Shown piece after piece: positions 1-64,000 of a stretch of 64,000 bases of DNA (positions are counted from its first letter, which is position 1; each line of letters begins with the position of its first letter). This stretch comes from an uncultured Candidatus Saccharibacteria bacterium. Its GTDB lineage: Bacteria > Patescibacteriota > Minisyncoccia > Phycocordibacterales > UBA12079. The DNA lies in assembly GCA_964608745.1 (NCBI GenBank), contig CAZSPC010000001.1, positions 750-64,749 on the forward strand. Reading direction: 5' to 3'. The translations under genes and the position numbers were made by a program. The notes beneath the pieces are model-generated. The model was given only the letters and a program-made list of their open reading frames with translations, made no database searches and was not told the origin of the DNA.

Positions 1-195
1 TTAATACCGAACCCTGCGTCTTTCTCAACAAGAGAGAGTGCGACTCGTTTGATCACCAATGTATTGGTAGATCATCATGAGCTGTATGCTATATATTAAC
101 CGAGTGAATTTATTCACTCGGTTTTTTGTTTGCAAAAAAGACTTTTTATGTTAGGTTGTTGTTAGAAATATATATTCATCAATTCTATAAGAAGG

Positions 196-594
196 TTGGA
201 GGTAATTTCTATGAAACACGGTCAGACAGGTAATCTTGCTCAGTATGGTTTAGAGAGTAATAAGAGGTTTCTGGTAGCCATTTCTAAGGCTGATTTAGAT
301 GGCTTTGCGATAAGGTTTGATACCCTGGATTGTTCTAGATCAATTCTTAGTGAACAAGATGAGGGTATGGATTTGAATACATATTTGATGTTACTTAACC
401 AAGAATTTTCTTTTTTTCTGCAAATTGGAAGTCCTGATTCTGAGTTTATTAGATATTGTGCAGTAGGGAGGGATATCAATTATGTTGATAGATTTCTTTG
501 GATTGATTGTAAATGCAATGAAAGTAACTACGTAATTGTTGCCGAGTTGTTCAAAAAACATTTTGGTGTTGAATTACAAAATATACTAATGTAA
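196..594 (+). CDS. hypothetical protein (132 aa), convergent with dut
   Basis: ORF followed by hairpin terminator; no recognisable motifs. Confidence 0.35.
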   Translation: MEVISMKHGQTGNLAQYGLESNKRFLVAISKADLDGFAIRFDTLDCSRSILSEQDEGMDLNTYLMLLNQEFSFFLQIGSPDSEFIRYCAVGRDINYVDRFLWIDCKCNESNYVIVAELFKKHFGVELQNILM

Positions 595-630
595 ATACCG
601 GATGAGATTAATTCTCATCCGGTTTTTTTA
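595..630. terminator. bidirectional rho-independent terminator between convergent genes
   Basis: ccggatgagattaattctcatccgg stem followed by T-run. Confidence 0.6.
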
Positions 631-639
631 TTGAAATTA

Positions 640-1149
640 TTATTTTCCTGTACTACCAAGAGCATTACTACCTCGTTTACTTTTCCTTAGTTCTCCAACT
701 TGTTCAATTTCAACATGTGGGCAATACAAAAGCATTCCTTGGGCGATTGCTTTTGATTGCGGATAGATAATTGTATTTTCTCCAGCCAAGTTATTTTTTT
801 GAAGTAGGGAAGTAAGCTTGTCTTCAGAAAGGTTTGTGAAAATAATCGTCTTGTTTGATGTATTATTGATTGGAATAAAAATTTCTCCTCGAAAACCGCT
901 GTCGATTACTCCACATCTACGGGCAAGCCCTTTTGTTCCCGTACTACTTCTTTCGGCAATATAAAAAACCCAATCTTGTGGAATCTCAATAGCAATTCCT
1001 GTTCGAAACATATGAATCTCTCCCGGATTTAATACGAGGAAATCTTTGTCGTGAATTGCGTATAAATCAAAACTAGCATCTTCTTTTCTTTTTGATGGGA
1101 GGATAGCACGATCATTTAAAAGTTTTATTTTTAGATAAGGGTTTTGCAT
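640..1149 (-). CDS. dut: dUTP diphosphatase (dUTPase) with internal insertion
   Basis: Motifs ASFDLYA, RSSTGTKGL, GVIDSGFRGE, C-terminal RGSNALGSTGK match dUTPase motifs 1-5. Confidence 0.8.
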   Translation of the reverse strand: MQNPYLKIKLLNDRAILPSKRKEDASFDLYAIHDKDFLVLNPGEIHMFRTGIAIEIPQDWVFYIAERSSTGTKGLARRCGVIDSGFRGEIFIPINNTSNKTIIFTNLSEDKLTSLLQKNNLAGENTIIYPQSKAIAQGMLLYCPHVEIEQVGELRKSKRGSNALGSTGK

Positions 1150-1390
1150 ATTATGGCTAATTTTAACATAAAAAAAGGAGCCGGATCACGGTCTCCTTTT
1201 GAACTTAGACCGATGAGGTCTTTGTTCGGGTGGATTCAACCGGATAGGGTTAAACCCAAGGTACTGAATTATGTACTTATAGTATCCAGATTAGAATAAT
1301 TGTCAATAGTAACTGTGGATAAAATGAACCAAAAAATATCTGACAAACAAAAAAGCCAGAACCTTGTGGGTTCTGGCTGTGGGAGGAAGG

Positions 1391-1903
1391 TCACTCGCGC
1401 TGGATGGTGTCGAGCGGAGCGAGGGAGACAATTAGGGTGCCGGCAATGGAAGTTTTATAATAATCAGCATTGTTGGCGTTTCCTGAAATGTATTTCAGGG
1501 GTACGACCTCGGGCGTGCGGATCATATCATTGACGAACACGAAGGGTTGGAACGGCGTACCGGTATTTGCGGAAATGATAAATTTACCGGCATCGTTACC
1601 AAATATATTGGTGGCAAAAACGGGTTCCGTTCGGCTGACTTTTCCGGAGATAGTATTGTCAGTCGAAGCTACAACAGGTTGTCCAACGAGATCTACTCTT
1701 TTATGTTCGATCAGGAAGGACAGGTAGGTAGTAGGTGCGATCGTTTCTTCGCCAACGAAGATTGGACCAACACTACTACCTTTTTCGGCAGGTTGGCTGG
1801 AAGCCATGGCGCCGGAACCGATGAGAAGTATAAAGGCGGTGATAAACACCAGTAGAATGAGGATGACCGATGGTCGTCCTCGGGCAAATCCAAGTTTCTT
1901 CAT
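1391..1903 (-). CDS. secreted/membrane-anchored hypothetical protein (170 aa) in GC-rich segment
   Basis: GGAGGA SD upstream on minus strand; N-terminal signal/TM LILLVFITAFILLIGSGAMA; local GC markedly above background. Confidence 0.45.
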   Translation of the reverse strand: MKKLGFARGRPSVILILLVFITAFILLIGSGAMASSQPAEKGSSVGPIFVGEETIAPTTYLSFLIEHKRVDLVGQPVVASTDNTISGKVSRTEPVFATNIFGNDAGKFIISANTGTPFQPFVFVNDMIRTPEVVPLKYISGNANNADYYKTSIAGTLIVSLAPLDTIQRE

Positions 1904-2148
1904 AACTTTTCCTCCATTTATTTTTTGAGATTCTACGATTGAATCTCAATTCAAGGTACTGATTCCGTCACTTGACGGACTATTGAACCCTAAATATAGC
2001 AAATTATGTTTTTTTGTCAAGCAAAAAAATAATTAGTTAAATAAGTTGGTAAATCGGTAATTGACGAATTTTTGCGAAGCAAAAAATCATTTTCTTAAAT
2101 CCTAAATCCTACTTCTTAAATCCATTCAATTCTGTTAGAATTGAATAT

Positions 2149-2304
2149 ATGTTGAAATCATTTTTTAAATTTACTTTCGGTTTTTTAACAATCATTATTG
2201 TTAGTTTTTTAGTATTGAGCTCTTTAAACTATTGGGAAAAAAATAAGCAAGAATCAGAAAGTAGCGAACAGCAAGAAATCATTGCTAACTTATATCAAAA
2301 CTAA
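2149..2304 (+). CDS. possible small membrane protein (51 aa)
   Basis: ATG directly after family-F repeat; hydrophobic N-terminus; followed by hairpin terminator 2305-2335. Confidence 0.3.
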   Translation: MLKSFFKFTFGFLTIIIVSFLVLSSLNYWEKNKQESESSEQQEIIANLYQN

Positions 2305-2512
2305 AAATACCGGCCTTACGAAGGCCGGTATTTTTTCTTGCAAAAAATTTTTGAATGATGTATATTGTTGTTTAAATAAAGGCCCAAGAAAATAGGCAAC
2401 GGGAAACCGGATAAGCATCCTATTTAGGTCGAACTAATATTTCTATTAAAAGAATGTTTTAGGCGCCTTTGTTTGTTAATGGCGTTTTTTTAGTTAAAAA
2501 CAACAACAAGAA

Positions 2513-2607
2513 GCGTATAGTGTATAGCGTATAGCGTATAGAAAGAAATTTTGGCTTTGCCAAAATTTCTTCCCTACAACCCTAAACGCTACAACCCTAA
2601 ACGCTAT
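2513..2607 (+). repeat. family A structured repeat (gcgtatag tandem arm / aaattttggctttgccaaaattt hairpin / ccctaaacgcta arm) upstream of rplJ
   Basis: arm-hairpin-arm architecture shared with >=17 other copies. Confidence 0.7.
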
Positions 2608-2612
2608 TAATT

Positions 2613-3101
2613 ATGGCTATTACAAAAGAAAAAAAAGAACAGATTTATAAAAAAACCGTTGATGTCATCAAAGATTCTCAATCAATGGTATTTGTTAATT
2701 TTCATGGCTTGGGAGTGGGGAATACAACTGATTTACGAAATAAACTTCGAGAAGAAGGTGTGAATTATGTTGTTGCCAAAAAAACTCTTGCTAAAAAAGC
2801 TTTGGAAGAGGCAAAACTTGAAGGAGAAATACCGACATTGGATGGAGAGTTAGCTTTAGCTTATGCGGATGATCTTACTGCTCCGGCACGGGGTGTGTAT
2901 GATTTTCAAAAGAAGCACAAGGATAATATTTCTATTTTAGGAGGTATTTTTGAAGGAAAGTTTATGGATCAAGGAGCAATGACAGAAATTGCAGCGATTC
3001 CATCAACACCTGTTTTGTATGGACAATTTGTGAATCTTATTAATTCTCCGATTCAAAGATTTGCGGTTGTACTAAATCAGATTGCGGAGAAAAAAGCATA
3101 A
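2613..3101 (+). CDS. rplJ: 50S ribosomal protein L10
   Basis: L10-like sequence, precedes L7/L12. Confidence 0.85.
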   Translation: MAITKEKKEQIYKKTVDVIKDSQSMVFVNFHGLGVGNTTDLRNKLREEGVNYVVAKKTLAKKALEEAKLEGEIPTLDGELALAYADDLTAPARGVYDFQKKHKDNISILGGIFEGKFMDQGAMTEIAAIPSTPVLYGQFVNLINSPIQRFAVVLNQIAEKKA

Positions 3102-3116
3102 TTATTAAAATAATTA

Positions 3117-3207
3117 AATAGCTAATAGCTAAAAGCTAAAAGCTGATAGTATTAAAATTTTCAAAGGAAATTTTTGCTATGAGCTACAAGCTATAGGCTA
3201 TAAGCTG
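3117..3207 (+). repeat. family A variant repeat (agctaaaagct arms) between rplJ and rplL
   Basis: atagctaatagctaaaagctaaaagctgatag ... ctatgagctacaagctataggctataagct inverted arms. Confidence 0.6.
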
Positions 3208-3215
3208 ACAAAGTT

Positions 3216-3806
3216 ATGTCAGAAGAAAAAGATACAAAAAAAGACGAAGTAGTTGAAGAAGCTACTGCCAAGGAAGCTCCTAAGGAGGAGGCCAAAGAAG
3301 AGGCTCCTGTCGAAGAAGCTAAAGCCGAAGAAAAACCAGCTGAGGAAACTAAGGAAGAAAAGAAAGAAGAAGAAAAGCCAGTTGAAAAACCAAAAGAGGA
3401 AGAGAAAAAAGAAGATGAAGGAGAAGAAGTAGAAGTTCCTAAAAAGTTTAAAAAATTAGTTGAAGAAATTGAAAGTATGTCAGTTATTGATCTTCACGAA
3501 TTGGTTAAGTTACTAGAAAAGAAATTTGGTGTATCAGCGGCTGCTGTGGCAGTTGCCGGAGCAGGTGCAGGGGCTGATGAAGGAGGAGAAGAAAAAACAG
3601 AATTTAATGCTGAACTTACCTCAGCTGGAGATTCAAAGATTGCTGTTATTAAAGCGGTTAAAGCAGCTTTGGGACTAGGTCTTAAAGAAGCTAAAGAATT
3701 AGTTGATGGAGCACCAGCAATGTTGAAAGAAGGAATGAAGAAGGAAGATGCTGAGACTTTGAAGACAGACATCGAAGCAGCAGGAGGTTCAATCGAATTG
3801 AAATAA
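3216..3806 (+). CDS. rplL: 50S ribosomal protein L7/L12 with ~75-aa N-terminal E/K-rich low-complexity extension
   Basis: Canonical NTD ([29 protein letters not shown]) and CTD ([26 protein letters not shown]); no in-frame ATG between 3216 and the NTD. Confidence 0.85.
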
Positions 3807-3814
3807 TCCAAAAT

Positions 3815-3848
3815 AAAAAACACCCGCCAACTGATGGGTGTTTTTTGT
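3815..3848 (+). terminator. rho-independent terminator after rplL
   Basis: cacccgccaactgatgggtg hairpin + T-run; near-identical hairpin at 6055-6087. Confidence 0.6.
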
Positions 3849-3927
3849 TGCTTTTATGTAAGATTTTTGATATAAACTAATCAGGATTTGGTTGTTTTTT
3901 TAACTAAATTAAAAAAAGGAGTAAAAA

Positions 3928-4254
3928 ATGAATAAAGTTTTGTTTGTTGTACCAACTTGGGAATTTACGTTAAAAAGTTTGTTGGGTTGGCCGATCGGTT
4001 TGATTTCCTTTGTTTTGTTTTTATGCGTGATTACTTTTCATATGAGTGATAAAAGCGAAGGATTGTCTTTGAGTAACTTGGAATTTGGTGATGCTGTTTT
4101 TACCCTCACTGGTTGGTTGGGTCCCTTCATATTTTTAACAGAAATGAAGCGTAACTACAAAACTTTTTTCGGAAAGATTTTTGCAGCCACCCTGTATTTC
4201 ATTTTTCCGTTGTGGTGTCTTATCCATATGTTTCGAAGTATTTTTTTTCTATAA
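3928..4254 (+). CDS. hypothetical membrane protein (108 aa)
   Basis: AGGAG SD; multiple hydrophobic helices. Confidence 0.4.
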   Translation: MNKVLFVVPTWEFTLKSLLGWPIGLISFVLFLCVITFHMSDKSEGLSLSNLEFGDAVFTLTGWLGPFIFLTEMKRNYKTFFGKIFAATLYFIFPLWCLIHMFRSIFFL

Positions 4255-4326
4255 ATTTAGATTTCCAAAATCTTTAAAAAGCTTTGTCAATTTGATAGGG
4301 CTTTTTTCTTTTGTTATAATAACTTC

Positions 4327-4962
4327 ATGGAAATTCTGGGAAAATTATTTGGCTCACCTGCTCGGGTGAAAGTGATGAAGCTCTTTTTAGCTAACGAAGA
4401 GATTCCTTTTGATAACGAAGATATTTCAAAAAGAGCAAAAGTTCCAATGACTACATTAAGGAAAGAACTTAATTTGCTTTTAAAAGTTGGTCTTATTAAA
4501 AAGAAAGTTTTTTACAAAGAGGTTGAGAAGAAAATTAAAAAAACAAAAACAAAGCCGGCTCGGGTTGAGAAAATAAAAAAGAAAACAAATGGTTGGATAC
4601 TAAATGATAAATTTATCTATCTAATGCCTCTGTATAATCTTTTGGTTGGAACGTCTTCGTTTACTCCAAAAATAATTAATAAAAGATTGGTTGGTGTGGG
4701 TAGGCTTAAGCTAGTTTTAATTTCCGGGGTTTTGTTAAAAAATAGTGAGAGTCGTGTTGATTTGCTGGTGGTTGGTGATGGAATTAAGACTAGTTCTTTG
4801 GAGAAGGCTATTAAAACAATGGAATCTGAAATTGGAAAAGAATTAAAATACGCCGCTTTTGAAACCAATGACTTTATTTACCGGCTGAATATCTACGATA
4901 GACTGGTTCGAGATATTATTGACCATCCACATCAGAAAATAGTTAATAAAATTGGTGTTTAG
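4327..4962 (+). CDS. hypothetical protein with putative N-terminal winged-helix region (211 aa)
   Basis: ORF with terminator hairpin at 4975-5008; weak wHTH-like N-terminus. Confidence 0.4.
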   Translation: MEILGKLFGSPARVKVMKLFLANEEIPFDNEDISKRAKVPMTTLRKELNLLLKVGLIKKKVFYKEVEKKIKKTKTKPARVEKIKKKTNGWILNDKFIYLMPLYNLLVGTSSFTPKIINKRLVGVGRLKLVLISGVLLKNSESRVDLLVVGDGIKTSSLEKAIKTMESEIGKELKYAAFETNDFIYRLNIYDRLVRDIIDHPHQKIVNKIGV

Positions 4963-5362
4963 AAAAATAATGAGAAAATCCCAGCGTGAGCTGGGATTTT
5001 CTCATTATTTTTCTTAACCCAGCTCATTTTTAATAATAAAGTAGATTAATCAATAAAGTTTAAAAACACCATAAGTTTTATTTAGTCGAAAATTTATTTT
5101 TTAAAAATAGGGTTGGGTGTAAAAATTCTGTCATGTTGGCGGAATTTTTTAATGTTTGAATGGGTTAATTTTAAGATGAATTTTTTGCGAAGCAAAAAAT
5201 TCATCTTAAAATCCTAAAATTAAATTATTCGAAATTAAATCGAAATTAATCACTTATCCACAACAAACAAATCTAAAAAAGTCAAAATATTGTATTATTA
5301 TAGATAACCAATTATTACAAAATAATAGGTCGCGATTTATTAGTGTAATTAAAAAATTAATT

Positions 5363-6040
5363 ATGATATTACAAACATGGGGTGAGGTACTTGCTCAATC
5401 TTTTCAAGACTTATGGCTTGGAGTAGTTTCATTTGTACCCAGCTTAATCGTTGCGATTGTTATCTTTATCGCAGGATGGGTTGTAGGTGCTCTTTTGGGA
5501 AGAGTTGTATCTCAAATTGTTAAGTCTTTGAAGGTGGACAATGCTCTTCGAAGTGCTGGAACAGAAGCTGTTTTGAACAGAGCTGGATTCAAATTGGATT
5601 CAGGAGCCTTCTTAGGAGGATTAGTTCGATGGTTTGTCATCATCGTCTTCCTTGTGGCTGCTTTTGATGTTCTTGGTCTAAGTCAAGTTAACGATTTCTT
5701 GCAACAAGTAGTTCTACTTTACTTGCCACAAGTGATTGTTGCTGTGATGATTCTTTTGATTGCTGCTTTGGTTGCAGATGCTATGCAATCAGTTGTAAAA
5801 GGATCAGCTAAGGCTGCTGAGATTCGATCAGCTAATTTCCTAGGAAATGTTACAAAATGGGCTATTTGGATTTTCGCAATCTTGATGGCTTTGTATCAAT
5901 TAGGAGTTGCTGCTGCTTTTGTTCAAACTTTGTTTACAGGAGTGGTTGTAGCGCTTGCACTAGGTACAGGACTTGCTTTCGGACTTGGAGGAAGAGATCA
6001 TGCTGGTAAGTTCCTAGACAAGATAAGTAAAGAAAAATAA
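5363..6040 (+). CDS. membrane protein with repeated conserved TM-helix motifs (MscS-N-terminal-like TM_helix repeats)
   Basis: Three similar hydrophobic repeats (IVAIVIFIAGWVVGALLGRVV / VIVAVMILLIAALVADAMQSVV / AIWIFAILMALYQLGV); higher GC than background. Confidence 0.45.
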   Translation: MILQTWGEVLAQSFQDLWLGVVSFVPSLIVAIVIFIAGWVVGALLGRVVSQIVKSLKVDNALRSAGTEAVLNRAGFKLDSGAFLGGLVRWFVIIVFLVAAFDVLGLSQVNDFLQQVVLLYLPQVIVAVMILLIAALVADAMQSVVKGSAKAAEIRSANFLGNVTKWAIWIFAILMALYQLGVAAAFVQTLFTGVVVALALGTGLAFGLGGRDHAGKFLDKISKEK

Positions 6041-6054
6041 AATATCTTGAAATT

Positions 6055-6087
6055 ACTAAAACACCCGTCGATTGATGGGTGTTTTTG
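6055..6087 (+). terminator. rho-independent terminator
   Basis: acacccgtcgattgatgggtgt hairpin + T-run. Confidence 0.55.
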
Positions 6088-6158
6088 ATTTGACTTTTTT
6101 CAAAGTTTTGTTAAGATGTATCAAGCTCAATTACTCTGAATGAGGAGCTTTTTATATT

Positions 6159-6485
6159 ATGACAAGATCGATTAAAAAAGGTCCCTTTGTGGATGAAAAA
6201 CTTTTGAAAAAAGTAACAAACAAAAAGCCAGAGGATGGTGTTATTAAGACATGGGCAAGAGCCAGTCAAATTTCACCAGAAATGGTTGGTTTTACTTTTG
6301 GAGTTCATAATGGAAAGGATCATATTGAGGTTTTTGTAACAGAAGATATGGTTGGTCATCGATTGGGAGAATTTTCTCCAACCAAGAAATTCTATAGACA
6401 TGGAGGTAAGATGCAGAAGGAACTTGATCAAAAGAAGAAAGAAGCTGAAATTGCAGCAGCTAAAGCAGCAAAAGCAACAGCGTAA
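6159..6485 (+). CDS. rpsS: 30S ribosomal protein S19 (C-terminal K/A-rich tail)
   Basis: Conserved S19 core [12 protein letters not shown]...[29 protein letters not shown]. Confidence 0.9.
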
Positions 6486-6495
6486 AGATTAAAAA

Positions 6496-6987
6496 ATGAA
6501 AATTAAGGCAGAATTAAAGAATTATAGACAATCTTCTCGAAAAGTTCGGTTAGTTGCTGATCTTGTGAGAGGAAAAAAGGTTGAAAAGGCTTTAGCAGAG
6601 TTGAATTTTTTGAATAAAAAGGCTTCACTAGTAGTGAAAAAGTTGGTTAATTCTGCTGTTGCAAACGCAAAACACAATTTTAATCTTGAAAAAGATGTTT
6701 TGATTGTTGATGAAATACGAGTAGATGAAGGACCAACTTTGAAGAGATGGCGAGCTGGAGCGAGAGGAAGAGCTTTTCCTATCAAGAAAAGAACATCGAG
6801 AGTTTTACTTGTTTTGTCAGATGGTAAAGAAGATGTAAAAACAGAAAAAGAGCAAAAAAAGACAGAAACAAAACCAAAAACAAAGAAGACAACTCGAAAA
6901 ACGGCAAAAAAAGTAGTTAAAAAAACAGAAAAGATGACAAAGAAAGTTAAAAAAGTAAAGAAAAAAGACGAAAAAGTTAAAAAATAA
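6496..6987 (+). CDS. rplV: 50S ribosomal protein L22 with ~50-aa lysine-rich C-terminal extension
   Basis: L22 core followed by KTEKEQKKTETKPKTKKTTRK... tail. Confidence 0.9.
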   Translation: MKIKAELKNYRQSSRKVRLVADLVRGKKVEKALAELNFLNKKASLVVKKLVNSAVANAKHNFNLEKDVLIVDEIRVDEGPTLKRWRAGARGRAFPIKKRTSRVLLVLSDGKEDVKTEKEQKKTETKPKTKKTTRKTAKKVVKKTEKMTKKVKKVKKKDEKVKK

Positions 6988-7008
6988 CAATAAAATAGTA
7001 ACCCAGTG

Positions 7009-7116
7009 CTTAGCGTTTAGGGTTGTAGAGATGAATTTTGCCTTCGGCAAAATTCATCAAAGAAAAATCTTTGATTTTTCTACCTATACCCTAAACGCTG
7101 AACGCTAAACCCTATA
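7009..7116 (+). repeat. family A structured repeat upstream of rpsC
   Basis: agcgtttagggttgtag / gatgaattttgccttcggcaaaattcatc / agaaaaatctttgatttttct / ctacctataccctaaacgctgaacgctaaaccctat. Confidence 0.75.
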
Positions 7117-7120
7117 TATT

Positions 7121-7777
7121 ATGACTCACGTAGCACACCCATACGCACAAAGAATAAAAATATTAAGAGATTGGAAGTCTCGTTGGTTTAGTATGGGTCA
7201 GCAATACAAAGATTTTTTGAAAGCTGATATTTTGATTAGAGAATATTTGGAAAACAGACTGCGGGATATGTACGTTAGCTCGGTAGATGTTGAAAGAGAT
7301 GGCGATAAAATGAAGATTATTATCAAAACATCACGAGCCGGAATGATTATTGGTAGAAGTGGAGATGGAATTCAAAAGTTGAAAAATGAGGTATTAAAAA
7401 TTATCCAAAAAAACAAACTGGTTAAACCAGAGGAATTGAATATAGATGTGGAAGAGGTGAGATACCCTGAAACAGATGCTGGAATTGTTGGTTCAATGGT
7501 TGTTGAAGGGCTTGAAAAACGAATGCCTTTCAGAAGAGTTTTGAAAATGACCGCTGACAAAGTTATGGCAAATAAAGAAATTAAGGGTGTGAGAATTGTT
7601 GTTTCTGGAAGGCTTGGTGGGGCAGAAATGGCTAGAAAAGAACAAGTAAAACAAGGCCGAGTACCTTTACAGACTTTGAGAGCTGATATTGATTACGCTA
7701 CGAAAAGAGCGAATCTACCATATGGTGTTATTGGAGTGAAAGTTTGGATTTATAAAGGAGATGTATTTAATAAATAG
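7121..7777 (+). CDS. rpsC: 30S ribosomal protein S3
   Basis: S3 KH/C-terminal domain similarity; operon position. Confidence 0.9.
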   Translation: MTHVAHPYAQRIKILRDWKSRWFSMGQQYKDFLKADILIREYLENRLRDMYVSSVDVERDGDKMKIIIKTSRAGMIIGRSGDGIQKLKNEVLKIIQKNKLVKPEELNIDVEEVRYPETDAGIVGSMVVEGLEKRMPFRRVLKMTADKVMANKEIKGVRIVVSGRLGGAEMARKEQVKQGRVPLQTLRADIDYATKRANLPYGVIGVKVWIYKGDVFNK

Positions 7778-7882
7778 CGTCTAGCGTTTAGGGTTGTAGA
7801 GATGAATTTTGCCTTCGGCAAAATTCATCAAAGAAAAATCTTTGATTTTTCTACCTATACCCTAAACGCTGAACGCTATACT
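7775..7882 (+). repeat. family A structured repeat upstream of rplP
   Basis: near-identical to 7009-7116. Confidence 0.75.
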
Positions 7883-7892
7883 CTAAAATATT

Positions 7893-8330
7893 ATGTTATT
7901 GTTTCCCAAAAAAGCAAAATATCGAAAATGGCAGACTGGACGAAAACACCCCGAGAAAAGAGGTGTGGCTACTCGTGGTGTAAAAGTTGCTTTTGGATCT
8001 TATGGATTAAAAGCTTTAACAGCAGCGAGGGTGAAAGCAAATCAAATCGAGGCTGCTCGTGTTGCAGCTAACAGGAAAATTGGTAAGTTTGGAAAGATGT
8101 GGATTAGAATTTTCCCAGATAGACCTGTAACAAAGAAGGCTGCCGAGGTTGGTATGGGTAAGGGTAAGGGTGACCCGTATGCTTATTGTGTCGAAGTAAA
8201 ACCAGGAAGGATTTTAATTGAAGTTGACGGTGTAGATGAAGCAATAGCAAGAGAAGCATTGAGAAAAGCGGGAACAAAATTTCCTTTGAAAACGAAGGTT
8301 GTTAGCCGTGAAGATTCCGAAAATATTTAA
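7893..8330 (+). CDS. rplP: 50S ribosomal protein L16
   Basis: MLLFPKKAKYRKWQTGR... L16 N-terminus; operon position. Confidence 0.9.
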   Translation: MLLFPKKAKYRKWQTGRKHPEKRGVATRGVKVAFGSYGLKALTAARVKANQIEAARVAANRKIGKFGKMWIRIFPDRPVTKKAAEVGMGKGKGDPYAYCVEVKPGRILIEVDGVDEAIAREALRKAGTKFPLKTKVVSREDSENI

Positions 8331-8332
8331 AT

Positions 8333-8455
8333 TTTCCCAAAACTAGATGATATTCGCTTTTGTTTGCACAAGAATCTCAGTCGCTGTACTTAGTACATAC
8401 ACCTTCCTCGATTCTTGCACAAACAAAAGCGAATATCATCTAGTTTTGAAAAAAT
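8333..8455 (+). repeat. family B long inverted repeat (3' element) after rplP
   Basis: aaaactagatgatattcgcttttgtttgcacaagaatc ... gattcttgcacaaacaaaagcgaatatcatctagtttt. Confidence 0.75.
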
Positions 8456-8516
8456 TTATTTCATTAAGTTGAAAATATAGAAAAAATAAGTATAGTTATT
8501 GAAATAAAAAAAATGA

Positions 8517-8632
8517 ATCCCGTTAGAGATGTTAAGTTAGATTCTTCGGGAAAATTAATAAAGTAGATATATTGATTATGTTATTAAGTTTAATTCACAG
8601 ATACGGAAACTCCGTTTCCTATCTCTAATGGG
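8517..8632 (+). repeat. family C structured element ending at rpmC start codon
   Basis: cccgttagagatg...gattcttcgggaaa...tacggaaactccgtttcctatctctaatggg; second copy at 43878-43992. Confidence 0.6.
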
Positions 8633-8833
8633 ATGAAAGATTTAAAAAAGAAAACTGAAAAAGATTTACAAAAAATGTTGCAGGAAAAGAGAAAAACTCT
8701 TAGAGAATTTCGATTTGGATCTTCGGGAAGTAAAACCAAGAATGTAAAGGAGGGAAGTAATACTAAAAAAGAAATTGCTAGAATTTTAACAGAATTGAAA
8801 CAAAGAGAATTAGGGGGGTTAGAAAAGAAATAA
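8633..8833 (+). CDS. rpmC: 50S ribosomal protein L29
   Basis: Small helical protein with L29-like KELREFRF motif; operon position. Confidence 0.8.
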   Translation: MKDLKKKTEKDLQKMLQEKRKTLREFRFGSSGSKTKNVKEGSNTKKEIARILTELKQRELGGLEKK

Positions 8834-8968
8834 TTTTAATTTGTAAATTTTAAATTTTAATTCAATTTTAAATTATTAAATGAATAAATAATAAAAAAAT
8901 AAAATAATTAAAATTTAGTCATTGAATTAAAATTTACAAATTAAAATTTAAAATTTGAATATATAATA
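8834..8968 (+). repeat. family D AT-rich inverted repeat
   Basis: aatttgtaaattttaaattttaattcaat ... attgaattaaaatttacaaatt; related copies at 15496-15642 and 51857-51962. Confidence 0.5.
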
Positions 8969-9238
8969 ATGGAAAACACAAAAGATACAAAAGTAAATAC
9001 AGAAAAGAAGTCATCGGGAAAGATCCTGTCCGGTGTTGTTGTTTCTGACAAAATGCAGGATACGGTTGTTGTAAAAGTTCAAAGATTTGTAAAGCATCCA
9101 AAAATTGGAAAGTATGTCAAAATAGCAAAGAAATTTAAAGCACACGATGCAGGAAATACAGCTAAAATTGGAGATAAAGTAACAATAAAAGAGTGTAAAC
9201 CGGTATCGAAAGATAAAGCATTTATTTTGGAAAAATAA
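8969..9238 (+). CDS. rpsQ: 30S ribosomal protein S17
   Basis: S17 OB-fold sequence; operon position. Confidence 0.85.
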   Translation: MENTKDTKVNTEKKSSGKILSGVVVSDKMQDTVVVKVQRFVKHPKIGKYVKIAKKFKAHDAGNTAKIGDKVTIKECKPVSKDKAFILEK

Positions 9239-9242
9239 ATAG

Positions 9243-9355
9243 AAGCGTTTAGCGTTTAGGGTTGTAGGAATGAATTTTGCCTTCGGTAAAATTCATCAAA
9301 GAAAAATCTTTGATTTTTCTACCTATACCCTAAACGCTGAACGCTATACCCTAAG
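9243..9355 (+). repeat. family A structured repeat upstream of rplN
   Basis: same architecture as 7009-7116. Confidence 0.75.
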
Positions 9356-9359
9356 CAAT

Positions 9360-9731
9360 ATGATTCAACCACAATCAATAGTAAAAATAACAGATAACTC
9401 AGGTGGAAAAATCGGCCGTGTTTTCAAGGTTATCGGTGGTTCAAAAAAGAGATATGCTCGAATTGGGGATGTTGTTGTTTTGTCTGTGCAGTCGGCAGAA
9501 CCACGAAAACAGGTAAAGAAAAAAGATGTTCTAAGAGCGGTAGTTGTCCGACAAAAACAACCTTTGAGAAGAAAGGATGGGTCATATATTTATTTTGATG
9601 AAAATTCAGTAGTGATTATTGATAAAGAAAAGAAAGAACCAAGGGCAAATAGGGTTTTTGGACCAATTCCGAGGGAGATTTCGGAAATGGGGTATCAGAA
9701 GATTGCATCGTTGGCCCCAGAAATAGTGTAA
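9360..9731 (+). CDS. rplN: 50S ribosomal protein L14
   Basis: MIQPQSIVKITDNSGGK matches L14 N-terminus; upstream in-frame codons are repeat-derived. Confidence 0.9.
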   Translation: MIQPQSIVKITDNSGGKIGRVFKVIGGSKKRYARIGDVVVLSVQSAEPRKQVKKKDVLRAVVVRQKQPLRRKDGSYIYFDENSVVIIDKEKKEPRANRVFGPIPREISEMGYQKIASLAPEIV

Positions 9732-9733
9732 CA

Positions 9734-9833
9734 AGCGTTTAGCGTTATAGCATTTAGCGTTGTAGGGAAAATTTTGGCTTTAGCCAAAATTTAAAAAAAT
9801 CTATAACCCTAAACGCTAAACCCTACAACCCTA
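9734..9833 (+). repeat. family A structured repeat upstream of rplX (covarying hairpin aattttggctttagccaaaattt)
   Basis: arms agcgtttagcgttatagcatttagcgttgtag / ctataaccctaaacgctaaaccctacaaccctac. Confidence 0.7.
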
Positions 9834-9840
9834 CAAAAAT

Positions 9841-10149
9841 ATGAAAATCAAAAAAGAAGACAAAGTAATAGTAATTGCCGGAAAGGATAAAGGAAAAACT
9901 GGAAAAGTTTTGAAGGCTTTTCCTGCTGAAAACAAAGTTATTGTTGAAGGTGTGAATATTAAGAAAAAACACCAAAAAGCAACTAGAAGTGGTCAGAAAG
10001 GACAAATAATCGATAAGACTTATCCAATTGATGTTTCAAATGTTATGTTAGCCGATCAAAAGAGTGGAAAACCAACGAGAATAGGAAAGAAATTGGTAGG
10101 TGATAAATTTGTTCGTGTAGCAAAGAAAAGTGGAACAGTTATTAAATAG
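9841..10149 (+). CDS. rplX: 50S ribosomal protein L24
   Basis: KOW motif IVIAGKDKGKTGKV; operon position. Confidence 0.9.
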   Translation: MKIKKEDKVIVIAGKDKGKTGKVLKAFPAENKVIVEGVNIKKKHQKATRSGQKGQIIDKTYPIDVSNVMLADQKSGKPTRIGKKLVGDKFVRVAKKSGTVIK

Positions 10150-10245
10150 CTTATAGCTTCTAGCCGATAGCTTATAGTGAAAAATTTGCCTTTGGCAAAT
10201 TTTTCAAAAGAAAGCTATCAGCTATGGGCTATAATCTATAAGCTT
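10148..10245 (+). repeat. family A variant repeat (agcttatagc arms) upstream of rplE
   Basis: cttatagcttctagccgatagcttatag / gaaaaatttgcctttggcaaattttt / gctatcagctatgggctataatctataagct. Confidence 0.7.
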
Positions 10246-10280
10246 AGAAACTATAAAATCAAAAAATAAATAAAAATACT

Positions 10281-10814
10281 ATGGAAATGTTAGTAGACAA
10301 ACAAAAACAAATCTTTGACCTTTTGAAAGGGGATTTTAACTATACCAATGTTATGCAAACCCCAAGAATGGAAAAGATTGTTGTGTCAGTTGGTACAGGC
10401 TCAACGATTGATAAAAAGAAAAAAGCTCTTATTGAAGACAGACTCACAAAAATCACTGGACAAAAACCAGCTTCTAGAAAAGCAAAACAATCAATTGCTA
10501 ATTTTAAACTTAGAGAGGGAAGTGATGTGGGGTATCAAGTAACTCTAAGAGGTAAAAGAATGGAAGATTTTTTCAACAAACTTGTAAATGTTGCTCTTCC
10601 TAGAACAAAAGACTTTCGAGGTTTGGATAAAAAAGGAGTGGATGAAATGGGAAATTATACTCTTGGAATCAAAGATCATACAATTTTTACTGAAACATCT
10701 GACGAAGAGTTGAAAAACGTATTCGGGATGTCTGTAACTATTGTTACTTCTGCAACAAGTAAAGAAGAGGCCGGTGCATATCTAGAAGGTCTCGGCTGGC
10801 CATTCAAAAAATAA
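10281..10814 (+). CDS. rplE: 50S ribosomal protein L5
   Basis: L5 sequence; operon position. Confidence 0.9.
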   Translation: MEMLVDKQKQIFDLLKGDFNYTNVMQTPRMEKIVVSVGTGSTIDKKKKALIEDRLTKITGQKPASRKAKQSIANFKLREGSDVGYQVTLRGKRMEDFFNKLVNVALPRTKDFRGLDKKGVDEMGNYTLGIKDHTIFTETSDEELKNVFGMSVTIVTSATSKEEAGAYLEGLGWPFKK

Positions 10815-10825
10815 TTTAAAAAATT

Positions 10826-10860
10826 AAAAAATGGTGGGTGTCCGACACCCACCATTTTTT
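10826..10860 (+). repeat. REP-like palindrome (ggtgggtgtccgacacccacc) acting as rplE terminator
   Basis: Same 21-bp palindrome as inside/after RAYT-2 (28112, 28598) and at 54226. Confidence 0.7.
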
Positions 10861-10948
10861 AATTTTTATATTGACTTATATTGTGTTTTGAGTAGTATAA
10901 GTGATGGAAGTATAGTAAATTAAAATAAAAATAAAAAAGAGGGAGATT

Positions 10949-11482
10949 ATGCACGATTACTGGACATTGTTACTAACAGGCGGAACTGTTGCTATTGCAA
11001 TTCACATTATTCTAACCTTTTTCTTTATGGAACTCGCGTTAGATAAAAGAAAGAGAGAATACGATGGCACCCTAAGGGTTAAAAAAGGGAAGATATTAAG
11101 ATTTTTTTATAGTTTACCGTGTGTTATGTTGGATAAAAATCCAAAGAACATATGTCAATTATTTTGGGGGATTTTCTTTGGTTTGATTGCAGACTATATT
11201 CTGATCGTAACTATTTTTGTATTTACGATTTATGTTATTTTTCCTTTTGGACAACATTTATCTGAAAAGGCCACAATCGAGGGTAGTTATTGGCCAGTTT
11301 TGAAGCCTTTTGTGGGATTTGTTGGTTTTATCGGTGCCATTTTATTTTTTCTTGGTATTTTCTTTTTTTCCGTATATCTTCTTACTGATGTTATATCAAG
11401 TGATAAATTTATGCCCGGGACAAAAGAGTGGTTTAAAAACAAGAAGGAAGAACACTGTTCACTCATTAAATTAGTTGATTAA
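10949..11482 (+). CDS. hypothetical 4-TM membrane protein inserted between rplE and rpsN
   Basis: GAGGGAG SD; hydrophobic segments. Confidence 0.4.
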   Translation: MHDYWTLLLTGGTVAIAIHIILTFFFMELALDKRKREYDGTLRVKKGKILRFFYSLPCVMLDKNPKNICQLFWGIFFGLIADYILIVTIFVFTIYVIFPFGQHLSEKATIEGSYWPVLKPFVGFVGFIGAILFFLGIFFFSVYLLTDVISSDKFMPGTKEWFKNKKEEHCSLIKLVD

Positions 11483-11621
11483 TTTATTATACAAGGTTGT
11501 ATCGAATACAACCTTGTTTTTTGTTGGTATCGGTAGGGTATTGATACCCTATCGATACCTAACGTTAGGGTAACGTTGCCTAAAAATATAAAAGGGCAGG
11601 AATCTGATTCCTGCCCTCTGG

Positions 11622-12134
11622 TTATATATTTTCGATAGGGAGTTTAATAAAACCCTCCGTATTTTCAAATACCGAAACAGCACCTGCTACTGGTTTCTTA
11701 ACCAGTAAACCGTTGATTAAAATAGGAAAATCTACCGGTGTTGAGAGTATTTTTAGAACAGCAATGAAGTCTCTTCTCATCTGGGTGTTGTCTTCTTTTA
11801 AGATACTCTCCGTTATGTTGGGATGATCTATTAAGGCCATTCCTAATGTACCTTGATCGATTTCTAGTTTTTTCACATTAAACTTTACCGATTTAGCCGT
11901 TTTCCAAAAATATCTAATAAGTACATTTGGTATTCTTGTTAAGACAACAACTTTTTGGTTTGCAACATAATTTATTTGACCTGTATGAGTTTTAGTTGCA
12001 GTAAATCCATTATAAGGACTTATGCTAACATGTATTTTCTGGCAAAAGCTATAAAAATCTAACATGTCGGGATGGGCAAAAAAATTAAACATATAATCTG
12101 TGAATCCTTTGTTCCCATGAAGAATTAGTTCCAT
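11622..12134 (-). CDS. hypothetical cytoplasmic protein (170 aa) inserted between rplE and rpsN
   Basis: GGAG SD on minus strand; flanked by hairpins 11490-11620. Confidence 0.4.
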   Translation of the reverse strand: MELILHGNKGFTDYMFNFFAHPDMLDFYSFCQKIHVSISPYNGFTATKTHTGQINYVANQKVVVLTRIPNVLIRYFWKTAKSVKFNVKKLEIDQGTLGMALIDHPNITESILKEDNTQMRRDFIAVLKILSTPVDFPILINGLLVKKPVAGAVSVFENTEGFIKLPIENI

Positions 12135-12233
12135 TTTTTCTCCTTTGATAATTTTATTGTTTATGAAAACTCTTTTTCTGGCTTGGATACTATCAAAACC
12201 CTATATATTTTGCAAGGCATTTCAGAATTTTGT

Positions 12234-12262
12234 TTGACTTTTAAAACCGTCTTTGCTAAGAT
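12234..12262 (+). promoter_or_regulatory. candidate sigma70-type promoter restarting rpsN after the insert
   Basis: TTGACT-17-TAAGAT. Confidence 0.35.
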
Positions 12263-12384
12263 ACTGCAAGTTATATTGAGTGTGTGGGTTGGGGATATTG
12301 CCCAGCCGTACTTTTATAAAATAAATTTTATAAAAGATACAGCTGGACTATATTTTTCTAATTCGCTTCGCTCAAAAGAAAAAT

Positions 12385-12570
12385 ATGGCAAAAAAATCTG
12401 TAATAGCAAGAGCAAATAAAAAACCAAAATTCTCTACAAGAATCGTGAGAAGGTGCTTTAAATGTGGAAGAAAGCGCGGATATATGAGAGATTTTGATTT
12501 GTGTAGAATTTGTTTTAGAGAATATGCGAACGAGGGAAAGATTCCTGGAGTGACAAAAAGCTCTTGGTAA
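12385..12570 (+). CDS. rpsN: 30S ribosomal protein S14 type Z (zinc-binding, 61 aa)
   Basis: [20 protein letters not shown] zinc-ribbon; operon position. Confidence 0.85.
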
Positions 12571-12584
12571 ACTATGAACACGAA

Positions 12585-12693
12585 GCTAATAGCTTATAGC
12601 CGATAGCTTATAGCCGATAGCTTATAGTGAATTTGCCAAAGGCAAATTTTTCAAAAGAAAGCTATCAGCTATGGGCTATAAGCTACAAGCTTG
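12585..12693 (+). repeat. family A variant repeat (agcttatagccgat tandem arms) upstream of rpsH
   Basis: arms tandemly repeated 14-mer; central hairpin gaatttgccaaaggcaaattt. Confidence 0.7.
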
Positions 12694-12766
12694 GTTGTGT
12701 TTGTAACAATCTGTGATAATTAACGAATATTTGGGCTGTAGCACAAGCTAGACGCCAAATAATAAT

Positions 12767-13156
12767 ATGGATAAAATTTCAAATTTAATAATAAGCATAA
12801 AGAACGCAGGTAATGTCAGAAAAGAGACAGCTTCTGTTCCTTATTCTCAATACAAAATGGAGATTACAAAACTCTTGAAAAAAGAGGGCTTTCTTGTGTC
12901 CGCTGAATCAAAAGGTAAAAAAGTAAAGAAAACTATTCAAATGGGAATTGCTTATAATGAAAACGGAAAGCCAAAAATTAATGATGTTAAAAGAATTTCC
13001 AAACCTTCAAAAAGGATTTATTATGGGGCAAAAGATATTCGACCAGTGAAAGGAGGATTTGGAACATTAATACTCTCAACCCCAAAAGGAATTATGACTG
13101 ATAAGATGGCTCGTAAAGAAAAGGTTGGAGGAGAAGCATTATTCAAAATCTGGTAG
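12767..13156 (+). CDS. rpsH: 30S ribosomal protein S8
   Basis: S8 sequence; operon position. Confidence 0.9.
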   Translation: MDKISNLIISIKNAGNVRKETASVPYSQYKMEITKLLKKEGFLVSAESKGKKVKKTIQMGIAYNENGKPKINDVKRISKPSKRIYYGAKDIRPVKGGFGTLILSTPKGIMTDKMARKEKVGGEALFKIW

Positions 13157-13165
13157 ATTTTGAAA

Positions 13166-13255
13166 AGCGTTTAGCGTTTAGCGTTGTAGGGAATAAATTT
13201 TAACTTTAGCCAAAATTTAAAAAAATCTATAACCCTAAGCGCTACAACCCTATAA
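13166..13255 (+). repeat. family A structured repeat upstream of rplF
   Basis: agcgtttagcgtttagcgttgtag ... ctataaccctaagcgctacaaccctat. Confidence 0.7.
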
Positions 13256-13267
13256 TCCTAATAAAAT

Positions 13268-13801
13268 ATGAGTAGAATAGCAAAACAACCAATAGAAATA
13301 CCCGAAAAGACAGAAGTTAATATTACTGATGGTGTTTTGATCGTGAAAGGACCCTTGGGAGAATTAAAAAGAGATTTGAGGTCTGAAATTGAAGTAAAAA
13401 TCGAGGATAATAAAGTGGTGGTAAGTGCAAAAGAAAAAACCAACTTTACTAAAGCAATGCTTGGAACAACAGCATCACACATCAGGAATATGATTGGGGG
13501 GGTAAATAAACCATATGAGAAAAAGTTGGTTGTGGAGGGGGTTGGTTTTAAGTCAGCTGTGCAAGGAAAGGATTTGAATATGAGTCTTGGATTTTCTCAC
13601 GATGTTATTATGTCAATTCCGGAAGATTTAACAGTGACAGCAGAAAAAAATGTTATAACAGTATCAGGGATTGATAAAGAGCAAGTAGGAAGATTTACGG
13701 CAGATATTAGAGCAAAGAAAAAACCAGAACCATATAAGGGCAAGGGCATTAGATATGAAGATGAAGTGATTCGTCGAAAACAAGGCAAAAAAACCGTTTA
13801 A
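13268..13801 (+). CDS. rplF: 50S ribosomal protein L6
   Basis: L6 sequence; operon position. Confidence 0.9.
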   Translation: MSRIAKQPIEIPEKTEVNITDGVLIVKGPLGELKRDLRSEIEVKIEDNKVVVSAKEKTNFTKAMLGTTASHIRNMIGGVNKPYEKKLVVEGVGFKSAVQGKDLNMSLGFSHDVIMSIPEDLTVTAEKNVITVSGIDKEQVGRFTADIRAKKKPEPYKGKGIRYEDEVIRRKQGKKTV

Positions 13802-13925
13802 ATTCCCAAAATTGGCACATTTCGCTTTTGTTTTGGCAAGAATTTCAGTCTCGCAGTATTAGTTTATACAGCTTCTTCAATTCTTGCCAAAACAAAAGCG
13901 AACTGCACTCAATTTTGAAAATTTA
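13802..13925 (+). repeat. family B long inverted repeat after rplF
   Basis: cccaaaattggcacatttcgcttttgttttggcaagaatt ... aattcttgccaaaacaaaagcgaactgcactcaattttg. Confidence 0.75.
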
Positions 13926-13945
13926 AATAATCTAAGAAATATTTA

Positions 13946-14305
13946 TTGAGTAAAATGAGCAAAAAAAATTCAAAAACAGAAAAAAGGACTCGAAGACATA
14001 ATAGAATTCGAGCCAAGGTAAAAGGAACAGCATCTGTGCCTAGGTTGAATGTGTTTAAGTCAAACACAGGTGTTTACGCACAGATTATTGATGATGAAAA
14101 GGGTGTGACCTTGGTTTCAAGTTCAACTAAAACAATGAAAGGAAAAACAACGACTGAAAAAGCACAACAGGTAGGTAGTGATTTAGCCAAAAAAGCAACT
14201 GCAAAGAAAGTAAAAAAAGTTGTTTTTGACCGAGGGGGGTATATTTTCACAGGAAAAATAAAAGCTTTGGCTGATTCAGCTCGAGAAGGTGGTTTGCAGT
14301 TTTAA
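13946..14305 (+). CDS. rplR: 50S ribosomal protein L18
   Basis: L18 sequence; operon position. Confidence 0.9.
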
Positions 14306-14335
14306 ATATTCAAATCTTTAAATTTTTAAATAAAA

Positions 14336-14983
14336 ATGACAGAAGAAAAAAAGGAAAAAAATAATATTGAAAAAACAGATTCTAATCCTGCAACCCAGGA
14401 TGGACAAAAAAAGAAAGTAGAAAAAACTCCTACGGATGTTAAGACTGTCTCAAAAGCAATAGCAGACAAAAAACCAGTCAGCAAAGAACGGCCAAAAAGA
14501 ACTTTTAAGAAAAATGTCCGACCAAGAAGAAGGGCTGGTTTCAAAAGACCAAAGCCAGAATTTGATCAAAAAATTATCGATATTCGAAGGGTTACTCGTG
14601 TTGTAAAAGGAGGGCGCAGATTTAGTTTTTCTGTTGTTATGATTCTTGGAAATAAAAAGGGAAAAGTAGGTGTTGGTGTTGGAAAAGCATCAGATACAGC
14701 ATTGGCAATCGAAAAAGCAATCAGAAATGCCAAGAAGAACATGATTCAATTGAAACTTACCGAGAACAACTCAATCCCTTACGAAGTCGATGCAAAATAT
14801 TGTGCTTCTAGGGTGGCAATTCGACCGGCCAAAGGACGGGGTGTTGTTGCGGGAAGTTCGCTCAGAACAGTTTTAGAATTAGCAGGGGTAACGGAAGTTG
14901 GTGGAAAAGTAATTTCACGAAGTAAAAACAAATTAAATAATGCAAGGGCAACTATCAAAGCCTTGCAGGCTTTTAAGGGGTAA
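14336..14983 (+). CDS. rpsE: 30S ribosomal protein S5 with ~70-aa basic N-terminal extension
   Basis: Conserved RVTRVVKGGRRF and S5 C-terminal domain. Confidence 0.9.
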   Translation: MTEEKKEKNNIEKTDSNPATQDGQKKKVEKTPTDVKTVSKAIADKKPVSKERPKRTFKKNVRPRRRAGFKRPKPEFDQKIIDIRRVTRVVKGGRRFSFSVVMILGNKKGKVGVGVGKASDTALAIEKAIRNAKKNMIQLKLTENNSIPYEVDAKYCASRVAIRPAKGRGVVAGSSLRTVLELAGVTEVGGKVISRSKNKLNNARATIKALQAFKG

Positions 14984-14987
14984 GGTT

Positions 14988-15039
14988 TAAGTAGTAAGTA
15001 ATAAGAAATGAATTTTTGCCTTTGGCAAAAATTCATTCA
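14988..15039 (+). repeat. truncated family A element (taagtagtaagtaataag arm + gaaatgaatttttgcctttggcaaaaattcattc hairpin)
   Basis: arm type matches copies at 55891 and 43200; right arm replaced by family E motif. Confidence 0.55.
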
Positions 15040-15075
15040 AAATTTACTAAAAACTATAAACTAAAAACTGACGAT

Positions 15076-15495
15076 ATGCAATTACATAACCTAAAAAAGA
15101 ATAAAACTAACAAAACCAGTATTAAGGTTGGACGAGGAGGAAAGAGGGGAAAAACTTCTGGAAAAGGACACAAGGGGCAAAAAGCTCGGGCTGGTAACAG
15201 CGGAAGACCTGAAATCAGGGATATTATTAAAAAGTTACCTAAACTTAGAGGTTATAAGTTTAATTCAATTAAAGCGTCAGCTGTTCCTGTGAATCTGTCT
15301 GAAATCGATAAAGCTTTTAAAGACGGAGAAAAAGTAAATCCTCGAACCTTGATTGCCAAAGGTGTGGTTAACCGACAAAGTGGAAAAATTCCAACTATTA
15401 AAATTTTAGGAACAGGAGAAATTACAAAAAAAGTTACTGTATCAGGATGTAAAATTTCAAAGAGCGCAGTAGAAAAAATAAGTAAAATCAAATAA
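15076..15495 (+). CDS. rplO: 50S ribosomal protein L15 (L30 gene absent upstream)
   Basis: KVGRGGKRGKTSGKGHKGQKARAG matches L15 N-terminus; upstream in-frame ATG at 15016 lies in a repeat. Confidence 0.85.
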   Translation: MQLHNLKKNKTNKTSIKVGRGGKRGKTSGKGHKGQKARAGNSGRPEIRDIIKKLPKLRGYKFNSIKASAVPVNLSEIDKAFKDGEKVNPRTLIAKGVVNRQSGKIPTIKILGTGEITKKVTVSGCKISKSAVEKISKIK

Positions 15496-15642
15496 GATAT
15501 AATCTATTTGATTTTAAATTTTAAGTTATAAATTTTAAATTTTAATTCAATTTTTAATGATTAAATTTTTTAAACATTTTAAATTTATAAATTGTATTAT
15601 TGAATTATAATTTTAAATTTATAATTTAAAATTGTTATAAAT
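15496..15642 (+). repeat. family D AT-rich inverted repeat upstream of secY
   Basis: ataaattttaaattttaattcaat ... attgaattataattttaaatttataa. Confidence 0.5.
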
Positions 15643-16911
15643 ATGAACTTCACAAACAAACTAAAACTAATAGCTAAAGATAAAAATCTAAGAACCAAAA
15701 TTGCTTTTCTGCTTGGTTTTTTGGTTTTGTTTAGAGTTTTGGCTTCGATTCCAATTCCGGGTGTTGATGTTGCTAAACTTCAAGAATTTTTCGCAAACAA
15801 CCAATTTTTCGGCCTTCTAAACATCTTTTCGGGGGGTGGCTTATCATCGCTTTCTATCATTATGCTTGGTGTTGGACCATATATTACCGCCTCAATTATA
15901 ATGCAGTTGATGACTATGATGTCTGAAAAGTTAAAGCAAATGTATCACGAAGAAGGAGAGGCTGGAAAGAAAAAATTTAGTCAGTATTCGAGACTATTAA
16001 CTGTTCCGCTTGGTGCCATTCAGGGTTATGCTTTTCTTAATTTACTTCAAAGCCAAAATGTAATCGGTGCATTACCGATGTTTGAAATGATTACTAATGT
16101 TGTGGTAATTGTTGCTGGTTCGATGCTCCTTGTTTGGATTGGAGAATTAATGACAGAGTTTGCAATTGGAAATGGTGTTTCGATTATTATTTTTGCTGGT
16201 ATCGTAGCCAGTCTTCCAACCACAATTAGCCAATTAATTTTTGCGTTTGATATCTCACAACTACCAGTTTATATCGGATTTATTGCTATTGCTATTGTGA
16301 TTATTGCCGGAGTTGTTGTTATTACAGAAGCAGAGAGACCTATTCCAATAAATTATTCAAAAAGAGTCAGGGGAAACAAAGTTTATGGTGGAGTTTCAAC
16401 ATATTTACCATTAAGAGTAAATCAGGCTGGGGTTATTCCAATTATCTTTGCGTTGTCTATTCTATTATTTCCCCAAATGATATTTACATTTTTAGTCAAT
16501 TTTGATAGTGCAGTGATCAGTTCTGTTTCAGATGTTGTGTTGGGTATTTTGGCCAATTCTTGGGTTTATGCGGTTATGTACTTTGTACTTGTATTCTTGT
16601 TTACTTATTTCTATACCGCAGTTACATTCGATCCAGAAGCTATTTCAACAAATCTCCAAAGAGGCGGAGCTTTCATTCCAGGGATTCGACCAGGAAGTCA
16701 CACATCAGAATATATCGCTAAGGTTTTGACTAGAATTACTTTGGTCGGAGCGCTTTTCCTCGGGTTTATTGCGGTACTTCCGCTTATTATGCAAGCTCTT
16801 ACAGGAATTACTTCGTTAGCAATCGGAGGTACCGCTTTGCTTATTGTGGTATCAGTAGTTATTGATCTCATCAAAAAAATCGATGCCCAAGTATCAATCA
16901 GGGAATACTAA
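15643..16911 (+). CDS. secY: preprotein translocase subunit SecY
   Basis: 10-TM protein with SecY signatures (GIQPYITASIIMQL, plug and hinge regions); follows rplO. Confidence 0.9.
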   Translation: MNFTNKLKLIAKDKNLRTKIAFLLGFLVLFRVLASIPIPGVDVAKLQEFFANNQFFGLLNIFSGGGLSSLSIIMLGVGPYITASIIMQLMTMMSEKLKQMYHEEGEAGKKKFSQYSRLLTVPLGAIQGYAFLNLLQSQNVIGALPMFEMITNVVVIVAGSMLLVWIGELMTEFAIGNGVSIIIFAGIVASLPTTISQLIFAFDISQLPVYIGFIAIAIVIIAGVVVITEAERPIPINYSKRVRGNKVYGGVSTYLPLRVNQAGVIPIIFALSILLFPQMIFTFLVNFDSAVISSVSDVVLGILANSWVYAVMYFVLVFLFTYFYTAVTFDPEAISTNLQRGGAFIPGIRPGSHTSEYIAKVLTRITLVGALFLGFIAVLPLIMQALTGITSLAIGGTALLIVVSVVIDLIKKIDAQVSIREY

Positions 16912-16980
16912 AATATAAACAAAATATATTTTTCCAAAAAGGTGGGGGTCGGACCCCCACCTTTTTGGTATAATGAAACT

Positions 16981-17664
16981 ATGTCAAGAAAAAAAGTAAA
17001 ATTTAGTGTCGGATGTTTCTACCATGTTTATAACAGAGGTGTTGATAAAAGAGAGATTTTTTCTGATAAACAAGACACACTTAGGTTTATAGAGAGCCTA
17101 GATGTGTTTAATACAATAGAGCCCATTGGTAGTATTTTTGCAGAAAAGAAAAGGGGTAGGGGTCGGACCCCTACCCCACCTACCCCAAAAAAACAAAAAG
17201 GAAAGCTAGTTAATATTATCGCTTATTGTCTCAACCTAAATCACTACCATTTTGTTTTAGAAGAAATTGTTGAGGGTGGTATAAGCGAGTTTATGAAAAG
17301 GTTAGGGGGTGGTTATACGGGATATTACAACATTAAATATAAGAGAAATGGAGTTTTATTTCAGGGAAAATTTAAGACGGTGCATATAAAAAAAGACGGT
17401 CAGTTGGAATATACGGTTGACTATGTCAATTTAAACAATTTGGTTCATAAAAAATTTGACGGTACCAAAAAACATTTTTTAGACGACATTCCAGCTAGAT
17501 CTAGTTGGAATGAATATATCAATGAAAATATAAAGGGTATTTGTGGCAAAGACATTATTCTTGATGTTTACAAAAAAGCGTATAGAAGTAGAAATACATA
17601 TGAATCTAGTGCCAAAGAAACATTAAAAATGGTAAGAGAGATGAGATACGGGGATGAAAAATAA
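16981..17664 (+). CDS. REP-associated tyrosine transposase (RAYT, IS200/Y1-transposase-like) copy 1
   Basis: YHVYNRG, HUH motif NHYHFVLEE, G-YTGYYN, LFQGKFK, YVNLNNL (RAYT YIHLNPV-like); flanked by palindromes at 16941-16962 and 17665-17690. Confidence 0.75.
   Translation: MSRKKVKFSVGCFYHVYNRGVDKREIFSDKQDTLRFIESLDVFNTIEPIGSIFAEKKRGRGRTPTPPTPKKQKGKLVNIIAYCLNLNHYHFVLEEIVEGGISEFMKRLGGGYTGYYNIKYKRNGVLFQGKFKTVHIKKDGQLEYTVDYVNLNNLVHKKFDGTKKHFLDDIPARSSWNEYINENIKGICGKDIILDVYKKAYRSRNTYESSAKETLKMVREMRYGDEK
17152..17176 (+). repeat. REP-like palindrome (ggtaggggtcggacccctacc) embedded in-frame inside RAYT-1
   Basis: encodes linker RGRGRTPTPPTP; same palindrome repeated at 16941 and 17668. Confidence 0.7.
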
Positions 17665-17801
17665 GTAGGGTAGGGGTCGGACCCCTACCCTTGTTTTATC
17701 CCCATTTTTATTATATATAAAATCAAAAATACTGTGTTAAAATATAAGTAATATCGGATTTTTCTATTTGAGTAAGTAGATGGTGAGTAATTAAAAAATA
17801 A

Positions 17802-20800
17802 ATGGAAAAACATAAGCTGAAAATTTATATTTTACTAACAGTTGCTTTTTTGATGGTGGCTGTCTTTTTGCCGTTGAATATTACGAAAGCAAAAGAAATT
17901 TTGGTGGGCGAAAAAATATCCCAAGAGATTGAAAAAGTTATCGATTTACTTGAAGTTTTGGCTAAAAATACCTTTAGTTTTTTTGTAGAAAATAGGGCTG
18001 ATGGAATCAAAAAAATAGTTAATTCAACTAATAATCTTTTCATTTATGTTTATGTTGCTGATCCAAAATTCGAAGAAAAAGACAAAAATAAGGTAGAGTT
18101 TGCACAAAAAAAAGAAATCGAAGAACCAAAGCTAGAAATTCAAACTCAAAAAATTGTTTTTGTTGGACTTGTGGATGATTTTCGTCAAACTATTTTAGAA
18201 TTTATAAACCTAACGAAAATCTTTTCTCAAAATGTTTTAGAAGGAGCAAGTGAAGTTCGAAAAATAACAATTGATTTAACAACTAAATCTTTAAAAGATA
18301 CCCAATGGCTAATTCAAGAAAACAATTCTTTGGTTAATGGTATTCTAGGTAAAGGAGTTAAACAAGCTCAAAAAATTGTAATTTTTGCTAGTGAATTTAC
18401 AAATATTTACTATATTCAACTTGGAAAAATAACAACTAGAATACCTGATGTAGCAACTACCATAGTCACAAGTGCTTTTGATGATGTTCATATGGTTGTT
18501 AAAATCAATAACGATTTTGTAAACAACACTCTTGGCCGAGGAGTAAAAAAAATAAAAGTTACCGCAATTTGGACAACCAGCTTATTATCTTCAATGGATG
18601 ATAATTTTAAAAACCTGGCTCTAAGAATTTACAAAAACACAACAAAACTAACATCAGATACTTTTACTCAGATTAAAAAAACAACCCGCCAAGTAAAATT
18701 CCTTTTCTCTGAGTCTTTTGTGGGTTCGGGGATTGTTTTGGGTGAGAAAAAAGATTATCTTTTGGCTTCGGCTTATCGACAATCAAATCGAGGAAAAACA
18801 GTTCTTGAAAATACAGCTGTAAAAACATATAGATTTTTTAACAACTTGCTTATCTTTAATTTTGGCAATAATGAAGTGATTGTTGTTGAAGAAGAAAAAC
18901 ACAACGAACTAAAAGAGGAACCACAAAAAGAAATACAAAATGTCAATCCGCCTAAGGTAGAAGAGCAGGTAAAAGTAGTTTATCAACCAACTAATACAAT
19001 TGTTGAAAGAGTAATTCAGGCAACTAGTGGTGTAACACCAGCAGATCTACAAAAACTAAAAAACGAATTATTGCAAGAGATTTACAGAATGGCAGATAAA
19101 TCAACACCAACTATATATCCAATATCTAACTACGCAGCTATTGCTCACACAAACAAAATTGATCAACTAAATTCTGTTACTATCAATTCATCAGCAATCA
19201 GTGGCGGGACTATTAGCGGAGCAACAATAACTAACACACCAATTTCCGGTTCAACTGGATCATTCACAATACTTTCGGTGTCTGATAGCGCAACAATTGG
19301 GGGACAATTTACAGCAAATAGTGCCTCAACAACCCAATTAACTGTTTCTGACCGATCTTGGTTTACTGGTTTAGCTTCTTTTGGTAATGCAACAACTTCA
19401 AACTTAACAGTAACCGGAATACTTTATGACTCAGACGGAGAAGCTGGTATATCGGGTCAAGTTCTTTCTACCACAGCAACTGGAACGAGTTGGACAACTA
19501 ATTCTTCAACCCAAGATTCAGACGGAGATACAATGATTCAAGCAGAAGAATCAGCTGACGAAGATAAAATTAGATTTGATACTGCCGGAACAGAAAGGAT
19601 GGTTATTGATGAAGATGGAAAAATTGGAATAGCAACAACTTCACCTTTATCAAAACTAACAATCTTCGGAGATGTGTTCCTAGACGGAGCAAATCGTTAT
19701 CTGAATTTTGGTACAACTACTGCTACTTCATCTGCTGGTTATGGTATTAGAGATAATTTAGGAACAATACAATACAAAAACCTAGGAGGTTCTTGGGCTG
19801 ATGTTGGAAGTGGAGGAGGGTCAGGAACAGTAACTTCTGTTGATATGACAGTCCCAACCGGATTATCTGTTTCAGGAAATCCAATTACTACATCTGGCAC
19901 ACTAGCTCTAACCTATTCTGCTGGTTATGAAGGGCTAAAAACAGCTTCATCAACTAACTGGAATACTTTCTACGATACTCCTTCAAACAGAATCACGGCT
20001 GGAACAGGATTGAGTTGGTCAACTAACACACTTAATGCTGAAGTACAATCATCAGATTTAAATAACTACCTTTCACTAGTAAATTGGTACGCAACAACAA
20101 CTCACGAAAATATTTCTTCTCTCCCTTCGCTTTCAATCACAGAATCACAAATTTCAGATCTTGATCATTTCGATGGAGGAGGTTTTTACACATATTTCAA
20201 TGCAACTAATACGGATGCTCTTAGCGAAGGTTCTTCAAACCTTTATTACACAGACGCAAGGGCTCGATCTGCCATCGATTCTTCTGCTACAGGATTAACT
20301 TATACACCAGGGACAGGAATCTTTTCTCTAACCCCTGGTTACAACATTCCATTAACAGCCAGCACAACTAACTGGAATAATTTTTATGATACTCCTTCGG
20401 GTCAAATTACAGCAGGAACAAATATTTCTTGGTCTTCAAATACTTTAAATGTTGATGATGCGTTTTTAATTAATAATGGAGATGATGCAACTACGGGACA
20501 GCTTACCGCAGCAAACTTTGTAGCTTCGTCCGGTACAGCAACTTCCACATTTGCCGGTGGCTTGAATGTAGGAAGCGGAGGTTTGATTTATGATTATTCG
20601 AGTGGAAAAGTAGGTATTGGAACAGATTCTCCGGTTACTAATTTAGAAATAAGTAGTAACGAAACAACAGAATTGAGAATTGGACATGGAAATAATTGGA
20701 ATGGTGCCTTGTCGTTTTATGAGGGAGGAGTACCTTCTTGGTCTTTTTATAACGTTGGAAATGGCGACTTGTTTCAATTTAATTATGCTGGTACAGGAAT

Positions 20801-23501
20801 GGCTACATTTGAACCAGGTGGTGATGTTGGAATAGGAACAACCTCACCTTTTGCTAAATTATCAGTAGCGGGTAATGGTTATTTTGACGGAAATGTGACA
20901 GCTTCAATTTTTACAGCTACAAGTACAAGTGCCACCTCCACTTTTCCATATTTTTCAGCCTCCCAATCTAATCTTGGTACGGTAGTAGGAGGAATCTGGA
21001 ACGGCTCCTCGATTGCTGATGCTTATGTTGACAATGATATTACCGCTTCAAATTATCTTTCGTTGACCAACTGGTTTGCAACAACAACTCACTCACTAAT
21101 TTCAAGCTTGCCTAATCTGTCTGTTACAGAATCACAAATTTCAGACCTAGATCATTACACAAACAATGATTGGGATATTAGAATGACATCAACAACAACC
21201 CTTCCCTCAATAACAACATTAGCTAACTTAGCTACGGTTGGAACAATTGGAAGTGGAGTTTGGAACGGAACTGCTATTGGTGATACTTATCTAACCAAAA
21301 CAGGCAATTGGACAGGAACATTTGATGGGCAAGAAGGTTCTTATTACCTAGATGCTGATAATCTAAACGACTTTGATAATCCTTTCTATACCTACTTCAA
21401 CGCAACTAATACGGATGCTTTGAGCGAAGGATCAAGTAATTTTTATGCGACTCAAAGTCGTTGGGATAGTTTTTGGAACGCATCAACTACATTAAGTAGC
21501 GTTACTTCTGTTCCTAATCTATCTATCACAGAATCTCAGATATCTGACTTACAAAATTACTTGGCTTTGGCTAATTGGTATGCAACAACAACTGATGGAC
21601 TAACACAAGGTTCAGCAAATCTATACAATCAAACTCACACAGGAGAAGTAACAGGATCTACCGCTTTAACAATTGCTAACAATATTATTGATGAAGCTAA
21701 TCTAAAACTAGACACTTCACCAACTGACAACTACATTCTAATTGCTTCTTCTACAGCAAGTGGAGGAATGGATTGGGTAGCAACCTCTTCTCCTCTTTTG
21801 AATTTATCCTCGGGTGGCGGAGGTTCTTCAGCTCTAACTCACACAAATATTTTTGTTGGAAATTCTTCAAATATAGCAACAGCAACTTCATCTTTGGTTA
21901 TTTTGGACAATGGGAATATAGGAATAGGAACAACTTCACCTCTAACCTCACTATCCCTCGAAGGCACAGCCGGAACACCTATAATGAACATTGCTAATTC
22001 AACTGGTGCCAGTGCTTTGTATGTTGATGAGGGCGGAGATATTGGCATCGGGATGACCGCTCCAACCTCCAAATTTCATGTAGTAGATACATTAAGCGCA
22101 GCTACTGGTGATGAAGTAGTATATTCTCTTAATTATACAACCAATAAAGCAACTAGTGGAAATGATACGGGGTTACAGATAAACATGACGGATACAGCGA
22201 GTCCTGGAACGAGCTATTTAATTGATGCTCGTGTTGGGGGTACAAGTAAGTTCTGGGTTGATTCTAGTGGTAACGCTTTAATTGCTAATGGAATGAGGCT
22301 TGGTTCTGCAAATGCTTCGATTAGCCCAGCAGGAAGTAAGCTACTACTTAATTCAACCGAAAAGATTGAAATGAGATTATGGGGTGATATTTCATCTGGT
22401 AATGCTTTTGAGTTTAAACCTGGTATGGCAGGTTTGCAACTGACCGGGTCAAGCGGAGTTCAATCATTTTTAAGTATAATACCAGAAATCAATCAGAGTG
22501 GAACAGCTGGATATAATGGTATATTTCTTAATGTTACAGAAACAGGAATTGGTAGTGGTCCTAATAATTTAATTGATTTGCAGGTAGATAGTTCAAGTAA
22601 ATTTTTGGTTGATAATACCGGTAACGTCGGAATCGGGACAACTTCACCATATTCAAAATTATCTGTTTGGGGAGACGCTCTTGGAAATATTTTTGAAGCA
22701 ATTACAAATTCTTCAACAACAGCTATGGTAATTAATGCAATTGGTGATATTGGCATTGGAGTAACCGATCCTGATAAGAAATTAGAAGTATTCGAGACAG
22801 TTGCTGATGCACAAGTTAAAATTTCTTATGATGCAACTCGTTATGCGAACTTGCAAGTTGATTCTGTTGGAGATTTAATTATTGATCCTCAAGGAAATGA
22901 TTTATTCTTAAATGACGATAACCTGTTTTCTTGTACAGGAGGTTCGTGTCCTGCTGGCAATCCAACCGGAACAGGTAATATAGTGGTTGAAAATAAAGTA
23001 GGTATTGGAACCACAACTCCTGCCTACAAATTATCAATTGAAACCCAAGATTCATCAACTAATTTATTACAAATAGCATCTAGTACTAATCAAAATATAT
23101 TTACAATCAACTCCGATGGAGATATTGCTATTGGAACATCTAGTCCGTTTGCGAGATTTTCTATTGGATCAGGGGGGGCTATTGTTGTTGAAGAAAATAC
23201 TCTTATTGATGGAGCAACTATTACAGTTGATTGGCGAGATGGTAATCAGCAAGATGTTGAGTTAGGTGGAAACAGGACAATTAATTTCTCAAATTACACT
23301 CCTGGACAAACATTGCGTCTGCTTGTTTGTCAAGATTCGACTGGTTCAAGGACAGTTACTTGGGATTCAAACATAGATTGGAATGATGCCACAGCTCCTA
23401 CTCTTACAACCACAGCAGATAAATGTGATGTGATTGCGTGTATTGCGACAGAGGCAAAGGGTGTTTTGGATGTCTTTTGTACAGCGACGTTGAATTTTTA
23501 A
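17802..23501 (+). CDS. giant secreted/cell-surface protein (1899 aa), tail-fibre-like repeat protein
   Basis: N-terminal TM/signal; Thr/Ser/Gly-rich; many (K/D)IGIGTTSP(x)xKLSV repeats and 3 copies of SLSITESQISDLDH / FNATNTDALSEGSSN(L/F)Y units. Confidence 0.6.
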   Translation: MEKHKLKIYILLTVAFLMVAVFLPLNITKAKEILVGEKISQEIEKVIDLLEVLAKNTFSFFVENRADGIKKIVNSTNNLFIYVYVADPKFEEKDKNKVEFAQKKEIEEPKLEIQTQKIVFVGLVDDFRQTILEFINLTKIFSQNVLEGASEVRKITIDLTTKSLKDTQWLIQENNSLVNGILGKGVKQAQKIVIFASEFTNIYYIQLGKITTRIPDVATTIVTSAFDDVHMVVKINNDFVNNTLGRGVKKIKVTAIWTTSLLSSMDDNFKNLALRIYKNTTKLTSDTFTQIKKTTRQVKFLFSESFVGSGIVLGEKKDYLLASAYRQSNRGKTVLENTAVKTYRFFNNLLIFNFGNNEVIVVEEEKHNELKEEPQKEIQNVNPPKVEEQVKVVYQPTNTIVERVIQATSGVTPADLQKLKNELLQEIYRMADKSTPTIYPISNYAAIAHTNKIDQLNSVTINSSAISGGTISGATITNTPISGSTGSFTILSVSDSATIGGQFTANSASTTQLTVSDRSWFTGLASFGNATTSNLTVTGILYDSDGEAGISGQVLSTTATGTSWTTNSSTQDSDGDTMIQAEESADEDKIRFDTAGTERMVIDEDGKIGIATTSPLSKLTIFGDVFLDGANRYLNFGTTTATSSAGYGIRDNLGTIQYKNLGGSWADVGSGGGSGTVTSVDMTVPTGLSVSGNPITTSGTLALTYSAGYEGLKTASSTNWNTFYDTPSNRITAGTGLSWSTNTLNAEVQSSDLNNYLSLVNWYATTTHENISSLPSLSITESQISDLDHFDGGGFYTYFNATNTDALSEGSSNLYYTDARARSAIDSSATGLTYTPGTGIFSLTPGYNIPLTASTTNWNNFYDTPSGQITAGTNISWSSNTLNVDDAFLINNGDDATTGQLTAANFVASSGTATSTFAGGLNVGSGGLIYDYSSGKVGIGTDSPVTNLEISSNETTELRIGHGNNWNGALSFYEGGVPSWSFYNVGNGDLFQFNYAGTGMATFEPGGDVGIGTTSPFAKLSVAGNGYFDGNVTASIFTATSTSATSTFPYFSASQSNLGTVVGGIWNGSSIADAYVDNDITASNYLSLTNWFATTTHSLISSLPNLSVTESQISDLDHYTNNDWDIRMTSTTTLPSITTLANLATVGTIGSGVWNGTAIGDTYLTKTGNWTGTFDGQEGSYYLDADNLNDFDNPFYTYFNATNTDALSEGSSNFYATQSRWDSFWNASTTLSSVTSVPNLSITESQISDLQNYLALANWYATTTDGLTQGSANLYNQTHTGEVTGSTALTIANNIIDEANLKLDTSPTDNYILIASSTASGGMDWVATSSPLLNLSSGGGGSSALTHTNIFVGNSSNIATATSSLVILDNGNIGIGTTSPLTSLSLEGTAGTPIMNIANSTGASALYVDEGGDIGIGMTAPTSKFHVVDTLSAATGDEVVYSLNYTTNKATSGNDTGLQINMTDTASPGTSYLIDARVGGTSKFWVDSSGNALIANGMRLGSANASISPAGSKLLLNSTEKIEMRLWGDISSGNAFEFKPGMAGLQLTGSSGVQSFLSIIPEINQSGTAGYNGIFLNVTETGIGSGPNNLIDLQVDSSSKFLVDNTGNVGIGTTSPYSKLSVWGDALGNIFEAITNSSTTAMVINAIGDIGIGVTDPDKKLEVFETVADAQVKISYDATRYANLQVDSVGDLIIDPQGNDLFLNDDNLFSCTGGSCPAGNPTGTGNIVVENKVGIGTTTPAYKLSIETQDSSTNLLQIASSTNQNIFTINSDGDIAIGTSSPFARFSIGSGGAIVVEENTLIDGATITVDWRDGNQQDVELGGNRTINFSNYTPGQTLRLLVCQDSTGSRTVTWDSNIDWNDATAPTLTTTADKCDVIACIATEAKGVLDVFCTATLNF

Positions 23502-23505
23502 CAAA

Positions 23506-26022
23506 TTGAAAATTAATATGCTTGTTTTTATCAAAAAATATCATAAATTACTAACCATCATATTAGCCATTTTTGTGGTTTTTTCTACTTTCTATTTTCA
23601 ACTATTAAACGAAAAAGACAGTACCGTAGAAGCTGCTTTTGAAATTGATAACTCTCTTCGTTTTAACGACGACGACAGTCCTTATCTTTCCCGTACACCA
23701 AGTTCAGCAGGAAATAGAACAGTTTGGACTTGGTCTGGGTGGGTAAAACTTGGTAATATTTCTACATTAAAATATTTATTTGCCGCAGGAACAGATGGTA
23801 GTAATGAATCTGCTATTAGATTTAATGCAGACGATACTTTGCAAATAGATAATTATGTAGGTGGAGCAACAAAATCAAAAAAAGTGACAACTGCCGTATA
23901 TCGTGATCCGGGAACCTGGTCTCATATTGTTGTTTCTGTGAATGGTTCTACACAAAATATGTACGTTGATGGTGTTCAAATAACAAATTTTTCTACAAAT
24001 ACTACCGATACATCTAACTGGTTTTTTAATAACACGGATGGGCATAAGATAAGTGGCCGAGCGCACACAACTGGTAGTTATATCGACGGCTATCTTTCCG
24101 ATGTTCACTTTATCGACGGGCAGGCACTCACACCATCTAGTTTTGGAGAAACCAATACCTCCGGTCAATGGGTGTCCAAAGCTTATTCCGGTACATATGG
24201 TACTAACGGCTACCACCTTGATTTTGCTAATTCTACCGATTTAGGGAATGATGTATCTGGACAAAACAACGACTGGACATCCACCAATCTTGACGCTACT
24301 GACCAAGTTATTGATACTCCAACAAATAATTTTGCTGTTTTGAATGGAGTTGTACGACACGGTAGTAATACTACTTTATCTGACGGGAATCTTGTTGAGG
24401 ATTGGGTAGGGGCGAATTGGCAAGGCCTTGTGCCAGCTACCTTAGGTACACAATCAGGGAAGTATTATATGGAGGTAGCGTACGATGGCAATGCTACATA
24501 TAGTGCTGTTGGTGTGACTGGTTGGGGGGGTCTGTATGATTCTACTCCAAATATATCAGCATGTAGTATAGCTCTCAATAATGACGATACTGTGGCGCTT
24601 AGGGCTTGGGGTACTTCATATACAAATTTATGCCATGATACAACAGAAGAGACATCATGGGGGACGGCAATAACTGACGGAGATGTAACCATGATGGCTT
24701 GGGATGTTGACACCAAACAAGTTTGGTTTGGCAAAAATGGTATCTGGGAGAATTCAGGAGATCCTGCAAACGGAACTAATGAGGCGGTTGTTATGTCTGG
24801 GACAACAGAACTTATACCTTTCATTTCGTCTTATTCTAATCCAATGGTTGTTAATTTCGGCGCTAATGCTCAAACAGGACTAACCTACGACTCCGACGCC
24901 GGTGGATATTTCAAATATACTCCACCAACTGGATTTAAAGCTCTCTCTACTGCTAATCTTCCTACACCAGCTATCACCAAACCCTCTGATCATTTTGATA
25001 TAGCAACTTATACTGGAAATGGTTCAACACAATCAATTACAGGACTTGATTTTCAACCGGATTTAGTGTGGTTGAAAGATAGAACGAGTGCTAACAGCCA
25101 TGGACTTTTTGATATTATTCGTAGCACAACCAAACTTTTGTCGTCAGATGCAACTTCGGTGGAATCAACGGACGCGGATACACTCACCTCATTTGATTCA
25201 ACTGGGTTCTCGCTCGGCGCTGATACAAAATATAATACAAATACAAATAATTATGTCGCTTGGAACTGGAAAGCTGGCGGAACAGCTTCTTCTAACACTG
25301 ACGGATCAATTACTTCATCAGTTTCCGCTAACCCCACTGCTGGATTTTCGATTGTGAGTTATACGGGGAATGGAACGGCCGGAGCGACAGTGGGACATGG
25401 TCTAAATGATGTACCAGAAATGGTGATAATTAAGAATAGAGATGGTGCTGATGATTGGGCAGTGTATGCGAATGAAGATGGAACTGATTATCTTCAGCTT
25501 AATTCAACTGCAGCAACTGCCGATAATAATACCTATTGGAATGATACTAATCCTAGTTCTTCGGTCATAACTCTTGGTACCAATTCAGATGTTAATAATA
25601 ATTCTGAGAATCTCGTTGCTTACGCATTCCATTCTGTTCCTAGCTACTCAAAAATCGGATCATACACCGGAAACGGTTCCGCTGATGGTCCGTTTGCTTA
25701 TACCGGATTTAAACCAAGGTATGTAATGGTTAAAAGAACTGATACAACAGGAAATTGGCAAATTATTGATCTAGAGAGATCTCCAGCACCAAATCCAGCA
25801 AGAAACCCATTATATGCCGATGTTACTGATGCTGAATCAACAGGAGGAGATGGTTATCCGATTGATTATAATAGCAATGGATTTAAGATTAGAAGCACAG
25901 AGGCGGTGAGAAATGCTTCTGGTGGAACATATATTTACTACGCTATCGCTGAATATACTTTAAAACCAGCAAGTGCTACCAGTTTGTCAGTTACTCCTTT
26001 GTGGTTTGGGATAGGGTTTTGA
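23506..26022 (+). CDS. large membrane-anchored LamG/concanavalin-A-like domain protein (838 aa)
   Basis: N-terminal TM; TWSGWVKLGN...SHIVVSVNGSTQNMYVDGVQI is a LamG-type jellyroll signature. Confidence 0.5.
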   Translation: MKINMLVFIKKYHKLLTIILAIFVVFSTFYFQLLNEKDSTVEAAFEIDNSLRFNDDDSPYLSRTPSSAGNRTVWTWSGWVKLGNISTLKYLFAAGTDGSNESAIRFNADDTLQIDNYVGGATKSKKVTTAVYRDPGTWSHIVVSVNGSTQNMYVDGVQITNFSTNTTDTSNWFFNNTDGHKISGRAHTTGSYIDGYLSDVHFIDGQALTPSSFGETNTSGQWVSKAYSGTYGTNGYHLDFANSTDLGNDVSGQNNDWTSTNLDATDQVIDTPTNNFAVLNGVVRHGSNTTLSDGNLVEDWVGANWQGLVPATLGTQSGKYYMEVAYDGNATYSAVGVTGWGGLYDSTPNISACSIALNNDDTVALRAWGTSYTNLCHDTTEETSWGTAITDGDVTMMAWDVDTKQVWFGKNGIWENSGDPANGTNEAVVMSGTTELIPFISSYSNPMVVNFGANAQTGLTYDSDAGGYFKYTPPTGFKALSTANLPTPAITKPSDHFDIATYTGNGSTQSITGLDFQPDLVWLKDRTSANSHGLFDIIRSTTKLLSSDATSVESTDADTLTSFDSTGFSLGADTKYNTNTNNYVAWNWKAGGTASSNTDGSITSSVSANPTAGFSIVSYTGNGTAGATVGHGLNDVPEMVIIKNRDGADDWAVYANEDGTDYLQLNSTAATADNNTYWNDTNPSSSVITLGTNSDVNNNSENLVAYAFHSVPSYSKIGSYTGNGSADGPFAYTGFKPRYVMVKRTDTTGNWQIIDLERSPAPNPARNPLYADVTDAESTGGDGYPIDYNSNGFKIRSTEAVRNASGGTYIYYAIAEYTLKPASATSLSVTPLWFGIGF

Positions 26023-26055
26023 CTGTTCTATGAAAAACAAAAATTTTTTTAAAAT

Positions 26056-26457
26056 ATGAAATATTTTTTTCAACATAAATTCATCATAATCATCATTTTT
26101 CTTACTATATTCACATTAAGTTTCTTCAAACTTTTCGTTGTCTCTGGTTCATCAATGAAGCCGGCATATTCTCACGGAGATGTTGTGTTGGTTGAAAAAA
26201 TCTCACATCATTTTTTTATTCAACGCGATGATATTCTTATTTTTGAACATCCACGAGGAGATAATGATGATATTCAGATAAAAAGAGTGATTGGCTTACC
26301 AACAGAAACTGTGAATTTGGATGATGGGTTTAGTATGTATTTAGGATCGTTGGATTATTTTGTAATTGGTGATAATCGAAACGAAAGTACAGATTCACGA
26401 AATTTTGGAACTATTCAGCCAGAACATGTGATTGGGAAACCGATGTTTAAATTTTAA
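26056..26457 (+). CDS. minimal type I signal peptidase (S26 family, 133 aa)
   Basis: N-terminal TM; catalytic Ser box GSSMKPAY; IKRVIGLPTETV; GDNRNESTDSRNFG. Confidence 0.7.
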   Translation: MKYFFQHKFIIIIIFLTIFTLSFFKLFVVSGSSMKPAYSHGDVVLVEKISHHFFIQRDDILIFEHPRGDNDDIQIKRVIGLPTETVNLDDGFSMYLGSLDYFVIGDNRNESTDSRNFGTIQPEHVIGKPMFKF

Positions 26458-26499
26458 TATTAAACTTTAAACTTAATTTAAACTTGTTATAATAATCTT

Positions 26500-27867
26500 A
26501 TGAAAAACTTTTTTCATTTTATTCAATATAATAATGCATTTCCAATAATACTTGGTATTATTTTTCTTGGCGGCGGGACTGTTTTTGCAGCGACAAATCC
26601 TGAAATTATTTATGAAAAAGAAGAACACATTATTTCAATAGATAATACATATATTGTTGAAAAAGATTTGAATGGGTTTACCCCAACTGTGCAAATAATT
26701 GAAGTAACAGAAGATGACAAAAATTATTTTGTATCGTATTTGTTTACAACCATAGATTTGAAAGATGCTGTCTGGCAGGATGTTGAAAAAGAAAATATTA
26801 TGGCTATTTCAAAGGTTGATTTGGGCCAATATCGTGATTTAGGTTTCTATGTGATGGGGCAGTTACGGCAAAAAATAGAGAGGGAGATTGCTTATTTACA
26901 AGAAGTTCAAGGTTTTGAAAAAGAAAGTGTTACCCAAAAGACTGTTGCTACAAAATATGGTGGTTTAGTTGGGGCAATTATGGATGATAAAACAGAAGTA
27001 TTGCCTGGTTATATTCCTGTTGTGGAAGTTGTGGATCTAGAAGATAAGTGGCAAAGACCGGCAGATGACGGAAACAAAGAACAAAAAACCAACAACAATC
27101 AGTCGAGTTTGACTAGCGGTCCAAGTATTCAAATACTCGGAAATAATCCAGCTTGGATTACTTTAAAATCTTCTTATATAGATCTTGGTGCTATTGCACA
27201 TGATTCTAATGGTTATGATTTGACTATTAAATTATTACTAAATGGTAGTGAAACTAAACATATTCAGATTGATACTTCGACAACTTCAGAATATATAATC
27301 ACATACCGTTCTACTGATGGAGGAGGAAATACGAGCGAGGCGATACGACATATAGTTGTTTACGATCCGACTGTTCAAACCCCTCCGCCAGCAAATTCGG
27401 TCATTCCTACTATTCCAGATAAAATTGAAGAAAATGAGTATCAAGATCAAGATGAAAATGAAGAAGTTCAAAATGAGGTGGGCAATGAGAACGAAGAAAC
27501 TCAGGAACCGGAACTAACCTGTAACGAAAACAACCTAAACCTCTGTAATCAAACAGAATGTGAAGATCTAAGCTATCACTGGTATGATAATCAATGTAAT
27601 GTAGACGAAGAAGTAGTCGAAGACACAACAGCACCATTAATTACCTTACTTGGAGATGAAATAGTAGAAATAATATTAAACGAAGAATACACAGATGCAG
27701 GAGCAACAGCCAACGACGAAACAGATGGAGACATTACTCCAAACATCATCACCAATAACCCAGTCGATACATCAACTACTACATCCTATACAATCACTTA
27801 CAATGTTCAAGACGAAGCAGGGAATCAAGCTGAAGAGATTACAAGAACAGTAAATGTTGTTGAATAA
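26500..27867 (+). CDS. secreted protein with two DUF5011-type Ig-like domains and acidic Cys-containing linker
   Basis: N-terminal signal/TM; two repeats of G-NP--I--G--Y-D-GA-A-D---GD-T...Y-ITY...D--GN pattern. Confidence 0.5.
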   Translation: MKNFFHFIQYNNAFPIILGIIFLGGGTVFAATNPEIIYEKEEHIISIDNTYIVEKDLNGFTPTVQIIEVTEDDKNYFVSYLFTTIDLKDAVWQDVEKENIMAISKVDLGQYRDLGFYVMGQLRQKIEREIAYLQEVQGFEKESVTQKTVATKYGGLVGAIMDDKTEVLPGYIPVVEVVDLEDKWQRPADDGNKEQKTNNNQSSLTSGPSIQILGNNPAWITLKSSYIDLGAIAHDSNGYDLTIKLLLNGSETKHIQIDTSTTSEYIITYRSTDGGGNTSEAIRHIVVYDPTVQTPPPANSVIPTIPDKIEENEYQDQDENEEVQNEVGNENEETQEPELTCNENNLNLCNQTECEDLSYHWYDNQCNVDEEVVEDTTAPLITLLGDEIVEIILNEEYTDAGATANDETDGDITPNIITNNPVDTSTTTSYTITYNVQDEAGNQAEEITRTVNVVE

Positions 27868-27878
27868 TTGAATAAACA

Positions 27879-27908
27879 AAAAAAGTGGGTGTCGGACACC
27901 CACTTTTT
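27879..27908 (+). repeat. REP-like palindrome (agtgggtgtcggacacccact, inverted centre) upstream of RAYT-2
   Basis: reverse-orientation copy of ggtgggtgtccgacacccacc. Confidence 0.65.
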
Positions 27909-27916
27909 TTGTTAAT

Positions 27917-28594
27917 ATGATTATAATGAGAATTTATTTTGAAAAAGAAAGACACTACCATATTTATAATAGAGGTACAGATAAACGGGAGATATTTACA
28001 GATAAATACGATGTATATAGATTTATAGAAAGTATAGAAGAGTTTAATTGTGTTGGAGTTAATAATGATATTTTTCATTCTGAAAGGTCGAGAAAACGTC
28101 AAATAAAAAGAGGTGGGTGTCCGACACCCACCAAATATGAAAAAAGTGGCCAAAAACTTGTCAATATTATTGCATATTGTTTGAACCCGAATCACTATCA
28201 TTTTATTTTGGAAGAGTTGGTTGAAGGAGGAATAAGTGAGTTTATGAAAAGATTAAACGGAGGTTATTCCAGATATTACAATATAAAATATGGTAGATCT
28301 GGATCATTGTTTCAAGGAAAATTTAAGGCAAAATATATAAAAGAATCACTTCTTTATGTTTCTGCTTATGTTAATTTGAATAATCTTGTTCATAAAAAAA
28401 TTGACGGGACTAATTCGTATTTTATGGATGATATTGTTAATAGGTCGAGTTGGAGTGAGTATATTCAAGAAAATCCAAAATTTGAAATTTGTGAAAAAGA
28501 CTTTTTACTTAGTAGATATAACACTAAGTTAGAATATAAAAAAGATGCAGAGGAAATATTGAATACAATAAAAGAAAAACGTTATGAAGATTAA
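27917..28594 (+). CDS. REP-associated tyrosine transposase (RAYT) copy 2
   Basis: about 60% identical to copy 1; HYHIYNRG, NHYHFILEE, LFQGKFK, YVNLNNL; internal REP at 28112-28132 encodes RGGCPTPT; REP at 28594-28627 downstream. Confidence 0.75.
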   Translation: MIIMRIYFEKERHYHIYNRGTDKREIFTDKYDVYRFIESIEEFNCVGVNNDIFHSERSRKRQIKRGGCPTPTKYEKSGQKLVNIIAYCLNPNHYHFILEELVEGGISEFMKRLNGGYSRYYNIKYGRSGSLFQGKFKAKYIKESLLYVSAYVNLNNLVHKKIDGTNSYFMDDIVNRSSWSEYIQENPKFEICEKDFLLSRYNTKLEYKKDAEEILNTIKEKRYED

Positions 28595-28680
28595 AAACGG
28601 TGGGTGTCCGACACCCACTTTTTTTGTTTTATTTTTGTGTATAATAGTTAGTGTTTATTAAATAGAAAATAATATTAGAT

Positions 28681-29271
28681 ATGGATAAAAAACAAACATT
28701 TATATTTATTGGTCGATCTGGGTGTGGAAAAGGAACTCAAATCGACTTACTATCAGAAAAATTAAAAGAAAAAACTCCTGATATTGGAATTAATTATATT
28801 AGTACCGGGCAGGATCTGAGAAAATTTTGGGAGGGGGACACTTATACTCATAAACTCTCAAAAGAAATCGTTGAGGCGGGCAGTTTGCAACCAGAATTTC
28901 TAGTCACATACCTTTGGGGGAAAGACTTGGTAGAAGATATGACCGGCAACGAACACCTTATTCTTGACGGAACACCTAGGCGTCTTAATGAGGCCGAAAT
29001 GTTGGATTCGGCAATTAAATTTTACCAAAGAGAAAATCCAACCGTAATTTATATGAATGTTTCTCGGGAGTGGTCGACAGATAGGTTGTTGGGCAGAGGT
29101 CGACACGATGATGACAAAGAGCAAATTAAAAAAAGATTAGATTGGTTTGACGCAGACGTAATGCCGGCAGTGGAATATCTCAAAAATAATTCAACATATA
29201 GTTTTCTGGATATAAATGGTGAGCAAACTATTGAGGAGGTGCATCAAGAAATAATGGAAAAAATAAAATAA
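28681..29271 (+). CDS. adk: adenylate kinase
   Basis: P-loop IGRSGCGKGTQ; operon context before map. Confidence 0.85.
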   Translation: MDKKQTFIFIGRSGCGKGTQIDLLSEKLKEKTPDIGINYISTGQDLRKFWEGDTYTHKLSKEIVEAGSLQPEFLVTYLWGKDLVEDMTGNEHLILDGTPRRLNEAEMLDSAIKFYQRENPTVIYMNVSREWSTDRLLGRGRHDDDKEQIKKRLDWFDADVMPAVEYLKNNSTYSFLDINGEQTIEEVHQEIMEKIK

Positions 29272-29367
29272 TCCAAAAATCGGCTGAAACTATTTATGAA
29301 AACTCCTTTTAAAAGGAGTTTTTTAAATCTTTTGACTTTATAAACTTTTAACACTATACTGACATCT

Positions 29368-30141
29368 ATGAACTATACAGAAGAAGAAATTAATATTTTA
29401 CGAGAGGGTGGTCGGCGATTAGCGACTATTTTGAATAAAGTAGCTGAAAAAACCATTGTTGGAGCAAAAATTTCTGATCTAAATGATTATGCCGAAAAAT
29501 TAATTTATGAGGGTGATGATAAACCTGCTTTTTTAAATTACCAACCGGATGGAGCAAAATCTCCTTATCCAGCTTCTTTGTGTGTGTCTGTAAATGATGA
29601 AATTGTCCACGGTGTTTCAAAAAATAATAATAGAATTTTAAAAGAAGGGGATATTGTTGGGATTGATCTCGGTCTTACCCATAAGGGTTTGGTCACAGAT
29701 ACAGCAATCACTATTGGTGTAGGAAATATAGATGGGGTCTCAAAAAAACTTTTGGAAAATACAAAACAGGCTTTATATGAGGGTATAAAAGTAGTGAGGC
29801 CGGGGAATACAACGGGTGATATTGGTTTTGCAATTGAAAGTTTTGCTAAAAGTACTGGTTTTGGAATAGTGGATGAATTAGGTGGACATGGGGTTGGTAG
29901 AAGTGTTCATGAAGAACCTTTTATTCCTAATGTTGGTAAAAAAGGTGAAGGACAGGTATTAAAAGAGGGAATGGTTATTGCTTTGGAGCCGATGTTGACG
30001 GAGGGTAGTAGTCAAATAATTTTAGCAGAAGATGGATTTACTTATAAAACAGCTGATGGTGGGTTGAGTGCTCAATTTGAGCATACAGTTTTGATAGTAA
30101 ATGATGGGGTGGAAATTTTAACTAAAAAAACCGGCGAATAA
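29368..30141 (+). CDS. map: methionine aminopeptidase type I
   Basis: Metal-ligand motifs (DIVGIDLG, HGVGRSVHE, EPM) typical of MetAP. Confidence 0.9.
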   Translation: MNYTEEEINILREGGRRLATILNKVAEKTIVGAKISDLNDYAEKLIYEGDDKPAFLNYQPDGAKSPYPASLCVSVNDEIVHGVSKNNNRILKEGDIVGIDLGLTHKGLVTDTAITIGVGNIDGVSKKLLENTKQALYEGIKVVRPGNTTGDIGFAIESFAKSTGFGIVDELGGHGVGRSVHEEPFIPNVGKKGEGQVLKEGMVIALEPMLTEGSSQIILAEDGFTYKTADGGLSAQFEHTVLIVNDGVEILTKKTGE

Positions 30142-30155
30142 ATCGCCGGTAGTTA

Positions 30156-30365
30156 TTATGTTTGTATGCTCATATATTCCACATTACCGTCAGGAAACAT
30201 GTGCATTCTTTTGCCGTGTATACAGGTAGTGCTGGTTCCATCAAGATTGTGAAGGGTCCAACACATCCATTTATTACAACGACGAAAAGTACCGTCACCA
30301 CATTCTACCTTTTCCGTTAATCTACCATTACACCCAGAAACTTTACATTTATTTGTATTGTCCAT
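30156..30365 (-). CDS. small Cys-rich protein (69 aa, 8 Cys)
   Basis: AAGGAG SD on minus strand; CxxxxC...C...C...C..C pattern; locally elevated GC. Confidence 0.4.
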   Translation of the reverse strand: MDNTNKCKVSGCNGRLTEKVECGDGTFRRCNKWMCWTLHNLDGTSTTCIHGKRMHMFPDGNVEYMSIQT

Positions 30366-30425
30366 TTTTCTCCTTTTGAGGTTAATTTAGATTTCTATAA
30401 ATAACATTAACATGTTTAATATATC

Positions 30426-31112
30426 ATGCAAGAAAAAATTTGGGAAAAAGAATATAGGAATTCAAAATTTGTAACTGGTAATTCAAAACCCCAGAAATTT
30501 TTTCTGCGATTTTTGAAATATTTAAAAAAGCAGAAAATTTTAACTGATTTAAACAATATAAAAGTGCTTGATTTAGGGTCGGGGATGGGTAAGAATGCTA
30601 ATTATTTGGCTCAAAAAGAGGCTCGGGTAGTTGGTATGGAAATTTCTGATATCGCAGTAGGTATTGCTCAAGAGCGAGCAAAAGAACTTGGTTCTGGTGT
30701 TCAGTATTTAAAACATAGTATTGGTGAAAAATATCCTTTTGGTGATAGTAGTTTTGATTTAATTATTGATATTACCTCGTCTAATTCGTTGAATGAAAAA
30801 GAAAGAAAGATATACTTGGAAGAGGTTGATAGGGTATTTAAAAAGAACGGAATATTTTTCGTCAGAGCATTGTGCAAAGACGGGGACAAAAACGCAAAAC
30901 ATCTTTTAAAAAATAATCCAGGGGTAGAGAAAGATACTTATATAATGCCAGAGACTGGTTTGCGAGAAAATGTTTTTTCCAAGAAAGATTTTGTAGAAAT
31001 GTATTCACAATATTTTGAAATTTTAGATATACAAAAAACCGAAAGTTATATGAGGGTGGATAATAGGTTATTCAAAAGAAAATTTTGGTTAGCGACAATG
31101 AAGAAAAATTAA
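30426..31112 (+). CDS. class I SAM-dependent methyltransferase
   Basis: Motif I VLDLGSGMGKNANYLA and acidic motif II region. Confidence 0.6.
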   Translation: MQEKIWEKEYRNSKFVTGNSKPQKFFLRFLKYLKKQKILTDLNNIKVLDLGSGMGKNANYLAQKEARVVGMEISDIAVGIAQERAKELGSGVQYLKHSIGEKYPFGDSSFDLIIDITSSNSLNEKERKIYLEEVDRVFKKNGIFFVRALCKDGDKNAKHLLKNNPGVEKDTYIMPETGLRENVFSKKDFVEMYSQYFEILDIQKTESYMRVDNRLFKRKFWLATMKKN

Positions 31113-31251
31113 AAAACTTAGAAGCAAGGCTTCTAAGTTTTTTAATTTTTCTTCATTGTTTAGTAATAGGTATAAGTTTGGATTTGTTTTATTGTTGTGT
31201 TAATATTACCTTTAATTATTTTATTAAAAAATATTAAATAAATTAAAAAAT

Positions 31252-31821
31252 ATGCAAAAAGAAAGAAGTCTTATTTTATTAAAACCCGATGTTGTTGCTC
31301 GTGGTTTGGTTGGGGAGATTATTTCGCGATTTGAAAGAGTTGGTTTAAAAATTGTAGCAATGAAAATGGAGGATACAAGAGTTGATGTTGCGAAAATTCA
31401 TTATGAAAAAGACGATGAGTGGTTGATAAAGGTTGGAGAAGGATTGATAAAAAACAAGGACTTAGGACCAAACGAAGATCCTAAAAAGCATGGACAAGAG
31501 ATTTGCGATCAGTTGTCGGCGGATCTGACGATTTATCCTATTGTTGCTATTGTTCTCGAGGGGCATAATACCGTTAGTCTTGTAAGAAAAATGGTAGGAG
31601 AGACTTCCCCTGAAAATGCAACCCCAGGAACTATCAGAGGTGATTATTCTCAAGATACTTATGAGTTAGCTAATGTTTATAATCGACCTGTGATAAATCT
31701 AGTTCATGCTTCTGGGACTGTAGAAGAGGCTGAAAAAGAAATTAAATTATGGTTTAAAGAGGATGAGTTAACTTGTTGGACAAAACCTGATGAAATTGTT
31801 AAGTTCAGAAAAGGAGAATAA
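31252..31821 (+). CDS. ndk: nucleoside diphosphate kinase
   Basis: NDK N-terminal LKPD fold motif LKPDVVARGLVGEIISRFE. Confidence 0.8.
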   Translation: MQKERSLILLKPDVVARGLVGEIISRFERVGLKIVAMKMEDTRVDVAKIHYEKDDEWLIKVGEGLIKNKDLGPNEDPKKHGQEICDQLSADLTIYPIVAIVLEGHNTVSLVRKMVGETSPENATPGTIRGDYSQDTYELANVYNRPVINLVHASGTVEEAEKEIKLWFKEDELTCWTKPDEIVKFRKGE

Positions 31822-32067
31822 GATTTTTTTAAAATCTGCAAGCATTGTTTGTTTGCAGATTTTTTATTTTGATAATATAATACTAATAAGGCTCTCTGGA
31901 AATTATATTTCTAGCTAACGCATTTTAAGGGAATTTCTGTAAGGTTGCATCTTGGTGTAGTCTTCAAAATTTTACCCAACCTAGATTTTTTCTAGGAATA
32001 AATGTCCCAGATAGCCTAATACAGAAAACCATCCGTCCTAGATTGGCGGATGGTTTTTGTATTTTAA

Positions 32068-32208
32068 TTATTCCAAAATCGGCGAACTTTGGTTTTGTTT
32101 TTTAAAATTTTCTAAGGTTACCCGGTAACCTAGCCTATCGGCCTGGTTACCGGGTAACCGAAAATTTTAAAAAACAAAACCGAATTTCATCCAATTTTGG
32201 AATAATTG
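32068..32208 (+). repeat. family B-like long inverted repeat
   Basis: ccaaaatcggcgaactttggttttgtttttt...ggttacccggtaacc...aaaaaacaaaaccgaatttcatccaattttgg. Confidence 0.55.
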
Positions 32209-32254
32209 ATTTTTGGGTTTAATTTTTTAGAACAAAAAAGCTATAATATTATAG

Positions 32255-32692
32255 ATGGAAAAATCTAAAAAACAATTATTTATTTTTAATATCCTATTGA
32301 TAATTATAATTGCTATTTTAAATAAAGTAGCTCTTAATTTTTTCTTATATTGGAAGTGGTGGTGGTTTGATATTATGATGCACTTTTTGGGTGGCCTTTG
32401 GGTTGGTGGTGCAACTCTTTGGGTTTATTATTTTTCTGGTTATTTTAGAGCAAATCAAAATAAAAAAATCTTACTTTGGTTGTCAATAATTTCTGTTGTT
32501 GTTATAGGTGTAGGCTGGGAGGTGTTTGAGTTTGTGACCGCAATCGAAATTTTCTCTGATGGCTATGTTGGAGATACTATTCTTGACTTAATTATGGATA
32601 CGACAGGTGCGGTTGTTGCGTATTTTATGTTGATAAAGTGTATTGAGGTAAGGGATAAAGATCAAAAAATAGATGAAAATTATAAAAAATAA
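32255..32692 (+). CDS. hypothetical membrane protein (145 aa)
   Basis: 4 predicted TM helices. Confidence 0.4.
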   Translation: MEKSKKQLFIFNILLIIIIAILNKVALNFFLYWKWWWFDIMMHFLGGLWVGGATLWVYYFSGYFRANQNKKILLWLSIISVVVIGVGWEVFEFVTAIEIFSDGYVGDTILDLIMDTTGAVVAYFMLIKCIEVRDKDQKIDENYKK

Positions 32693-32914
32693 ATAACTCA
32701 ACGGGTTGAGTTATTTAAAAAGGCTTGGTTGAGCCATTTTTTATATCTTTATTAGGTGGCTTAGTTAGGCTAAAATAAACGGCTCACGAGTGAGTCGTTT
32801 AAAACGCTCAGCAAAGCCATTGTGGGCCATCCGATGGCCCACTTTTTAGTAAAAAATTCAATGGCTCACACGTGAGCCATTGAATTTTTCTATTTTTCTT
32901 ATTTACTTTTTTTA

Positions 32915-33262
32915 CTACTTAACTATCTTTTGGGTAATTCTTTTGAATATTTCCGGATTGTTTTCTGCAAGATCTGCTAACATTTTTCTATTTAATTCAA
33001 TTTTATTTTTCTTCAAATCCCCAATGAATTTACTATATGTTAGTCCCAGAGCTCTTAAACCAGCGTTAATTTTGATTTGCCACAGTCTTCTAAAATCACC
33101 CTTTTTCTTTTTTCTGTGATTATAGGCATGTACTCCGGCATGTAGGATTGCTTCGTGAGCCTGTTTCTTTTTTGTTGACCGAGCATTACGATAACCCTTG
33201 GTTAGGCCAAGTGTTTTTCTTCTCCTCTTTAATTTAGTTGTTCCTCTTTTTATTCTTGTCAT
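32915..33262 (-). CDS. rplT: 50S ribosomal protein L20
   Basis: MTRIKRGTTKLKRRRKTLGLTKGYRNARS... matches L20. Confidence 0.9.
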   Translation of the reverse strand: MTRIKRGTTKLKRRRKTLGLTKGYRNARSTKKKQAHEAILHAGVHAYNHRKKKKGDFRRLWQIKINAGLRALGLTYSKFIGDLKKNKIELNRKMLADLAENNPEIFKRITQKIVK

Positions 33263-33267
33263 TTTGA

Positions 33268-33385
33268 TAGGGTTATAGGGCTTAGCGTTTAGGGTTATAG
33301 GTAAAAAACCTTTGATTTTTTGATGAATTTTGCCTTTGGCAAAATTTGTCTCCCTACACCCCTAAACGCTAATCGCTAAACGCTT
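33268..33385 (-). repeat. family A structured repeat upstream of rplT (inverted, matching gene orientation)
   Basis: order of inner hairpins is reversed on + strand, i.e. element is oriented with the minus-strand gene. Confidence 0.7.
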
Positions 33386-33391
33386 TAAATA

Positions 33392-33565
33392 TTAAAACCT
33401 AGCTCTATCTTTCGTGGAAAGTTTAATTTTAATAGCTCTTTTCTTTTTCATACTCTTCTTCCCACTTTCTTTGGCATTAAAATGACCCTGACCAATCTTT
33501 CGTGTGATTAGCTTGCCTTTCTTTGTTTTCTTTATTCTTTTGGCTAGTGATTTGTTTGTTTTCAT
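33392..33565 (-). CDS. rpmI: 50S ribosomal protein L35
   Basis: MKTNKSLAKRIKKTKKGKL... basic 57-aa protein between infC and rplT; longer ORF to 33664 is an upstream extension. Confidence 0.8.
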   Translation of the reverse strand: MKTNKSLAKRIKKTKKGKLITRKIGQGHFNAKESGKKSMKKKRAIKIKLSTKDRARF

Positions 33566-33880
33566 ATTTTTCTTAATGAGCCTTGCGAGTTTAGAAACAA
33601 TATGAACCCAGCTCAAGTTTTGGTTTTGAGAAATTTTTATAAAATAAAAATTTCTCAAAACCAAAACTTGGGGCTGGGTCTGTTCCTAATCCACAGTATC
33701 TTACCTTAAAACTTAAAAATATTCAAGGTTTTATTAAGAAAACTTGAATGTTTAAATTGTTTCAATTTTGAGGGAAGTTCGAGGCGCAAGCAAAAAATTT
33801 TATGAGCCTTATAAACATAAGGTGAATGAAATTTTTTGTGAAGTAACGAAGAAATTCACCAAAATTGGAATAATTTTGGA

Positions 33881-34408
33881 TTATTTTCTTTCTAGGAACA
33901 TGGTAAGCCCTTTCGGACTCTTCTTCGGCCCATCTGCTACTTTATAATCTTCTGTAACCAAATTTAAAACTCTCTGCAATCTTCCTTCCAAAAACTTTTT
34001 ATCAGCATATTTCATTCTTCCGATCAGGAAAAGATCAAGTTTAATCCTGTTTCCTTCTTTGAGCCATTTAGAAATATTTTTAGCTTTCAGGGCAAGGTCG
34101 TGTTCACCGGTTCCCACTTTCACTTGAACCACTTTTGTCTCGGTTGTGTGAGCTTTGGCTTTAGCTTCTTTTTTCTTTTTCTTTTCGTCGTATTGATATT
34201 TTCCATAATCCATTATTTTAACAATCGGTGGTTTTGCATTAGGAGAAATTTCGATCAAATCAAGTTCTGATTCTTGAGCCTTTTGTAAAGCCTCTCTACT
34301 ATCCATAACACCTAGGTTCTCACCATCAGCCGTAAGAACCCTCACTTCACGAGCGCGAATTGATTCGTTTATTCTTGTCCTGGGACCGTAATTTTTATAT
34401 CTTTTCAT
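33881..34408 (-). CDS. infC: translation initiation factor IF-3
   Basis: IF-3 N- and C-domain similarity; infC-rpmI-rplT order. Confidence 0.85.
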   Translation of the reverse strand: MKRYKNYGPRTRINESIRAREVRVLTADGENLGVMDSREALQKAQESELDLIEISPNAKPPIVKIMDYGKYQYDEKKKKKEAKAKAHTTETKVVQVKVGTGEHDLALKAKNISKWLKEGNRIKLDLFLIGRMKYADKKFLEGRLQRVLNLVTEDYKVADGPKKSPKGLTMFLERK

Positions 34409-34466
34409 AATTGGCTAATTTATACCATTTATTTAAGTCAAAAACAACTTATGTTACAATACTTTT

Positions 34467-35054
34467 ATGAAAGATCGGACAGAAAAATTAAAAAAAATAA
34501 AAGACGAACTTTTAGATTTTAAGGAATCGCCTTTATATCAATACAGGATAGATAATAAATGCTTTCCGGTAATTGGAGAGGGGGATCATAATGCTGAAAT
34601 TATGTTTATCGGTGAAGCACCAGGTAAAAACGAAGCAATGACAGGTAGACCTTTTTGTGGGGCATCGGGAAAAATGTTAGATACATTACTGGAATCTGTT
34701 GGGATAGATAGAAAAGATGTATATGTAACCAATATTGTAAAAGATCGTCCTCAAGACAATCGCGATCCGTCAACAGAAGAAATAAAATTATACGGACCTT
34801 TCTTAGATAGGCAAATAGAAATAATTCAACCGAAAATAATAGCAACTCTTGGGAGGTTTTCAATGGAATACATAATGAAACATTTTGGACTGGAAAGTCA
34901 GCTTGAGCCAATAAGTCAAGCTCATGGAAAATCCTATGAAGCGAGTTTTTCTTATGGTAAAGTAAAGATTATTCCTTTATATCATCCGGCTGTTGCTTTG
35001 TATAATGGTGGAATGCGGGAAACTTTATTAGAAGACTTTAAAATATTAAGATAA
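34467..35054 (+). CDS. uracil-DNA glycosylase, family 4
   Basis: GEGDHNAEIMFIGEAPGKNE...GRPFCGASGKMLD motif A and HPA motif B. Confidence 0.8.
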   Translation: MKDRTEKLKKIKDELLDFKESPLYQYRIDNKCFPVIGEGDHNAEIMFIGEAPGKNEAMTGRPFCGASGKMLDTLLESVGIDRKDVYVTNIVKDRPQDNRDPSTEEIKLYGPFLDRQIEIIQPKIIATLGRFSMEYIMKHFGLESQLEPISQAHGKSYEASFSYGKVKIIPLYHPAVALYNGGMRETLLEDFKILR

Positions 35055-35193
35055 ACATACTAATCTACAAATAATACTAATATAACAAATAGCATAACAA
35101 ATTTTTGTATAAAAATATTTTCTAATTTTTTCATATTTGCAGGCTATTCGTAGCATTAGTATAATTCGTATATTGGTGTATTAAATTTAAATT

Positions 35194-36684
35194 ATGAATT
35201 TACAAAAAACATTACAAAACACAACCCTACGAGTTGTCTTGGTCGGCTTGCTGGCATTACTCTTACTTATTCCTGTTGGAATGATTCAATCTATTATTTT
35301 TGATAGAGAAATGAATCGGGAGTCCGCAATTCAAGATATCACCTCAAAATGGGGAAATGAACAAATCATTGCTGGGCCGGTTTTGACTGTTCCTTATGAT
35401 TCGTATAAGACGGTAGATGGTAAACAATTAAAAGAAACTGCTTTTGCACATTTTTTACCCGAGGATTTGAATATTAAATCAACAATCGTTCCTGAACTAA
35501 GATCGCGTGATATTTATGATGCGGTTGTTTATTCATCAGATATTTCATTTTCAGGAGGTTTCAAAAAACCAGATTTTAGAGCATTGGGAATTAACCCCCA
35601 GTTTGTTCATTGGAATGAAGCTTTCGTAGCGGTTGGTATTCCTGATATTCGTGGTGTAGAAGAGAGAGTAGAAATGAATTTTGGTGATCAAAAACTAGCG
35701 TTTGTTTCCGGAGTTAAAACCGATGATGTTATTCGAGATATGGGAACTTATCATTATGATGATAGACCTTGGGATGTTTATGGGCGAGATGTTTATGGGC
35801 GAAATGAAATGGCTGTGTCAAAAGCAATGCGGATTGACGATGATCAAGGAGGTGTTTCTTCTGGTTTGAGTGCTGTTGTGCCAGCTAATCTTTTGTACTC
35901 AGATAATGATTTTGAGTTCACTCTTAAATTAAGAGGGGGTGAAAGATTATCTTTTGTTCCAATTGGAAAAACAACTAATGTAGAAATGGGTTCAGACTGG
36001 ACAGCACCGAGTTTTGATGGAGCGTATCTACCGGACAACAGAGAAGTGGGAGACGAAGGGTTTACATCCCAATGGAAAGTCTTGGATTTAAACAGAAATT
36101 ATCCTCAATCTTGGACAGGGAGCATTTACAATATTTATGATTCAGCATTTGGTGTCAGTCTTTTGGAGCCGGTTGATGGTTATCAAAAATCAGAAAGATC
36201 AGCCAAGTATGCTATTTTGATTATTGCTTTGACTTTCTTGGTATTCTTATCATTTGAAATTTTCAATCAAAGAAGGATTCATCCAATTCAATATATTTTG
36301 GTGGGGTTGGCGCTAGTACTGTTTTATGCTTTGCTAGTTTCAATTTCAGAGTTGATTGGATTTAATCAGGCCTATGGGATAGCCGGTATTGCAACAATTG
36401 GTTTGATTCTTTTGTATTCTCAAACCATTTTGAAAGAAAAGGGGTTCGTTGCTATTGAGGGAGGTATTTTGTTGTTCTTGTATGCATTCATTTACATCTT
36501 ACTTCAATTGGAAGATTATGCATTGTTCATTGGTAGTGTTGGATTGTTTGTAATTTTGGCAACAATAATGTACTTATCTCGCAAAGTTGATTGGTATTCT
36601 CTTGATTATAGAAAAAATGAATCTGTTGAATTGGATGAATTGTATGAATCAACGGAGGTAGTTGATGGAGATTTTTGGAAATAA
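35194..36684 (+). CDS. CreD-like cell-envelope membrane protein (N-terminal TM, large extracytoplasmic domain, C-terminal multi-TM)
   Basis: Topology and length consistent with CreD family; no catalytic motif. Confidence 0.4.
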   Translation: MNLQKTLQNTTLRVVLVGLLALLLLIPVGMIQSIIFDREMNRESAIQDITSKWGNEQIIAGPVLTVPYDSYKTVDGKQLKETAFAHFLPEDLNIKSTIVPELRSRDIYDAVVYSSDISFSGGFKKPDFRALGINPQFVHWNEAFVAVGIPDIRGVEERVEMNFGDQKLAFVSGVKTDDVIRDMGTYHYDDRPWDVYGRDVYGRNEMAVSKAMRIDDDQGGVSSGLSAVVPANLLYSDNDFEFTLKLRGGERLSFVPIGKTTNVEMGSDWTAPSFDGAYLPDNREVGDEGFTSQWKVLDLNRNYPQSWTGSIYNIYDSAFGVSLLEPVDGYQKSERSAKYAILIIALTFLVFLSFEIFNQRRIHPIQYILVGLALVLFYALLVSISELIGFNQAYGIAGIATIGLILLYSQTILKEKGFVAIEGGILLFLYAFIYILLQLEDYALFIGSVGLFVILATIMYLSRKVDWYSLDYRKNESVELDELYESTEVVDGDFWK

Positions 36685-36803
36685 AATTTAAAAGATTTAG
36701 GATTTAGGATTTAAGATGTAAGATTTAAGAATTCAAAAATTAAAGGAATTCGCTTTGCGAATTCCTTTTCTTAAATCTTAAATCATAAATCTTTGTTAAG
36801 ATT

Positions 36804-37712
36804 ATGCAAATTAAAAATCATCTTAGACTTAGTGTTCTTATTCTAATCATATTTGCGGTTATTATTGTTTGGTATGCAATTTTTCGTGAAAATCGGGATT
36901 ATTTAACAGTTGCTTTTTTGGATGTGGGGCAGGGGGATGCGATTTTTATTGAATCCCCTGATGGTAAACAAGTTTTAATTGATGGAGGAAAAAATAACCA
37001 AGTGTTAAGACAGCTTTCAAAACAAATGCCTTTTTATGATCGCTCAATTGATATGGTTGTAATGACTCATCCGGATGCTGATCATGTTGGAGGGCTACCA
37101 GCTATTTTAGAAAATTTTCAGGTTGATTTTGTTATGGAGTCGGGGGTAACATCTGATACAGGAGTTTATCGTGAATTCGAAAATCTAATTGAAGAAAAAG
37201 AAATTCAAAAAATAATTGCTCAACAAGGACAAAAAATTCCTCTTTGCAATCAGCAGAAAAAACAAACAGACCTTAAACCCTCGTCCCTCATTCCTTATTC
37301 CTGTTCTGTTTGGTTGGAAGTGTTGTTTCCGGTGGGGAATGCTGTTGAAATGGAATCTAATACAGCCTCGATTGTTCTGAAATTGGTTCATGGAGAAAAC
37401 TCTTTTTTACTAACGGGTGATTCACCAAAATCGATAGAAAAGTATTTAGTTGAAAGTCTTGGAGATTATCTTGATGTAGATGTTTTAAAATTAGGACACC
37501 ACGGGTCAAAAACATCTTCATCGGATTTGTTGTTGGGGTTTACTAGTCCAGATATAGCAATAGTTTCAGCTGGTCTTGATAATCGATATGGACATCCACA
37601 CAAAGAAGTTACAGGTTTATTAGAACAATTTGAGATAGATTTGTTGGGGACTTATGATTTGGGTAATATAATTTTTGAATCAGATGGACAGGGCTTAAAG
37701 GTTGAAAAATAA
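36804..37712 (+). CDS. membrane-anchored metallo-beta-lactamase-fold protein, ComEC/Rec2 C-terminal-domain-like
   Basis: N-terminal TM; HPDADHVGG and GHHGSKTSSS motifs. Confidence 0.55.
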   Translation: MQIKNHLRLSVLILIIFAVIIVWYAIFRENRDYLTVAFLDVGQGDAIFIESPDGKQVLIDGGKNNQVLRQLSKQMPFYDRSIDMVVMTHPDADHVGGLPAILENFQVDFVMESGVTSDTGVYREFENLIEEKEIQKIIAQQGQKIPLCNQQKKQTDLKPSSLIPYSCSVWLEVLFPVGNAVEMESNTASIVLKLVHGENSFLLTGDSPKSIEKYLVESLGDYLDVDVLKLGHHGSKTSSSDLLLGFTSPDIAIVSAGLDNRYGHPHKEVTGLLEQFEIDLLGTYDLGNIIFESDGQGLKVEK

Positions 37713-37761
37713 ATAAAAAATACTCTTTTTTTCTTTTGGAAAAGGTGCTAATATTTTACAT

Positions 37762-38052
37762 ATGAGTAAATTAAGCACAATACTTCTATCTGTTGTTTTG
37801 GGGTCTTTGTCCGGTCCGGTTTTTTATTTTACGCGTATGCTTGGGCTTATACGCGGGTCTGATCCTGATTTTTTATGGTGGCTAATTCCTTTTATTGTCT
37901 CTGTAATTATAGTGATGGTTGTTTTTTTCTTGATTTTAGATTTGAAAAGACAAGATATGCTTGTAAAAGGTATTCTCTTTATTGTTTTGTATAATATAAT
38001 GAATTGGGTATCTTTTATGGTGTCTTGGTTAGTGAGTGGAGATGGAATGTAG
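37762..38052 (+). CDS. small hypothetical membrane protein (96 aa)
   Basis: 3 hydrophobic helices. Confidence 0.35.
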   Translation: MSKLSTILLSVVLGSLSGPVFYFTRMLGLIRGSDPDFLWWLIPFIVSVIIVMVVFFLILDLKRQDMLVKGILFIVLYNIMNWVSFMVSWLVSGDGM

Positions 38053-38084
38053 TTAAATAAGTTTTTTTAATTTATAACTTGAAA

Positions 38085-38200
38085 CTGAACTAAAAAAAGC
38101 CGGAATAATTAAATAAAAGTTTTCAAGCTAAAAGCCAAGCTGGTTCTACGAACTAAAAGCTTGGCTTTGCTCAAAAACTTTTATTTAATTATTCCGGCTT
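38085..38200. repeat. long palindrome (family H core) serving as rpmB terminator
   Basis: about 110-bp inverted repeat; inner core is the reverse complement of 43033-43090. Confidence 0.6.
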
Positions 38201-38426
38201 TTTTTAGTGTTTGGTATGCTCCGTTTTTGTTGATAGTTTTGATTGCTTTGGTTGAAAGAGTTAGATTAAATGTTTTGTCAACCTCAGGAACATATATTTT
38301 TTTCTTTTGAAGATTTGCTTTTCGTCTTTTCTTTCCAGTTGGGTTAAATTGGGTAGCACGAACACGGTTGCTGTATCCTCCGGCAACTTTCGTACTTTTT
38401 CCTGTGACTGGACATTGTTTAGACAT
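38181..38426 (-). CDS. rpmB: 50S ribosomal protein L28
   Basis: MSKQCPVTGKSTKVAGGYSNRVRAT... matches L28. Confidence 0.8.
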   Translation of the reverse strand: MSKQCPVTGKSTKVAGGYSNRVRATQFNPTGKKRRKANLQKKKIYVPEVDKTFNLTLSTKAIKTINKNGAYQTLKKAGIIK

Positions 38427-38483
38427 AGTTCTATTTAAGTAGCTGGTATGTTATCATAAGATTGTTTACTTCGCAACAATCTG

Positions 38484-38889
38484 AGCGTTATAGCGTTTAG
38501 GGTTGTAGAAAATTTATGTATTCAAAATCTTTTAAACATTTACAAGTCTGGCAGAGATCAATAGAGCTGGTAAGAGAAGTTTATAAAATTACAGAAAGTT
38601 TTCCTAAGAACGAAACATACGGATTGGTGAGTCAGATGAGGAGATCGGCTGTTTCGATACCGTCAAATATTGCCGAGGGTTATAAAAGGAGAGGGCTCGG
38701 AGATTACATTCGTTTTTTAGGTGTATCTGAAGGCTCCTCTGCTGAGTTAGAAACCCAAATTATAATCTCTAGAGATTTATACAAGGAAATTAATTTTGCA
38801 AAAACCGAAGCTCTACTCGAAGAAGTTCAAAAAATGTTATTTGTTATGATTAAAAACCTAAACGCTAAACGCTAAACACTACAACCCTA
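38484..38889 (+). repeat. family A repeat whose loop is occupied by a four-helix-bundle gene (split arms 38484-38507 and 38856-38889)
   Basis: left arm gcgttatagcgtttagggttgtag; right arm aacctaaacgctaaacgctaaacactacaaccctat encodes the protein C-terminus KNLNAKR. Confidence 0.7.
38516..38875 (+). CDS. four-helix-bundle protein (23S rRNA intervening-sequence protein family)
   Basis: VWQRSIELVREVYKITESFPKNETYGLVSQMRRSAVSIPSNIAEGY...SSAELETQ matches the IVS-protein family. Confidence 0.8.
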   Translation: MYSKSFKHLQVWQRSIELVREVYKITESFPKNETYGLVSQMRRSAVSIPSNIAEGYKRRGLGDYIRFLGVSEGSSAELETQIIISRDLYKEINFAKTEALLEEVQKMLFVMIKNLNAKR

Positions 38890-39494
38890 TGAATAGTGAT
38901 TTTATATTCGCAATACTAATTCTTATAATGTCCGTGGTAATCCACGAAGTCTCCCATGGCTATATGGCATATTATTTTGGTGATGTTACTGCAAAAATAG
39001 CAGGGCGTCTTACCCTAAATCCATTAAAACATCTTGATATGATGGGTTCGGTTATTGTGCCGACTATCGCTTTTTTGACAACAGGATTTATTTTTGGTTG
39101 GGCGAAACCTGTTCCGTACAATCCATACAATTTAAGGAACGCTAAGATAGGTGAACCAATGGTAGCTTTGGCAGGCCCTCTATCTAATTTTATTGTTGCT
39201 CTAATATTTGGGTTGCTTATTCGATTTGGTGTAATTCCAATGGAATTAATTACTCCTGCCAGTTTAATTGTTTTTATTAATATTCTTCTGGGGCTGTTTA
39301 ATCTTGTTCCGATTCCACCTCTGGATGGTTCAAAAATATTATTTGCAATTTTGCCATATAATATGAGTCATATTAGAGAATTTTTGGAGAGATATTATTT
39401 TATCCTCATTTTTGTTTTTATTTTCTTTCTCTGGAAATTTTTTATTCCGGTGATTTATGGAGTGTTTAGATTACTTACTGGAATTACATTTTAA
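38889..39494 (+). CDS. site-2-protease-like M50 family zinc metalloprotease (201 aa)
   Basis: HEVSHG (HExxH) in TM helix and NLVPIPPLDG motif. Confidence 0.65.
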   Translation: MNSDFIFAILILIMSVVIHEVSHGYMAYYFGDVTAKIAGRLTLNPLKHLDMMGSVIVPTIAFLTTGFIFGWAKPVPYNPYNLRNAKIGEPMVALAGPLSNFIVALIFGLLIRFGVIPMELITPASLIVFINILLGLFNLVPIPPLDGSKILFAILPYNMSHIREFLERYYFILIFVFIFFLWKFFIPVIYGVFRLLTGITF

Positions 39495-39545
39495 TTTTAT
39501 TTGCTTTTTTTGATCAAATATAGTAAATTAGTAGCACTTAAATTT

Positions 39546-39625
39546 AAGCGTTTAGCGATTAGCGTTTAGGGTTGTAGAGAACAAATTTTTACTATAACCC
39601 TAAACGCTAAGCCCTATACCCTAAT
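39546..39625 (+). repeat. family A repeat (no central mini-hairpin) upstream of rpsL
   Basis: agcgtttagcgattagcgtttagggttgtag ... ctataaccctaaacgctaagccctataccct. Confidence 0.65.
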
Positions 39626-39628
39626 TTT

Positions 39629-40036
39629 ATGTCAACAGTAAATCAGTTGGTAAAAAAGAAAAGAAAGAAGATTATTAAAAAGCCAAAGGCGATTGCTCTT
39701 AGGCGTGGCTTTAATAATGAAAAAAATAAACCAATAACTTATCCGTCTCCGTTTAAAAGAGGTGTGTGTACAAAGGTAACAACAAAGACTCCGACAAAGC
39801 CTAACTCAGCTGTGCGAAAAATTGCCAGAGTAAGACTTACAAACGGAATGGAGGTTACTGCGTATATCCCGGGAATGGGACACACTCTTCAAGAACACTC
39901 TGTTGTGGTGCTTAGAGGAGGTCGTGTTAAGGATGTTGGAATTCGATATACAATTGTACGAGGAAAATTAGATGCGACAGGAGTTGAAGATAGAAAACAG
40001 GGTAGATCGCGCTATGGAACAAAGCGACCAAAATAA
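39629..40036 (+). CDS. rpsL: 30S ribosomal protein S12 (with small insertion)
   Basis: [30 protein letters not shown] motifs. Confidence 0.9.
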
Positions 40037-40039
40037 TTA

Positions 40040-40163
40040 GAATTTTCCCAGAATTAGCGACCTTCGTTTCTTTTTCCTCAAATTTTTGTTCACCGTATTG
40101 CTATACGGCTCACGAAAATTTTTCGAAAAAATAAACGAATCTCATCTAATTCTGAAAAAATTC
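40040..40163 (+). repeat. family B (subtype b) long inverted repeat after rpsL
   Basis: cccagaattagcgaccttcgtttctttttcctcaaattttt ... gaaaatttttcgaaaaaataaacgaatctcatctaattctg. Confidence 0.7.
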
Positions 40164-40226
40164 ATATTTTTGAAATTATTTATAATTTACTAAAAACTAA
40201 AAACTATTTAACTAAAAACTAACGCT

Positions 40227-40697
40227 ATGCGTCGTCCAATCAAAGATAAAAGAAATATCCAGCCAGACCGAGTGTATAATTCGTTGGTTGTTGAGCGATT
40301 TATAAACTATCTTATGCTTGATGGTAAAAAATCAGTTGCCCGAAAGGTGGTGTATGATGCAATGGATATCATCAAGGAAAAAGCAAAAGTAAAAGATCCG
40401 ATGGAAGTATTCAATGGAGCTATCAAAAATGCAGGACCAATTATGGAAGTAAAATCTCGAAGAATTGGAGGGGCAAATTATCAGGTGCCTATTCAAGTTA
40501 AGGAGGATCGAAAACTATCACTTGCGATGCGATGGATTTTAGAAGCAGCGAGAGCAAAAAAAGGAACATCAATGAGTGAAAGATTAGCAGAAGAATTAAT
40601 TCAAGCTAATAACAAAGAAGGGGAGGTGATTAAGAAAAGAGAAAATGTTCACAAGATGGCGGAAGCGAATAAAGCCTTTGCCCACTTCGCTTGGTAA
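40227..40697 (+). CDS. rpsG: 30S ribosomal protein S7
   Basis: S7 sequence; follows rpsL. Confidence 0.9.
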   Translation: MRRPIKDKRNIQPDRVYNSLVVERFINYLMLDGKKSVARKVVYDAMDIIKEKAKVKDPMEVFNGAIKNAGPIMEVKSRRIGGANYQVPIQVKEDRKLSLAMRWILEAARAKKGTSMSERLAEELIQANNKEGEVIKKRENVHKMAEANKAFAHFAW

Positions 40698-40699
40698 AA

Positions 40700-40833
40700 T
40701 TATTCCAAAACTAGCGATATTCGTTCCTTTTTTCTCAAATTTCCGTTCACCTTATTCTAACCTTATTCTAAGATAAGGCTCACGAAAATTTTTCGAAAAA
40801 ATAAACGAATTTCATCTAGTTTTGAAATAATTT
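40700..40833 (+). repeat. family B (subtype b) long inverted repeat after rpsG
   Basis: ccaaaactagcgatattcgttcc ... ggctcacgaaaatttttcgaaaaaataaacgaatttcatctagttttg. Confidence 0.7.
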
Positions 40834-40881
40834 AAAAATTTTCAAAAAAATTAAAAAATTAAAAATTCTAAATTAAAAACT

Positions 40882-43032
40882 ATGAGTCGTGATTATCCAC
40901 TAGAAAAAGTCCGAAATATCGGAATTATTGCCCACATTGATGCGGGTAAAACAACTGTGTCTGAAAGAGTTCTTTTCTACACAGGACTTTCACATAAAAT
41001 TGGAGAAGTTCACGATGGTGATGCCACCATGGACTGGATGGAACAAGAGCAAGAGAGAGGTATTACTATTACTTCAGCTGCTACCACTACATTTTGGACT
41101 CCAACATATGATCCAACAAACACAGATCTAAAACACAGATTTAATATTATCGACACTCCAGGTCACGTTGACTTTACCGCAGAGGTGGAAAGGTCTCTTA
41201 AAGTGCTTGATGGTGGTGTTGTTGTTTTTGATGGTGTAGCGGGTGTGGAATCTCAATCTGAAACTGTTTGGCGACAAGCTGACAAATACAATGTTCCAAG
41301 AATTTGTTTTATTAATAAATTAGACCGAACAGGCGCATCATTCGAAAGATCTTTCAAATCTATCTTGGATAGACTTACACCAAATGCTGTGCGAGCTCAA
41401 CTTCCAATTAAAGAAGAGGGTGACCACGAAGGGGTAGTAGACTTGTTAACTATGAAGGCTTATTACTTCGAAGGGGAGATGGGTAAAGATGTTATTGAAA
41501 AAGATATACCAGAAGAAATGAAAGCTGACGTAGAAAAATATAGAGGAGAATTGATTGAAAAAATTGTGGAAAATGACGAAGAATTGATGAATGAATATTT
41601 GGAAGGAAATGAAATTCCATTGGATAAACTAAAAACAATTTTGAGAAAAGCTGTTATTGCCCTTGATATTGTTCCTGTTTATACAGGTTCAGCTTTGAAA
41701 AACAAGGGCGTGCAAAAACTTCTTGACGCTGTTGTTGATTATCTTCCTTCACCACTTGATATTCCTCCTGTAAAAGGAATTGATGCAAAAACAGAGGAAG
41801 AAGTAGAAAGAAAAGCATCCGATGAAGAACCGTTTTCAGCACTTGCTTTCAAATTACAAACTGATCCATTTGTGGGACAACTTACATTTTTCCGAGTTTA
41901 CTCTGGAACAGTAGAAGCTGGCTCATATATTTACAATTCAACAACTGGTAATAAAGAGAGACTAGGACGAATTCTGCGGATGCATTCAAACGAAAGAGAA
42001 GAGGTGAAGAAAGTTTATGCTGGTGAAATTGCAGCTGCCGTTGGGTTGAAAGATACAAAAACATCAGATACTTTGTGTGATGAAAATAATCCGGTAATTT
42101 TGGAGAAAATCGAATTTATGAAACCGGTTGTTTCTGTTCGAATTGAACCAAAGACCAAAGCTGACCAAGAAAAAATGGGTATTGCTTTGAAAAAACTTTC
42201 AGATGAAGATCCAACTTTCACAATTTCTACTGATGAAGAAACTCTGGAAACTATTATTTCAGGAATGGGTGAGCTTCACCTGGAAGTTTTGGTTGATCGA
42301 ATGAAAAGAGAATTCAATGTTGAAGCTAATATTGGAAAACCACAAGTAGCTTATCGAGAAACTATTCAAAATCCATCAGAAGCAGAAGTAAAATATGTAA
42401 AACAATCAGGAGGTCGTGGACAATATGGTCATGTGAAAATTAAAATTAAACCTCTTGATAAACTTACTGAGGAAGAAGAAAAGAATCTACCAAAAAATAC
42501 CAAGAGGTCAGAAGGAGGAATGGAGTTTGTTAATAGTATTAAAGGTGGTGTTATTCCACAAGAATATATTCCAGCTTGTGAAAAGGGAATAAAAGAAGGA
42601 ATGGAAAGGGGAGTTGTTGCTGGATATAAAATGGTAGATATTTCAACTGATTTATATGATGGTACATATCACGATGTTGACTCATCAGAAATTGCTTTCA
42701 AAATCGCTGCATCACAAGCTTTCCAAGAAGCTGCTAAAAAGGCTAACCCAGTATTATTGGAGCCGATTATGAAAGTTGAAGTTGTTACTCCGGAAGAGTT
42801 TATGGGTGATGTGAATGGAAACCTAAGCTCAAAGAGAGGGCAAATTGACTCAATGGAAGATAGGGGGGGAAATAAAGTAATCAATGCCAAAGTACCTCTA
42901 TCGGAAATGTTTGGTTATACTACAACACTGCGGTCAATGACAGAGGGTCGAGCAAATGCAACAATGGAATTTGATCATTATGCGACGGTTCCGGCTAATG
43001 TGGCACAAGAAATAATTGAGTCTAGAAAATAA
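40882..43032 (+). CDS. fusA: elongation factor G
   Basis: G1-G5 motifs ([18 protein letters not shown]), full-length EF-G. Confidence 0.95.
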
Positions 43033-43090
43033 AAATCTTCAAGCAAAGCCAGGCTTTTAGTTCGTAGAACCAGCCTGGCTTTTAGCTTGA
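43033..43090 (+). repeat. family H hairpin element / fusA terminator
   Basis: gcaaagccaggcttttagttcgtagaaccagcctggcttttagcttg; reverse-complement copy at 38110-38170. Confidence 0.6.
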
Positions 43091-43296
43091 GATTTTTATT
43101 TTCAATTACTCATCTTTAAATTTTAGTAACCTAGTTACCGGGTAACCCAAGAAAAACGGTTTTTTATTTTGTCTTATTTTCTTTTTTTTGATTATCTAGT
43201 ATTAAGTAGTAAGGTGTAAGTAATAAGTTTTCTTTTTGATTTTTCAATGGTCCGTCAGCTGACGGACCATTGAATTTTTTGTGTTAAAATAAACTT

Positions 43297-43866
43297 ATGA
43301 AAACAGCAATAATTTTACATGGGATGACTGTGTCAAAGGAAAGATATTTTGATCCAGATACCGAAGTCAAATCTAATAAGAATTGGTTACCTTGGATACA
43401 AAAACAATTACTTATTAATAATATTTTAGCTCAGGCAATTGAATTACCAAAACCTTACGAACCGGTTTATGAAGATTGGAAAAAAGTTTTTGAACAATTT
43501 AATATTGATGAAGAGACTATATTGATAGGACATAGTTGTGGGGCTGGTTTTTTAATTAGATGGTTGAGTGAAAATGATATAAAAGTTGGTAAGGTTGCTT
43601 TAGTTGCTCCATATTTAGGTTTGAACGGAATGGTTAAGTCAGATTTTTTTAATTTTGAAATAGATCCAAATGTTCCAGAGAGGACAAAAGGGTTGTTTGT
43701 GTTTTATTCTGATAACGACAAGGATCACACATTAGGAAGTGTAGATATATTGAAGAAGAATTTTAAAGGAGCAAAATTTATTGAATTAAAAGGTAGAGGA
43801 CACTTTATTTTAAAACATATGGGAACAAGAGAATTCCCAGAATTACGAGATGTTTTGTTAAAATAA
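43297..43866 (+). CDS. small alpha/beta serine hydrolase (YdeN/RBBP9-like)
   Basis: GHSCGAG nucleophile elbow (GxSxG); about 190-aa fold. Confidence 0.5.
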   Translation: MKTAIILHGMTVSKERYFDPDTEVKSNKNWLPWIQKQLLINNILAQAIELPKPYEPVYEDWKKVFEQFNIDEETILIGHSCGAGFLIRWLSENDIKVGKVALVAPYLGLNGMVKSDFFNFEIDPNVPERTKGLFVFYSDNDKDHTLGSVDILKKNFKGAKFIELKGRGHFILKHMGTREFPELRDVLLK

Positions 43867-43877
43867 AATTTTATTTA

Positions 43878-43992
43878 TCCTGTTAGAGATGTTGGGTTGT
43901 ATTCTCCGGGAAAGTGGTAAAGTATATATATTGAAAACATTACAAATTTAATTTATAAGATACGGAAACTTTGTTTCCTATCTCTAACGGGA
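43878..43992 (+). repeat. family C structured element ending at the GNAT gene start codon
   Basis: cctgttagagatg...tctccgggaaag...tacggaaactttgtttcctatctctaacggg; copy of 8517-8632. Confidence 0.6.
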
Positions 43993-44462
43993 TGAAAATA
44001 AGAAAAGCAACAATTAAAGATTTGGAGACAATTCAAAAACTTAACACGAAACTTTGTACAAAAGAATGTGAAGAATTTGATGGCACTTTGGTTCCCGATT
44101 ATCCTCTTACCGAAGAAGTAAAAGGTAAGCTTGAAAAACGTATTTTAGGTGATCTTTCTGCTGTTTTTGTTGTGGAAGTTGAGAATAAAATAATAGGATA
44201 TATTGTTGGTGGTATACAAAAGGATGAAAATTATAGAAATGTAAAAAATATTTGTGGATTGGGGGGTTTTTGGGTTGATGAGGAATATAGAAATGAAGGT
44301 GTTGGCAGCAAATTATTCGAAGAATTTCAAAGATGGTGTGAAAATAAAGATACTTCTAGATTACAAGTAACAGTTTCATCCCAAAATCTAAAAGCAATAA
44401 AATTTTATAAAAAAGAAGGTTTTGAAAAATACGATGTTGTTTTGGAGAAAGTTTTAAAATAA
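43971..44462 (+). CDS. GNAT family N-acetyltransferase
   Basis: Acetyl-CoA motif A FWVDEEYRNEGVGSKLFEEF. Confidence 0.7.
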   Translation: MFPISNGMKIRKATIKDLETIQKLNTKLCTKECEEFDGTLVPDYPLTEEVKGKLEKRILGDLSAVFVVEVENKIIGYIVGGIQKDENYRNVKNICGLGGFWVDEEYRNEGVGSKLFEEFQRWCENKDTSRLQVTVSSQNLKAIKFYKKEGFEKYDVVLEKVLK

Positions 44463-44465
44463 AAA

Positions 44466-44762
44466 ATGTTTTCAATATTAATTTACATTTTAATAGGGGT
44501 GGGTATTGGATTTTTGGTTTGGGGTTTTGTTGGTGGGAGTAGTGATGAGAAAAAAGAAGTATGTTTGAATGGTGAAGAAAAACGAGAAGAAAAGATTTTA
44601 GAATTTTTAGATAGAGAAGGGAAAATAACAAATAATCAAATTGAAGAAATGTTGGGTGTATCGGATACTTCGGTTGGAAGATATTTAGACGAATTGGAAA
44701 GAAAGGGGAAAATAAAACAAATCGGAAAAACAGGAAAAAGTGTCTATTACATCAAGAAATAG
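44466..44762 (+). CDS. small membrane-anchored winged-helix protein (98 aa)
   Basis: N-terminal TM; C-terminal wHTH-like GVSDTSVGRYLDELERKGKIKQ. Confidence 0.4.
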   Translation: MFSILIYILIGVGIGFLVWGFVGGSSDEKKEVCLNGEEKREEKILEFLDREGKITNNQIEEMLGVSDTSVGRYLDELERKGKIKQIGKTGKSVYYIKK

Positions 44763-45031
44763 TATAAATAATACTAAAAAACTACATCTCCGAATTATTG
44801 GAATTAAGGGTACGATAGTACCCTTAATTCCAATATGAAGTTAAAATTACTTTGGTACATTAAGAACCGATAGTTTCTTAATGTACCATATACAAAATTA
44901 AATTTTAGGATAAGGCTCAACATAGCCAACCCAAACGCCCCACGGGTGGGGCGTTTGGATTTTAATTGAACAAGTTAGTTTTTAGGGCTATAATTTAATT
45001 ATATTTATTACTAACTTAATTTTTTAAAAAA

Positions 45032-45718
45032 ATGGAAAATAAAAATTTAATCGGGGGAGCTGTTATTTTGGTTATAATCATTGTTGCGGTTGTTGTTTTT
45101 TCTGGAAATGACAAAGGTTTGGGGGGAAATAACATTTTTAATAAAGGGGGAAATTCCGGAACCCTTAAAGATTTTATGTCTGGTGTTATGGGTACTAATA
45201 TTTCCTGTGATTTTGGGCAGAAGATTGGTTTAGACAACGAATTAAAAGTGAAAACTTACATTGCAGGTGAAAAAGTGCGAGTTGATTATAAAATGAAAAA
45301 ACCGATTGAAGAAGGGCTTTCCGAGTGGCAAGATATGTACATTATTTCTGATGGAGAGTACACATATATTTGGGGAGACAGTCCTCTGGGAGGGGTGATG
45401 CAAGGAATGAAAATAAAACAAGAAGATTTTCAAGAGGAGGGTGAAAATGAGAATGTTCCGGTGGGCATGATTGATTACGAAACCCCGTTATCAAATTGTA
45501 ATAAGTGGTCTGTTGACAACAAAATGTTTGAAATTCCCAATGACATACAATTTTTTGATCCAACTAATATGATGGATATGATGTTTCAAGGAATGGGTAT
45601 ACCAGAGGAGATGGAGGTATCAGAAGAAGGAAGCATGGGTGAGGGAATAGATTGTTCTGTTTGTGATCAGTTACCAGTAGGACAAAAAGAAAGTTGCCTG
45701 CAAGCAATGGGGTGTTAG
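45032..45718 (+). CDS. secreted/anchored hypothetical protein with C-terminal Cys cluster (228 aa)
   Basis: N-terminal TM/signal; CSVCDQLPVGQKESCLQAMGC tail. Confidence 0.4.
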   Translation: MENKNLIGGAVILVIIIVAVVVFSGNDKGLGGNNIFNKGGNSGTLKDFMSGVMGTNISCDFGQKIGLDNELKVKTYIAGEKVRVDYKMKKPIEEGLSEWQDMYIISDGEYTYIWGDSPLGGVMQGMKIKQEDFQEEGENENVPVGMIDYETPLSNCNKWSVDNKMFEIPNDIQFFDPTNMMDMMFQGMGIPEEMEVSEEGSMGEGIDCSVCDQLPVGQKESCLQAMGC

Positions 45719-45864
45719 TTTGGGGGAAATAAAACGAAAAAACCACAATTTACAATTAGTTTATAAATTGTGGTTTTTTGTTGACTTTTTTATTGTAAAA
45801 GATTGGTCTGTGGTGTAGGTAGTATGTAGGAGTAAATACAAAAAATGAAAATAAGGAGAATATT

Positions 45865-46374
45865 ATGAGAGGAAGTATTATTGAGGGGTTAGCACTTGCA
45901 GATATGAAAATATTGGATGATGAATTGCGTTCAATTTTAAACTCAGAGGAACATCCGGGTTGTCTTTCTTGGATAAGTGAAAAAATGTCAGTTTTGGTTG
46001 TTTGTCATTTGGAATTGGATGAGTTTTCAAAACAAGTCGAAGAAATTGAAAATCTTGGTTTTCAATCGCCTTGGGATTTGCGCATTGTTAACGGTTGTTG
46101 TGGTGTGTTGTATGGTTGGGGAACATTTCTTTTTTCTCCTACCCCTAATAAATATACTTTAGAAAATCTTATTTCAATTTATCAAAATTCTGATTTTATT
46201 ATAAAGAAAGGGAATACTCATCTCGAAGCTGAAACGGCAGATATTGGTAAAATGATAATGTTTGCCGAAAAAATGTGGGGAGCAGGTTATATTCTTGTAA
46301 GTGGGATTAAACCGACAGAATACATAAGTGAAGATAACTGGCTTGTGAAAACGAGGTTTAGGCTATCTCAATAA
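45865..46374 (+). CDS. hypothetical protein (169 aa)
   Basis: AAGGAG SD; terminator hairpin 46400-46428. Confidence 0.4.
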   Translation: MRGSIIEGLALADMKILDDELRSILNSEEHPGCLSWISEKMSVLVVCHLELDEFSKQVEEIENLGFQSPWDLRIVNGCCGVLYGWGTFLFSPTPNKYTLENLISIYQNSDFIIKKGNTHLEAETADIGKMIMFAEKMWGAGYILVSGIKPTEYISEDNWLVKTRFRLSQ

Positions 46375-46552
46375 ATTTGTTTTGAACAAATATCACCAAA
46401 CACCGAGTCATTAGACTCGGTGTTTTTATTTAGATTTTTTAGTTGACTATTATTTCCGTTCTGTTATTATATTGGGATAATGCTAATGGCATTCGTTTTT
46501 TGTATTTAACCGCCTTTTTGGGGTGTTAATATAAATTATTAGAAATAATTTA

Positions 46553-46652
46553 AAGCGTTTAGCGTCCAGCGTTTAGCGTTGTAGTGAACAAATTTTGCCT
46601 TTGGCAAAATTTGTTAAAACCTATAACCCTAAACGCTAAACGCTAAACCCTA
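46553..46652 (+). repeat. family A structured repeat upstream of tuf
   Basis: agcgtttagcgtccagcgtttagcgttgtag / gaacaaattttgcctttggcaaaatttgtt / ctataaccctaaacgctaaacgctaaaccctat. Confidence 0.75.
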
Positions 46653-46662
46653 TAAAAAAATT

Positions 46663-47856
46663 ATGGCAGAAGAATTCAATAGAGATAAACCTCACGTAAA
46701 CGTGGGAACCATCGGTCACGTTGACCATGGTAAAACAACTCTTACTGCGGCAATTCTGCATGTTCTTGGTCTTGCTGGTCAAGAAACAAGCAAAAAAGGT
46801 GTTGATGAAATCGACAACGCCCCAGAAGAGAAAGAAAGAGGAATTACAATTGCTCTTTCTCACCAAGAGTATAGTACAGAAAATAGACACTATGCTCACG
46901 TTGATGCTCCCGGCCACGCCGACTACATCAAAAATATGATCACAGGTGCTGCTCAAATGGATGGTGCTATCCTTGTAGTAGCCGCTAACGACGGTGCGAT
47001 GCCTCAAACAAGAGAACATATCTTGTTGGCAAAGCAAGTTGGTGTACCTAAAATCATTGTATTCTTGAACAAGACAGACTTGGTAGATGATCAAGAAATG
47101 GTAGAGCTTGTTGAAGAAGAAGTAAAAGAAATGCTAACTCAATATGAGTTCGATGGAGAAAACACTCCATTTATTAAAGGTTCAGCTGTTAAAGCTCTTG
47201 AAGCATCATCAGTAGATGATGAATGGGCAAAACCAATTATTGAATTGGCAAAACAGTTGGATGAATACATCCCAGTTCCTGAAAGAGATACTGATAAGCC
47301 TTTCCTAATGCCTATCGAGGACATTTTCTCAATTGAAGGACGAGGAACTGTTTGTACAGGTAAAATCGAAAGAGGAATTGTTAAGGTTGGTGAAGATGTA
47401 GAAATTGTTGGTATTAAAGATACTGAAAAAACTACTGTTACCGGAGTTGAAATGTTCAACAAGTCTCTACAAGAAGGACAGGCTGGAGACAACGCTGGAA
47501 TTTTGATTCGAGGTATTAAAAAAGAAGATGTTCACAGAGGACAAGTTCTTTCAAAACCTGGAACAGTTACTCCACACACAGAATTCGAAGCAGAAGTATA
47601 TGTCTTGAAGAAAGAGGAAGGTGGACGACATACTCCGTTCTTCTCAGGTTATAAACCTCAGTTCTACATTCGAACAACTGATGTTACCGGAGAAGTAACA
47701 TTGGCAGAAGGAACTGAAATGGTTATGCCAGGAGATACCGCTGTATTTAAAGTAAAACTTCAAGCTCCTATTGCTCTTGAAGAACAACAAAGATTTGCTG
47801 TTCGAGAAGGGGGTAGAACTGTTGGAGCGGGGGTGGTTACAAAAATCACCGCTTAA
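46663..47856 (+). CDS. tuf: elongation factor Tu
   Basis: [19 protein letters not shown] motifs; 397 aa. Confidence 0.95.
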
Positions 47857-47861
47857 TAAAT

Positions 47862-47981
47862 TATCCCAAAACTAGCGACCTTCGTTTCTTTTTTCTCAAA
47901 ATTCCGTTCACCGTATTGTTATACGACTCACGAAATTTTTTCAAAAAAAGAAACGAATCTCATCTAGTTTTGAAATAATTT
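47862..47981 (+). repeat. family B (subtype b) long inverted repeat after tuf
   Basis: near-identical to 40040-40163. Confidence 0.7.
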
Positions 47982-48179
47982 AAACAATTTATAGAGGTTA
48001 AAATTATTAAAAATTTTAACCTTACTAAGTGTCGCTTGTTCTCAGGCGACACCATAGTGAGGTTAAAGTTAGAGATTTTGATGTTTATGTCTGTTGAGTA
48101 TTCAACTAAAACACAAAATTAAAAACTTGTTTTTGTTTCCTCTTAAAAACAAAGACAAATATTACAATTAAATTATTTG

Positions 48180-48276
48180 AGCGTTTGGCGTATAGCATTT
48201 AGCGTTGTAGTGAACAAATTTTGCCAAAGGTAAAATTTGTTTAAACCTATAACCCTAAACGCTAAACCCTATACCC
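48180..48276 (+). repeat. family A structured repeat upstream of rpsJ
   Basis: gcgtttggcgtatagcatttagcgttgtag / gaacaaattttgccaaaggtaaaatttgtt / ctataaccctaaacgctaaaccctataccct. Confidence 0.75.
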
Positions 48277-48283
48277 TAATTTT

Positions 48284-48664
48284 ATGACTACTAAAAAAAC
48301 AACTACTAAAAAAGTAGCGAAAAAGACAACTAAAAAAGCTACCAAAAAAACCGAAGGAATCGGAAAACTTCGAATCCGAGTTTTTGCTTATGAGCACAAG
48401 CTACTTGATTCATCAATCAAGCAAATTATTGATACTGCTTTGCGATACGATGCAGAGATTTCAGGACCAATTCCACTTCCGACTCAAATCAAAAAATATA
48501 CAGTTAACCGATCAACTTTCGTACATAAAGATTCTCGTGAACAATACGAAATGAGAGTACATCGAAGACTAATTGATATTCTTAATCCTTCAGCTAAGAT
48601 TATTGAGGCGTTGACGAATTTAAGTTTACCGTCAGGAGTATCTATCGATGTAAAAGTAATGTAA
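48284..48664 (+). CDS. rpsJ: 30S ribosomal protein S10 with ~23-aa K/T-rich N-terminal extension
   Basis: LRIRVFAYEHKLLDSSIKQIIDTA core matches S10. Confidence 0.9.
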   Translation: MTTKKTTTKKVAKKTTKKATKKTEGIGKLRIRVFAYEHKLLDSSIKQIIDTALRYDAEISGPIPLPTQIKKYTVNRSTFVHKDSREQYEMRVHRRLIDILNPSAKIIEALTNLSLPSGVSIDVKVM

Positions 48665-48667
48665 TTA

Positions 48668-48790
48668 AATTTTTCCAGAATTGGCGAATTTCGCTTTTGT
48701 TTCGGCAAGAATTTCAGTCGTAGTATTTGGTTATACAACTTCTTCAATTCTCACCAAAACAAAAGCGAACTTCATCCAATTCTGAAAAAA
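48668..48790 (+). repeat. family B (subtype a) long inverted repeat after rpsJ
   Basis: ccagaattggcgaatttcgcttttgtttcggcaagaatt ... aattctcaccaaaacaaaagcgaacttcatccaattctg. Confidence 0.7.
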
Positions 48791-48990
48791 TTGAAAATTG
48801 AATTTAATTTCGAAAAAATAAAAAATTCAGAAGCAAGGCTTCTGAATTTTTTGTTTTTTCACTATCTTTTCTATCTTTCGTCTTTGCGATCCGTCAGCCG
48901 ACGGATTCATAATCCGTCAGCCGACGGAGAAGCAATCCAGTCGCAGGTATCGCCAGGGCGAACCCAAAATTCTCTTACTCCTTATTCCTA

Positions 48991-49016
48991 GAAATTTCAG
49001 CCTCAACTGAAATTTC
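48991..49016 (+). promoter_or_regulatory. operator-like inverted repeat immediately upstream of promoter P1
   Basis: gaaatttcag-6nt-ctgaaatttc; duplicated at 50313-50337. Confidence 0.45.
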
Positions 49017-49017
49017 C

Positions 49018-49046
49018 TTGACTTCTATTTGACATTAAATTATAGT
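49018..49046 (+). promoter_or_regulatory. consensus sigma70-type promoter P1 (TTGACT-17-TATAGT)
   Basis: exact spacing and near-consensus hexamers; about 80-bp block duplicated at 50281-50367. Confidence 0.6.
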
Positions 49047-49108
49047 AATTGCAGAATTTTGAATTGTAAAAGATGAGTAAATTAAAAACAAAATAATAAA
49101 AAAGGAGG

Positions 49109-49711
49109 TTGGTTATGGGATGTTCAACAAAGTGTAGTCCAATAAGTCCAAAAGTTTTCTTTTCCTGCTTGTATGTTATTGGCGTAGTTTTATTGTTTTT
49201 TGGTGGTGTTATAACCTATACAGCGTTTTCCGAGCGCAAATTGCCCGATCCGATAGTAGAGCAAATCTTTCTCCCCAAGAATTATCAGGTTGTTGATTGC
49301 GATTATAGGTATAAAATTCAAGCAATTCCTGTAATCATGAGTGATAAAGTCGCAAAGAACTTTTTTGATTCAACAGAAAAAGAATTTTTGGTATTTAAAT
49401 GTTTTGGGCGTGAACTCAGTATTTATTATTACTGGGAAGATCAGAGTACGCCGGTGATTAAGACAAAAAGTTGGAAAAAGACTTATAATATCTCTAATCA
49501 CAAAGATAACCCTTCGGGTTTTTCTTCCTGGAGAACCACTATTGATGAAGGGAGTAATAGGGTCGTCCATAAGCCGGTAAGTTCGTTTTTAGACGGTATT
49601 TTTATTGGAGGCATTTTTACCTTGTTTGGCTTGATACTATTTGTTGCGACTGTCGTGATATTTAATAAGTATAAGAAAGAAAAAAGAAGTAATAAAGGAG
49701 GTGTCAGATGA
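49109..49711 (+). CDS. bitopic (N-TM ... C-TM) membrane protein of unknown function, paralog A
   Basis: GGAGG SD; LPDPIVEQIFLPKNYQ, DSTEKEF, YYYWEDQ...SWKK shared with ORF 50430-51038. Confidence 0.5.
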   Translation: MVMGCSTKCSPISPKVFFSCLYVIGVVLLFFGGVITYTAFSERKLPDPIVEQIFLPKNYQVVDCDYRYKIQAIPVIMSDKVAKNFFDSTEKEFLVFKCFGRELSIYYYWEDQSTPVIKTKSWKKTYNISNHKDNPSGFSSWRTTIDEGSNRVVHKPVSSFLDGIFIGGIFTLFGLILFVATVVIFNKYKKEKRSNKGGVR

Positions 49712-50211
49712 CACAAAATATTCAGGTAGAAGAAAAACCTTTACTGGAACTGGTTGAAACAATCAAGGTTCCAGCAGTCAAAAAGTTTGTTGCCAGCGAA
49801 AAGTTTATCGTCGGCAAGACAATCGACGGTGTTCGTATTTCTTATATTGGGGGAGATTTCAACGAAATTTTTCTTGATAAAATCGAGCAACATATTCCGG
49901 AAGTAGAACTGAGAGTCAGAAGGCAGACAAGAACTTTTTCTCGGGAAAACCCTACTGGTGGTATTCCTGGAATTAAAAAGATTTGTGTTGATCTTGCCAC
50001 TTTTTGGGAGTTTTTGAAAGTAAAAAGTGAGAACTATGAAACAGGCAAGTTTACTTTTTGGATCCCCCCTTGTAATAACTGTGAAAAAATACTCTGGAAA
50101 GTGGAGGTAATAAATGCTTTTGGTGACTCCTGGAGCATTGGTTCCTGTTTTCCTAAGTCTAATGAATACTATGGTAAGTGGGGTCTTGAAACTTTTGTTT
50201 TTTCTGATTAA
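49708..50211 (+). CDS. soluble hypothetical protein (167 aa) translationally coupled to paralog A
   Basis: ATGA overlap with upstream stop; GGAGG SD; terminator hairpin 50233-50285. Confidence 0.5.
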   Translation: MTQNIQVEEKPLLELVETIKVPAVKKFVASEKFIVGKTIDGVRISYIGGDFNEIFLDKIEQHIPEVELRVRRQTRTFSRENPTGGIPGIKKICVDLATFWEFLKVKSENYETGKFTFWIPPCNNCEKILWKVEVINAFGDSWSIGSCFPKSNEYYGKWGLETFVFSD

Positions 50212-50338
50212 TATTTGATTTCAGTTGTTTACTGAAACCCTTTGAAAATTTGTCACCCCGACAGAGTTTCAAAGGGTTTTTCTTATTCCTCACCCCTTAT
50301 TCCTTATTCCTAGAAATTTCAGTTTTATTGAAATTTCC

Positions 50339-50367
50339 TTGACTTCTATTTGACAATAAATTATAGT
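50339..50367 (+). promoter_or_regulatory. consensus sigma70-type promoter P2 (TTGACT-17-TATAGT), duplicate of P1
   Basis: identical hexamers and spacer except 1 nt. Confidence 0.6.
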
Positions 50368-50429
50368 AATTGCAGAATTTGAAAATTATTTCTAGGACAA
50401 ACTTGAAAATCAAAAAATAGGAGATTATT

Positions 50430-51038
50430 ATGAGACGTAACGGTTCTACAAGTATATCTATTAGCTCTAAGTTAACAAATGTTGCTGGTATTATTTTGAT
50501 GGTACTTCTTCTGCTTCCTTCAGGGATGATGATCTATAAAGGATATCAAGTGGTAAATAAATGGGGTGTTGATTATGTTCTTCCAGAGCCACAAAGAGAA
50601 AAGATTTTGTTACCAAAAAAATACAAATTTATTTCTTTGAAAACTGCTGAAAGAATAAAATTTTTAGAGATTAAAGATCATAGTACTGAAAAAGAAATAT
50701 CTATTTCTAATAAACCTTTTTTAATTACTACTGGGCGGCGCAACAATGATATTGTTATCAAATATTTTTGGGAGAACAGTGGTCCACACAAAAAAATTTT
50801 TCCAGCATATAGTTGGGAAAAAGTTCATTCGACTTCTAGCTACCTTTCTGATTATTTGAGGCAAGTAGCTATATGGTATATGAGAATAGATAAGAAAAAT
50901 AATATAATAGTTTATACACCAACAAAAGCCAAAGCCGATCTTATCGCTATAGCAGGAGCAATTCTTATGTCTATCGGCATGCTATTTTTTGTACTGTTAT
51001 GGTATAAATTATATATTTTTTTTTTGAAAAATAAGTAA
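50430..51038 (+). CDS. bitopic membrane protein of unknown function, paralog B
   Basis: AGGAG SD; LPEPQREKILLPKKYK, HSTEKEI, KYFWEN...SWEK; N- and C-terminal TM helices. Confidence 0.5.
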   Translation: MRRNGSTSISISSKLTNVAGIILMVLLLLPSGMMIYKGYQVVNKWGVDYVLPEPQREKILLPKKYKFISLKTAERIKFLEIKDHSTEKEISISNKPFLITTGRRNNDIVIKYFWENSGPHKKIFPAYSWEKVHSTSSYLSDYLRQVAIWYMRIDKKNNIIVYTPTKAKADLIAIAGAILMSIGMLFFVLLWYKLYIFFLKNK

Positions 51039-51250
51039 TTCAAATAGATACCCATATTTGTTTTTAAAATAAATATGGGTTTTTATTATTTGTATTCGAC
51101 TCTCGATTTTTAAAATTTCCCTTGATTTTCGTTTAATTTTGTGTAAAATATTACAAGTTACTTAAAGGTTTAGCGCCTTTTTTTAATTTTGCGAATTGAT
51201 TACCTAGTATTTGTATATATTCGTATTATTAGTATCATTTGTATATTAGT

Positions 51251-51856
51251 ATGTTTATCTTGGGTACAAAAGAAGAAATGACACAAATCTTTGATAAAGA
51301 AGGGCAAGTTCAGCCTGTTACTATTATTAATGCAGGGCCAATTAAAGTAACTCAAATAAAAGACCAAGAAAAGGATGGTTACGAAGCGGTACAAGTTGGG
51401 TATGGAGAAAAAAGTGAAAAAAATATCAACAAACCGGAAAAGGGGCATATGAAAGACTTGGGAAACTTCCGATATTTGAGAGAATTTAAGGCAAGCGAAG
51501 AGATGAAAGCAGGAGATGAGATAAATGTATCAGCTTTTGCAGAAGGGGATATTGTTGAAATTTCAGCAGTTAGTAAAGGAAAAGGATTTCAAGGTGTTGT
51601 AAAAAGACATAATTTTGCTGGAGGTCCAAGATCTCACGGACAAAAGCACAGTGAAAGAAAACCAGGATCAATTGGATCAACAGGACCTCAAAGGGTGTTT
51701 AAAGGTACAAGAATGGCAGGAAGAATGGGAAGTGACAGAACCACTGTTAAAAATTTAAAAATTGTACAAGTAGACGAGAAGGGGAATCGATTATTGGTGA
51801 AAGGTGCTGTTCCGGGTAAAAGAGGAAGCCTAGTCGAAATACGAAGTGTTAAATAA
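51251..51856 (+). CDS. rplC: 50S ribosomal protein L3
   Basis: MFILGTKEEMTQIFDKEGQVQPVTII aligns with L3 N-terminus; a TTG at 51239 is an alternative start. Confidence 0.85.
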   Translation: MFILGTKEEMTQIFDKEGQVQPVTIINAGPIKVTQIKDQEKDGYEAVQVGYGEKSEKNINKPEKGHMKDLGNFRYLREFKASEEMKAGDEINVSAFAEGDIVEISAVSKGKGFQGVVKRHNFAGGPRSHGQKHSERKPGSIGSTGPQRVFKGTRMAGRMGSDRTTVKNLKIVQVDEKGNRLLVKGAVPGKRGSLVEIRSVK

Positions 51857-51962
51857 ATTTTTTATTTTTAATTTATAATTTTTAAAAAATGATTAAATTT
51901 AAAAATTTTTAAATTAATTCATTAAAAATTGTTTATAAATCAAAAATTACAAATTAAAAATT
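51857..51962 (+). repeat. family D AT-rich repeat between rplC and rplD
   Basis: AT-only inverted repeats resembling 8834-8968 and 15496-15642. Confidence 0.45.
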
Positions 51963-52625
51963 ATGAAGGCTACGATATACAACCAAAAAGGAATAAAGTC
52001 GAATGAAATCTCTTTGCCGGAGAGTATATTTGGGTTGTCCTGGAACAACGATCTTGTTCATCAGGTGGTTGTTTCTATGATGTCAAATGCTCGAACTGGT
52101 GTTGCTCATACAAAAGATAGAAGTGATGTGCGAGGTGGTGGTAGAAAACCTTGGAGACAAAAGGGAACTGGACGAGCACGACATGGATCAAGTCGGTCAC
52201 CAATTTGGAGAAGTGGTGGAGTAACTTTTGGTCCAAGAAAGGAAAAGAATTTTTCAAAGAAAATCAACAAAAAAATGAGTGCCAAAGCATTGTACACAGT
52301 GTTGTCTCAAAAGGCAGGAGATGGGGAAATTCTTTTTGTTGATAATTTTGATATAAAAGAACCAAAAACAAAAGAGGCAAAAACTATCTTTGAAGCACTG
52401 GGTAAAATAAAAGGATTTGAAGGAATGGTTTCAAAGAAAAAAAATTCTGCCTTCATTGCTTTGGATGAAAAAAATGAAAATGTAGAAAAGTCTTTTAGTA
52501 ATTTTGGAAATATTCAGATGGGGGAAGTGAGAAATTTGAATATATTGAATCTTTTGAATAATAAATATCTTATTATTGAAAATCCAGAGAGTGCATTTAA
52601 GTTTTTTGAGAAAAAACTTAAATGA
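51963..52625 (+). CDS. rplD: 50S ribosomal protein L4
   Basis: KPWRQKGTGRARHGS motif. Confidence 0.85.
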   Translation: MKATIYNQKGIKSNEISLPESIFGLSWNNDLVHQVVVSMMSNARTGVAHTKDRSDVRGGGRKPWRQKGTGRARHGSSRSPIWRSGGVTFGPRKEKNFSKKINKKMSAKALYTVLSQKAGDGEILFVDNFDIKEPKTKEAKTIFEALGKIKGFEGMVSKKKNSAFIALDEKNENVEKSFSNFGNIQMGEVRNLNILNLLNNKYLIIENPESAFKFFEKKLK

Positions 52626-52627
52626 AA

Positions 52628-52750
52628 GGGTTTAGCGTCTAGTGTTTAGGGTTGTAGGAATGAATTTTGCCGAAGGCAAAATTCGTCAATGAAAAAATTG
52701 CTTTAGCAATTTTTTATCTATAACCCTAAACGCTAAACCCTACAACCCTA
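52628..52750 (+). repeat. family A structured repeat (two inner hairpins) upstream of rplW
   Basis: gtttagcgtctagtgtttagggttgtag / gaatgaattttgccgaaggcaaaattcgtc / gaaaaaattgctttagcaattttttatc / ctataaccctaaacgctaaaccctacaaccct. Confidence 0.75.
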
Positions 52751-52759
52751 ATAAATAAT

Positions 52760-53065
52760 ATGAAAACAACAGATACAAAAAATAATATTGGAAATTTAGA
52801 AAACATAATCTTACGACCTAGAATTACTGAGAAAGCATCAGATAAAGCAACAGAAAATGTTTATGTTTTTGAAGTTGTACCAAATGCTAATAAAGTACAA
52901 ATCAAAGAAGCGGTGGAAAAAATTTATAAAGTGAAGGCTGTAAAGGTAAATATTGCCCAAACTCCATCAAAAACTATTTTTTCAAGAGGAAAGAAGGGGG
53001 TGAAAAGTGGAGGAAAGAAAGCGTATGTTTATCTTAAAGAGGGAGACAAAATTGAGATTATCTAA
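52760..53065 (+). CDS. rplW: 50S ribosomal protein L23
   Basis: L23 sequence; operon position. Confidence 0.85.
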   Translation: MKTTDTKNNIGNLENIILRPRITEKASDKATENVYVFEVVPNANKVQIKEAVEKIYKVKAVKVNIAQTPSKTIFSRGKKGVKSGGKKAYVYLKEGDKIEII

Positions 53066-53160
53066 GGAGGAATAAAGAATAAGGACTTAGGAATGTAGGA
53101 ATGAATTTTGCCTTCGGCAAAATTCATTCAAGACTTATTCCTCATTCCTTATTTCTAGGT
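53066..53160 (+). repeat. family A variant repeat (aggaataagga arms) upstream of rplB
   Basis: ggaggaataaagaataaggacttaggaatgtag / gaatgaattttgccttcggcaaaattcattc / cttattcctcattccttatttctaggtcct. Confidence 0.7.
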
Positions 53161-53229
53161 CCTAATTTAAAAATTAAGGTTAACGGTAGCCGATAATTAT
53201 CGCGGGTGAAAAGCCCAAAAACAAGAACT

Positions 53230-54072
53230 ATGAAGACTAACAAACCAACAACACCATCACGAAGACATATGACAGGTATTAATTACCGAGATTTTTTGAC
53301 TACTTCAAAACCTAAGAAATCTCTAACAAAAGGAGGAAAAAGAGGTGTGGGACGAAACGCTTTTGGGAGAATTACTATGCGACATAGAGGTGGTGGTCAT
53401 AAAAGAAAATACCGACAAATTGATTTTAAATATAATAAATTTGATATTCCGGCAAAAATTGAAACTATCGAATATGATCCTTACCGATCAGGTTTTATTG
53501 CTTTAATTTGTTATCGGGACGGAGAAAGACGATACATTCTTGCTCCTAAATCTGTAAAGGTTGGAGATCAGATAATTGTTTCCGAAAAAGCACAATTGAA
53601 ACCAGGAAATAGATTAATTTTGAAAAATATTCCTGTTGGAACATTTGTATACAATGTTGAACTAAAACCACAATCAGGAGCAAAGATTGCTCGATCTGCT
53701 GGAAATTATGTAGAAGTGATTGCTCAAGATGCAGGTTATACTCATTTGAAAATGCCCTCAACAGAGGTTCGAAAAGTAATGGACACTGCTTGGGCTTCAA
53801 TTGGAGAAGTATCAAACGATGAACATAAACTTGTGACAATTGGAAAAGCTGGACGATCACGATGGATGGGGAAAAGACCAACGGTTCGAGGATCAGCTAT
53901 GAACCCAGTGGATCACCCATATGGTGGTGGTGAAGGTAAGGCAGGACGAGGAATGAGAAGAGCAAAGACTAAATGGGGTAAACCTGCTGGAAAAGGACAA
54001 AAGACAAGAAAACCAAAGAAATACTCAAATCCGTTTATTGTAAGACGACGTAAAGTCGGCAAACGAAAATAA
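53230..54072 (+). CDS. rplB: 50S ribosomal protein L2
   Basis: MKTNKPTTPSRRH aligns with L2 N-terminus; GTG at 53206 is a possible alternative start. Confidence 0.9.
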   Translation: MKTNKPTTPSRRHMTGINYRDFLTTSKPKKSLTKGGKRGVGRNAFGRITMRHRGGGHKRKYRQIDFKYNKFDIPAKIETIEYDPYRSGFIALICYRDGERRYILAPKSVKVGDQIIVSEKAQLKPGNRLILKNIPVGTFVYNVELKPQSGAKIARSAGNYVEVIAQDAGYTHLKMPSTEVRKVMDTAWASIGEVSNDEHKLVTIGKAGRSRWMGKRPTVRGSAMNPVDHPYGGGEGKAGRGMRRAKTKWGKPAGKGQKTRKPKKYSNPFIVRRRKVGKRK

Positions 54073-54221
54073 TAAAAAAGCATCGCCTAGGCGATGCTTT
54101 TTTATTATTTTCGTTTTCCGACTTTTCTAGTAATAAGTTGTAAGTAATAAGGATTAAGTAAAAAGGCTTTGTTGGATGATTTAAATAACTCAACCCGTTG
54201 AGTTATTTATCTTTATACCCT

Positions 54222-54247
54222 AAAAAGGTGGGTGTCCGACACCCACC
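54222..54247 (+). repeat. REP-like palindrome (ggtgggtgtccgacacccacc)
   Basis: identical to RAYT-2-associated REP. Confidence 0.65.
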
Positions 54248-54406
54248 AATGGCTTTGTTGAGCTGTTTTCAATGGCTCACGAATGAGCCATTGAAATTTT
54301 ACTAAATTTTATTGCTTTATCTAGTCTAAAATGATAAAAATAGGTTAGAAAGTTCTAAGAGATATAATGAAAAGCAGAAAAACTAAAAAGAAAGGAGGTT
54401 TAAAAA

Positions 54407-54832
54407 ATGGACAAAATTAAAGTTGTTGATCCGAAAACAAAACCAATAATCGATAAAGATGGTTTTTATACTGAGCATGACCGGCTTCAATATGAGATGG
54501 ATGTAAAAATAGAGTTGGCTAAATTGTTGTTCGGAAAATCAAACATACCTGACGATGACCAAAAAAGACTTCTCGATTGGGTAGAGAAAGGTATCAAAAA
54601 AGAGTATGCTGATTTGCAAGCTGAAACAGCAAGAAGATATTTGATGGGTAAGGTTGTTGAATTGTATCAGGACAATTCCGATGCAATAGGTCCTTACACC
54701 GTTGTAAATGTCGTAAAGTCTTATACGGAAGGGGTATTGTTTAATCTTCATATTTCTTTTTCAGAAAGCGGATCCGTCTTAGTTTTTCCTGTTTTTAAAC
54801 AAATAAAAATTAAGGTTTTAGATAACAGCTAA
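54407..54832 (+). CDS. hypothetical protein (141 aa)
   Basis: GGAGG SD; terminator hairpin 54837-54866. Confidence 0.4.
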   Translation: MDKIKVVDPKTKPIIDKDGFYTEHDRLQYEMDVKIELAKLLFGKSNIPDDDQKRLLDWVEKGIKKEYADLQAETARRYLMGKVVELYQDNSDAIGPYTVVNVVKSYTEGVLFNLHISFSESGSVLVFPVFKQIKIKVLDNS

Positions 54833-54922
54833 AACATTCCTAAGCCGACTCGTAAGAGTCGGCTTTTTTTAAATCCTAAATCTTACTTCTTAAATCTGTT
54901 AAATTCTGTTAGAATTTAACCA

Positions 54923-55879
54923 ATGAACGAAGAAAAATTTGAATTACCAATGATTATTGGATCGCTTGTGATTGTAGCAAGTATGGTTTATTTTGGGTTT
55001 GTGAGTTACAGTGGGCAATCCACTAAAATGGAAGAAACTCGGCAAATTTTGACTGCTCATGAAGAAGAGATCCAAAAGCTAAAAAACGAAATTGATTTAT
55101 TGCGTTTTGAAAGTGAAGGTCAGACAGAAGAGTTAACCAGGAAACTTGAACAAGAAGAAATCTTACGACAAGAAATTGAAAAACAAAGAGATGCACAAGA
55201 AAGAATTGCTCAACAAAAATTGAGTGATTTGGAAGTAAAACTTTCTCAGTCTGGGAGTGTATTAAATCTTTCTTCTGTGATTAGTGGGTGGCAATCCCGA
55301 GTGGCGTATGTAGATTGTGATTTTGTGTTACCAAATTCTTTTTTCCATTATGGTTCTAGTGGCTCGGGGGTGGTCGTAAAACTTGCTGATACTCCTATTA
55401 AAGTTTTAACCAATAAACATGTTTTATCAGGCCCTGCTCTGTATGAATTAAACGCTTGTGATATCACTTTGCCGGAAACAAATACCAAATATCATGTACT
55501 CGCATCTGATATAGAAGTTTCTTCGGCGGGATATGATTGGGGTATTTTAACTATCAATAATCCGGACCAATACTTAACAAACTTAATCGACGAGTCTTAT
55601 CTAGTTTGCGATCAAAAACCTTCTTTGGGTGATGAAATAGTTGTTTTGGGTTACCCGGGAATAGGATCTAAGTCAAGTGTTACTGCGACCGAGGGTATTA
55701 TTTCTGGGTTTGATGGTTCGTATTTTATAACCTCTGCAAAAGTAGAGGAGGGTAATTCCGGTGGTGCAGCGATTCTCACCAAAGATAATTGTCTTCTTGG
55801 AATCCCGACTTACGCAACGTTAGGTCAAGTTGAATCCTTAGCTCGAATACTCGATATTTGGACAGTCATAACGAAATAA
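54923..55879 (+). CDS. membrane-anchored trypsin-like (S1 family) serine peptidase with coiled-coil linker
   Basis: N-terminal TM; coiled-coil; His (TNKHVL), Asp, Ser (GNSGGA) catalytic motifs. Confidence 0.6.
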   Translation: MNEEKFELPMIIGSLVIVASMVYFGFVSYSGQSTKMEETRQILTAHEEEIQKLKNEIDLLRFESEGQTEELTRKLEQEEILRQEIEKQRDAQERIAQQKLSDLEVKLSQSGSVLNLSSVISGWQSRVAYVDCDFVLPNSFFHYGSSGSGVVVKLADTPIKVLTNKHVLSGPALYELNACDITLPETNTKYHVLASDIEVSSAGYDWGILTINNPDQYLTNLIDESYLVCDQKPSLGDEIVVLGYPGIGSKSSVTATEGIISGFDGSYFITSAKVEEGNSGGAAILTKDNCLLGIPTYATLGQVESLARILDIWTVITK

Positions 55880-55890
55880 AATCGAAGGTT

Positions 55891-56307
55891 TCATTTCTAG
55901 TAGTAAGGTATAAGTAGTAAGTAATAAGTAAATTTTTATGGAGAAATTTGAAGATATTATTGCTTGGCAAAAATCACAAAAATTAGCTGTTTTTGTGTAT
56001 AAAAAATTTAGCAATAATAAAGATTTTAGTTTTAGAGATCAGATTCAAAGAGCATCAGTGAGTATTAGTAATAATATTGCCGAAGGTTTTGCTCGAAAAG
56101 GAAATAAAGAATTCAAACAGTTTTTGTATATAGCAAAAGGTTCATGCAGTGAAGTTCGGTCAATGTTATATCTTGCGTTAGAGTTGGATTATATTTCAAA
56201 ATCAGAATTTGACGAGTTTTATAGATTAGCAATTGAAATTTCAAAAATATTGTCAGGTCTTATTAAAAGTTTAAAATAGTCTTACTTACTACTTAATCCT
56301 TACTACT
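55891..56307 (+). repeat. family A-type repeat (taagtagtaag arms) whose loop is occupied by a second four-helix-bundle gene
   Basis: left arm tagtagtaaggtataagtagtaagtaataagta (55891-55923); right arm cttacttactacttaatccttactac (56281-56307). Confidence 0.65.
55938..56279 (+). CDS. four-helix-bundle protein (23S rRNA intervening-sequence protein family), copy 2
   Basis: IAWQKSQKLAVFVYKK...FRDQIQRASVSISNNIAEGFARKGNKEF...GSCSEV. Confidence 0.8.
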   Translation: MEKFEDIIAWQKSQKLAVFVYKKFSNNKDFSFRDQIQRASVSISNNIAEGFARKGNKEFKQFLYIAKGSCSEVRSMLYLALELDYISKSEFDEFYRLAIEISKILSGLIKSLK

Positions 56308-56339
56308 TTGCACTTGCGCGTAGCGCATGCGAAGCGCCT

Positions 56340-57326
56340 ATGCCAGAACTTCCAGAGGTACAAACAATCGTAAATGATTTAAATGAAAAGATTATCGGCG
56401 AGAGAATCGTCGATTTTTGGTCTGATTGGAAAAAAAGAGTACGGCCAAATTTTTCTAAGTTTAAAAGAGAAATTAATGGGGCGAAAATAATGGGAGTAAG
56501 AAGAATAGGAAAGCAAATTATAATTGATTTGGACCCGCCTGCCACTGCGAGGCATAAGCGGGCAAGTAACAAAAAGTCGATTTTGATTCATCTAAAAATG
56601 ACGGGATATCTTTTGTTTAAGCCTGTAGCTGGGAGCCTAAAGCCAGTAGCTAGACGAAATTTCGTCTCCGCCAAAATTTCGTCTCCGTCGTCTTTGCGAG
56701 TGCGAAGTACGAAGCAATCCAGGCTTTTTGAGGCGAAGCCGAACCACTATTTCGAAGAAAAAGTAAACCAATACATTCATCATATTATCACTTTTAAATC
56801 GGGAAACACTCTGAAGTTTTCTGATTTGAGGAAGTTTGGGTGGTTGAGTGTGGTACAAACAAGTGAAGTAGAAAACCAAAAGGAAATTCAACAATTAGGT
56901 GTTGATGCAATGAGTCGATCTTTTACTCTTAAAAAATTCAAAGAAATTTTGCACAAAAAACCAAAATCTGTTATTGGTACATTGTTATTAGATCAACATC
57001 AAATTGCAGGGATCGGAAATATTTATCGAAGCGAGATTTTGTTTTCAGCCAAAGTATATCCCGAAAGAAAGGTGTATACTTTGACTGAAACAGAAATCAA
57101 AGAAATTTTTAAGTTTACAAAATCAATTTTAAAACGCGCAATAAAAATGCGCGGTACATCCGATTCGGATTATCGTGATGCCGAAGGAAAGCCTGGAAAT
57201 TTTCAAAAAGTTCTAAATGTATATCGTCGAGAAAAACAAAAGTGTAAGAAATGCAAAACAAATTTAATTAAAAGGAAAAAATTAGGACAAAGAAGTTTTT
57301 TCTACTGTTCTAAATGTCAAAAATAA
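56340..57326 (+). CDS. fpg: formamidopyrimidine-DNA glycosylase (Fpg/Nei family) with ~40-aa in-frame GC-rich insertion
   Basis: N-terminal MPELPEVQT, H2TH region, C-terminal zinc finger CKKCKTNL...CSKCQ. Confidence 0.8.
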   Translation: MPELPEVQTIVNDLNEKIIGERIVDFWSDWKKRVRPNFSKFKREINGAKIMGVRRIGKQIIIDLDPPATARHKRASNKKSILIHLKMTGYLLFKPVAGSLKPVARRNFVSAKISSPSSLRVRSTKQSRLFEAKPNHYFEEKVNQYIHHIITFKSGNTLKFSDLRKFGWLSVVQTSEVENQKEIQQLGVDAMSRSFTLKKFKEILHKKPKSVIGTLLLDQHQIAGIGNIYRSEILFSAKVYPERKVYTLTETEIKEIFKFTKSILKRAIKMRGTSDSDYRDAEGKPGNFQKVLNVYRREKQKCKKCKTNLIKRKKLGQRSFFYCSKCQK

Positions 57327-57361
57327 AAGTATTTTAGGATTATTTTTGAGGTATTAAAGTT

Positions 57362-57420
57362 AAAAAACTACCCTACGACGTTTTTAACGATCGTTAAAAA
57401 CGTCGTAGGGTAGTTTTTTA
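57362..57420 (+). terminator. long perfect-hairpin terminator after fpg
   Basis: aaaaaactaccctacgacgtttttaacg / cgttaaaaacgtcgtagggtagtttttt. Confidence 0.6.
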
Positions 57421-57487
57421 ACAATAATGTAGAATAATGGTACTCTTTATTAAAATTATCCTCGACTTTATAAAGTCGAGGATATAT

Positions 57488-57820
57488 CTAGCACCTATCT
57501 CCAAAAGCTATATGAAATCCTAAATTTCTGGATTTTCTAGCAATACTCTCCATTGTTTTTTGGTTGTTCGTCGAATATACAAATATTTCTTGCCAAGTTG
57601 TATTGTCTCTGATTGCAAGACTAATCGCATATCCTTTTATTGATATCTTTACCCTTTTTTCTCCGTTGATTGGTTTTAGTCCAGCTTTTATTAATCCGAG
57701 TTGAATTTTTGTTATTTCTAGTTCATCGTGAATTGCATCTGTAATTTTCCCGGCCATTGGAATAATTGTTGTGTGACTTGTGCAATACTTTCCTCCATTT
57801 CGGTGTTTCTTTTTGGACAT
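57488..57820 (-). CDS. hypothetical protein (110 aa)
   Basis: ORF with upstream GGAGG-like SD on minus strand and downstream hairpin 57440-57480. Confidence 0.35.
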   Translation of the reverse strand: MSKKKHRNGGKYCTSHTTIIPMAGKITDAIHDELEITKIQLGLIKAGLKPINGEKRVKISIKGYAISLAIRDNTTWQEIFVYSTNNQKTMESIARKSRNLGFHIAFGDRC

Positions 57821-57908
57821 GATATTTCCCCCTTTCTATTTTAGATAAATTCTATATGATATTTAATACTAAAAAGTTTAATTTGTCTAGTATGTTACAA
57901 TATTTTAT

Positions 57909-58415
57909 ATGAAAAAAGTCGTTGTAAACGATAGAATGCAGAAAGGATATTCTTATAAATTAAGTGAGCCTATGGGGAAGAATTTTACCAATGATTTCAA
58001 GTCCGAACTAACTCCAAAAGAGATGTTGGAGCTAGGTGTATTTGGTGGTCGATATATAAGAGATTGCCAAAATGAATTCCCAAAAAGTTGGTTTAGACAG
58101 GCAAGGTTACACCCCAAAAATACCACAGGGCATAGTCCTGAATTGAATTATTTTAAAGTTGACGCTAGTCAACCACTTTCTGTCTGGAAAGAAAAGGGTT
58201 GGTTGTATAAAAATGACCCTCGTGGTTGGTTTCAGTGGTATTGTCGGTACTATATGGGCAGAAGAATTCCAGAAGAAGATGAAAGACAAATTGGTCGTTG
58301 GAAAGCATTTAAAAGGCATTTAGGGGCAGTAAAAAAGAACTGTAAAAGGAGTGACAAAAATTGTCGCCCAAAACAAAAACAAGCACTCTTACATTGGGCA
58401 TATGATTGTAGATAA
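57909..58415 (+). CDS. hypothetical conserved protein (168 aa, Trp/Arg-rich)
   Basis: DPRGWFQWYCRYYMGRR motif; family not assigned. Confidence 0.4.
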   Translation: MKKVVVNDRMQKGYSYKLSEPMGKNFTNDFKSELTPKEMLELGVFGGRYIRDCQNEFPKSWFRQARLHPKNTTGHSPELNYFKVDASQPLSVWKEKGWLYKNDPRGWFQWYCRYYMGRRIPEEDERQIGRWKAFKRHLGAVKKNCKRSDKNCRPKQKQALLHWAYDCR

Positions 58416-58664
58416 GCATACTAATCTATGAATGATATCAGTGCAATGAATTTACCCGCACACCTTTCGTACCACCGTCTTTCAGACAGAGCATAACTAA
58501 ACAATTTTTATATTTTTAATAATGATATGAAAGGTTTGGCGGGTGTATACAAATATTGTTTATTAAAATTTTACTAGCAGTGAAGTATTTTGTTTAACAA
58601 AGTTTAACTAAAAAATGATTTTTGTTTTTCTAGAATTTGTTTCCATTTGTATTATTAGTATAAT

Positions 58665-59105
58665 TTGTATATTGGTATGTTTAACTTATTTATTTTAATA
58701 ACAGGGTTTGTAATTGGTCTAGGAGCAGTTACTGTGATTGATATTTTGGGTTTCTTGGGGATGAATTCTGGGTACTGGACGGAGGCAACAATTCGAGCGC
58801 ACAAAGTTACCAAGCTTTTGATTTGGATTGGTATATTTCTGCTGACCATCGGCACCTTTCTTTTTTACCCGGCAGGTATATATAAAAGTATTCAATTTGG
58901 TTTGATAGTCTTGCTAATTCTAAACGGCTTATATTTAAGTTTTTATGTTAGCCCTTTTTTGTTAAAAAAAGAAAAAGAAGGGAGATCACAGGAATTGTTA
59001 CCTTTTAAATTAAAGTTAGGAATTGGTATCAGCTTAATTTTTTCAATAATTGGTTGGTGGTTTTCTTTGGGCATGCTTTGCTGGTATATTATTAATATTA
59101 TTTAA
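58665..59105 (+). CDS. hypothetical 4-TM membrane protein
   Basis: hydrophobic helices; bidirectional terminator gggcaggaatccgattcctgccc at 59123-59150. Confidence 0.4.
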   Translation: MYIGMFNLFILITGFVIGLGAVTVIDILGFLGMNSGYWTEATIRAHKVTKLLIWIGIFLLTIGTFLFYPAGIYKSIQFGLIVLLILNGLYLSFYVSPFLLKKEKEGRSQELLPFKLKLGIGISLIFSIIGWWFSLGMLCWYIINII

Positions 59106-59168
59106 GATTTAATAAACAAAAAGGGCAGGAATCCGATTCCTGCCCTTTTTGTTTTTCTAACTTATAAA

Positions 59169-59573
59169 TTAATTGTACTGTTTAATAAAATCAGCATACT
59201 TTTTATCTTCAATCGTTATGTGATCAACCCACCAATTACCTAGAAAAGTTTGTGTTTCAAGCATTAACTCTTTGGTTGGACCTACTTTTTCTAAATTTTC
59301 TTTAAAATCTTCGTATTTTTTTATAAACCCAGCGTGTATTTCTTTGTGCGCCCTAATTTCTGGATAGTTGTTATCTTCCATATATTTTTCTTCATATTTA
59401 AAGTGGGTGTCAGTGTATGCGTCTAAAAAATCCATATTATCTTTTATAACCGATACATCTTTTTCTTGCATTATAGCTTCAAGAAGAAAGTTTATTTGTT
59501 CTAATAATTTTTGGTGTTGGTTGTCGAGTGTTTCATTACCAACTGATATATTTGGTGTCCATTCAAATTTCAT
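59169..59573 (-). CDS. bacteriohemerythrin-like protein
   Basis: W-P--S-G---LD-QH--L---IN-L, H-x-E pattern typical of the hemerythrin HHE domain. Confidence 0.6.
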   Translation of the reverse strand: MKFEWTPNISVGNETLDNQHQKLLEQINFLLEAIMQEKDVSVIKDNMDFLDAYTDTHFKYEEKYMEDNNYPEIRAHKEIHAGFIKKYEDFKENLEKVGPTKELMLETQTFLGNWWVDHITIEDKKYADFIKQYN

Positions 59574-59749
59574 ATTTCACTTATGAACGAAGTGAATTAG
59601 TGAAATATGATCCAGCTGTATCTTTTGTAAAATTTATTTTATAAAAGTACGGTTGGATAATATCTCCAAATCCACACGCTCTAATTTAATTATAATATTA
59701 AACAAATTATACCATTTAATTATCAGTTCAAAATGTTAAAATTAACACA

Positions 59750-60670
59750 ATGCTTCGACTAATTCGTTTGATTACAGAAAATCATTACATAATTGTTGGC
59801 TCGGCTCTTTTGGTGGGTATTTTTTGTGCTGACAGCGTTATGTTTTTAGCAGAATACAGTACTTTAATTCTGGCTATAATTTTCTTTTTGAGTTCTCTGA
59901 AAATTGATTTAAGTAAAATAAAAACCAGTTTACATAAAACAAGAGATATTATTGCTGTTAATATTATCACTCTATTTGTGTTGCCGATTGTTGCTTATTA
60001 TTTAACAAGTATTTTTTATCCTCAATTAGCGATTGCTTTTTTGCTTCTTTCAGTTATGCCTGCGGGGATGACAGCACCTTTGTTGACAGAAATTGTGAAA
60101 GGAAAACAAAGTCTTGCTTTGATTTTAACAGTTTCGACTTCTTTGTTGGCACCAATTACCGCACCATTGATGATTAAATTTTTAATTGGAGCGAACATTG
60201 ATGTAAGTTTTTTTGATATGTTTTGGTTGCTTGCGAAGGTTATTTATATTCCATTTGTTTTGGCTCAGATAGTAAAAAAATTTTGGCAGAATAGTATTGA
60301 TAAGGTTTCAAACTTACTAAAACCACTATCAGTTATTTTATTAGGCTTATTGATTATGGTTATAGTAGCAAAACAAGCTGACACAATTTTAGAAAGTTTA
60401 AAAAACGGTGGAGAATACTTAATTTATTTAGGATTGCTTTTTGGCTTTTTCTTTCTACTACATTTTTTGGGATACTTTTCTTGTTTTTGGGAAAAAGAAA
60501 AAAGGTATCGGATTACTGTTGTAGTTTGTTTAACCTATATGAATTTTACCTTGGCGATTGAACTAGCAAATAATTTTTTCACAGAACCAAATGTAATTAT
60601 TCCAGTAGTTTTGTCTGTGATTCCTTGGTCGATTATGTTTATTCCATTTAAACGTATTATGTTAAAATAA
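59750..60670 (+). CDS. BASS (bile acid:sodium symporter) family-like transporter
   Basis: LLLSVMPAGMTAPLLTEIVKGKQSLALILTVSTSLLAPITAPL resembles the BASS signature; about 9 TM. Confidence 0.5.
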   Translation: MLRLIRLITENHYIIVGSALLVGIFCADSVMFLAEYSTLILAIIFFLSSLKIDLSKIKTSLHKTRDIIAVNIITLFVLPIVAYYLTSIFYPQLAIAFLLLSVMPAGMTAPLLTEIVKGKQSLALILTVSTSLLAPITAPLMIKFLIGANIDVSFFDMFWLLAKVIYIPFVLAQIVKKFWQNSIDKVSNLLKPLSVILLGLLIMVIVAKQADTILESLKNGGEYLIYLGLLFGFFFLLHFLGYFSCFWEKEKRYRITVVVCLTYMNFTLAIELANNFFTEPNVIIPVVLSVIPWSIMFIPFKRIMLK

Positions 60671-60675
60671 CAATT

Positions 60676-61251
60676 ATGAAAACTCTTATAATATATTCTC
60701 ACCCTGATACTGATGGTTATTGTGCTGAAACTTTGCGTCAGGTGGAGAAAAAGCTGAAACAGTTAAATAAAGAATATGAAATAATCGATTTGTATAAGAT
60801 TGATTATAATCCTGTGCTTCAAGAAGACGAACATTATACAGCAGGGAATAAAAGTATAAGTCAGCAAAACTTAGAAATTCAAGAAAAAATAAAGCTGGCA
60901 CAAAATTTAATTTTTATTTATCCAATTTGGTGGGGTAGTATGCCGGCTATTTTGAAAGGTTTTTTTGATCGGATTTTGACTTCTGGTTTTGCGTTTAAAT
61001 TCAAGGATAAAGGAGGGGTGAGTGGACTTTTAAAAAACAAGAAAGCTGTAATATTTGTTTCAAGTGGAGGGCCTCAAATTAATTATCTTTGGTTTGATGC
61101 AAATAAGAGAATCATTAAAAATAAAATTTTAGGATTTTGTGGGATTGATACAAAAATATTTCAAGTTTATAAGGCGTATCAATTGGATGATAAAAAGAAA
61201 AAAGAGATTGCACAAAATATTGAGAGAGGATTAAGTTTTTTAAAGTTATAA
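60676..61251 (+). CDS. flavodoxin-like fold NAD(P)H-dependent oxidoreductase (NAD(P)H dehydrogenase (quinone) family)
   Basis: MKTLIIYSHPDTDGYCAE...IFIYPIWWGSMPAILKGFFDRI. Confidence 0.6.
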   Translation: MKTLIIYSHPDTDGYCAETLRQVEKKLKQLNKEYEIIDLYKIDYNPVLQEDEHYTAGNKSISQQNLEIQEKIKLAQNLIFIYPIWWGSMPAILKGFFDRILTSGFAFKFKDKGGVSGLLKNKKAVIFVSSGGPQINYLWFDANKRIIKNKILGFCGIDTKIFQVYKAYQLDDKKKKEIAQNIERGLSFLKL

Positions 61252-61314
61252 ATTTTTTAAGGTTTCTCATTCTAATATTCTAACGAATGTTAGAATGAGG
61301 AAATATATTGGTTT

Positions 61315-61911
61315 ATGAAAAAATATGAAATAAAAAATTTTGAAGTAGAAAAATTGGAGGGGATTTCTGAAAAACAAATTGAGGAGCATTTGAAACTTTA
61401 TGCTGGTTATGTGAATCATACAAATTTGATTCGAGAAAAAATTAAGGAATTATCCAAAGACAAGGAAAATAATAACTATATTATTTCTGAGCTTCGCAGA
61501 CGCTTTGGTTTTGAATTCAATGGAATGCGAATGCATGAATATTATTTTGAACAATTTGAGGGTGGTGCAAAAGAATTAAATCAGGAAAGTAAGTTGGCAC
61601 AATCTTTGGTTGAAAAATATGGAAGCGTTGAATTGGCAATTGACCATTTAAAAGAAGTTGGAATGAGTCGGGGAATTGGTTGGGCGGTTTTATATTTTGA
61701 TCCGGTCGCACAAACTCCACATACTGTTTTTGTGGCTGATCACGAGATTGGTCAATTAGCTGGGCTACCAATCTTACTGGTAATTGATATGTGGGAACAT
61801 GCTTTTATGGTTGATTATGTTCCTGGGGAAAAAGGCAAGTATATAGACTCATTTTTGAAAAATCTTAATTGGGAGGTTGTTGAAAGGAGATTTAATAAGA
61901 TTATTAGCTAA
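61315..61911 (+). CDS. Fe/Mn superoxide dismutase family protein (divergent N-terminus)
   Basis: GWAVLYFD...PILLVIDMWEHAFMVDY matches the SOD C-terminal D-x-WEHAYY signature; KHH replaced by KLY. Confidence 0.65.
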   Translation: MKKYEIKNFEVEKLEGISEKQIEEHLKLYAGYVNHTNLIREKIKELSKDKENNNYIISELRRRFGFEFNGMRMHEYYFEQFEGGAKELNQESKLAQSLVEKYGSVELAIDHLKEVGMSRGIGWAVLYFDPVAQTPHTVFVADHEIGQLAGLPILLVIDMWEHAFMVDYVPGEKGKYIDSFLKNLNWEVVERRFNKIIS

Positions 61912-61924
61912 TTAAAAAATAAAT

Positions 61925-62335
61925 ATGTTAATAGAATGGAAAAAAGAATATGAAATTGGTATTAAGACGATCGATGAACAACATAGTGGTCTTGTTAATG
62001 TAATGAATAGACTGAATGAAAAAATTGATACCAATGAATTTTCTGATTCAGAAGTAATCACTTCTCTTTTAGATGATTTGGTAGAGTATACCAAAAACCA
62101 CTTTGGTTTTGAAGAAAGGTATATGGAAGAATTTGATTTTGAATATAAAGATGAGCATAAAAAAGCCCATAATTCTTTTGTTGAAAAAGTTATTGAATTA
62201 ACTAAGAAATATGAAGAAGATAATGTGGAGACTTGTTTTGAATTGATAGATTATTTAGAGGATTGGTTTATTACCCATGTTACAGGAGAAGATCGTAGAT
62301 ATGTTGATTTGTTTTTATCAAAAGGTATTAAGTAA
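61925..62335 (+). CDS. bacteriohemerythrin-like protein, copy 2
   Basis: W...YEIGIKTIDEQHSGLVNVMNRL...HF-FEE hemerythrin pattern. Confidence 0.6.
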   Translation: MLIEWKKEYEIGIKTIDEQHSGLVNVMNRLNEKIDTNEFSDSEVITSLLDDLVEYTKNHFGFEERYMEEFDFEYKDEHKKAHNSFVEKVIELTKKYEEDNVETCFELIDYLEDWFITHVTGEDRRYVDLFLSKGIK

Positions 62336-62337
62336 GT

Positions 62338-62375
62338 AAAAAAGAACTGTACAATTAATTGTACAGTTCTTTTTA
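62338..62375. terminator. bidirectional terminator between convergent genes
   Basis: aaaaagaactgtacaattaattgtacagttcttttt. Confidence 0.6.
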
Positions 62376-62380
62376 CTTTC

Positions 62381-62797
62381 TTAATTTTCACAAATAATTT
62401 CCCACTCGTTTTCTGTTACTTCTAGTGTTTCCTTACACTCTTCTGTCATTGAATTTGGCGCTACAACAGGACAAGAAAATCGTGAACCACCATCTATCGG
62501 ATAATAAGAAGAGCCACTTCCTGGAAGTCCGCTAACAACTTTTATAAATTCTTCACTTAGGAGAACGGTAGATACTCCCATATTGTCACAATATTTTTTA
62601 GCCAATTCTTTTATTGACTCTGTTTCTTCGGTCGTAGTTCCTTGTTGGTTGTTTTCTTCTTTAATTATTGTTTCAGTATTTGCTGTTTGTGTATCAGCCC
62701 CAATGATTTCTTCGTTTGGGTTTTGGCTGTTGTAGTAGGTTAAGATTAACCACCCGGCAACCAGGATTGCTAAAATTATAATAAGTTTTTTAATCAT
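62381..62797 (-). CDS. secreted/anchored hypothetical protein (138 aa)
   Basis: N-terminal TM; Thr/Glu-rich linker; C-terminal Cys pairs. Confidence 0.4.
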   Translation of the reverse strand: MIKKLIIILAILVAGWLILTYYNSQNPNEEIIGADTQTANTETIIKEENNQQGTTTEETESIKELAKKYCDNMGVSTVLLSEEFIKVVSGLPGSGSSYYPIDGGSRFSCPVVAPNSMTEECKETLEVTENEWEIICEN

Positions 62798-62885
62798 ATT
62801 TTAATTGGTAGTTGTTAGTTTATGGTGAATAGAAAAAATTCTAAAAACTAAAAACTATTTAACTATATTAATTATTTAATTACTT

Positions 62886-63074
62886 CTATAATATTGTATC
62901 ATTTTTTTCTTTCAATTCACTGACCTCATTTTTTGTTGTTTCGTGTTTTGTTTTTTTACATTTCTTTTTGGGTTTGATTCCGATGTTTTTTACGACACCT
63001 TTAAGTCTAGGGGCAACTCTTAATTTACCCCAAAATCTTTGCCAACCTCTTCCTTTTTTTCTTATTTTTATCAT
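62886..63074 (-). CDS. small highly basic hypothetical protein (62 aa)
   Basis: ORF divergent from AbrB-like gene; no motif. Confidence 0.3.
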   Translation of the reverse strand: MIKIRKKGRGWQRFWGKLRVAPRLKGVVKNIGIKPKKKCKKTKHETTKNEVSELKEKNDTIL

Positions 63075-63106
63075 ACCTATATTGTATCATTTTAGGGGGA
63101 ATAAGG

Positions 63107-63146
63107 TATCATACAAGTATCGTACTAGTACGATACTTGTATGATA
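63107..63146. promoter_or_regulatory. 40-bp perfect palindrome, candidate operator
   Basis: tatcatacaagtatcgtact|agtacgatacttgtatgata, 12 bp upstream of the AbrB-like ORF. Confidence 0.45.
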
Positions 63147-63157
63147 CAATATTAGAT

Positions 63158-63313
63158 ATGACAAAAGAAATTAGAAAAATAACTAGAACAAGTCGAGGAA
63201 CTTATTATATTAGTATCCCCAAAGAACTAATTAAAGAATTAAGGTTTAAAGAAAAACAGAAAGTCGTTGTTAAGAAAAGAGGCAAGGGAATCTTGATTGA
63301 GGATTGGAAGTAA
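63158..63313 (+). CDS. AbrB/MazE/SpoVT-type swapped-hairpin DNA-binding micro-protein (51 aa)
   Basis: TRTSRGTYYISIPKELIKELRFKEKQKVVVKKRGKGILIE resembles the SpoVT-AbrB domain; below the ORF-track size cutoff. Confidence 0.45.
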   Translation: MTKEIRKITRTSRGTYYISIPKELIKELRFKEKQKVVVKKRGKGILIEDWK

Positions 63314-63332
63314 TTTTTTTGATTCACTGAAA

Positions 63333-63552
63333 GAAAAAATCCCTATTCACGTTGATAGGGATTAAAGAAGGGGACAAACGGTTAAGTTTGTCCCCTTTCA
63401 GCATCAGCCAGATTCGTTCTGGCAGAAAGCTGGAGGCCGGAGACTACTCAATGGTGGTACCGGCGGCCGGGCAGGTTACGGAATTTTCATTTCTAAAAAA
63501 TAAAGTTTTGGATACAGGGTGTCCTCGGGTCATGGCGGGGTCTCCTTTTTGA
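63333..63552 (+). ncRNA. GC-rich multi-hairpin region, candidate structured ncRNA or cis-regulatory leader
   Basis: about 50% GC in a one-third-GC genome; nested perfect hairpins (atccctat..atagggat, ggggacaaacggttaagtttgtcccc, gccagattcgttctggc) closed by ctgaaag/ctttcag; GGTGGTACCG resembles the T-box core; ends in T-run. Confidence 0.25.
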
Positions 63553-63786
63553 AAATTTGTCAAGTGTTTTTTGTTGACTTTTTGTTTTTAAAAGACTAAT
63601 GTGTATTTAGAAATTAGAGAATTGTATTTTGAAAAATTTATCTCAAAGGATATCGTGCTCACCATAAAATATGTATTTAAGTATTTATTTTATGGTGAAG
63701 TGGGATATCCTCGTTTCATCCTGCTAGTATGCTAGTGGAATAGTCCTTGGATTATTATTTTGATCCTTTTGTTTTAGGAGGAAGTC

Positions 63787-64000
63787 ATGATTGAGTTAGA
63801 TGATGGTGTTAAGAGAATGTTGGAGAGATCTAATTTTTATAGTTTAGGTCATGGTGTTGGTCAAAATTTTAATGGATTTACTGTAAAGACAGAAGTAGTT
63901 CCTATGAGAATTTTCCAGTATTTCATCACTAATTTGTTTTTACAAAAAGATAAAGAAGAAAAAAACAGAGAGAATTTTTTGATTACCCTGTTAAATCTTT
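63787..64000 (+). CDS. hypothetical protein, 3'-truncated by window end
   Basis: strong SD AGGAGGAAGTC + ATG; open to window end. Confidence 0.4.
   Translation, partial: MIELDDGVKRMLERSNFYSLGHGVGQNFNGFTVKTEVVPMRIFQYFITNLFLQKDKEEKNRENFLITLLNL

Follow-up and report, generated by a model that had tools for sequence, protein, structure and literature searches.

Cassettes that carry a PF05635 gene first became known from 23S rRNA, as its intervening sequence (IVS). The Coxiella IVS ends in a stem of 28 bp that RNase III cleaves; it contains an S23p ORF as well as heptamers in tandem, the number of which differs among strains (PMC4990558), and the rRNA insertions of CPR bacteria include 23S_rRNA_IVP ORFs (PMC11270868). 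IVSs are sporadic in distribution and regarded as selfish, and ORF-less ones of about 100 nt occur in other bacteria (PMC4990558; PMC11270868). PF05635 genes have also been found to interrupt operons, one example lying between cmr3 and cmr2 (PMC3936711).

Extragenic palindromes of operons are represented by the REP/BIME elements, GC-rich imperfect palindromes of 20-40 nt associated with RAYT (Y1) transposases. Those of E. coli stabilise the mRNA upstream of them. Correia repeats (NEMIS/CREE) have defined 26-bp terminal inverted repeats (TIRs), duplicate a TA target and contain an IHF site, and eukaryotic Foldback (FB) transposons are built of long inverted arms, themselves series of short tandem sub-repeats, on either side of a central loop with or without ORFs. 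When present in mRNA, Correia repeats are cleaved by RNase III, while ERIC RNA hairpins modulate the access of RNase E and so alter mRNA fate (PMC10969869). Here we describe a palindromic repeat, family A, in a 64-kb stretch of DNA from an uncultured Candidatus Saccharibacteria bacterium, which is referred to below as the window.

Results

A foldback family with heptameric arms

Family A comprises 18 short copies (72-123 nt) and two long copies in the window, all of one foldback architecture, in which a left array of 7-nt repeats, a small hairpin and a linker rich in A are followed by the right array, which is inverted. The inner hairpin has an A/T stem and a GC-closed loop of 3-4 nt, and the 18-mer TAGCGTTTAGGGTTGTAG occurs 16 times in the window at no more than one mismatch, against 0 expected. 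Lag-7 identity reaches 0.64 in the arms as opposed to 0.26 in coding DNA, and lag 7 is the peak period in 36 of 38 arms, which thus consist of tandem heptameric repeats as in the Coxiella IVS. The short copies are non-coding, multi-copy and bounded by inverted termini, as MITEs are. A previous, sequence-only reading had listed 18 positions of a structured palindromic repeat family; every one of them holds an element, compensatory changes in arms and hairpin confirm the structure, and two further copies were found, at 36691..36794 and, in partial form, at 5154..5225. The mini-hairpin architecture ascribed to all listed copies applies to most, but the arms of those starting at 38484 and 55891 enclose ORFs of 119 and 113 amino acids instead. 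Likewise, a second mini-hairpin is present in only about five copies, and the inner hairpin is absent before rpsL (39547..39622), where a short loop replaces it and the element consists of arms only.

All copies except that before rplT lie on the plus strand, and their folding energies range from -22 to -58 kcal/mol. The copies preceding rplJ (2512..2605; arms GCGTATA and CCCTAAACGC, hairpin top GGC-TTT-GCC, -34.7 kcal/mol) and rplL (3119..3207; arm class TAGCTAA/GCTATAA, -32.5 kcal/mol) end 7 and 8 nt before the ATG, respectively, and the partial or atypical copy at 5154..5225 combines a strong inner hairpin with short arms. Three neighbouring copies, at rplV-rpsC (7005..7115), rpsC-rplP (7778..7875) and rpsQ-rplN (9244..9345), are 87-91% identical over 124 nt and have almost identical cores, which differ by only a few bases as judged by eye. 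The first contains both mini-hairpins, folds with -52.7 kcal/mol and ends 5 nt before the ATG; in the second, the rpsC stop codon TAG is itself the first unit of the left array; and the third folds with -55.3 kcal/mol. At rplN-rplX (9734..9836), the inner hairpin is a GGC/GCC variant and an A-rich linker replaces the second hairpin. The copies after rplX (10147..10240) and rpsN (12578..12698) share the arm class TAGCTTA/TAGCCGA, the former beginning with the rplX stop as its first array unit and the latter having an extended array and an energy of -54.6 kcal/mol. Further copies lie at rpsH-rplF (13166..13251) and before rpsJ (48180..48277). The copy missing from the previous list, at 36691..36794, has arm class TTTAGGA/TTTAAGA and precedes a metallo-beta-lactamase-fold gene; the one before tuf (46549..46656; -49.6 kcal/mol) ends 6 nt before the ATG; that at rplD-rplW (52627..52749; -58.2 kcal/mol) has a flipped loop (CGAA) and a variant second hairpin; and that after rplW (53068..53163) has arm class GGAATAA/TTATTCC.

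Other hairpin and palindrome families occupy further junctions of the same kind in the window. A separate REP-like family (GGTGGGTGTCCGACACCCACC) adjoins two Y1_Tnp ORFs.

Family A occupies stop-to-start junctions

All copies lie between protein genes, and the window contains no rRNA; an IVS sits in a helix of a 16S or 23S rRNA gene. The left arm begins 0-9 nt past the upstream stop in 11 of 18 copies, and in 14 of 18 the ATG follows the right arm at a distance of 5-17 nt; in the other four the ATG is 46-137 nt away (rplE, 46 nt; rplB, downstream of rplW, 66 nt; rpsH, 68 nt; and 137 nt from the partial copy). As claimed previously, orientation follows the downstream gene (18/18 copies), but this co-orientation is confounded in the window, where 69 of 81 genes share one strand, and the opposite-strand test consists of the single copy at rpmI-rplT (33269..33384, minus strand), the inner modules of which appear in inverted order on the plus strand. 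An element before nearly every ribosomal-protein gene proved too broad a description: 15 of 27 such genes, plus tuf, have one, but other junctions hold other hairpin families. Translation genes are nonetheless enriched for a preceding element (16/30 versus 4/51, p=8e-6). The location inside ribosomal-protein operons was confirmed, with no promoter-like or sense terminator-like sites found within the copies; A-runs, not T-runs, succeed the hairpins, and none was called as a sense-strand terminator. In summary, the elements occupy stop-to-start junctions of co-directional genes, mostly in ribosomal-protein operons.

The proposal that the element stands in place of a Shine-Dalgarno (SD) sequence is correct insofar as none of the 19 element-preceded genes has one, but a replacement role is not supported, since 48 of 62 other genes (78%) also lack an SD, as do the orthologous empty junctions of relatives (TTAAAATAACatg, TAATatg and AATAACatg). 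We conclude that family A elements are neither SD substitutes nor gene-specific regulators.

The arms covary without strand asymmetry

In an alignment of 16 copies, 79.8% of cells pair, compared with 34-45% when the partners are slid, and double changes occur at 19 of 41 pairs against a shuffle mean of 9.1, with none of 500 shuffles reaching 19; the covariation suggested earlier is therefore real. Arms pair with their own or a same-class partner at a mean of about -28 to -31 kcal/mol but not with other classes (-9.5 kcal/mol), and the complementary termini form a stem of roughly at least 20 bp, as in an IVS. Complementarity of the arms within each copy holds for most copies but fails for that at rpsE-rplO (14984..15062), the arrays of which, TAAGTAG type on the left and CTAAAAA type on the right, reach only -6.5 kcal/mol and do not pair. 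Since similar copies in L093 and L095 have non-pairing arrays as well, the long stem is not universal.

The sense and antisense strands of the copies fold equally well, G·U cells (34) are not significantly more frequent than A·C cells (29; p=0.61), and the hairpin loop is found in both orientations (TTCG/CGAA, TTTG/CAAA). These observations do not support the earlier view that selection acts on RNA structure in the mRNA leader, and complementarity could therefore be maintained at the DNA level. A search with Rfam covariance models gave no family match at gathering score in the 64-kb window.

Long copies carry PF05635 genes

Both long copies carry a PF05635 ORF between arms of short-copy classes. 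In long copy 1 (38484..38888), CGTTTAG-class arms surround an ORF (38516..38875) for a 119-residue four-helix-bundle protein of PF05635/TIGR02436, annotated as '23S rRNA intervening-sequence protein' (E 4e-35), and the right arm abuts the ATG of an M50 peptidase gene (38889). Long copy 2 (55891..56308), upstream of the gene at 56340, has TAAGTAG-class arms, which pair with each other at -32.8 kcal/mol, around an ORF (55938..56279) for a 113-residue PF05635/TIGR02436 protein (E 2e-36) that is 32% identical to the first. Long and short copies have exact 18-mers in common, one of them between the left array of the rplO copy and long copy 2, and short-copy arms form duplexes with those of long copy 1 at -26 to -37 kcal/mol. 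An ORF in the loop, as in ORF-bearing IVSs, is thus present in two long copies and in none of the 18 short ones. Through their protein family these ORFs, missed by the sequence-only reading, tie family A to rRNA intervening sequences.

A similar arrangement was found at metagenomic PF05635 loci. In 42 of 66 unrelated loci, the flanks are complementary in inverted orientation to a degree that exceeds the 99th percentile of shuffles, with arms that are visibly heptad arrays, and the repeat period that fits best is 7 nt in 65 of 132 flanks, compared with about 12 expected. The ORFs are placed between co-directional genes and share their orientation (36 versus 2, p=5e-9), the gaps measuring about 60 nt. 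Twenty loci were checked for an rRNA location, and none had one. Locus L097, with the order stop-array-ATG (ORF)...array-ATG (next gene), shows exactly the arrangement seen in the window. Across many unrelated loci the heptad unit conserves YAG and varies in its other four bases; the more similar two proteins are, the more similar are their heptads, though the trend is weak (rho -0.08, p=0.03), and PF05635 proteins that are 70-75% identical can have unrelated heptads.

The accessory protein Avd of diversity-generating retroelements was considered and rejected, NF033474 scoring 20 bits against a cutoff of 80 and PF22296 falling below its own cutoff; the minority of window ORFs that were scanned revealed no reverse-transcriptase gene. 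No RNase III signature was present in the window or the fetched loci.

Relatives reveal family A copies as insertions

In genus-level relatives, the corresponding junctions measure 4-24 nt or are filled by a different hairpin family, and the rpmI-rplT junction measures 4-34 nt in four of them. The rpsC-rplP junction is empty in L093 and L095, and that of rpsQ-rplN is 6 nt in L095. Junctions are empty or differently filled even in genomes whose S3 proteins are 78-92% identical; family A copies are therefore insertions, with polymorphism between related genomes such as MITEs display. Thus, family A has been gained, lost or replaced between genomes within one genus, and this presence/absence pattern does not support a conserved leader function.

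No target-site duplication (TSD) was visible when filled and empty junctions were compared by eye, a comparison in which saturated AT-rich spacers limit power. We found no known transposase linked to family A and no transposase-bearing parent with matching ends: the long forms that do match encode PF05635, not known as a transposase, and a different hairpin family borders the Y1_Tnp ORFs of the window.

Discussion

Family A has in common with the rRNA IVSs of Coxiella, Leptospira and CPR bacteria terminal inverted repeats that pair into a long stem, a PF05635 ORF enclosed by it and heptameric repeats in tandem, variable in copy number. It differs from them in that the host site is an mRNA stop-to-start junction rather than an rRNA helix, the heptad arrays themselves are the inverted arms, 18 ORF-less copies lie within 64 kb, and excision by RNase III, which in an IVS is not followed by religation, is here only putative. 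Correia and ERIC repeats resemble it in size (about 100-150 nt), inverted ends and intergenic position, and are transcribed with their neighbours; in contrast to Correia repeats, family A has several arm classes of heptad arrays, no visible TSD and a PF05635 long form instead of a transposase parent. Like REP/BIME elements, it consists of extragenic palindromes in operons, but its greater length (about 100 nt), AT-richness, heptad periodicity and distance from the Y1_Tnp ORFs argue against membership in the REP/BIME-RAYT group, which a separate family of the window does fit. FB transposons, similar in their inverted arms of tandem sub-repeats, belong to another domain of life and another scale, and no homology is implied. 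What is new here is the PF05635 link of the long copies, the heptad-flanked PF05635 loci in operons and the insertion status deduced from relatives.

On balance, we lean towards the explanation that family A consists of lineage-restricted, ORF-less foldback insertions, miniatures of an IVS-type PF05635 heptad-array cassette, which are co-transcribed in operons and are putative targets of RNase III. The elements would be transcribed within the operon mRNA, where the two arrays would pair into an imperfect stem of 20-35 bp capped by the small hairpin. Such an insertion could be kept harmless if RNase III cut the stem, as it does in rRNA IVSs and Correia repeats, so that every cistron downstream would begin with a short leader poor in G and free of structure; or else the stem could keep the upstream stop close to the start of the next gene and thereby allow coupled initiation without an SD to go on. 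From these parallels, the stems are probably handled by RNase III. Among the three roles offered by the sequence-only reading, RNase III-type processing site, SD-independent initiation element and highly successful MITE, the last fits closest.

A purely DNA-level version of that last role, a MITE-like selfish palindrome that spreads, is no more than tolerated in the little non-coding space that a compact genome leaves, and folds in RNA without effect on expression, would account for the absence of strand asymmetry in pairing, the flipped loops, the near-identity of neighbouring copies, their rapid presence/absence and replacement between close relatives and the other palindrome families in similar junctions. 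We nevertheless consider it rather unlikely, given the strict co-orientation with the downstream gene (18/18), the precise placement from at or near the stop to 5-17 nt before the ATG, the enrichment in highly expressed translation operons and the lack of a visible TSD or transposase partner; moreover, a 20-35 bp mRNA stem would hardly be invisible to ribosomes and RNases. The same placement, with 0-9 nt between stop and arm, would suit a host-selected translation device, in which the stem apposes stop and start and a terminating ribosome melts its base, exposing a leader poor in G and rich in C and A at which translation would re-initiate without an SD. The genes behind an element do lack an SD, right arms are G-poor, and an array directly precedes the start of the PF05635 ORF as well as that of the next gene; yet orthologous junctions work with neither element nor SD, unrelated hairpins replace the element at the same junction, and in four of 18 copies the ATG is 46-137 nt away, which leaves this reading improbable.

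We give still less credence to the heptad arrays being putative protein-binding sites (iterons) on DNA or RNA, possibly for the PF05635 pentamer, with the stem secondary. The strict 7-nt periodicity, kept even by some non-pairing arrays, the conserved YAG with four variable bases at many unrelated loci and the weak rise of heptad similarity with protein similarity point that way, against which stand the unrelated heptads of proteins 70-75% identical and the short copies that far outnumber the two PF05635 ORFs of the window. As for gene-specific ribosomal-protein autoregulatory leaders, or transcription terminators or attenuators, the position 5' of ribosomal-protein genes and the strong structure fit them, but the same sequence precedes many different genes, no Rfam family matches, and the hairpins, followed by A-runs rather than T-runs, were not called as sense-strand terminators; this explanation is effectively refuted by the presence/absence pattern among relatives, the orthologous junctions of which lack the element.

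The cassette, so far known mainly from rRNA genes, is found here between presumably co-transcribed protein genes. A bolder extension of the insertion model, which we put forward tentatively and regard as doubtful, is that PF05635 genes flanked by inverted YAG-NNNN heptad arrays are widespread, so far undescribed selfish cassettes of operon stop-to-start junctions, with the rRNA IVS only one special host site, and that ORF-less derivatives have punctuated the ribosomal-protein operons of Campbellbacteria-like CPR bacteria, whose long mRNAs, cut at the double-stranded stems, would yield messages of one gene each, with short leaders lacking an SD. If this is true, the cutting of stems in polycistronic mRNAs would be a bacterial analogue of punctuated processing.

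Foldback repeats at ribosomal-protein operon junctions

The window has a G+C content of 34% and carries dispersed ribosomal-protein clusters, which we recognised from representative genes by Pfam and from annotated neighbours in relatives, and the spacers of these clusters are nearly all 90-300 nt long with a strong hairpin fold. The sequencing runs SRR31802803 and SRR24302411 contain DNA of this organism. All 18 positions at which a sequence-only reading of this DNA had placed a repeat, family A, hold an element, and we found two further copies, at 36691-36794 and, partial, at 5154-5225. The described architecture of a tandem-repeat left arm, a small hairpin and a complementary right arm was matched by one family, in which the inner hairpin is of the AAATTTTGCC-loop-GGCAAAATTT type; the proposed second mini-hairpin is present in some copies, whereas others have an A-rich linker there instead. 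One arm 18-mer occurs 16 times with 0 expected. The arms are strictly periodic at 7 nt: identity reaches 0.64 between positions 7 nt apart and 0.55 between those 14 nt apart, where coding DNA gives about 0.26, and lag 7 is the peak in 36 of 38 arms. We counted five arm classes in the window, namely GCGTTTA/GGGTTTA, TAGCTTA/TAGCCGA, TAAGTAG/TAAGTAA, TTTAGGA/TTTAAGA and GGAATAA. Three copies that are neighbours, at 7005, 7776 and 9244, share 87-91% identity across 124 nt and have cores that are almost the same. Small ORFs are opened by an ATG within short copies (MNFAFGKIHQRKIFDFSTYTLNAER...) at 9270-9731 and 7802-8071, and the former reads in frame into rplN, so that an annotation would wrongly credit L14 with 30 additional N-terminal residues. 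At 54125-54320 and 43190-43296, other palindromes, among them a REP-like hairpin, occupy the interior of TAAGTAG-type arrays, which suggests nested insertions in an older element.

The copies fit closely between genes, the right arm ending 5-17 nt before the ATG in 14/18 copies and the left arm starting 0-9 nt after the upstream stop in 11/18, with the stop codon itself forming the first array unit in several. Because the arms are mirror images, orientation can be read from the inner modules only, and it was defined by these as hairpin first, then second hairpin or A-rich linker. So defined, orientation follows the downstream gene in 18/18 copies, as had been claimed, including the sole minus-strand case at rplT (33269-33384), although this test is weak inside the window because 69 of its 81 genes share one strand. 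Further minus-strand copies were sought between rpmI and rplT in four relatives, where we found only short, empty junctions, and the opposite-strand test has n=1. Family A is enriched before translation genes (16/30 versus 4/51 others, p=8e-6), but the statement that it precedes nearly every ribosomal-protein gene was too broad, since only 15 of 27 have a copy. A scan of 6000-16000 for promoters and terminators found no promoter-like or sense terminator-like site within copies, which rules out that they act as either, and located promoter-like sites upstream of rpsS, rpmC and rpsN; the copies therefore lie inside polycistronic units, and our results show their placement in predicted co-transcribed junctions. 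The window gave no Rfam match at gathering score and no tRNA or tmRNA with ARAGORN.

Shine-Dalgarno sequences at element-preceded genes

A Shine-Dalgarno (SD)-like match precedes 0/19 element-preceded genes versus 14/62 others (p=0.03), in agreement with the proposal that genes behind an element lack an SD. The further proposal that the element stands in place of an SD did not hold, since 48 of the 62 other genes and the empty orthologous junctions in relatives lack one as well. No SD was displaced by the element, since the operons had never possessed one at the junctions concerned. An SD-like match occurs in only about 22% of element-free genes, and many genes of the window look leaderless. 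TAnAAT-like hexamers lie 6-8 nt upstream of the ATG at starts 4327, 16981, 26500, 32255, 34467, 57909, 59750, 60676 and 63158, which suggests frequent leaderless mRNAs.

Maintained pairing of the stems

Single copies fold with energies of -22 to -58 kcal/mol, and an alignment of the copies, which the sequence-only reading had proposed as a check, revealed compensatory changes in the arms and in the inner hairpin. When 16 copies were aligned with MAFFT and folded with RNAalifold, the inner hairpin alone was recovered, because array lengths differ between copies; 10/13 of its pairs had double compensatory changes. For the arms, a structure taken from the pairing of one copy was supplied by hand on the 16-copy alignment. 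With this structure 79.8% of cells were paired, as against 34-45% with partners slid, both-side changes occurred in 19/41 pairs versus 9.1 in shuffles, and any of five measures was reached by 0/500 shuffles. Left arms paired with right arms of the same class at about -28 to -31 kcal/mol and with those of a different class at -9.5; the exception is the rplO copy (14984-15062), whose own arms do not pair (-6.5). These data show that pairing of the family-A stems is maintained.

The suggestion that selection acts here on RNA structure was, however, not borne out by tests of strand asymmetry. In single-copy folds the sense and antisense strands had equal energies and 36 versus 28 G·U pairs, giving no signal of RNA-level selection, and on the alignment G·U and A·C cells numbered 34 versus 29 (p=0.61). 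Since hairpin loops were also found in both orientations, complementarity could be kept at the DNA level.

Long copies are PF05635 cassettes

Two copies, at 38484-38888 and 55891-56308, consist of arms of two family-A classes around ORFs of 119 and 113 aa (38516-38875 and 55938-56279), both of which encode the PF05635 "23S rRNA intervening-sequence protein"/TIGR02436 four-helix bundle (E 4e-35 and 2e-36) and are 32% identical to each other. The long copies have exact 18-mers in common with the short ones and their arms cross-pair with short-copy arms, so that the short copies are ORF-less relatives of PF05635 cassettes. PADLOC returned no defence-family match for either protein, and an HMM search for PF05635 in the ribosomal-protein loci of relatives gave no ORF of this kind.

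Scanning metagenomes with a PF05635 alignment, we obtained 80 loci, of which the 66 with a complete ORF and flanks were analysed. Inverted complementarity between the flanks exceeded the 99th percentile of shuffles in 42/66, and lag 7 was the best period in 65/132 flanks versus about 12 expected. By eye the arms are built of heptad units, whose sequences are many and unrelated (such as TCACAGT/TCGTAGT, AGGCACA, CAGAGAA, AGGGATC and TAGCGTT/TAGGGTA), with the unit consensus YAG-NNNN. A stop codon as a general heptad feature is true of the window alignment, but the GC-rich AGGCACA, CAGAGAA and AGGGATC units contain none, and YAG is the conserved part. Both neighbouring genes are on the strand of the ORF in 36 loci and on the opposite strand in 2 (p=5e-9), with median gaps of about 60 nt around the ORF; among the best 20 loci none lay in an rRNA gene (0/20) and one lay between two tRNAs. 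One locus (L097), whose protein is 69% identical, has exactly the layout of the window, in which the upstream stop is the first TAG unit, followed by the array, the ORF from its ATG, the inverted array and the ATG of the next gene, and a Magasanikbacteria homologue is laid out in the same way. Our coverage of the literature was incomplete; in the papers covered, we saw neither the heptad-array foldback described as a cassette of general occurrence outside rRNA nor any mention of ORF-less derivatives within ribosomal-protein operons. The location of PF05635 genes inside inverted heptad arrays at operon junctions is the more general rule, and apparently an undescribed one.

Turnover among relatives

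An exact-match query with the S3 protein of the window gave no hit. Of the relatives that carry a name, Candidatus Campbellbacteria is the closest, with S3 81% identical, and the unusual gene order of the window is kept in four genus-level genomes, whereas the junctions differ. Between rpsC and rplP the window has 115 nt, two relatives have 12 and 10 nt, and two others (L091, L096) have an AT-rich hairpin family; between rpsQ and rplN it has 121 nt and relatives have 6 nt or a 42-nt mini heptad array; and between rpmI and rplT it has 129 nt and four relatives have 4-34 nt. At the rplX-rplE junction a family-A-like element is present in the window and in all relatives, with a different heptad class in each. 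The specific inner hairpin between heptad arrays was found in these Campbellbacteria-level genomes only, and not in more distant Paceibacteria, which have other heptad-armed hairpins. No target-site duplication was visible when filled and empty junctions were compared. Our analysis shows mobility or turnover of family A, which, judged from sequence, is a set of insertions with fast turnover, not of conserved leaders. In relatives, mini-arrays of 39-46 nt without inner hairpin stand where the window has full elements (L093 9955-10000 and 11660-11702; L096 1504-1542 and 3321-3362), with the sequences CTGTAAA CTGTAAA CTGTTTA CTGTAAA and GCTGTCG GCTGTAA GCTGTCA, and could be what is left of elements or else their seeds.

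Other hairpin families and side observations

Two IS200-like Y1 transposase ORFs (Pfam Y1_Tnp; 16981-17664 and 27917-28594) have GC-rich GGTGGGTGTCCGACACCCACC hairpins on their flanks. These hairpins are found at 10833, 11594, 16940, 17154, 17667, 27885, 28110, 28600, 54227 and 59120, also serve elsewhere as terminator-like sites, and together with the ORFs resemble a REP/RAYT pair that is separate from family A. Another family of about 115 nt (TTCCCAAAACTAG...TTCGCTTTTGTTT...) lies 3' of ribosomal-protein genes, in the window at 8335-8450, 13803-13921, 32065-32215, 40040-40160, 40697-40825, 47858-47975 and 48672-48790, and in relatives at L005 4712 and 12877, L006 8096 and 13894, L009 4221, 4722 and 11779, L177 1066 and 4640, and L180 4500. 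The shape and the apical sequence (TCGCCGTA...TACG) of this family are found again in relatives with S3 only about 60% identical, and its conservation exceeds that of family A. AT-rich long hairpins of TTTTAAA/TTGTAAT-type 7-nt units (window 8834-8968, 15517-15640 and 51857-51962; relatives L091 and L096 between rpsC and rplP, and L180 7563-7974) occupy junctions filled by family A in the window and may be another arm class of its architecture. A further hairpin (CCCGTTAGAGATG...CTATCTCTAAYGGG) has two copies, at 8518-8632 and 43880-43991; the 3' arm adjoins an ATG, which belongs to rpmC in one case and to an unrelated gene in the other.

The ribosomal-protein region is rearranged throughout, with rplJ-rplL upstream of rpsS, in an order common to the genus-level relatives, and non-ribosomal ORFs without Pfam match lie at 10949-12134 and 49115-51038 inside the classical spc (rplE/rpsN) and S10 (rpsJ/rplC) clusters. 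Four units of a 59-nt repeat (GGAATAGGAACAACTTCACC...) lie within a 1899-aa ORF at 17802-23501, which probably encodes a repetitive surface protein.

Discussion

We know of no function or mobility mechanism found in 30 years for rRNA intervening sequences (IVSs) or S23p/PF05635 proteins. The finding reported here is real and non-trivial and is best placed among IVS/MITE-like foldback elements, and family A is in all likelihood an IVS-type foldback family. In Coxiella, RNase III cuts the 28-bp terminal stem of the 23S IVS, whose loop holds an S23p ORF; the IVS also has tandem heptameric repeats that differ in number from strain to strain (PMC4990558), and 23S_rRNA_IVP ORFs are among the rRNA insertions of CPR bacteria (PMC11270868). 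PF05635 genes also occur within cas operons, e.g. between cmr3 and cmr2 (PMC3936711), and Correia repeats in mRNA are cleaved by RNase III (PMC10969869).

In the operon transcript, each family-A element would fold back on itself, and the stem might then be cut by RNase III, like rRNA IVSs and Correia repeats, or might bridge stop and start, whereby coupled, SD-independent initiation would persist. In rRNA IVSs and Correia repeats RNase III does cut the stem, whereas for family A we only infer the same cut; a search for the RNase III signature motif in the window and related loci gave no match, and the window has no RNase III gene. By analogy, RNase III cleavage of family-A stems is conceivable, though we are inclined to doubt it. 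The combined reading, an IVS-type foldback in which RNase III cuts the stem or the stem bridges stop and start, is one towards which we lean with some reserve.

Family A has a practical side as a warning for annotation, because long spacers and spurious N-terminal extensions, such as ORF 9270-9731 fused to rplN, arise from it. The sequence rule of inverted, co-oriented YAG-NNNN heptad arrays at operon junctions makes the family searchable and suggests a candidate binding or cleavage target. With a cassette and its miniature derivatives in mRNAs of one genome, effects on processing or translation are measurable without touching the ribosome, in an ultra-small CPR genome that tolerates structured insertions of 100-130 nt in normally tight, translationally coupled, SD-less ribosomal-protein operons.

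Follow-up and report, generated by a model that had tools for sequence, protein, structure and literature searches.

A small palindromic element joined to start codons in Patescibacteria, probably mobile and of MITE/REPIN-like kind

What is the structured element that twice, within 64,000 nucleotides of a patescibacterial genome (the whole stretch analysed, hereafter the window), ends exactly in the start codon of a gene? One copy, at 8517-8634, lies before rpmC and the other, at 43877-43993, before a GNAT gene. The preliminary description that drew attention to them saw in their geometry a means of sequestering the start codon, as in a riboswitch or thermosensor, or else a small self-processing RNA. 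The two copies, here termed Family C, are present where it placed them and are 86% identical over about 118 nt. A covariance model, R1, trained on all four copies of Family C now known, scores copy 1 at 128 bits (E about 1e-22) and copy 2 at 117 bits (E about 1e-20), and finds no third copy in the window. Both copies terminate in gggATGaaa, as reported, and the ATGs are true starts: the downstream ORFs are confirmed by Pfam as L29 and GNAT, and L29 begins MKDLKKK, in agreement with the N-termini of its orthologues. The features of the two loci are as follows.

8469-8496, + strand: promoter-like TTGAAA-16-TATAGT before copy 1 (10/12 matches), corresponding to the internal rpmC promoter of relatives
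8513-8517, + strand: ATGAA repeat to the left of copy 1, with 16 nt between it and the -10 box; would open a 17-codon uORF, MNPVRDVKLDSSGKLIK
8517-8531, + strand: 5' arm (left terminal inverted repeat) of copy 1, ATCCCGTTAGAGATG
8532-8604, + strand: variable interior of copy 1, its length kept across genomes, its sequence only within this genome
8605-8619, + strand: subterminal hairpin of copy 1, GGAAAC-TCC-GTTTCC, the stem invariant in four copies
8620-8634, + strand: 3' arm (right terminal inverted repeat) of copy 1, TATCTCTAATGGGAT, which ends in the AT of the rpmC start codon
8633-8637, + strand: right ATGAA repeat of copy 1, the working rpmC start (L29 gene 8633-8833)
43856-43864, + strand: extended -10 box TGTTAAAAT, of the leaderless type seen elsewhere in the window, within the 3' end of the hydrolase gene upstream and 8 nt before the left repeat of copy 2
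43873-43877, + strand: decayed left repeat of copy 2, ATTTA (3/5 matches to ATGAA)
43877-43891, + strand: 5' arm of copy 2, ATCCTGTTAGAGATG, with a C-to-T change that retains a U-G pair
43892-43963, + strand: variable interior of copy 2
43964-43978, + strand: subterminal hairpin of copy 2, GGAAAC-TTT-GTTTCC
43979-43993, + strand: 3' arm of copy 2, TATCTCTAACGGGAT, overlapping the AT of the GNAT start codon
43992-43996, + strand: right ATGAA of copy 2, the GNAT acetyltransferase start (gene 43992-44462)

Each copy is framed by a 15-bp outer stem, ATCCCGTTAGAGATG pairing with TATCTCTAAYGGGAT (8517-8531 with 8620-8634; 43877-43891 with 43979-43993). The arms were recovered as reverse complements in both window copies, and over the four known copies 95% of cells in these 15-nt terminal inverted repeats are paired. 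This is the outer stem already described, with one correction: the base preceding ATCTCTAA is T and not C, so that the innermost pair is G-U. The last two pairs take in the A and U of the start codon. The inner hairpin, confirmed in both window copies with loops TCC and TTT, has the general form GGAAAC-N3-GTTTCC and abuts the 3' arm; since no spacer separates them (0 nt) the two helices can stack, giving 6 + 15 = about 21 bp. The z-scores of folding against shuffled sequence are -3.1 and -3.9 for the two window copies, and the minimum free energy of the whole element is -32 to -35 kcal/mol in three copies and -25.8 in the remaining one (L002, below). That the start codon lies within the closing stem is borne out by the predicted folds, in which its AU and the preceding 13 nt are paired in 4/4 copies. 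We infer from these folds that at the RNA level the start codon would be closed in a panhandle, which may be cut by RNase III. Family C is 113-115 bp long, and its own coding capacity amounts to a uORF of 15-37 codons alone.

Beyond the window, a genome collection and a metagenome collection were each scanned once with an exact pattern, and two further copies are known from other Patescibacteria: L001, in a Patescibacteria MAG (JBBUHS01; 45% GC), where the copy precedes gatB, and L002, in a metagenome contig (JACCDV01 assembly; 37% GC), where it precedes an ORF of 290 aa that has no Pfam match. Both end in CGGGATGAA, whose ATG is the start codon of the gene. The known copies are thus only four, from three genomes. 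A degenerate form of the element, in which some mismatches are tolerated, is CCYGTWAGAGAT-N70-80-GGAAAC-N3-GTTTCCTATCTCWAAYGGG. Model R1 found no further copies in 25 fetched loci, and neither a solo arm nor a longer element with the same ends was seen in the window or in those loci. Two metagenome sequences, L003 and L004, carry the GGAAAC hairpin but no arms, and were taken as chance matches or fragments; four pattern scans of viral contigs gave only chance matches inside coding regions (L021-L023), and BLAST against plasmids only AT-rich noise.

Comparison of the four copies shows which parts of the element are kept. Only sequences with an exact match to a 3' motif could be caught by the database scans, and the conservation seen at that end, whose arm is also kept across genomes, is in part an artefact of the search; the 5' arm was left out of the search patterns and its conservation, 15/15 in L001 and 13/15 in L002, is therefore independent of discovery. 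The hairpin stem is invariant in 4/4 copies, with loops TCC, TTT, GTA and AAA. Between these ends the interior keeps its length, at 74, 73, 72 and 74 nt; its sequence is clearly related between copies 1 and 2 (z = 7.9), every between-genome comparison gives z < 1, and its GC content tracks that of the host. The TCTYCGGGAAA block noted earlier as conserved is found in both window copies but is missing from those in other genomes, and is specific to this genome, the interior being common to the window copies alone. The check envisaged in the preliminary description, a search for more copies and for covariation, has thus yielded two further copies but no covariation: none of the 21 pairs has undergone compensatory change, two have passed to wobble in the window copies (C-G to U-G; G-C to G-U) and three are broken in L002. 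What appears to be conserved is the sequences of the ends and their spacing, not a structure with a conserved core. The wobble-compatible substitutions in the arms, on the + strand, hint at selection on RNA or on a single-stranded + strand, and the near-identity of the ends beside saturated interiors suggests selection stronger than would be expected for a decaying selfish element; both points tell against the mobile-element reading preferred below.

These data bear first on the proposal that the element is a cis-regulatory leader RNA of the host, riboswitch-like, protein-binding or thermosensing, in which the closing stem keeps the start codon covered and is opened by a signal. Such a leader would account for the enclosure of the AUG by a stem in all four copies, none of which has a Shine-Dalgarno sequence, for the strong conservation of the ends in three genomes, and for the two substitutions that retain wobble pairs in the window copies. 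But the interior, where a ligand pocket would lie, cannot be aligned between genomes, the pairs show no compensatory change and three of them are broken in L002, and the four genes downstream (L29, GNAT, GatB and the 290-aa ORF) are functionally unrelated. A thermometer is in addition unlikely with a near-perfect stem of 15 bp, which would be too stable. A further objection, set out below, is that the element is missing from the same genes in close relatives.

Nor is a known RNA family recognizable. Searching Rfam gave no relevant match to the window at gathering thresholds, nor any at E <= 10 to copy 1, copy 2 or the L001 copy. The ribozyme families (hammerhead, twister, twister-sister, pistol, hatchet, HDV-like and hairpin) returned nothing in the window at the Rfam gathering score and nothing reaching E <= 10 on the same three copies. 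The earlier judgement by eye was that hammerhead and twister cores are not matched. The companion suggestion of a self-processing RNA, in so far as it means a known self-cleaving ribozyme, is excluded within the reach of Rfam, and outside the helices there is almost no conserved sequence from which a catalytic core could be made. Rfam matches of miRNA type do occur nearby, and belong to a neighbouring long hairpin at 8331-8455. Certain other classes were considered and set aside: a tRNA-like substrate of RNase Z or P, which is similar in topology (a hairpin abutting the 3' strand of a terminal stem) but has a helix of 12 bp as against 21; an attC/integron site, in which the order of the GTT.../...AAC boxes is the inverse of that seen here; an archaeal bulge-helix-bulge intron, there being no bulges at the borders; and a retron ncRNA, there being no reverse transcriptase gene downstream.

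The history of the rpmC locus can be approached through its relatives. The window comes from a Patescibacterium close to Candidatus Campbellbacteria; its L16 protein has best matches of 92%, 89% and 81% identity, and in eight relatives (81-92% L16 identity) the L16-L29 junction is without Family C. There the junction measures 43-107 nt, or 268 nt with unrelated elements, and reads TTGACT/TTGAAA, 16-17 nt, TATTAA/TAATAT/TATAGT, 9-13 nt, then ATGAAA, the L29 start; GTATAGTTA at the rpmC promoter is common to the window, L006 and L020. In the window the homologous promoter is followed by 16 nt, ATGAA, the element, and then ATGAAAGAT / ATGAAAGATTT. The left ATGAA occupies the ancestral position of the start codon, because in the relatives the promoter leads to ATGAAA at that point, and we read it as the likely ancestral rpmC start and left half of a target-site duplication. 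The sister genome (GCA_964449555.1; 92% L16 identity) has an unrelated hairpin leader in the same rpmC slot; the slot between promoter and ATG is one repeatedly colonised by different hairpin elements. The GNAT locus is similar in that three homologues of the gene (56%, 47% and 46% identity) have no element, the one in relative L025 reading TGATATACT, 7 nt, then ATG. The element is accordingly polymorphic for presence and absence at both loci, and the two window copies, which sit at unrelated loci within 64 kb, nevertheless share their interior. The comparison with relatives shows Family C at rpmC to be, on this evidence, an insertion, and that between the window copies shows an apparent duplication within the genome.

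For the regulatory leader, absence of the element before rpmC in eight close relatives and before the GNAT gene in three homologues adds to the objections already given, and we consider that reading decidedly improbable. The preliminary suggestion of riboswitch-like control does not, in our view, survive them.

Flanking repeats may be a second mark of insertion. A 5-nt direct repeat flanks 3/4 copies and is decayed in the fourth: ATGAA in copy 1 and L001, ATGAATCC in L002, where the repeat is 8 nt long, and ATTTA on the left of copy 2. Two features weigh on the other side: the 8-nt length in L002, and the uniformity of the repeat among copies, which would equally suit a left ATGAA that belongs to the element itself. 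The two ATGs of a copy are 118-120 nt apart, and a fixed frame between them was rejected, the distances holding none constant.

The promoters point to the kind of gene that was hit. In copy 2 (TGTTAAAAT), L002 (TGTTACAAT) and L001 (TATAAT) the left repeat is preceded, at a distance of 8-9 nt, by a -10 box, so the genes concerned were leaderless or had a very short leader, and their whole 5' leader is now formed by the element. Such an arrangement is not peculiar to these loci: the motif TGnTAnAAT-N6/7-ATG occurs 12 times in the window against 0.84 expected, 10 of the 12 being at ORF starts, and L001 and L002 have the same leaderless-type geometry at other genes. Many genes of this lineage appear to be leaderless. 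All four copies of Family C lie at start codons; as 24 of the 72 ATGAA sites outside gene bodies in the window are gene starts, the chance of this is about 0.012, or ~1 in 80.

Taking these data together, we favour the view, which we think probable if by no means secure, that Family C is a MITE/REPIN-like mobile palindromic element inserting at start codons. It would insert at 5'-(A)TGAA-3', either duplicating the target or bringing an ATGAA of its own, as the empty sites and flanking repeats suggest, and the surviving copies would be those that landed on the opening codons (ATG AAn) of genes whose leader is absent or very short. We propose that the gene survives because the right-hand ATGAA rebuilds an intact start codon, while the left-hand ATGAA, the old start, would stay by the promoter, free to decay. 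In the mRNA the two ends of the element would pair, bringing the 5' end and the start codon together at the foot of the 15-bp helix, prolonged to about 21 bp by the stacked hairpin. Judged from its geometry, this panhandle should close the start codon and block 5'-exonuclease. Expression could then proceed in either of two ways: the helix might be opened, for example by ribosomes loading co-transcriptionally on the old 5' AUG, or RNase III might cut it, leaving an mRNA with a short leader.

The second of these routes touches on another reading, that the element is a processing module: self-cleavage at the 3' border, or RNase III acting in the 21-bp stacked helix, would separate it from the mRNA and leave a leaderless or near-leaderless message. 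It would explain why in every copy the element stops exactly at the AUG on its 3' side, and is in keeping with the leaderless or short-leader state of the host genes before insertion; the stacked helix of 15 + 6 bp is in the size range of dsRNA. RNase III and RNase J are kept in at least 90% of CPR genomes (PMC12641178), and there is a precedent in Correia elements, transcripts of which are cleaved by RNase III at the inverted repeats (PMC10969869). But the ribozyme families of Rfam gave no match, there are almost no conserved unpaired nucleotides from which a catalytic core could be made, and RNase III would cut within the stem, not at the AUG. We hold this reading to be a minor possibility; it is compatible with a mobile element.

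The left ATG raises the question of a leader peptide, namely that translation of a leaderless uORF, MNPVRD..., melts the 5' arm and is thereby coupled to the main start. The codons ATG AAT CCC GTN AGA GAT are kept in 3/4 copies, both substitutions in the 5' arm fall at third codon positions (CCC to CCT, GTT to GTA), and the uORF of L001 spans the whole element, its stop 4 nt before the AUG. Copy 2, however, lacks the ATG (ATTTAT), the peptides, of 15-37 aa, are unrelated beyond residue 6-7, the 38-codon ORF of L001 is within chance at 45% GC, and the 3' arm is equally conserved though non-coding in 3/4 copies. A padded chimeric query of 42 aa (the L001 uORF joined to the L002 read-through) matched no protein in a search whose word index was possibly non-exhaustive. 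A coupling device of this sort seems very unlikely.

Selection might also act on the DNA itself, if a recombinase or a dimeric DNA-binding protein uses the hairpin palindrome and the arms as operators; the RNA fold would then be incidental. Operators typically have the form seen here, a perfect 6-N3-6 palindrome whose 3-bp spacer is free, a loop of 3 nt is unusual for RNA hairpins, and it is sequence rather than pairing that is conserved. Yet this leaves the fusion to the start codon and the flanking repeat unexplained, and no cognate protein was identified: a winged-helix gene follows the GNAT gene but was not found beside the other copies. We give this idea the least credence of all, regarding it as scarcely probable.

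The mobile-element reading can be carried further, to a 'start-codon-homing' element adapted to leaderless genes. Such an element would enter the single-stranded (A)TGAA of an open promoter complex, where start codon and transcription start are one, and would always rebuild the start codon at its own 3' end; its panhandle would either mimic a 5'-terminal AUG, by setting the 5' end of the mRNA beside the real AUG, or be clipped off to give a leaderless mRNA. This extended form is speculative and we think it unlikely to hold as it stands, but if true it would describe a mobile element that turns leaderless genes into ones with structured leaders, and would make visible one way in which 5' UTRs originate in Patescibacteria.

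The favoured reading itself, a MITE/REPIN-like mobile element, would have consequences if correct. Family C would be a MITE-like element of bacteria that inserts in strict relation to the start codon itself and keeps the gene intact through a rebuilt ATGAA; a formerly leaderless gene would have gained a structured 5' leader; and leaders, with possible translational control, would be seen to arise by insertion in the streamlined genomes of Patescibacteria. It also carries a warning for annotation, that conserved stems of this kind which close a start codon should not be called riboswitches.

How, then, does Family C compare with systems already known? It resembles MITEs in being small (113-115 bp) and non-coding, in having terminal inverted repeats and in its presence/absence polymorphism; an autonomous element or a transposase linked to Family C ends was not found in the window or the 25 loci. 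Correia elements of Neisseria (CREE/NEMIS) and similar MITEs (ERIC, RUP) are 100-155 bp long, are bounded by terminal inverted repeats and duplicate a short target (PMC2649163, PMC10969869). Correia elements are also co-transcribed with a neighbouring gene, and the dsRNA of their inverted repeats can be cut by RNase III, altering adjacent expression, where for Family C processing is only predicted. Their sequence is unrelated, however, their target is TA rather than (A)TGAA, and they have no fixed start-codon register and hundreds of copies.

The intervening sequences (IVSs) of 23S rRNA are sporadic inserts of ~100-150 nt whose paired ends form a long stem around a variable interior, and which RNase III removes without religation. 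Unlike Family C they lie in rRNA helices, not in mRNA leaders, and have no flanking start-codon repeat. Rickettsia palindromic elements (RPEs), too, are small palindromic mobile elements that survive where the gene stays functional, but they sit in frame inside ORFs and are translated, whereas Family C lies just upstream of the rebuilt start and overlaps it by two bases. With leaders that sequester start codons, such as riboswitch platforms and RNA thermometers, the likeness is one of geometry only, the enclosure of the AUG in a helix; Family C has no conserved sensor domain, covariation, conservation at orthologous genes or Rfam family. IS200/IS605-derived PATEs (palindrome-associated elements) have a subterminal hairpin at each end, lack terminal inverted repeats, and insert 3' of a fixed target of 4-5 nt that is not duplicated. 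The constant 5-nt left flank of Family C, and the hairpin lying 13-14 nt inside its right border, would suit such an element, but Family C has no left-end hairpin and does have inverted repeats of 15 nt, and the Y1 transposases of the genome are not linked to it.

REPINs, too, bear comparison. They are hairpin-forming doublets of REP sequences that owe their mobility to RAYT tyrosine transposases; their inverted ends are conserved, and what counts in the spacer is chiefly how long it is and whether it can fold into a hairpin (Bertels & Rainey 2011, PMC3116915). Family C units are likewise about 100 nt long and non-coding, with inverted, conserved ends of ~16 nt and a spacer kept in length and not in sequence; hairpins are predicted in ssDNA or mRNA, and the genome has Y1-transposase genes. 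The differences are that Family C arms are not small palindromes with a GTAG/CGTC tag, that the interior is not palindromic, so that there is no whole-unit hairpin, interior folds differ and compensatory changes are lacking, and that copy number appears low. No RAYT gene is flanked by Family C arms: the two Y1_Tnp-like genes of the window, at 16981-17664 and 27917-28594, are flanked instead by GC-rich hairpins of GGTGGGTGTCCGACACCCACC type. Lastly, REPINs are placed at random in extragenic space, whereas Family C, with its flanking ATGAA repeat, is fused to starts in 4/4 copies, against an expectation of roughly 1 in 3 for each. The literature searched holds no description of a fixed start-codon register combined with a link to leaderless genes, and the term 'start codon' is absent from the MITE review. 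It is this fixed register with the start codon, together with the link to leaderless genes, that is the new aspect of Family C.

The L002 copy (4438-4570) of Family C, the inverted-repeat element fused to start codons, comes from a locus in another Patescibacterium and is flanked by a direct repeat of 8 nt (ATGAATCC), not 5; its uORF begins MNPVRD and the downstream ORF MNPEEN, and a T-to-A change in both arms creates two adjacent A-A mismatches. Its right-end hairpin, identical in the loop too, is found on the minus strand of the metagenome locus L003 (1078-1100) as a solitary ACGGAAAC-AAA-GTTTCCTATCTCA hairpin without Family C arms, either a possible remnant or a match that arose by chance.

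Copies of a second repeat family in the window form hairpins that are very long and near-perfect (AAAACTAGATGATATTCGCTTTTGTTTG...). Between rplP and the rpmC promoter, one of them lies directly 5' of the Family C copy before rpmC; the family's plant-miRNA matches in Rfam were rejected as spurious.

Copies of the long near-perfect hairpin:
8331-8455
13803-13921
32070-32246
40041-40201
47859-48019
48672-48831

The slot between the rpmC promoter and ATG holds Family C in the window and, in the sister genome, another structured leader family, whose 3' end, CTAAYTCRCTTCGYTCAWAAG, is followed by 6-10 A-rich nt and then ATG. Relatives carry this leader before rpmC and rplN (L005/L006/L007).

Leader family in the window:
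12358-12378, before rpsN/S14 at 12385
59580-59600, minus strand, before a hemerythrin gene at 59573

Gaps between ribosomal-protein genes are also occupied by Y-shaped hairpins of about 124 nt (AGCGTTTAGCGTTTAGGGTTGTAG ... CTAYAACCCTAAACGCTRAACGCT). Start codons without a Shine-Dalgarno sequence lie 5-15 nt past their ends, and at the same junctions the gaps of some relatives are only 2-20 nt.

Y-shaped hairpins, about 124 nt:
7005-7128
7776-7899
9244-9367
Shorter relatives of these:
2510-2599
9734-9832
13166-13259
33277-33390
38852-38889
39547-39645
46554-46652
48180-48278
52633-52754

Further intergenic families in the window, likewise found between ribosomal-protein genes, consist of short tandem units.

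Tandem-unit hairpins:
3118-3215, 10146-10260, 12582-12700, ATAGCTTATAGC...
8832-8960, 15517-15640, AT-only, TTTTAATTTGTAAATTTTAAATTTTAATTC...

In relatives (L008, L011, L020) a small repeated hairpin, TCTGTAAACTGTAAACTGTTTACTGTAAACTTAAAAA, stands just 5' of ATG, at two different junctions of one operon (L22-S3 and S17-L14). This makes intergenic hairpin cassettes a trait of the clade, with families that vary by lineage.

An extended -10 box, TGnTAnAAT, placed exactly 6-7 nt 5' of a start codon was matched 12 times in the window against 0.84 expected, an excess which implies that a large share of this Patescibacterium's genes would be transcribed as leaderless mRNAs. Clear Shine-Dalgarno sites were seen at about 14 other genes.

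TGnTAnAAT boxes before start codons:
4312-4329
16966-16983
26485-26502
34452-34469
43282-43299
54907-54925
57893-57911
59734-59752
60660-60678
63072-63089, minus strand

The window also has two ORFs of note and two paralogous IS200-like, RAYT-like Y1 transposase genes. The shorter ORF, antisense inside the ribosomal-protein operon, had no Pfam match; the longer has internal repeats of about 59 nt (at 19600, 20803, 21895 and 22603).

ORFs and Y1 genes:
11622-12134, minus strand, 170-aa ORF between rplE and rpsN
17802-23501, 1899-aa ORF
16981-17664, Y1 gene
27917-28594, Y1 gene

By tblastn the Y1 genes matched a Pfam Y1_Tnp protein from the sister genome (E 1e-44 and 1e-38), and each is flanked by GC-rich hairpins of GGTGGGTGTCCGACACCCACC type.

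GGTGGGTGTCCGACACCCACC-type hairpins at the Y1 genes:
16924-16970
17144-17176
17658-17690
27867-27913
28095-28141
28582-28628
Further occurrences:
10816
54210
59107

The arrangement of Y1 genes with flanking GGTGGGTGTCCGACACCCACC hairpins is similar to that of REP/RAYT systems.

Follow-up and report, generated by a model that had tools for sequence, protein, structure and literature searches.

The 64-kb window analyzed here, by which we mean the entire stretch of DNA under study, contains two genes for four-helix-bundle (4HB) proteins of the family whose ORFs are found within 23S rRNA intervening sequences (IVSs). Each gene lies between complementary repeat arrays (Table 1). Rfam and tRNA scans of the window returned nothing, and it contains no rRNA. 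The locus raises the question of how such genes come to lie among protein-coding genes, and what the arrays that enclose them do.

Both genes are intact members of an established family, as a first-pass annotation of the sequence had proposed. The PF05635 profile matched the protein of gene 1 over profile positions 1–104 of 106 (120.7 bits, E = 4e-35) and that of gene 2 over positions 1–106 of 106 (125 bits, E = 2e-36), against a cut-off of 33.8, and the TIGR02436 profile gave 118 bits for the window proteins against a cut-off of 24. The two proteins are 32% identical to each other. PF05635 is a very large family: relatives made up almost all of the 8000 candidate clusters that each search scored. 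To our knowledge, structures have been solved for the family but its function is known only within diversity-generating retroelements (DGRs). The helix-2 motif RxxxSxxxNxxE(G), previously described for the family (PMC3936711), is present, with R43, S47, N51 and E54 invariant in our alignment A1. Identical-protein look-ups for the two window proteins led to nothing beyond short contigs from this organism.

PADLOC defense-system models matched neither 4HB protein (0 families for both), and we rejected a role in anti-phage defense on that ground. It is also highly improbable that these genes are remnants or accessory (Avd) genes of a DGR. Avd is related to PF05635 (PMC10053308), and the window proteins gave weak matches to bAvd (PF22296) and NF033474, but these matches fell well below threshold (17–22 bits against a cut-off of 40 for PF22296, and 19–20 bits against a cut-off of 80 for NF033474), and no reverse transcriptase lies nearby, the neighbors encoding L28, an M50 peptidase, S12, a trypsin-like protease, Fpg and L2.

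Table 1. Coordinates of the 4HB cassettes, their components and the ORF-less hairpin elements in the window.
Feature	Coordinates	Strand	Remarks
ORF-less heptamer-arm hairpin	2518..2606	+	right arm of family-A type
Family-A ORF-less element	7011..7114	+	
Family-A ORF-less element	7775..7885	+	first TAG of array is stop codon of upstream gene
Family-A ORF-less element	9250..9353	+	
Family-A ORF-less element	9740..9833	+	
ORF-less element, ATAGCTT flavor	10147..10238	+	first TAG of array is stop codon of upstream gene
ORF-less element, ATAGCTT/ATAGCCG flavor	12590..12685	+	
Family-A ORF-less element	13172..13260	+	
ORF-less element	14984..15075	+	left arm matches cassette 2 arm 17-mer AAGTAGTAAGTAATAAG exactly
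Family-A ORF-less element	33268..33378	-	reverse polarity, precedes minus-strand gene
Extended -10-like motif	38449..38457	+	TGTTATCAT; upstream of cassette 1; putative promoter
Cassette 1 left arm	38484..38508	+	AGCGTTATAGCGTTTAGGGTTGTAG; heptamer array AGCGTTA TAGCGTT TAGGGTT GTAG
4HB gene 1	38516..38875	+	complete ORF, 119 aa, PF05635/TIGR02436, pI 9.5
Cassette 1 right arm	38857..38889	+	CCTAAACGCTAAACGCTAAACACTACAACCCTA; CCTAAAC GCTAAAC GCTAAAC ACTACAA CCCTA; D6 family, 84% to reference
Family-A ORF-less element	39553..39623	+	directly upstream of rpsL
Family-A ORF-less element	46560..46652	+	
Family-A ORF-less element	48193..48278	+	
Family-A ORF-less element	52633..52750	+	mini-hairpin loop flipped
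Cassette 2 left arm	55898..55931	+	TAGTAGT AAGGTAT AAGTAGT AAGTAAT AAGTAA
4HB gene 2	55938..56279	+	complete ORF, 113 aa, PF05635/TIGR02436, pI 9.3
Cassette 2 right arm	56281..56308	+	CTTACTT ACTACTT AATCCTT ACTACTT

The arms of cassette 1 (38484–38889) agreed with what the first-pass annotation had said of them, namely that gene 1 lies between complementary family-A arms, one of which encodes its C terminus, KNLNAKR. The left arm contains a 17-mer, AGCGTTTAGGGTTGTAG, that is an exact family-A arm, and the right arm encodes both KNLNAKR and the stop codon of the gene, its final A being the A of the ATG of the M50 peptidase gene. The arms can pair in alternative registers (17 nt at 88%, 14 nt at 93% or 11 nt at 100%), of which the one joining 38491–38507 with 38851–38867 is consistent with the family. 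The two blocks originally quoted for this cassette would cross if both were paired, so it is a single register that gives a nested stem; the minimum-free-energy (MFE) fold contains 17 arm-to-arm pairs. In cassette 2 (55898–56308), which lies between a trypsin-like protease gene and fpg, 55899–55924 pairs with 56282–56307 (26 nt, 92% complementary), and the MFE fold contains 39 arm-to-arm pairs. The idea that gene 2 also sits within family-A-type arms held for the architecture, the arms being complementary heptamer arrays, but not for the sequence, which is of an AAGTAGT/ACTACTT flavor that recurs at 14989, 43197–43227 and 54135–54165.

Cassette 1 has the L28 gene and the M50 peptidase gene as its neighbors, followed by the genes for S12 and S7 (rpsL–rpsG). 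The -10-like motif upstream of the cassette keeps its position in cassette-free relatives (L088, L089, L093, L096, L100 and L119), and this putative promoter would place cassette 1 inside the 5′ UTR of an M50 peptidase–rpsL–rpsG unit. Scans for sigma-70 promoters and terminators around both cassettes returned counts equal to those in shuffled sequences. The reading to which we give slightly better than even chances is that such a cassette is inserted in a host unit and co-transcribed with it, and that its arms pair in the transcript and are cut by RNase III. The cassette would have no promoter of its own and would be transcribed together with the host genes; the two arrays would pair in the transcript to form an imperfect stem of 17–40 bp enclosing the 4HB ORF; and RNase III would cut the stem, so that the 4HB message is freed and the host RNAs on either side of it come apart, an outcome that would make the insertion tolerable to the host. 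The cutting step is drawn by analogy from the 23S IVS of Coxiella, in which RNase III cleaves a 28-bp terminal stem in vitro, the mapped ends falling within that stem, and the ORF start is closely preceded by tandem GACAGAT heptamers; the protein of that IVS was judged by the authors probably not to be made in vivo (PMC4990558).

The architecture of the arms is not peculiar to the window. In cassettes of this widespread type the ORF encodes a basic protein of ~115–125 aa. Across 82 4HB genes (80 Patescibacteria-type loci plus those of the window), the median inverted-repeat score of the flanks was 13, compared with 7 for 525 control ORFs (p = 3e-35), and flank complementarity exceeded the 95th percentile of the controls for 76% of the genes. 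At least 12 arm-to-arm pairs formed in the folds of 84% of cassettes but only 25% of control ORFs, and the self-identity of the flanks at a lag of seven nucleotides was 0.49/0.44, compared with 0.31 for controls and ~0.26 at other lags. In Patescibacteria the upstream units take the form (T/C)AG-NNNN and the downstream units its complement, with ~4–5 tandem heptamers per array, and the arms fill the median gaps of 38 and 33 nt that separate the 4HB gene from its upstream and downstream neighbors, respectively. The 4HB gene is co-oriented with the upstream neighbor in 93% of cases and with the downstream neighbor in 86% (baseline 73%). The upstream gene ends in TAG in 40 of 58 cases, compared with 89 of 402 among other genes (odds ratio 7.8, p = 3e-12), and in 27 of the 40 the stop is in phase with the array. 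The upstream array in Patescibacteria carries TAG in all three frames and, statistically, often donates this stop, and the downstream array reaches the next start codon. Such an arrangement is compatible with translational pass-through coupling.

The same layout recurs with other sequences. In Xanthomonadales, (GGGAATN)n and (NATTCCC)n arrays flank a 4HB gene (XCC0516 in Xanthomonas) between accB and accC, a spacer that in E. coli spans 10 nt; in Bacteroides, (AATTGAC)n and (AATTGTC)n arrays surround a 4HB gene between araD and araA, whose protein in B. thetaiotaomicron is PDB 2RLD, and recur in a second operon; and further examples are found in Cyanobacteria, Riemerella and Gemmatirosa plasmids, some of them inside cas operons (PMC3936711). 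The heptamer-armed layout goes with the 4HB family in every bacterial phylum sampled. In the literature searched, PF05635 genes were not linked with flanking heptamer arrays, save for the note on the Coxiella IVS (PMC4990558), and both the heptamer-array hallmark and the intra-operon habit of these genes appear not to have been described before. That the complementarity arises by chance in AT-rich, low-complexity spacers is barely credible. The genome is indeed repeat-rich and 34% GC, but the exact 17-mer arm AGCGTTTAGGGTTGTAG has 21 matches with at most two mismatches in the window compared with none in shuffled sequences, the signal is missing from control ORFs of the same loci, and unrelated heptamers build the same architecture in GC-rich Xanthomonadales and in Bacteroides.

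None of the 80 homologous 4HB loci has rRNA within 3 kb (blastn with E. coli 16S and 23S sequences, with a positive control run), and 4HB ORFs of the PF05635 type are rare in rRNA insertions of CPR bacteria (PMC11270868). These results lend no support to the earlier suggestion that the elements spread from rRNA into mRNA leaders and indicate that non-rRNA sites are the rule and not a derived state. A 4HB gene is likewise absent from all 80 related M50 loci, most of which share the L28–M50–S12–S7 synteny, and the L28|M50 spacers examined in relatives measure 35–253 nt, compared with 462 nt in the window. The closest 4HB homologs (71–74% identical) are non-syntenic, lying after recJ, after parB and beside a TPR gene. 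Because the 4HB genes lie away from rRNA, are missing from related M50 loci and have their closest homologs elsewhere, the cassettes are best regarded as insertions into host transcription units. The first-pass annotation had named unrelated, repeat-free positions in relatives as counter-evidence to its view; the positions are unrelated, and heptamer arms still flank the genes. Comparing the filled site in the window with the empty sites of L089 and L088 revealed no evident target-site duplication, in spacers too diverged for a firm verdict, and no transposase was linked to the cassettes.

The window also contains dispersed ORF-less hairpins that share arms with the 4HB cassettes, as well as ATAGCTT and GGAATAAGG flavors that are ORF-less there. 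These copies had been proposed to derive from cassettes by loss of the ORF. A profile search of the six-frame translation found no degraded 4HB remnant in any of the window's other elements, and at the site of cassette 1 the relative L088 carries an ORF-less element of another flavor. The search gives ORF loss no direct support, and the change may have run in either direction.

Several observations bear on whether the arms act as paired RNA. Mismatches in the stems showed no sense-strand excess of G·U (68 GU versus 98 AC overall, and 14 versus 25 for isolated mismatches), and transversion mismatches are common. The arms used in this test have a skewed base composition and many unconstrained positions, which limits what it can say about sense-strand pairing. 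Register-specific complementarity was weakly above that of shuffled heptamer units of the same core (18.9 versus 16.4), a collective signal that was seldom significant at a single locus, and much of the complementarity is one core motif repeated in inverted orientation. The retention of GGGAAT arms across three Xanthomonadales genera suggests sequence-specific recognition rather than pairing alone.

These properties can also be read at the DNA level, an explanation that we consider unlikely but well short of negligible. The arrays would be clusters of transposon-end-like or REP-like sites bound by the 4HB protein that the cassette itself encodes. Together with host enzymes, this protein would mobilize or maintain both the cassette and its ORF-less partners, much as in REPIN–RAYT systems, and the complementarity of the arms would be a by-product of inverted binding sites rather than a sign of RNA pairing. 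The uncompensated variable positions of the heptamers, the lack of a G·U excess and the conserved Xanthomonadales arms all fit this explanation, as do the basic charge of the proteins (median pI 9.3), the varying presence of cassettes among relatives and the non-syntenic positions of the closest homologs. Moreover, three family-A copies (set D5) in different spacers are 87–91% identical over 124 nt, the two divergent 4HB paralogs each have their own arm flavor with ORF-less elements of it in the same genome, and mini elements in other genomes share the flavor of the resident 4HB gene. Protein similarity tracks the arm core (0.572 versus 0.509, p < 0.001), a link that is confounded by phylogeny. 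Mobility is harder to reconcile with a family that has no known nuclease or recombinase chemistry, with the lack of a linked transposase or recognized target-site duplications, and with the Xanthomonadales copy, whose fixation at a single site across genera points to vertical descent and not to activity.

It is also conceivable, if quite unlikely, that the arrays form a host-integrated RNA switch, in which a pentameric 4HB ring would bind one arm's five heptamers in single-stranded RNA, much as TRAP binds its leader. Binding would compete with arm-to-arm pairing and so autoregulate translation of the 4HB gene, and would also set the processing or start-codon access of downstream genes, including those behind ORF-less elements. 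Counts of (T/C)AG units per arm are highest at five and fall sharply beyond it (17, 23 and 0 left arms and 10, 31 and 5 right arms with four, five and six units, respectively), a peak that a constraint on stem length could produce equally well. Among relatives of known structure, PDB 2GSC (matched by the 4HB family profile at E = 7e-30) and 2RLD (also homologous by sequence) both have five chains in their entries, and according to PMC4990558, citing Lin 2006, 2GSC is a toroidal homopentamer. The median distance from the final left-arm unit to the 4HB ATG is 7 nt, the right arm abuts the downstream ATG, and the polarity of family-A elements follows the downstream gene, all of which would suit such a switch. 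However, RNA binding is not known for members of the family outside DGRs, and binding of single-stranded RNA by itself leaves the need for a complementary second arm unexplained. Co-transcription of an inserted cassette, with pairing and RNase III cutting of its arms, is the reading that we prefer.

Whichever way the arrays act, the 4HB genes come with a constant and recognizable nucleic-acid partner in the form of inverted arrays with about five heptamers each, and their inserts lie in essential or well-studied operons (accB–accC in Xanthomonas, araD–araA in Bacteroides and cas operons in cyanobacteria). What IVS proteins do, a long-standing puzzle, thereby becomes experimentally approachable in tractable organisms. 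Intra-operon insertion also accounts for the reported 'association' of 4HB genes with CRISPR-Cas and other unrelated systems, and the cassettes are a candidate source of the many ORF-less leader hairpins in this small Patescibacteria-like genome, and possibly for the short tandem arrays known in cyanobacteria as STRRs. The arrays are in addition a source of annotation errors, as they often supply start or stop codons of neighboring genes and the C terminus of the 4HB protein. A wider conjecture, improbable as it stands, is that PF05635 genes are the 'masters' of a pan-bacterial class of hairpins built from tandem arrays of 7–8-nt units, which would include family A and part of the long-unexplained STRRs of heterocystous cyanobacteria; the pentamer would recognize five heptamers of its own flavor, in the manner of TRAP or of a protein binding transposon ends, and so control how the cassette and its ORF-less copies, in operons and in rRNA, pair, are processed or propagate.

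With the 23S rRNA IVSs of Leptospira, Coxiella burnetii and Haemophilus, which carry an S23p/PF05635 ORF, the window cassettes have the protein family in common. The first-pass annotation was right to see their layout mirrored here: a 4HB ORF occupies the loop of a terminal-inverted-repeat stem, as in Coxiella (PMC4990558), the stems of the window being predicted (17 and 39 pairs), and in both settings tandem heptamers adjoin the ORF start. These IVSs, long suspected to be selfish elements, have no promoter of their own and are transcribed with the host RNA (PMC4990558), a property to which we liken that of the cassettes. The cassettes differ in lying in an mRNA 5′ UTR and an intercistronic spacer rather than in rRNA helices 9, 25 or 45, in having arms made wholly of heptamer arrays, and in having many ORF-less siblings in the same genome; cutting by RNase III in vitro is a result for Coxiella, whereas the window cassettes are known from sequence alone. 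Another likeness is to RAYT genes and REPINs, the latter conceived as doublets of REP sequences (PMC3116915). In both systems a single small gene has inverted copies of a repeat on either side, the same repeat is dispersed in spacers as ORF-less hairpin doublets, and distinct repeat flavors go with distinct gene copies. The window protein is, however, a four-helix bundle (PF05635 only) and not an HUH/Y1 transposase of the IS200/IS605-like kind, the repeats are tandem heptamer arrays rather than a palindrome of 20–35 nt, and mobility is here a candidate property.

The Avd protein of DGRs binds reverse transcriptase and RNA. It resembles the window proteins in its homologous fold and family, its basic charge and its formation of pentamers, which the window proteins may share (PF05635 being related to bAvd; PMC10053308). 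Unlike in DGRs, no reverse transcriptase, template repeat or variable repeat lies near the window 4HB genes, whose proteins score below the Avd cut-offs. TRAP and the (G/U)AG repeats of the trp leader likewise pair a ring-shaped homo-oligomer with evenly spaced motifs, here (U/C)AG every 7 nt, with similar numbers of motifs and subunits; the folds are unrelated and the window has a complementary second array, and this likeness is one of analogy only. As for cyanobacterial STRR heptamer arrays, we know of no function and no linked gene family for them. Like the arms described here they are intergenic tandem heptamers, and at the handful of loci sampled, in Nostoc, Anabaena and Pseudanabaena plasmids, they flank 4HB genes in inverted orientation, a link between STRRs and 4HB genes that we propose as new.

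Within the window, which has a GC content of 34% and is dense with small genes, mostly on the plus strand and separated by structured spacers of ~100–150 nt, the first-pass annotation had placed two complete four-helix-bundle (4HB) genes, each between complementary arms, and profile matches, arm pairing and folds bore this out. Both proteins matched PF05635 (4HB-1, E = 4e-35, 121 bits; 4HB-2, E = 2e-36, 125 bits; cut-off 33.8) and TIGR02436 (118 bits; cut-off 24), and the family profile matched the solved pentameric protein XCC0516 (2GSC; E = 7e-30) as well as 2RLD (E = 4e-9). The two proteins are 32% identical to each other and basic (pI 9.5 and 9.3), and are ordinary members of PF05635/TIGR02436. 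We rejected a DGR reading, as the proteins score below the cut-offs of the Avd models and no reverse transcriptase lies nearby, and also rejected a defence-system reading of the 4HB proteins.

Coordinates of features in the window and, where L-numbers are given, in homologous loci from database scans
Feature	Position	Description
Cassette 1, left arm	38484-38508	AGCGTTATAGCGTTTAGGGTTGTAG
Cassette 1, right arm	38857-38889	CCTAAACGCTAAACGCTAAACACTACAACCCTA
Cassette 2, arms	55899-55924 with 56282-56307	26-nt pair, 92% complementary
4HB gene 1	38516-38875	119 aa, intact ORF
4HB gene 2	55938-56279	113 aa, intact ORF
ORF-less arrays of cassette 2 flavour	14989, ~43200, ~54140	AAGTAGT / ACTACTT
Motif 5′ of cassette 1	38449-38457	TGTTATCAT
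Reversed family-A copy	33268-33378	
Second large-hairpin family, copies	8328-8458, 13797-13926, 32066-32207, 40040-40201, 40697-40871, 47858-48019, 48667-48792	
GC-rich palindrome, copies	10822, 11584, 16930, 17144, 17658, 27873, 28101, 28588, 54210, 59113	
Paralogous genes	16981-17664 and 27917-28594	~226 aa
M50–rpsL inserts of relatives	L093:3105-3552, L096:3105-3578, L102:2995-3308, L104:3108-3518	
Long ORF	17802-23501	1899 aa

Each gene with its arms forms a cassette, and in minimum-free-energy folds of whole cassettes the ORF was closed by 17 (cassette 1) and 39 (cassette 2) arm-to-arm base pairs. Because its arms are tandem heptamers, cassette 1 pairs in several registers, including alternatives of 17 nt at 88%, 14 nt at 93% and 11 nt at 100%. 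The two blocks originally quoted for these arms cannot both pair without crossing. The right arm does encode the C-terminal KNLNAKR of 4HB-1, as had been read, and its stop codon too; the final base of this arm is the A of the ATG of the downstream M50 peptidase gene. Both cassettes had been described as of family-A type, after the dispersed and mostly ORF-less hairpin repeat of the window. In sequence this is true of cassette 1: its 17-mer AGCGTTTAGGGTTGTAG matches a family-A arm exactly, with 21 occurrences in the window at ≤2 mismatches and none in shuffles, and its right arm belongs to the family-A right-arm repeat family (84% identity). Cassette 2 also has heptamer-array arms, but of a different flavour (the heptamer core sequence), which is found again without an ORF at three places in the window.

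Inverted heptamer arrays proved to be general around 4HB genes. A genome-collection scan with a 28-sequence 4HB alignment returned 80 loci with homologues 48–68% identical, mostly from Patescibacteria MAGs (a few labelled Omnitrophota, Nitrospirae or Planctomycetia). By eye, nearly every gene was preceded by units like TAGCTTT TAGCTGA TAGCTTA TAG and followed by complementary ones (CTAAAAG CTATAAG CTAACAG etc.). The local inverted-repeat score between flanks had a median of 13, compared with 7 for 525 other ORFs of the same loci, and 76% of the 4HB genes scored above the 95th percentile of these controls (Mann-Whitney p = 3e-35); these scores, together with the 17-mer counts, led us to reject chance. 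Self-identity of the flanks at lag 7 was 0.49 upstream and 0.44 downstream (controls, 0.31; every other lag, ~0.26), and at least 12 long-range arm-to-arm pairs formed in 84% of cassettes (median 28.5) versus 25% of control ORFs matched in size (median 6). Loci differed in the dinucleotide that follows (T/C)AG (CT 25, CG 8, GG 8, GT 7, TT 5, and others), which by eye was identical in both arms of one cassette; protein identity was 57% with a common arm core versus 51% without (permutation p < 0.001). Arms most often had five (T/C)AG units, with a sharp drop beyond that number.

The same arrangement was found in distant branches of the protein family. The XCC0516 orthologue of Xanthomonas, Lysobacter and Dokdonella lies between accB and accC, which are 10 nt apart in E. 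coli, with arms (GGGAATN)4-5 and (NATTCCC)4-5, the right array adjoining the accC ATG. Two Bacteroides genes, one of 2RLD type between araD and araA and another between aminotransferase and DAHP-synthase genes, have arms (AATTGAC)n / (AATTGTC)n. Plasmid 4HB genes of Nostoc, Anabaena, Pseudanabaena, Stanieria, Picosynechococcus, Riemerella and Gemmatirosa are likewise flanked by inverted arrays, some very long, with a 7- or 8-nt period, and several lie within cas operons (cas6|cas4 and cmr2|cmr3), in agreement with the 18 PF05635 genes previously reported within cas loci (PMC3936711). At two cas6-cas4 operons, >35 units of GGTGACA/GGGAACA (Anabaena sp. 90 plasmid pANA02, L194:870-1200) and 14 units of AAAAGCT (a Pseudanabaena plasmid, L189:1000-1200) adjoin the 4HB gene and look like cyanobacterial STRR repeats. 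The annotated 4HB starts of Lysobacter and Dokdonella (L178:3501, L180:3501) fall inside the upstream GGGAAT array, so gene callers probably misplace starts and stops in and around such arrays.

The insertion of cassette 1 is polymorphic. Scanning metagenomes with the M50 peptidase gave 80 related loci (48–80% identical), most with the order MBL/ComEC-like gene, L28 (minus strand), M50, S12, S7, and none of the 80 contained a 4HB gene. The L28|M50 spacer is 462 nt in the window versus 35–253 nt in the relatives examined; one relative has a plain 69-nt spacer (L089), and in another (L088) the cassette 1 position holds an ORF-less heptamer hairpin whose flavour differs again. The motif TGTTATCAT, which resembles an extended -10 element and may act as a promoter, is conserved, in the window as in the relatives, 5′ of the insertion point, placing cassette 1 in the 5′ UTR. 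When we asked whether 4HB genes of relatives also lie within repeats, the closest 4HB-1 homologues (71–74% identical) were in unrelated neighbourhoods (after recJ, after parB, beside a TPR gene), yet all had heptamer arms. No rRNA was found within 3 kb of any of the 80 4HB loci in a scan with a positive control, and in a survey of CPR rRNA insertions the 4HB ORF was only rare (PMC11270868). The 4HB cassette is thus an insertion into transcription units, usually not into rRNA. Its orientation follows that of its hosts, matching the upstream neighbour for 75 of 81 genes (p = 1e-5) and the downstream neighbour for 69 of 80 (p = 4e-3), against a baseline of 73% for adjacent genes of the same loci. 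The median gaps to these neighbours, 38 nt upstream and 33 nt downstream, are filled by the arms, so that a separate promoter for the 4HB gene would not fit.

The arrays also donate codons to the neighbouring genes. TAG was the stop of the upstream gene in 40 of 58 cases before 4HB genes versus 89 of 402 among other genes (p = 3e-12, odds ratio 7.8), and 27 of the 40 share the phase of the array; with TAG recurring every 7 nt, each of the three frames meets a stop within 21 nt. The downstream start codon ran together with the last CTA, giving CTATG, in 15 of 53 cases, compared with 39 of 407.

A strict search for ORF-less hairpins (TAG-array...CTA-array) found 14 in the 64-kb window, 19 in 468 kb of 4HB loci (spread over 10 of the 80, and, in the cases compared by eye, apparently of the same flavour as the arms of the resident 4HB gene) and 2 in 337 kb of M50 loci. 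Three family-A copies in different spacers are 87–91% identical over 124 nt, suggesting that they proliferated recently or underwent gene conversion. Family A is polar (left arm GTTGTAG, right arm CTATAAC), and its sole reversed copy lies upstream of a minus-strand gene. The other elements of the window yielded no degraded 4HB remnant, and the ORF-less copies may be derivatives that lost the ORF or may be the primary repeat. Family-A loops contain a conserved mini-hairpin, GAATTTTGCC-TTCG-GGCAAAATTC, whose loop is flipped (GAAG) in one copy (52658-52684 versus 53103-53129 and other family-A loops), suggesting a separate invertible or insertable module.

Other repeats share the window. A second large-hairpin family, unrelated to family A (arms 43–60 nt, loop ~33 nt, core TTCCCAAAAYTRGCGA...TTCGYTTT), starts exactly where genes for ribosomal proteins and other products end, at the stop codon. 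The GC-rich palindrome GGTGGGTGTC(C/G)GACACCCACC, with A/T runs on both sides and about ten copies, looks like a common terminator hairpin; it brackets each of two paralogous genes that share 193 nt at 76% identity. Between M50 and rpsL, where a family-A element of 78 nt lies in the window, relatives carry GC-rich inserts of 300–470 nt that are very strongly folded (dG -125 to -174 kcal/mol). The long ORF has internal repeats of ~59 nt. Positions 1-64000, which include many ribosomal-protein genes, contained no tRNA genes and no Rfam families at gathering threshold.

By the precedent of the experimentally characterised Coxiella intervening sequence (IVS), in which RNase III cuts within a 28-bp terminal stem (PMC4990558), the arms would pair within the co-transcript and the paired arms would then be cut by RNase III. 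The arrays might instead be bound by the protein that the cassette encodes, as in REPIN-RAYT systems or at transposon ends, or be part of a TRAP-like RNA switch in which the pentamer would bind five heptamers. Both of these readings are kept alive by the stem mismatches, which on the sense strand showed no G·U enrichment (68 G·U versus 98 A·C; 14 versus 25 among isolated mismatches) and were commonly transversions at variable heptamer positions, by the slight drop in pairing score upon shuffling heptamer units (18.9 to 16.4), and by conservation of the GGGAAT arm sequence among Xanthomonadales genera. The data fit RNA pairing and DNA-level or protein-recognition models alike.

Heptamer arrays provide a concrete nucleic-acid partner for an enigmatic and very large protein family, and loci in model organisms are now at hand for testing the link. 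In the accessible literature, which covers older work only in part, such that an earlier description is possible, we found no description of inverted heptamer arrays as a general 4HB hallmark or of 4HB genes as intra-operon inserts. The Coxiella 23S IVS does carry tandem heptamers (GACAGAT), whose copy number varies, directly before its ORF (PMC4990558). The window element behaves as ORF-bearing rRNA IVSs do, except that it lacks their defining rRNA location, and it is similar to REPIN-RAYT in logic but different in protein.
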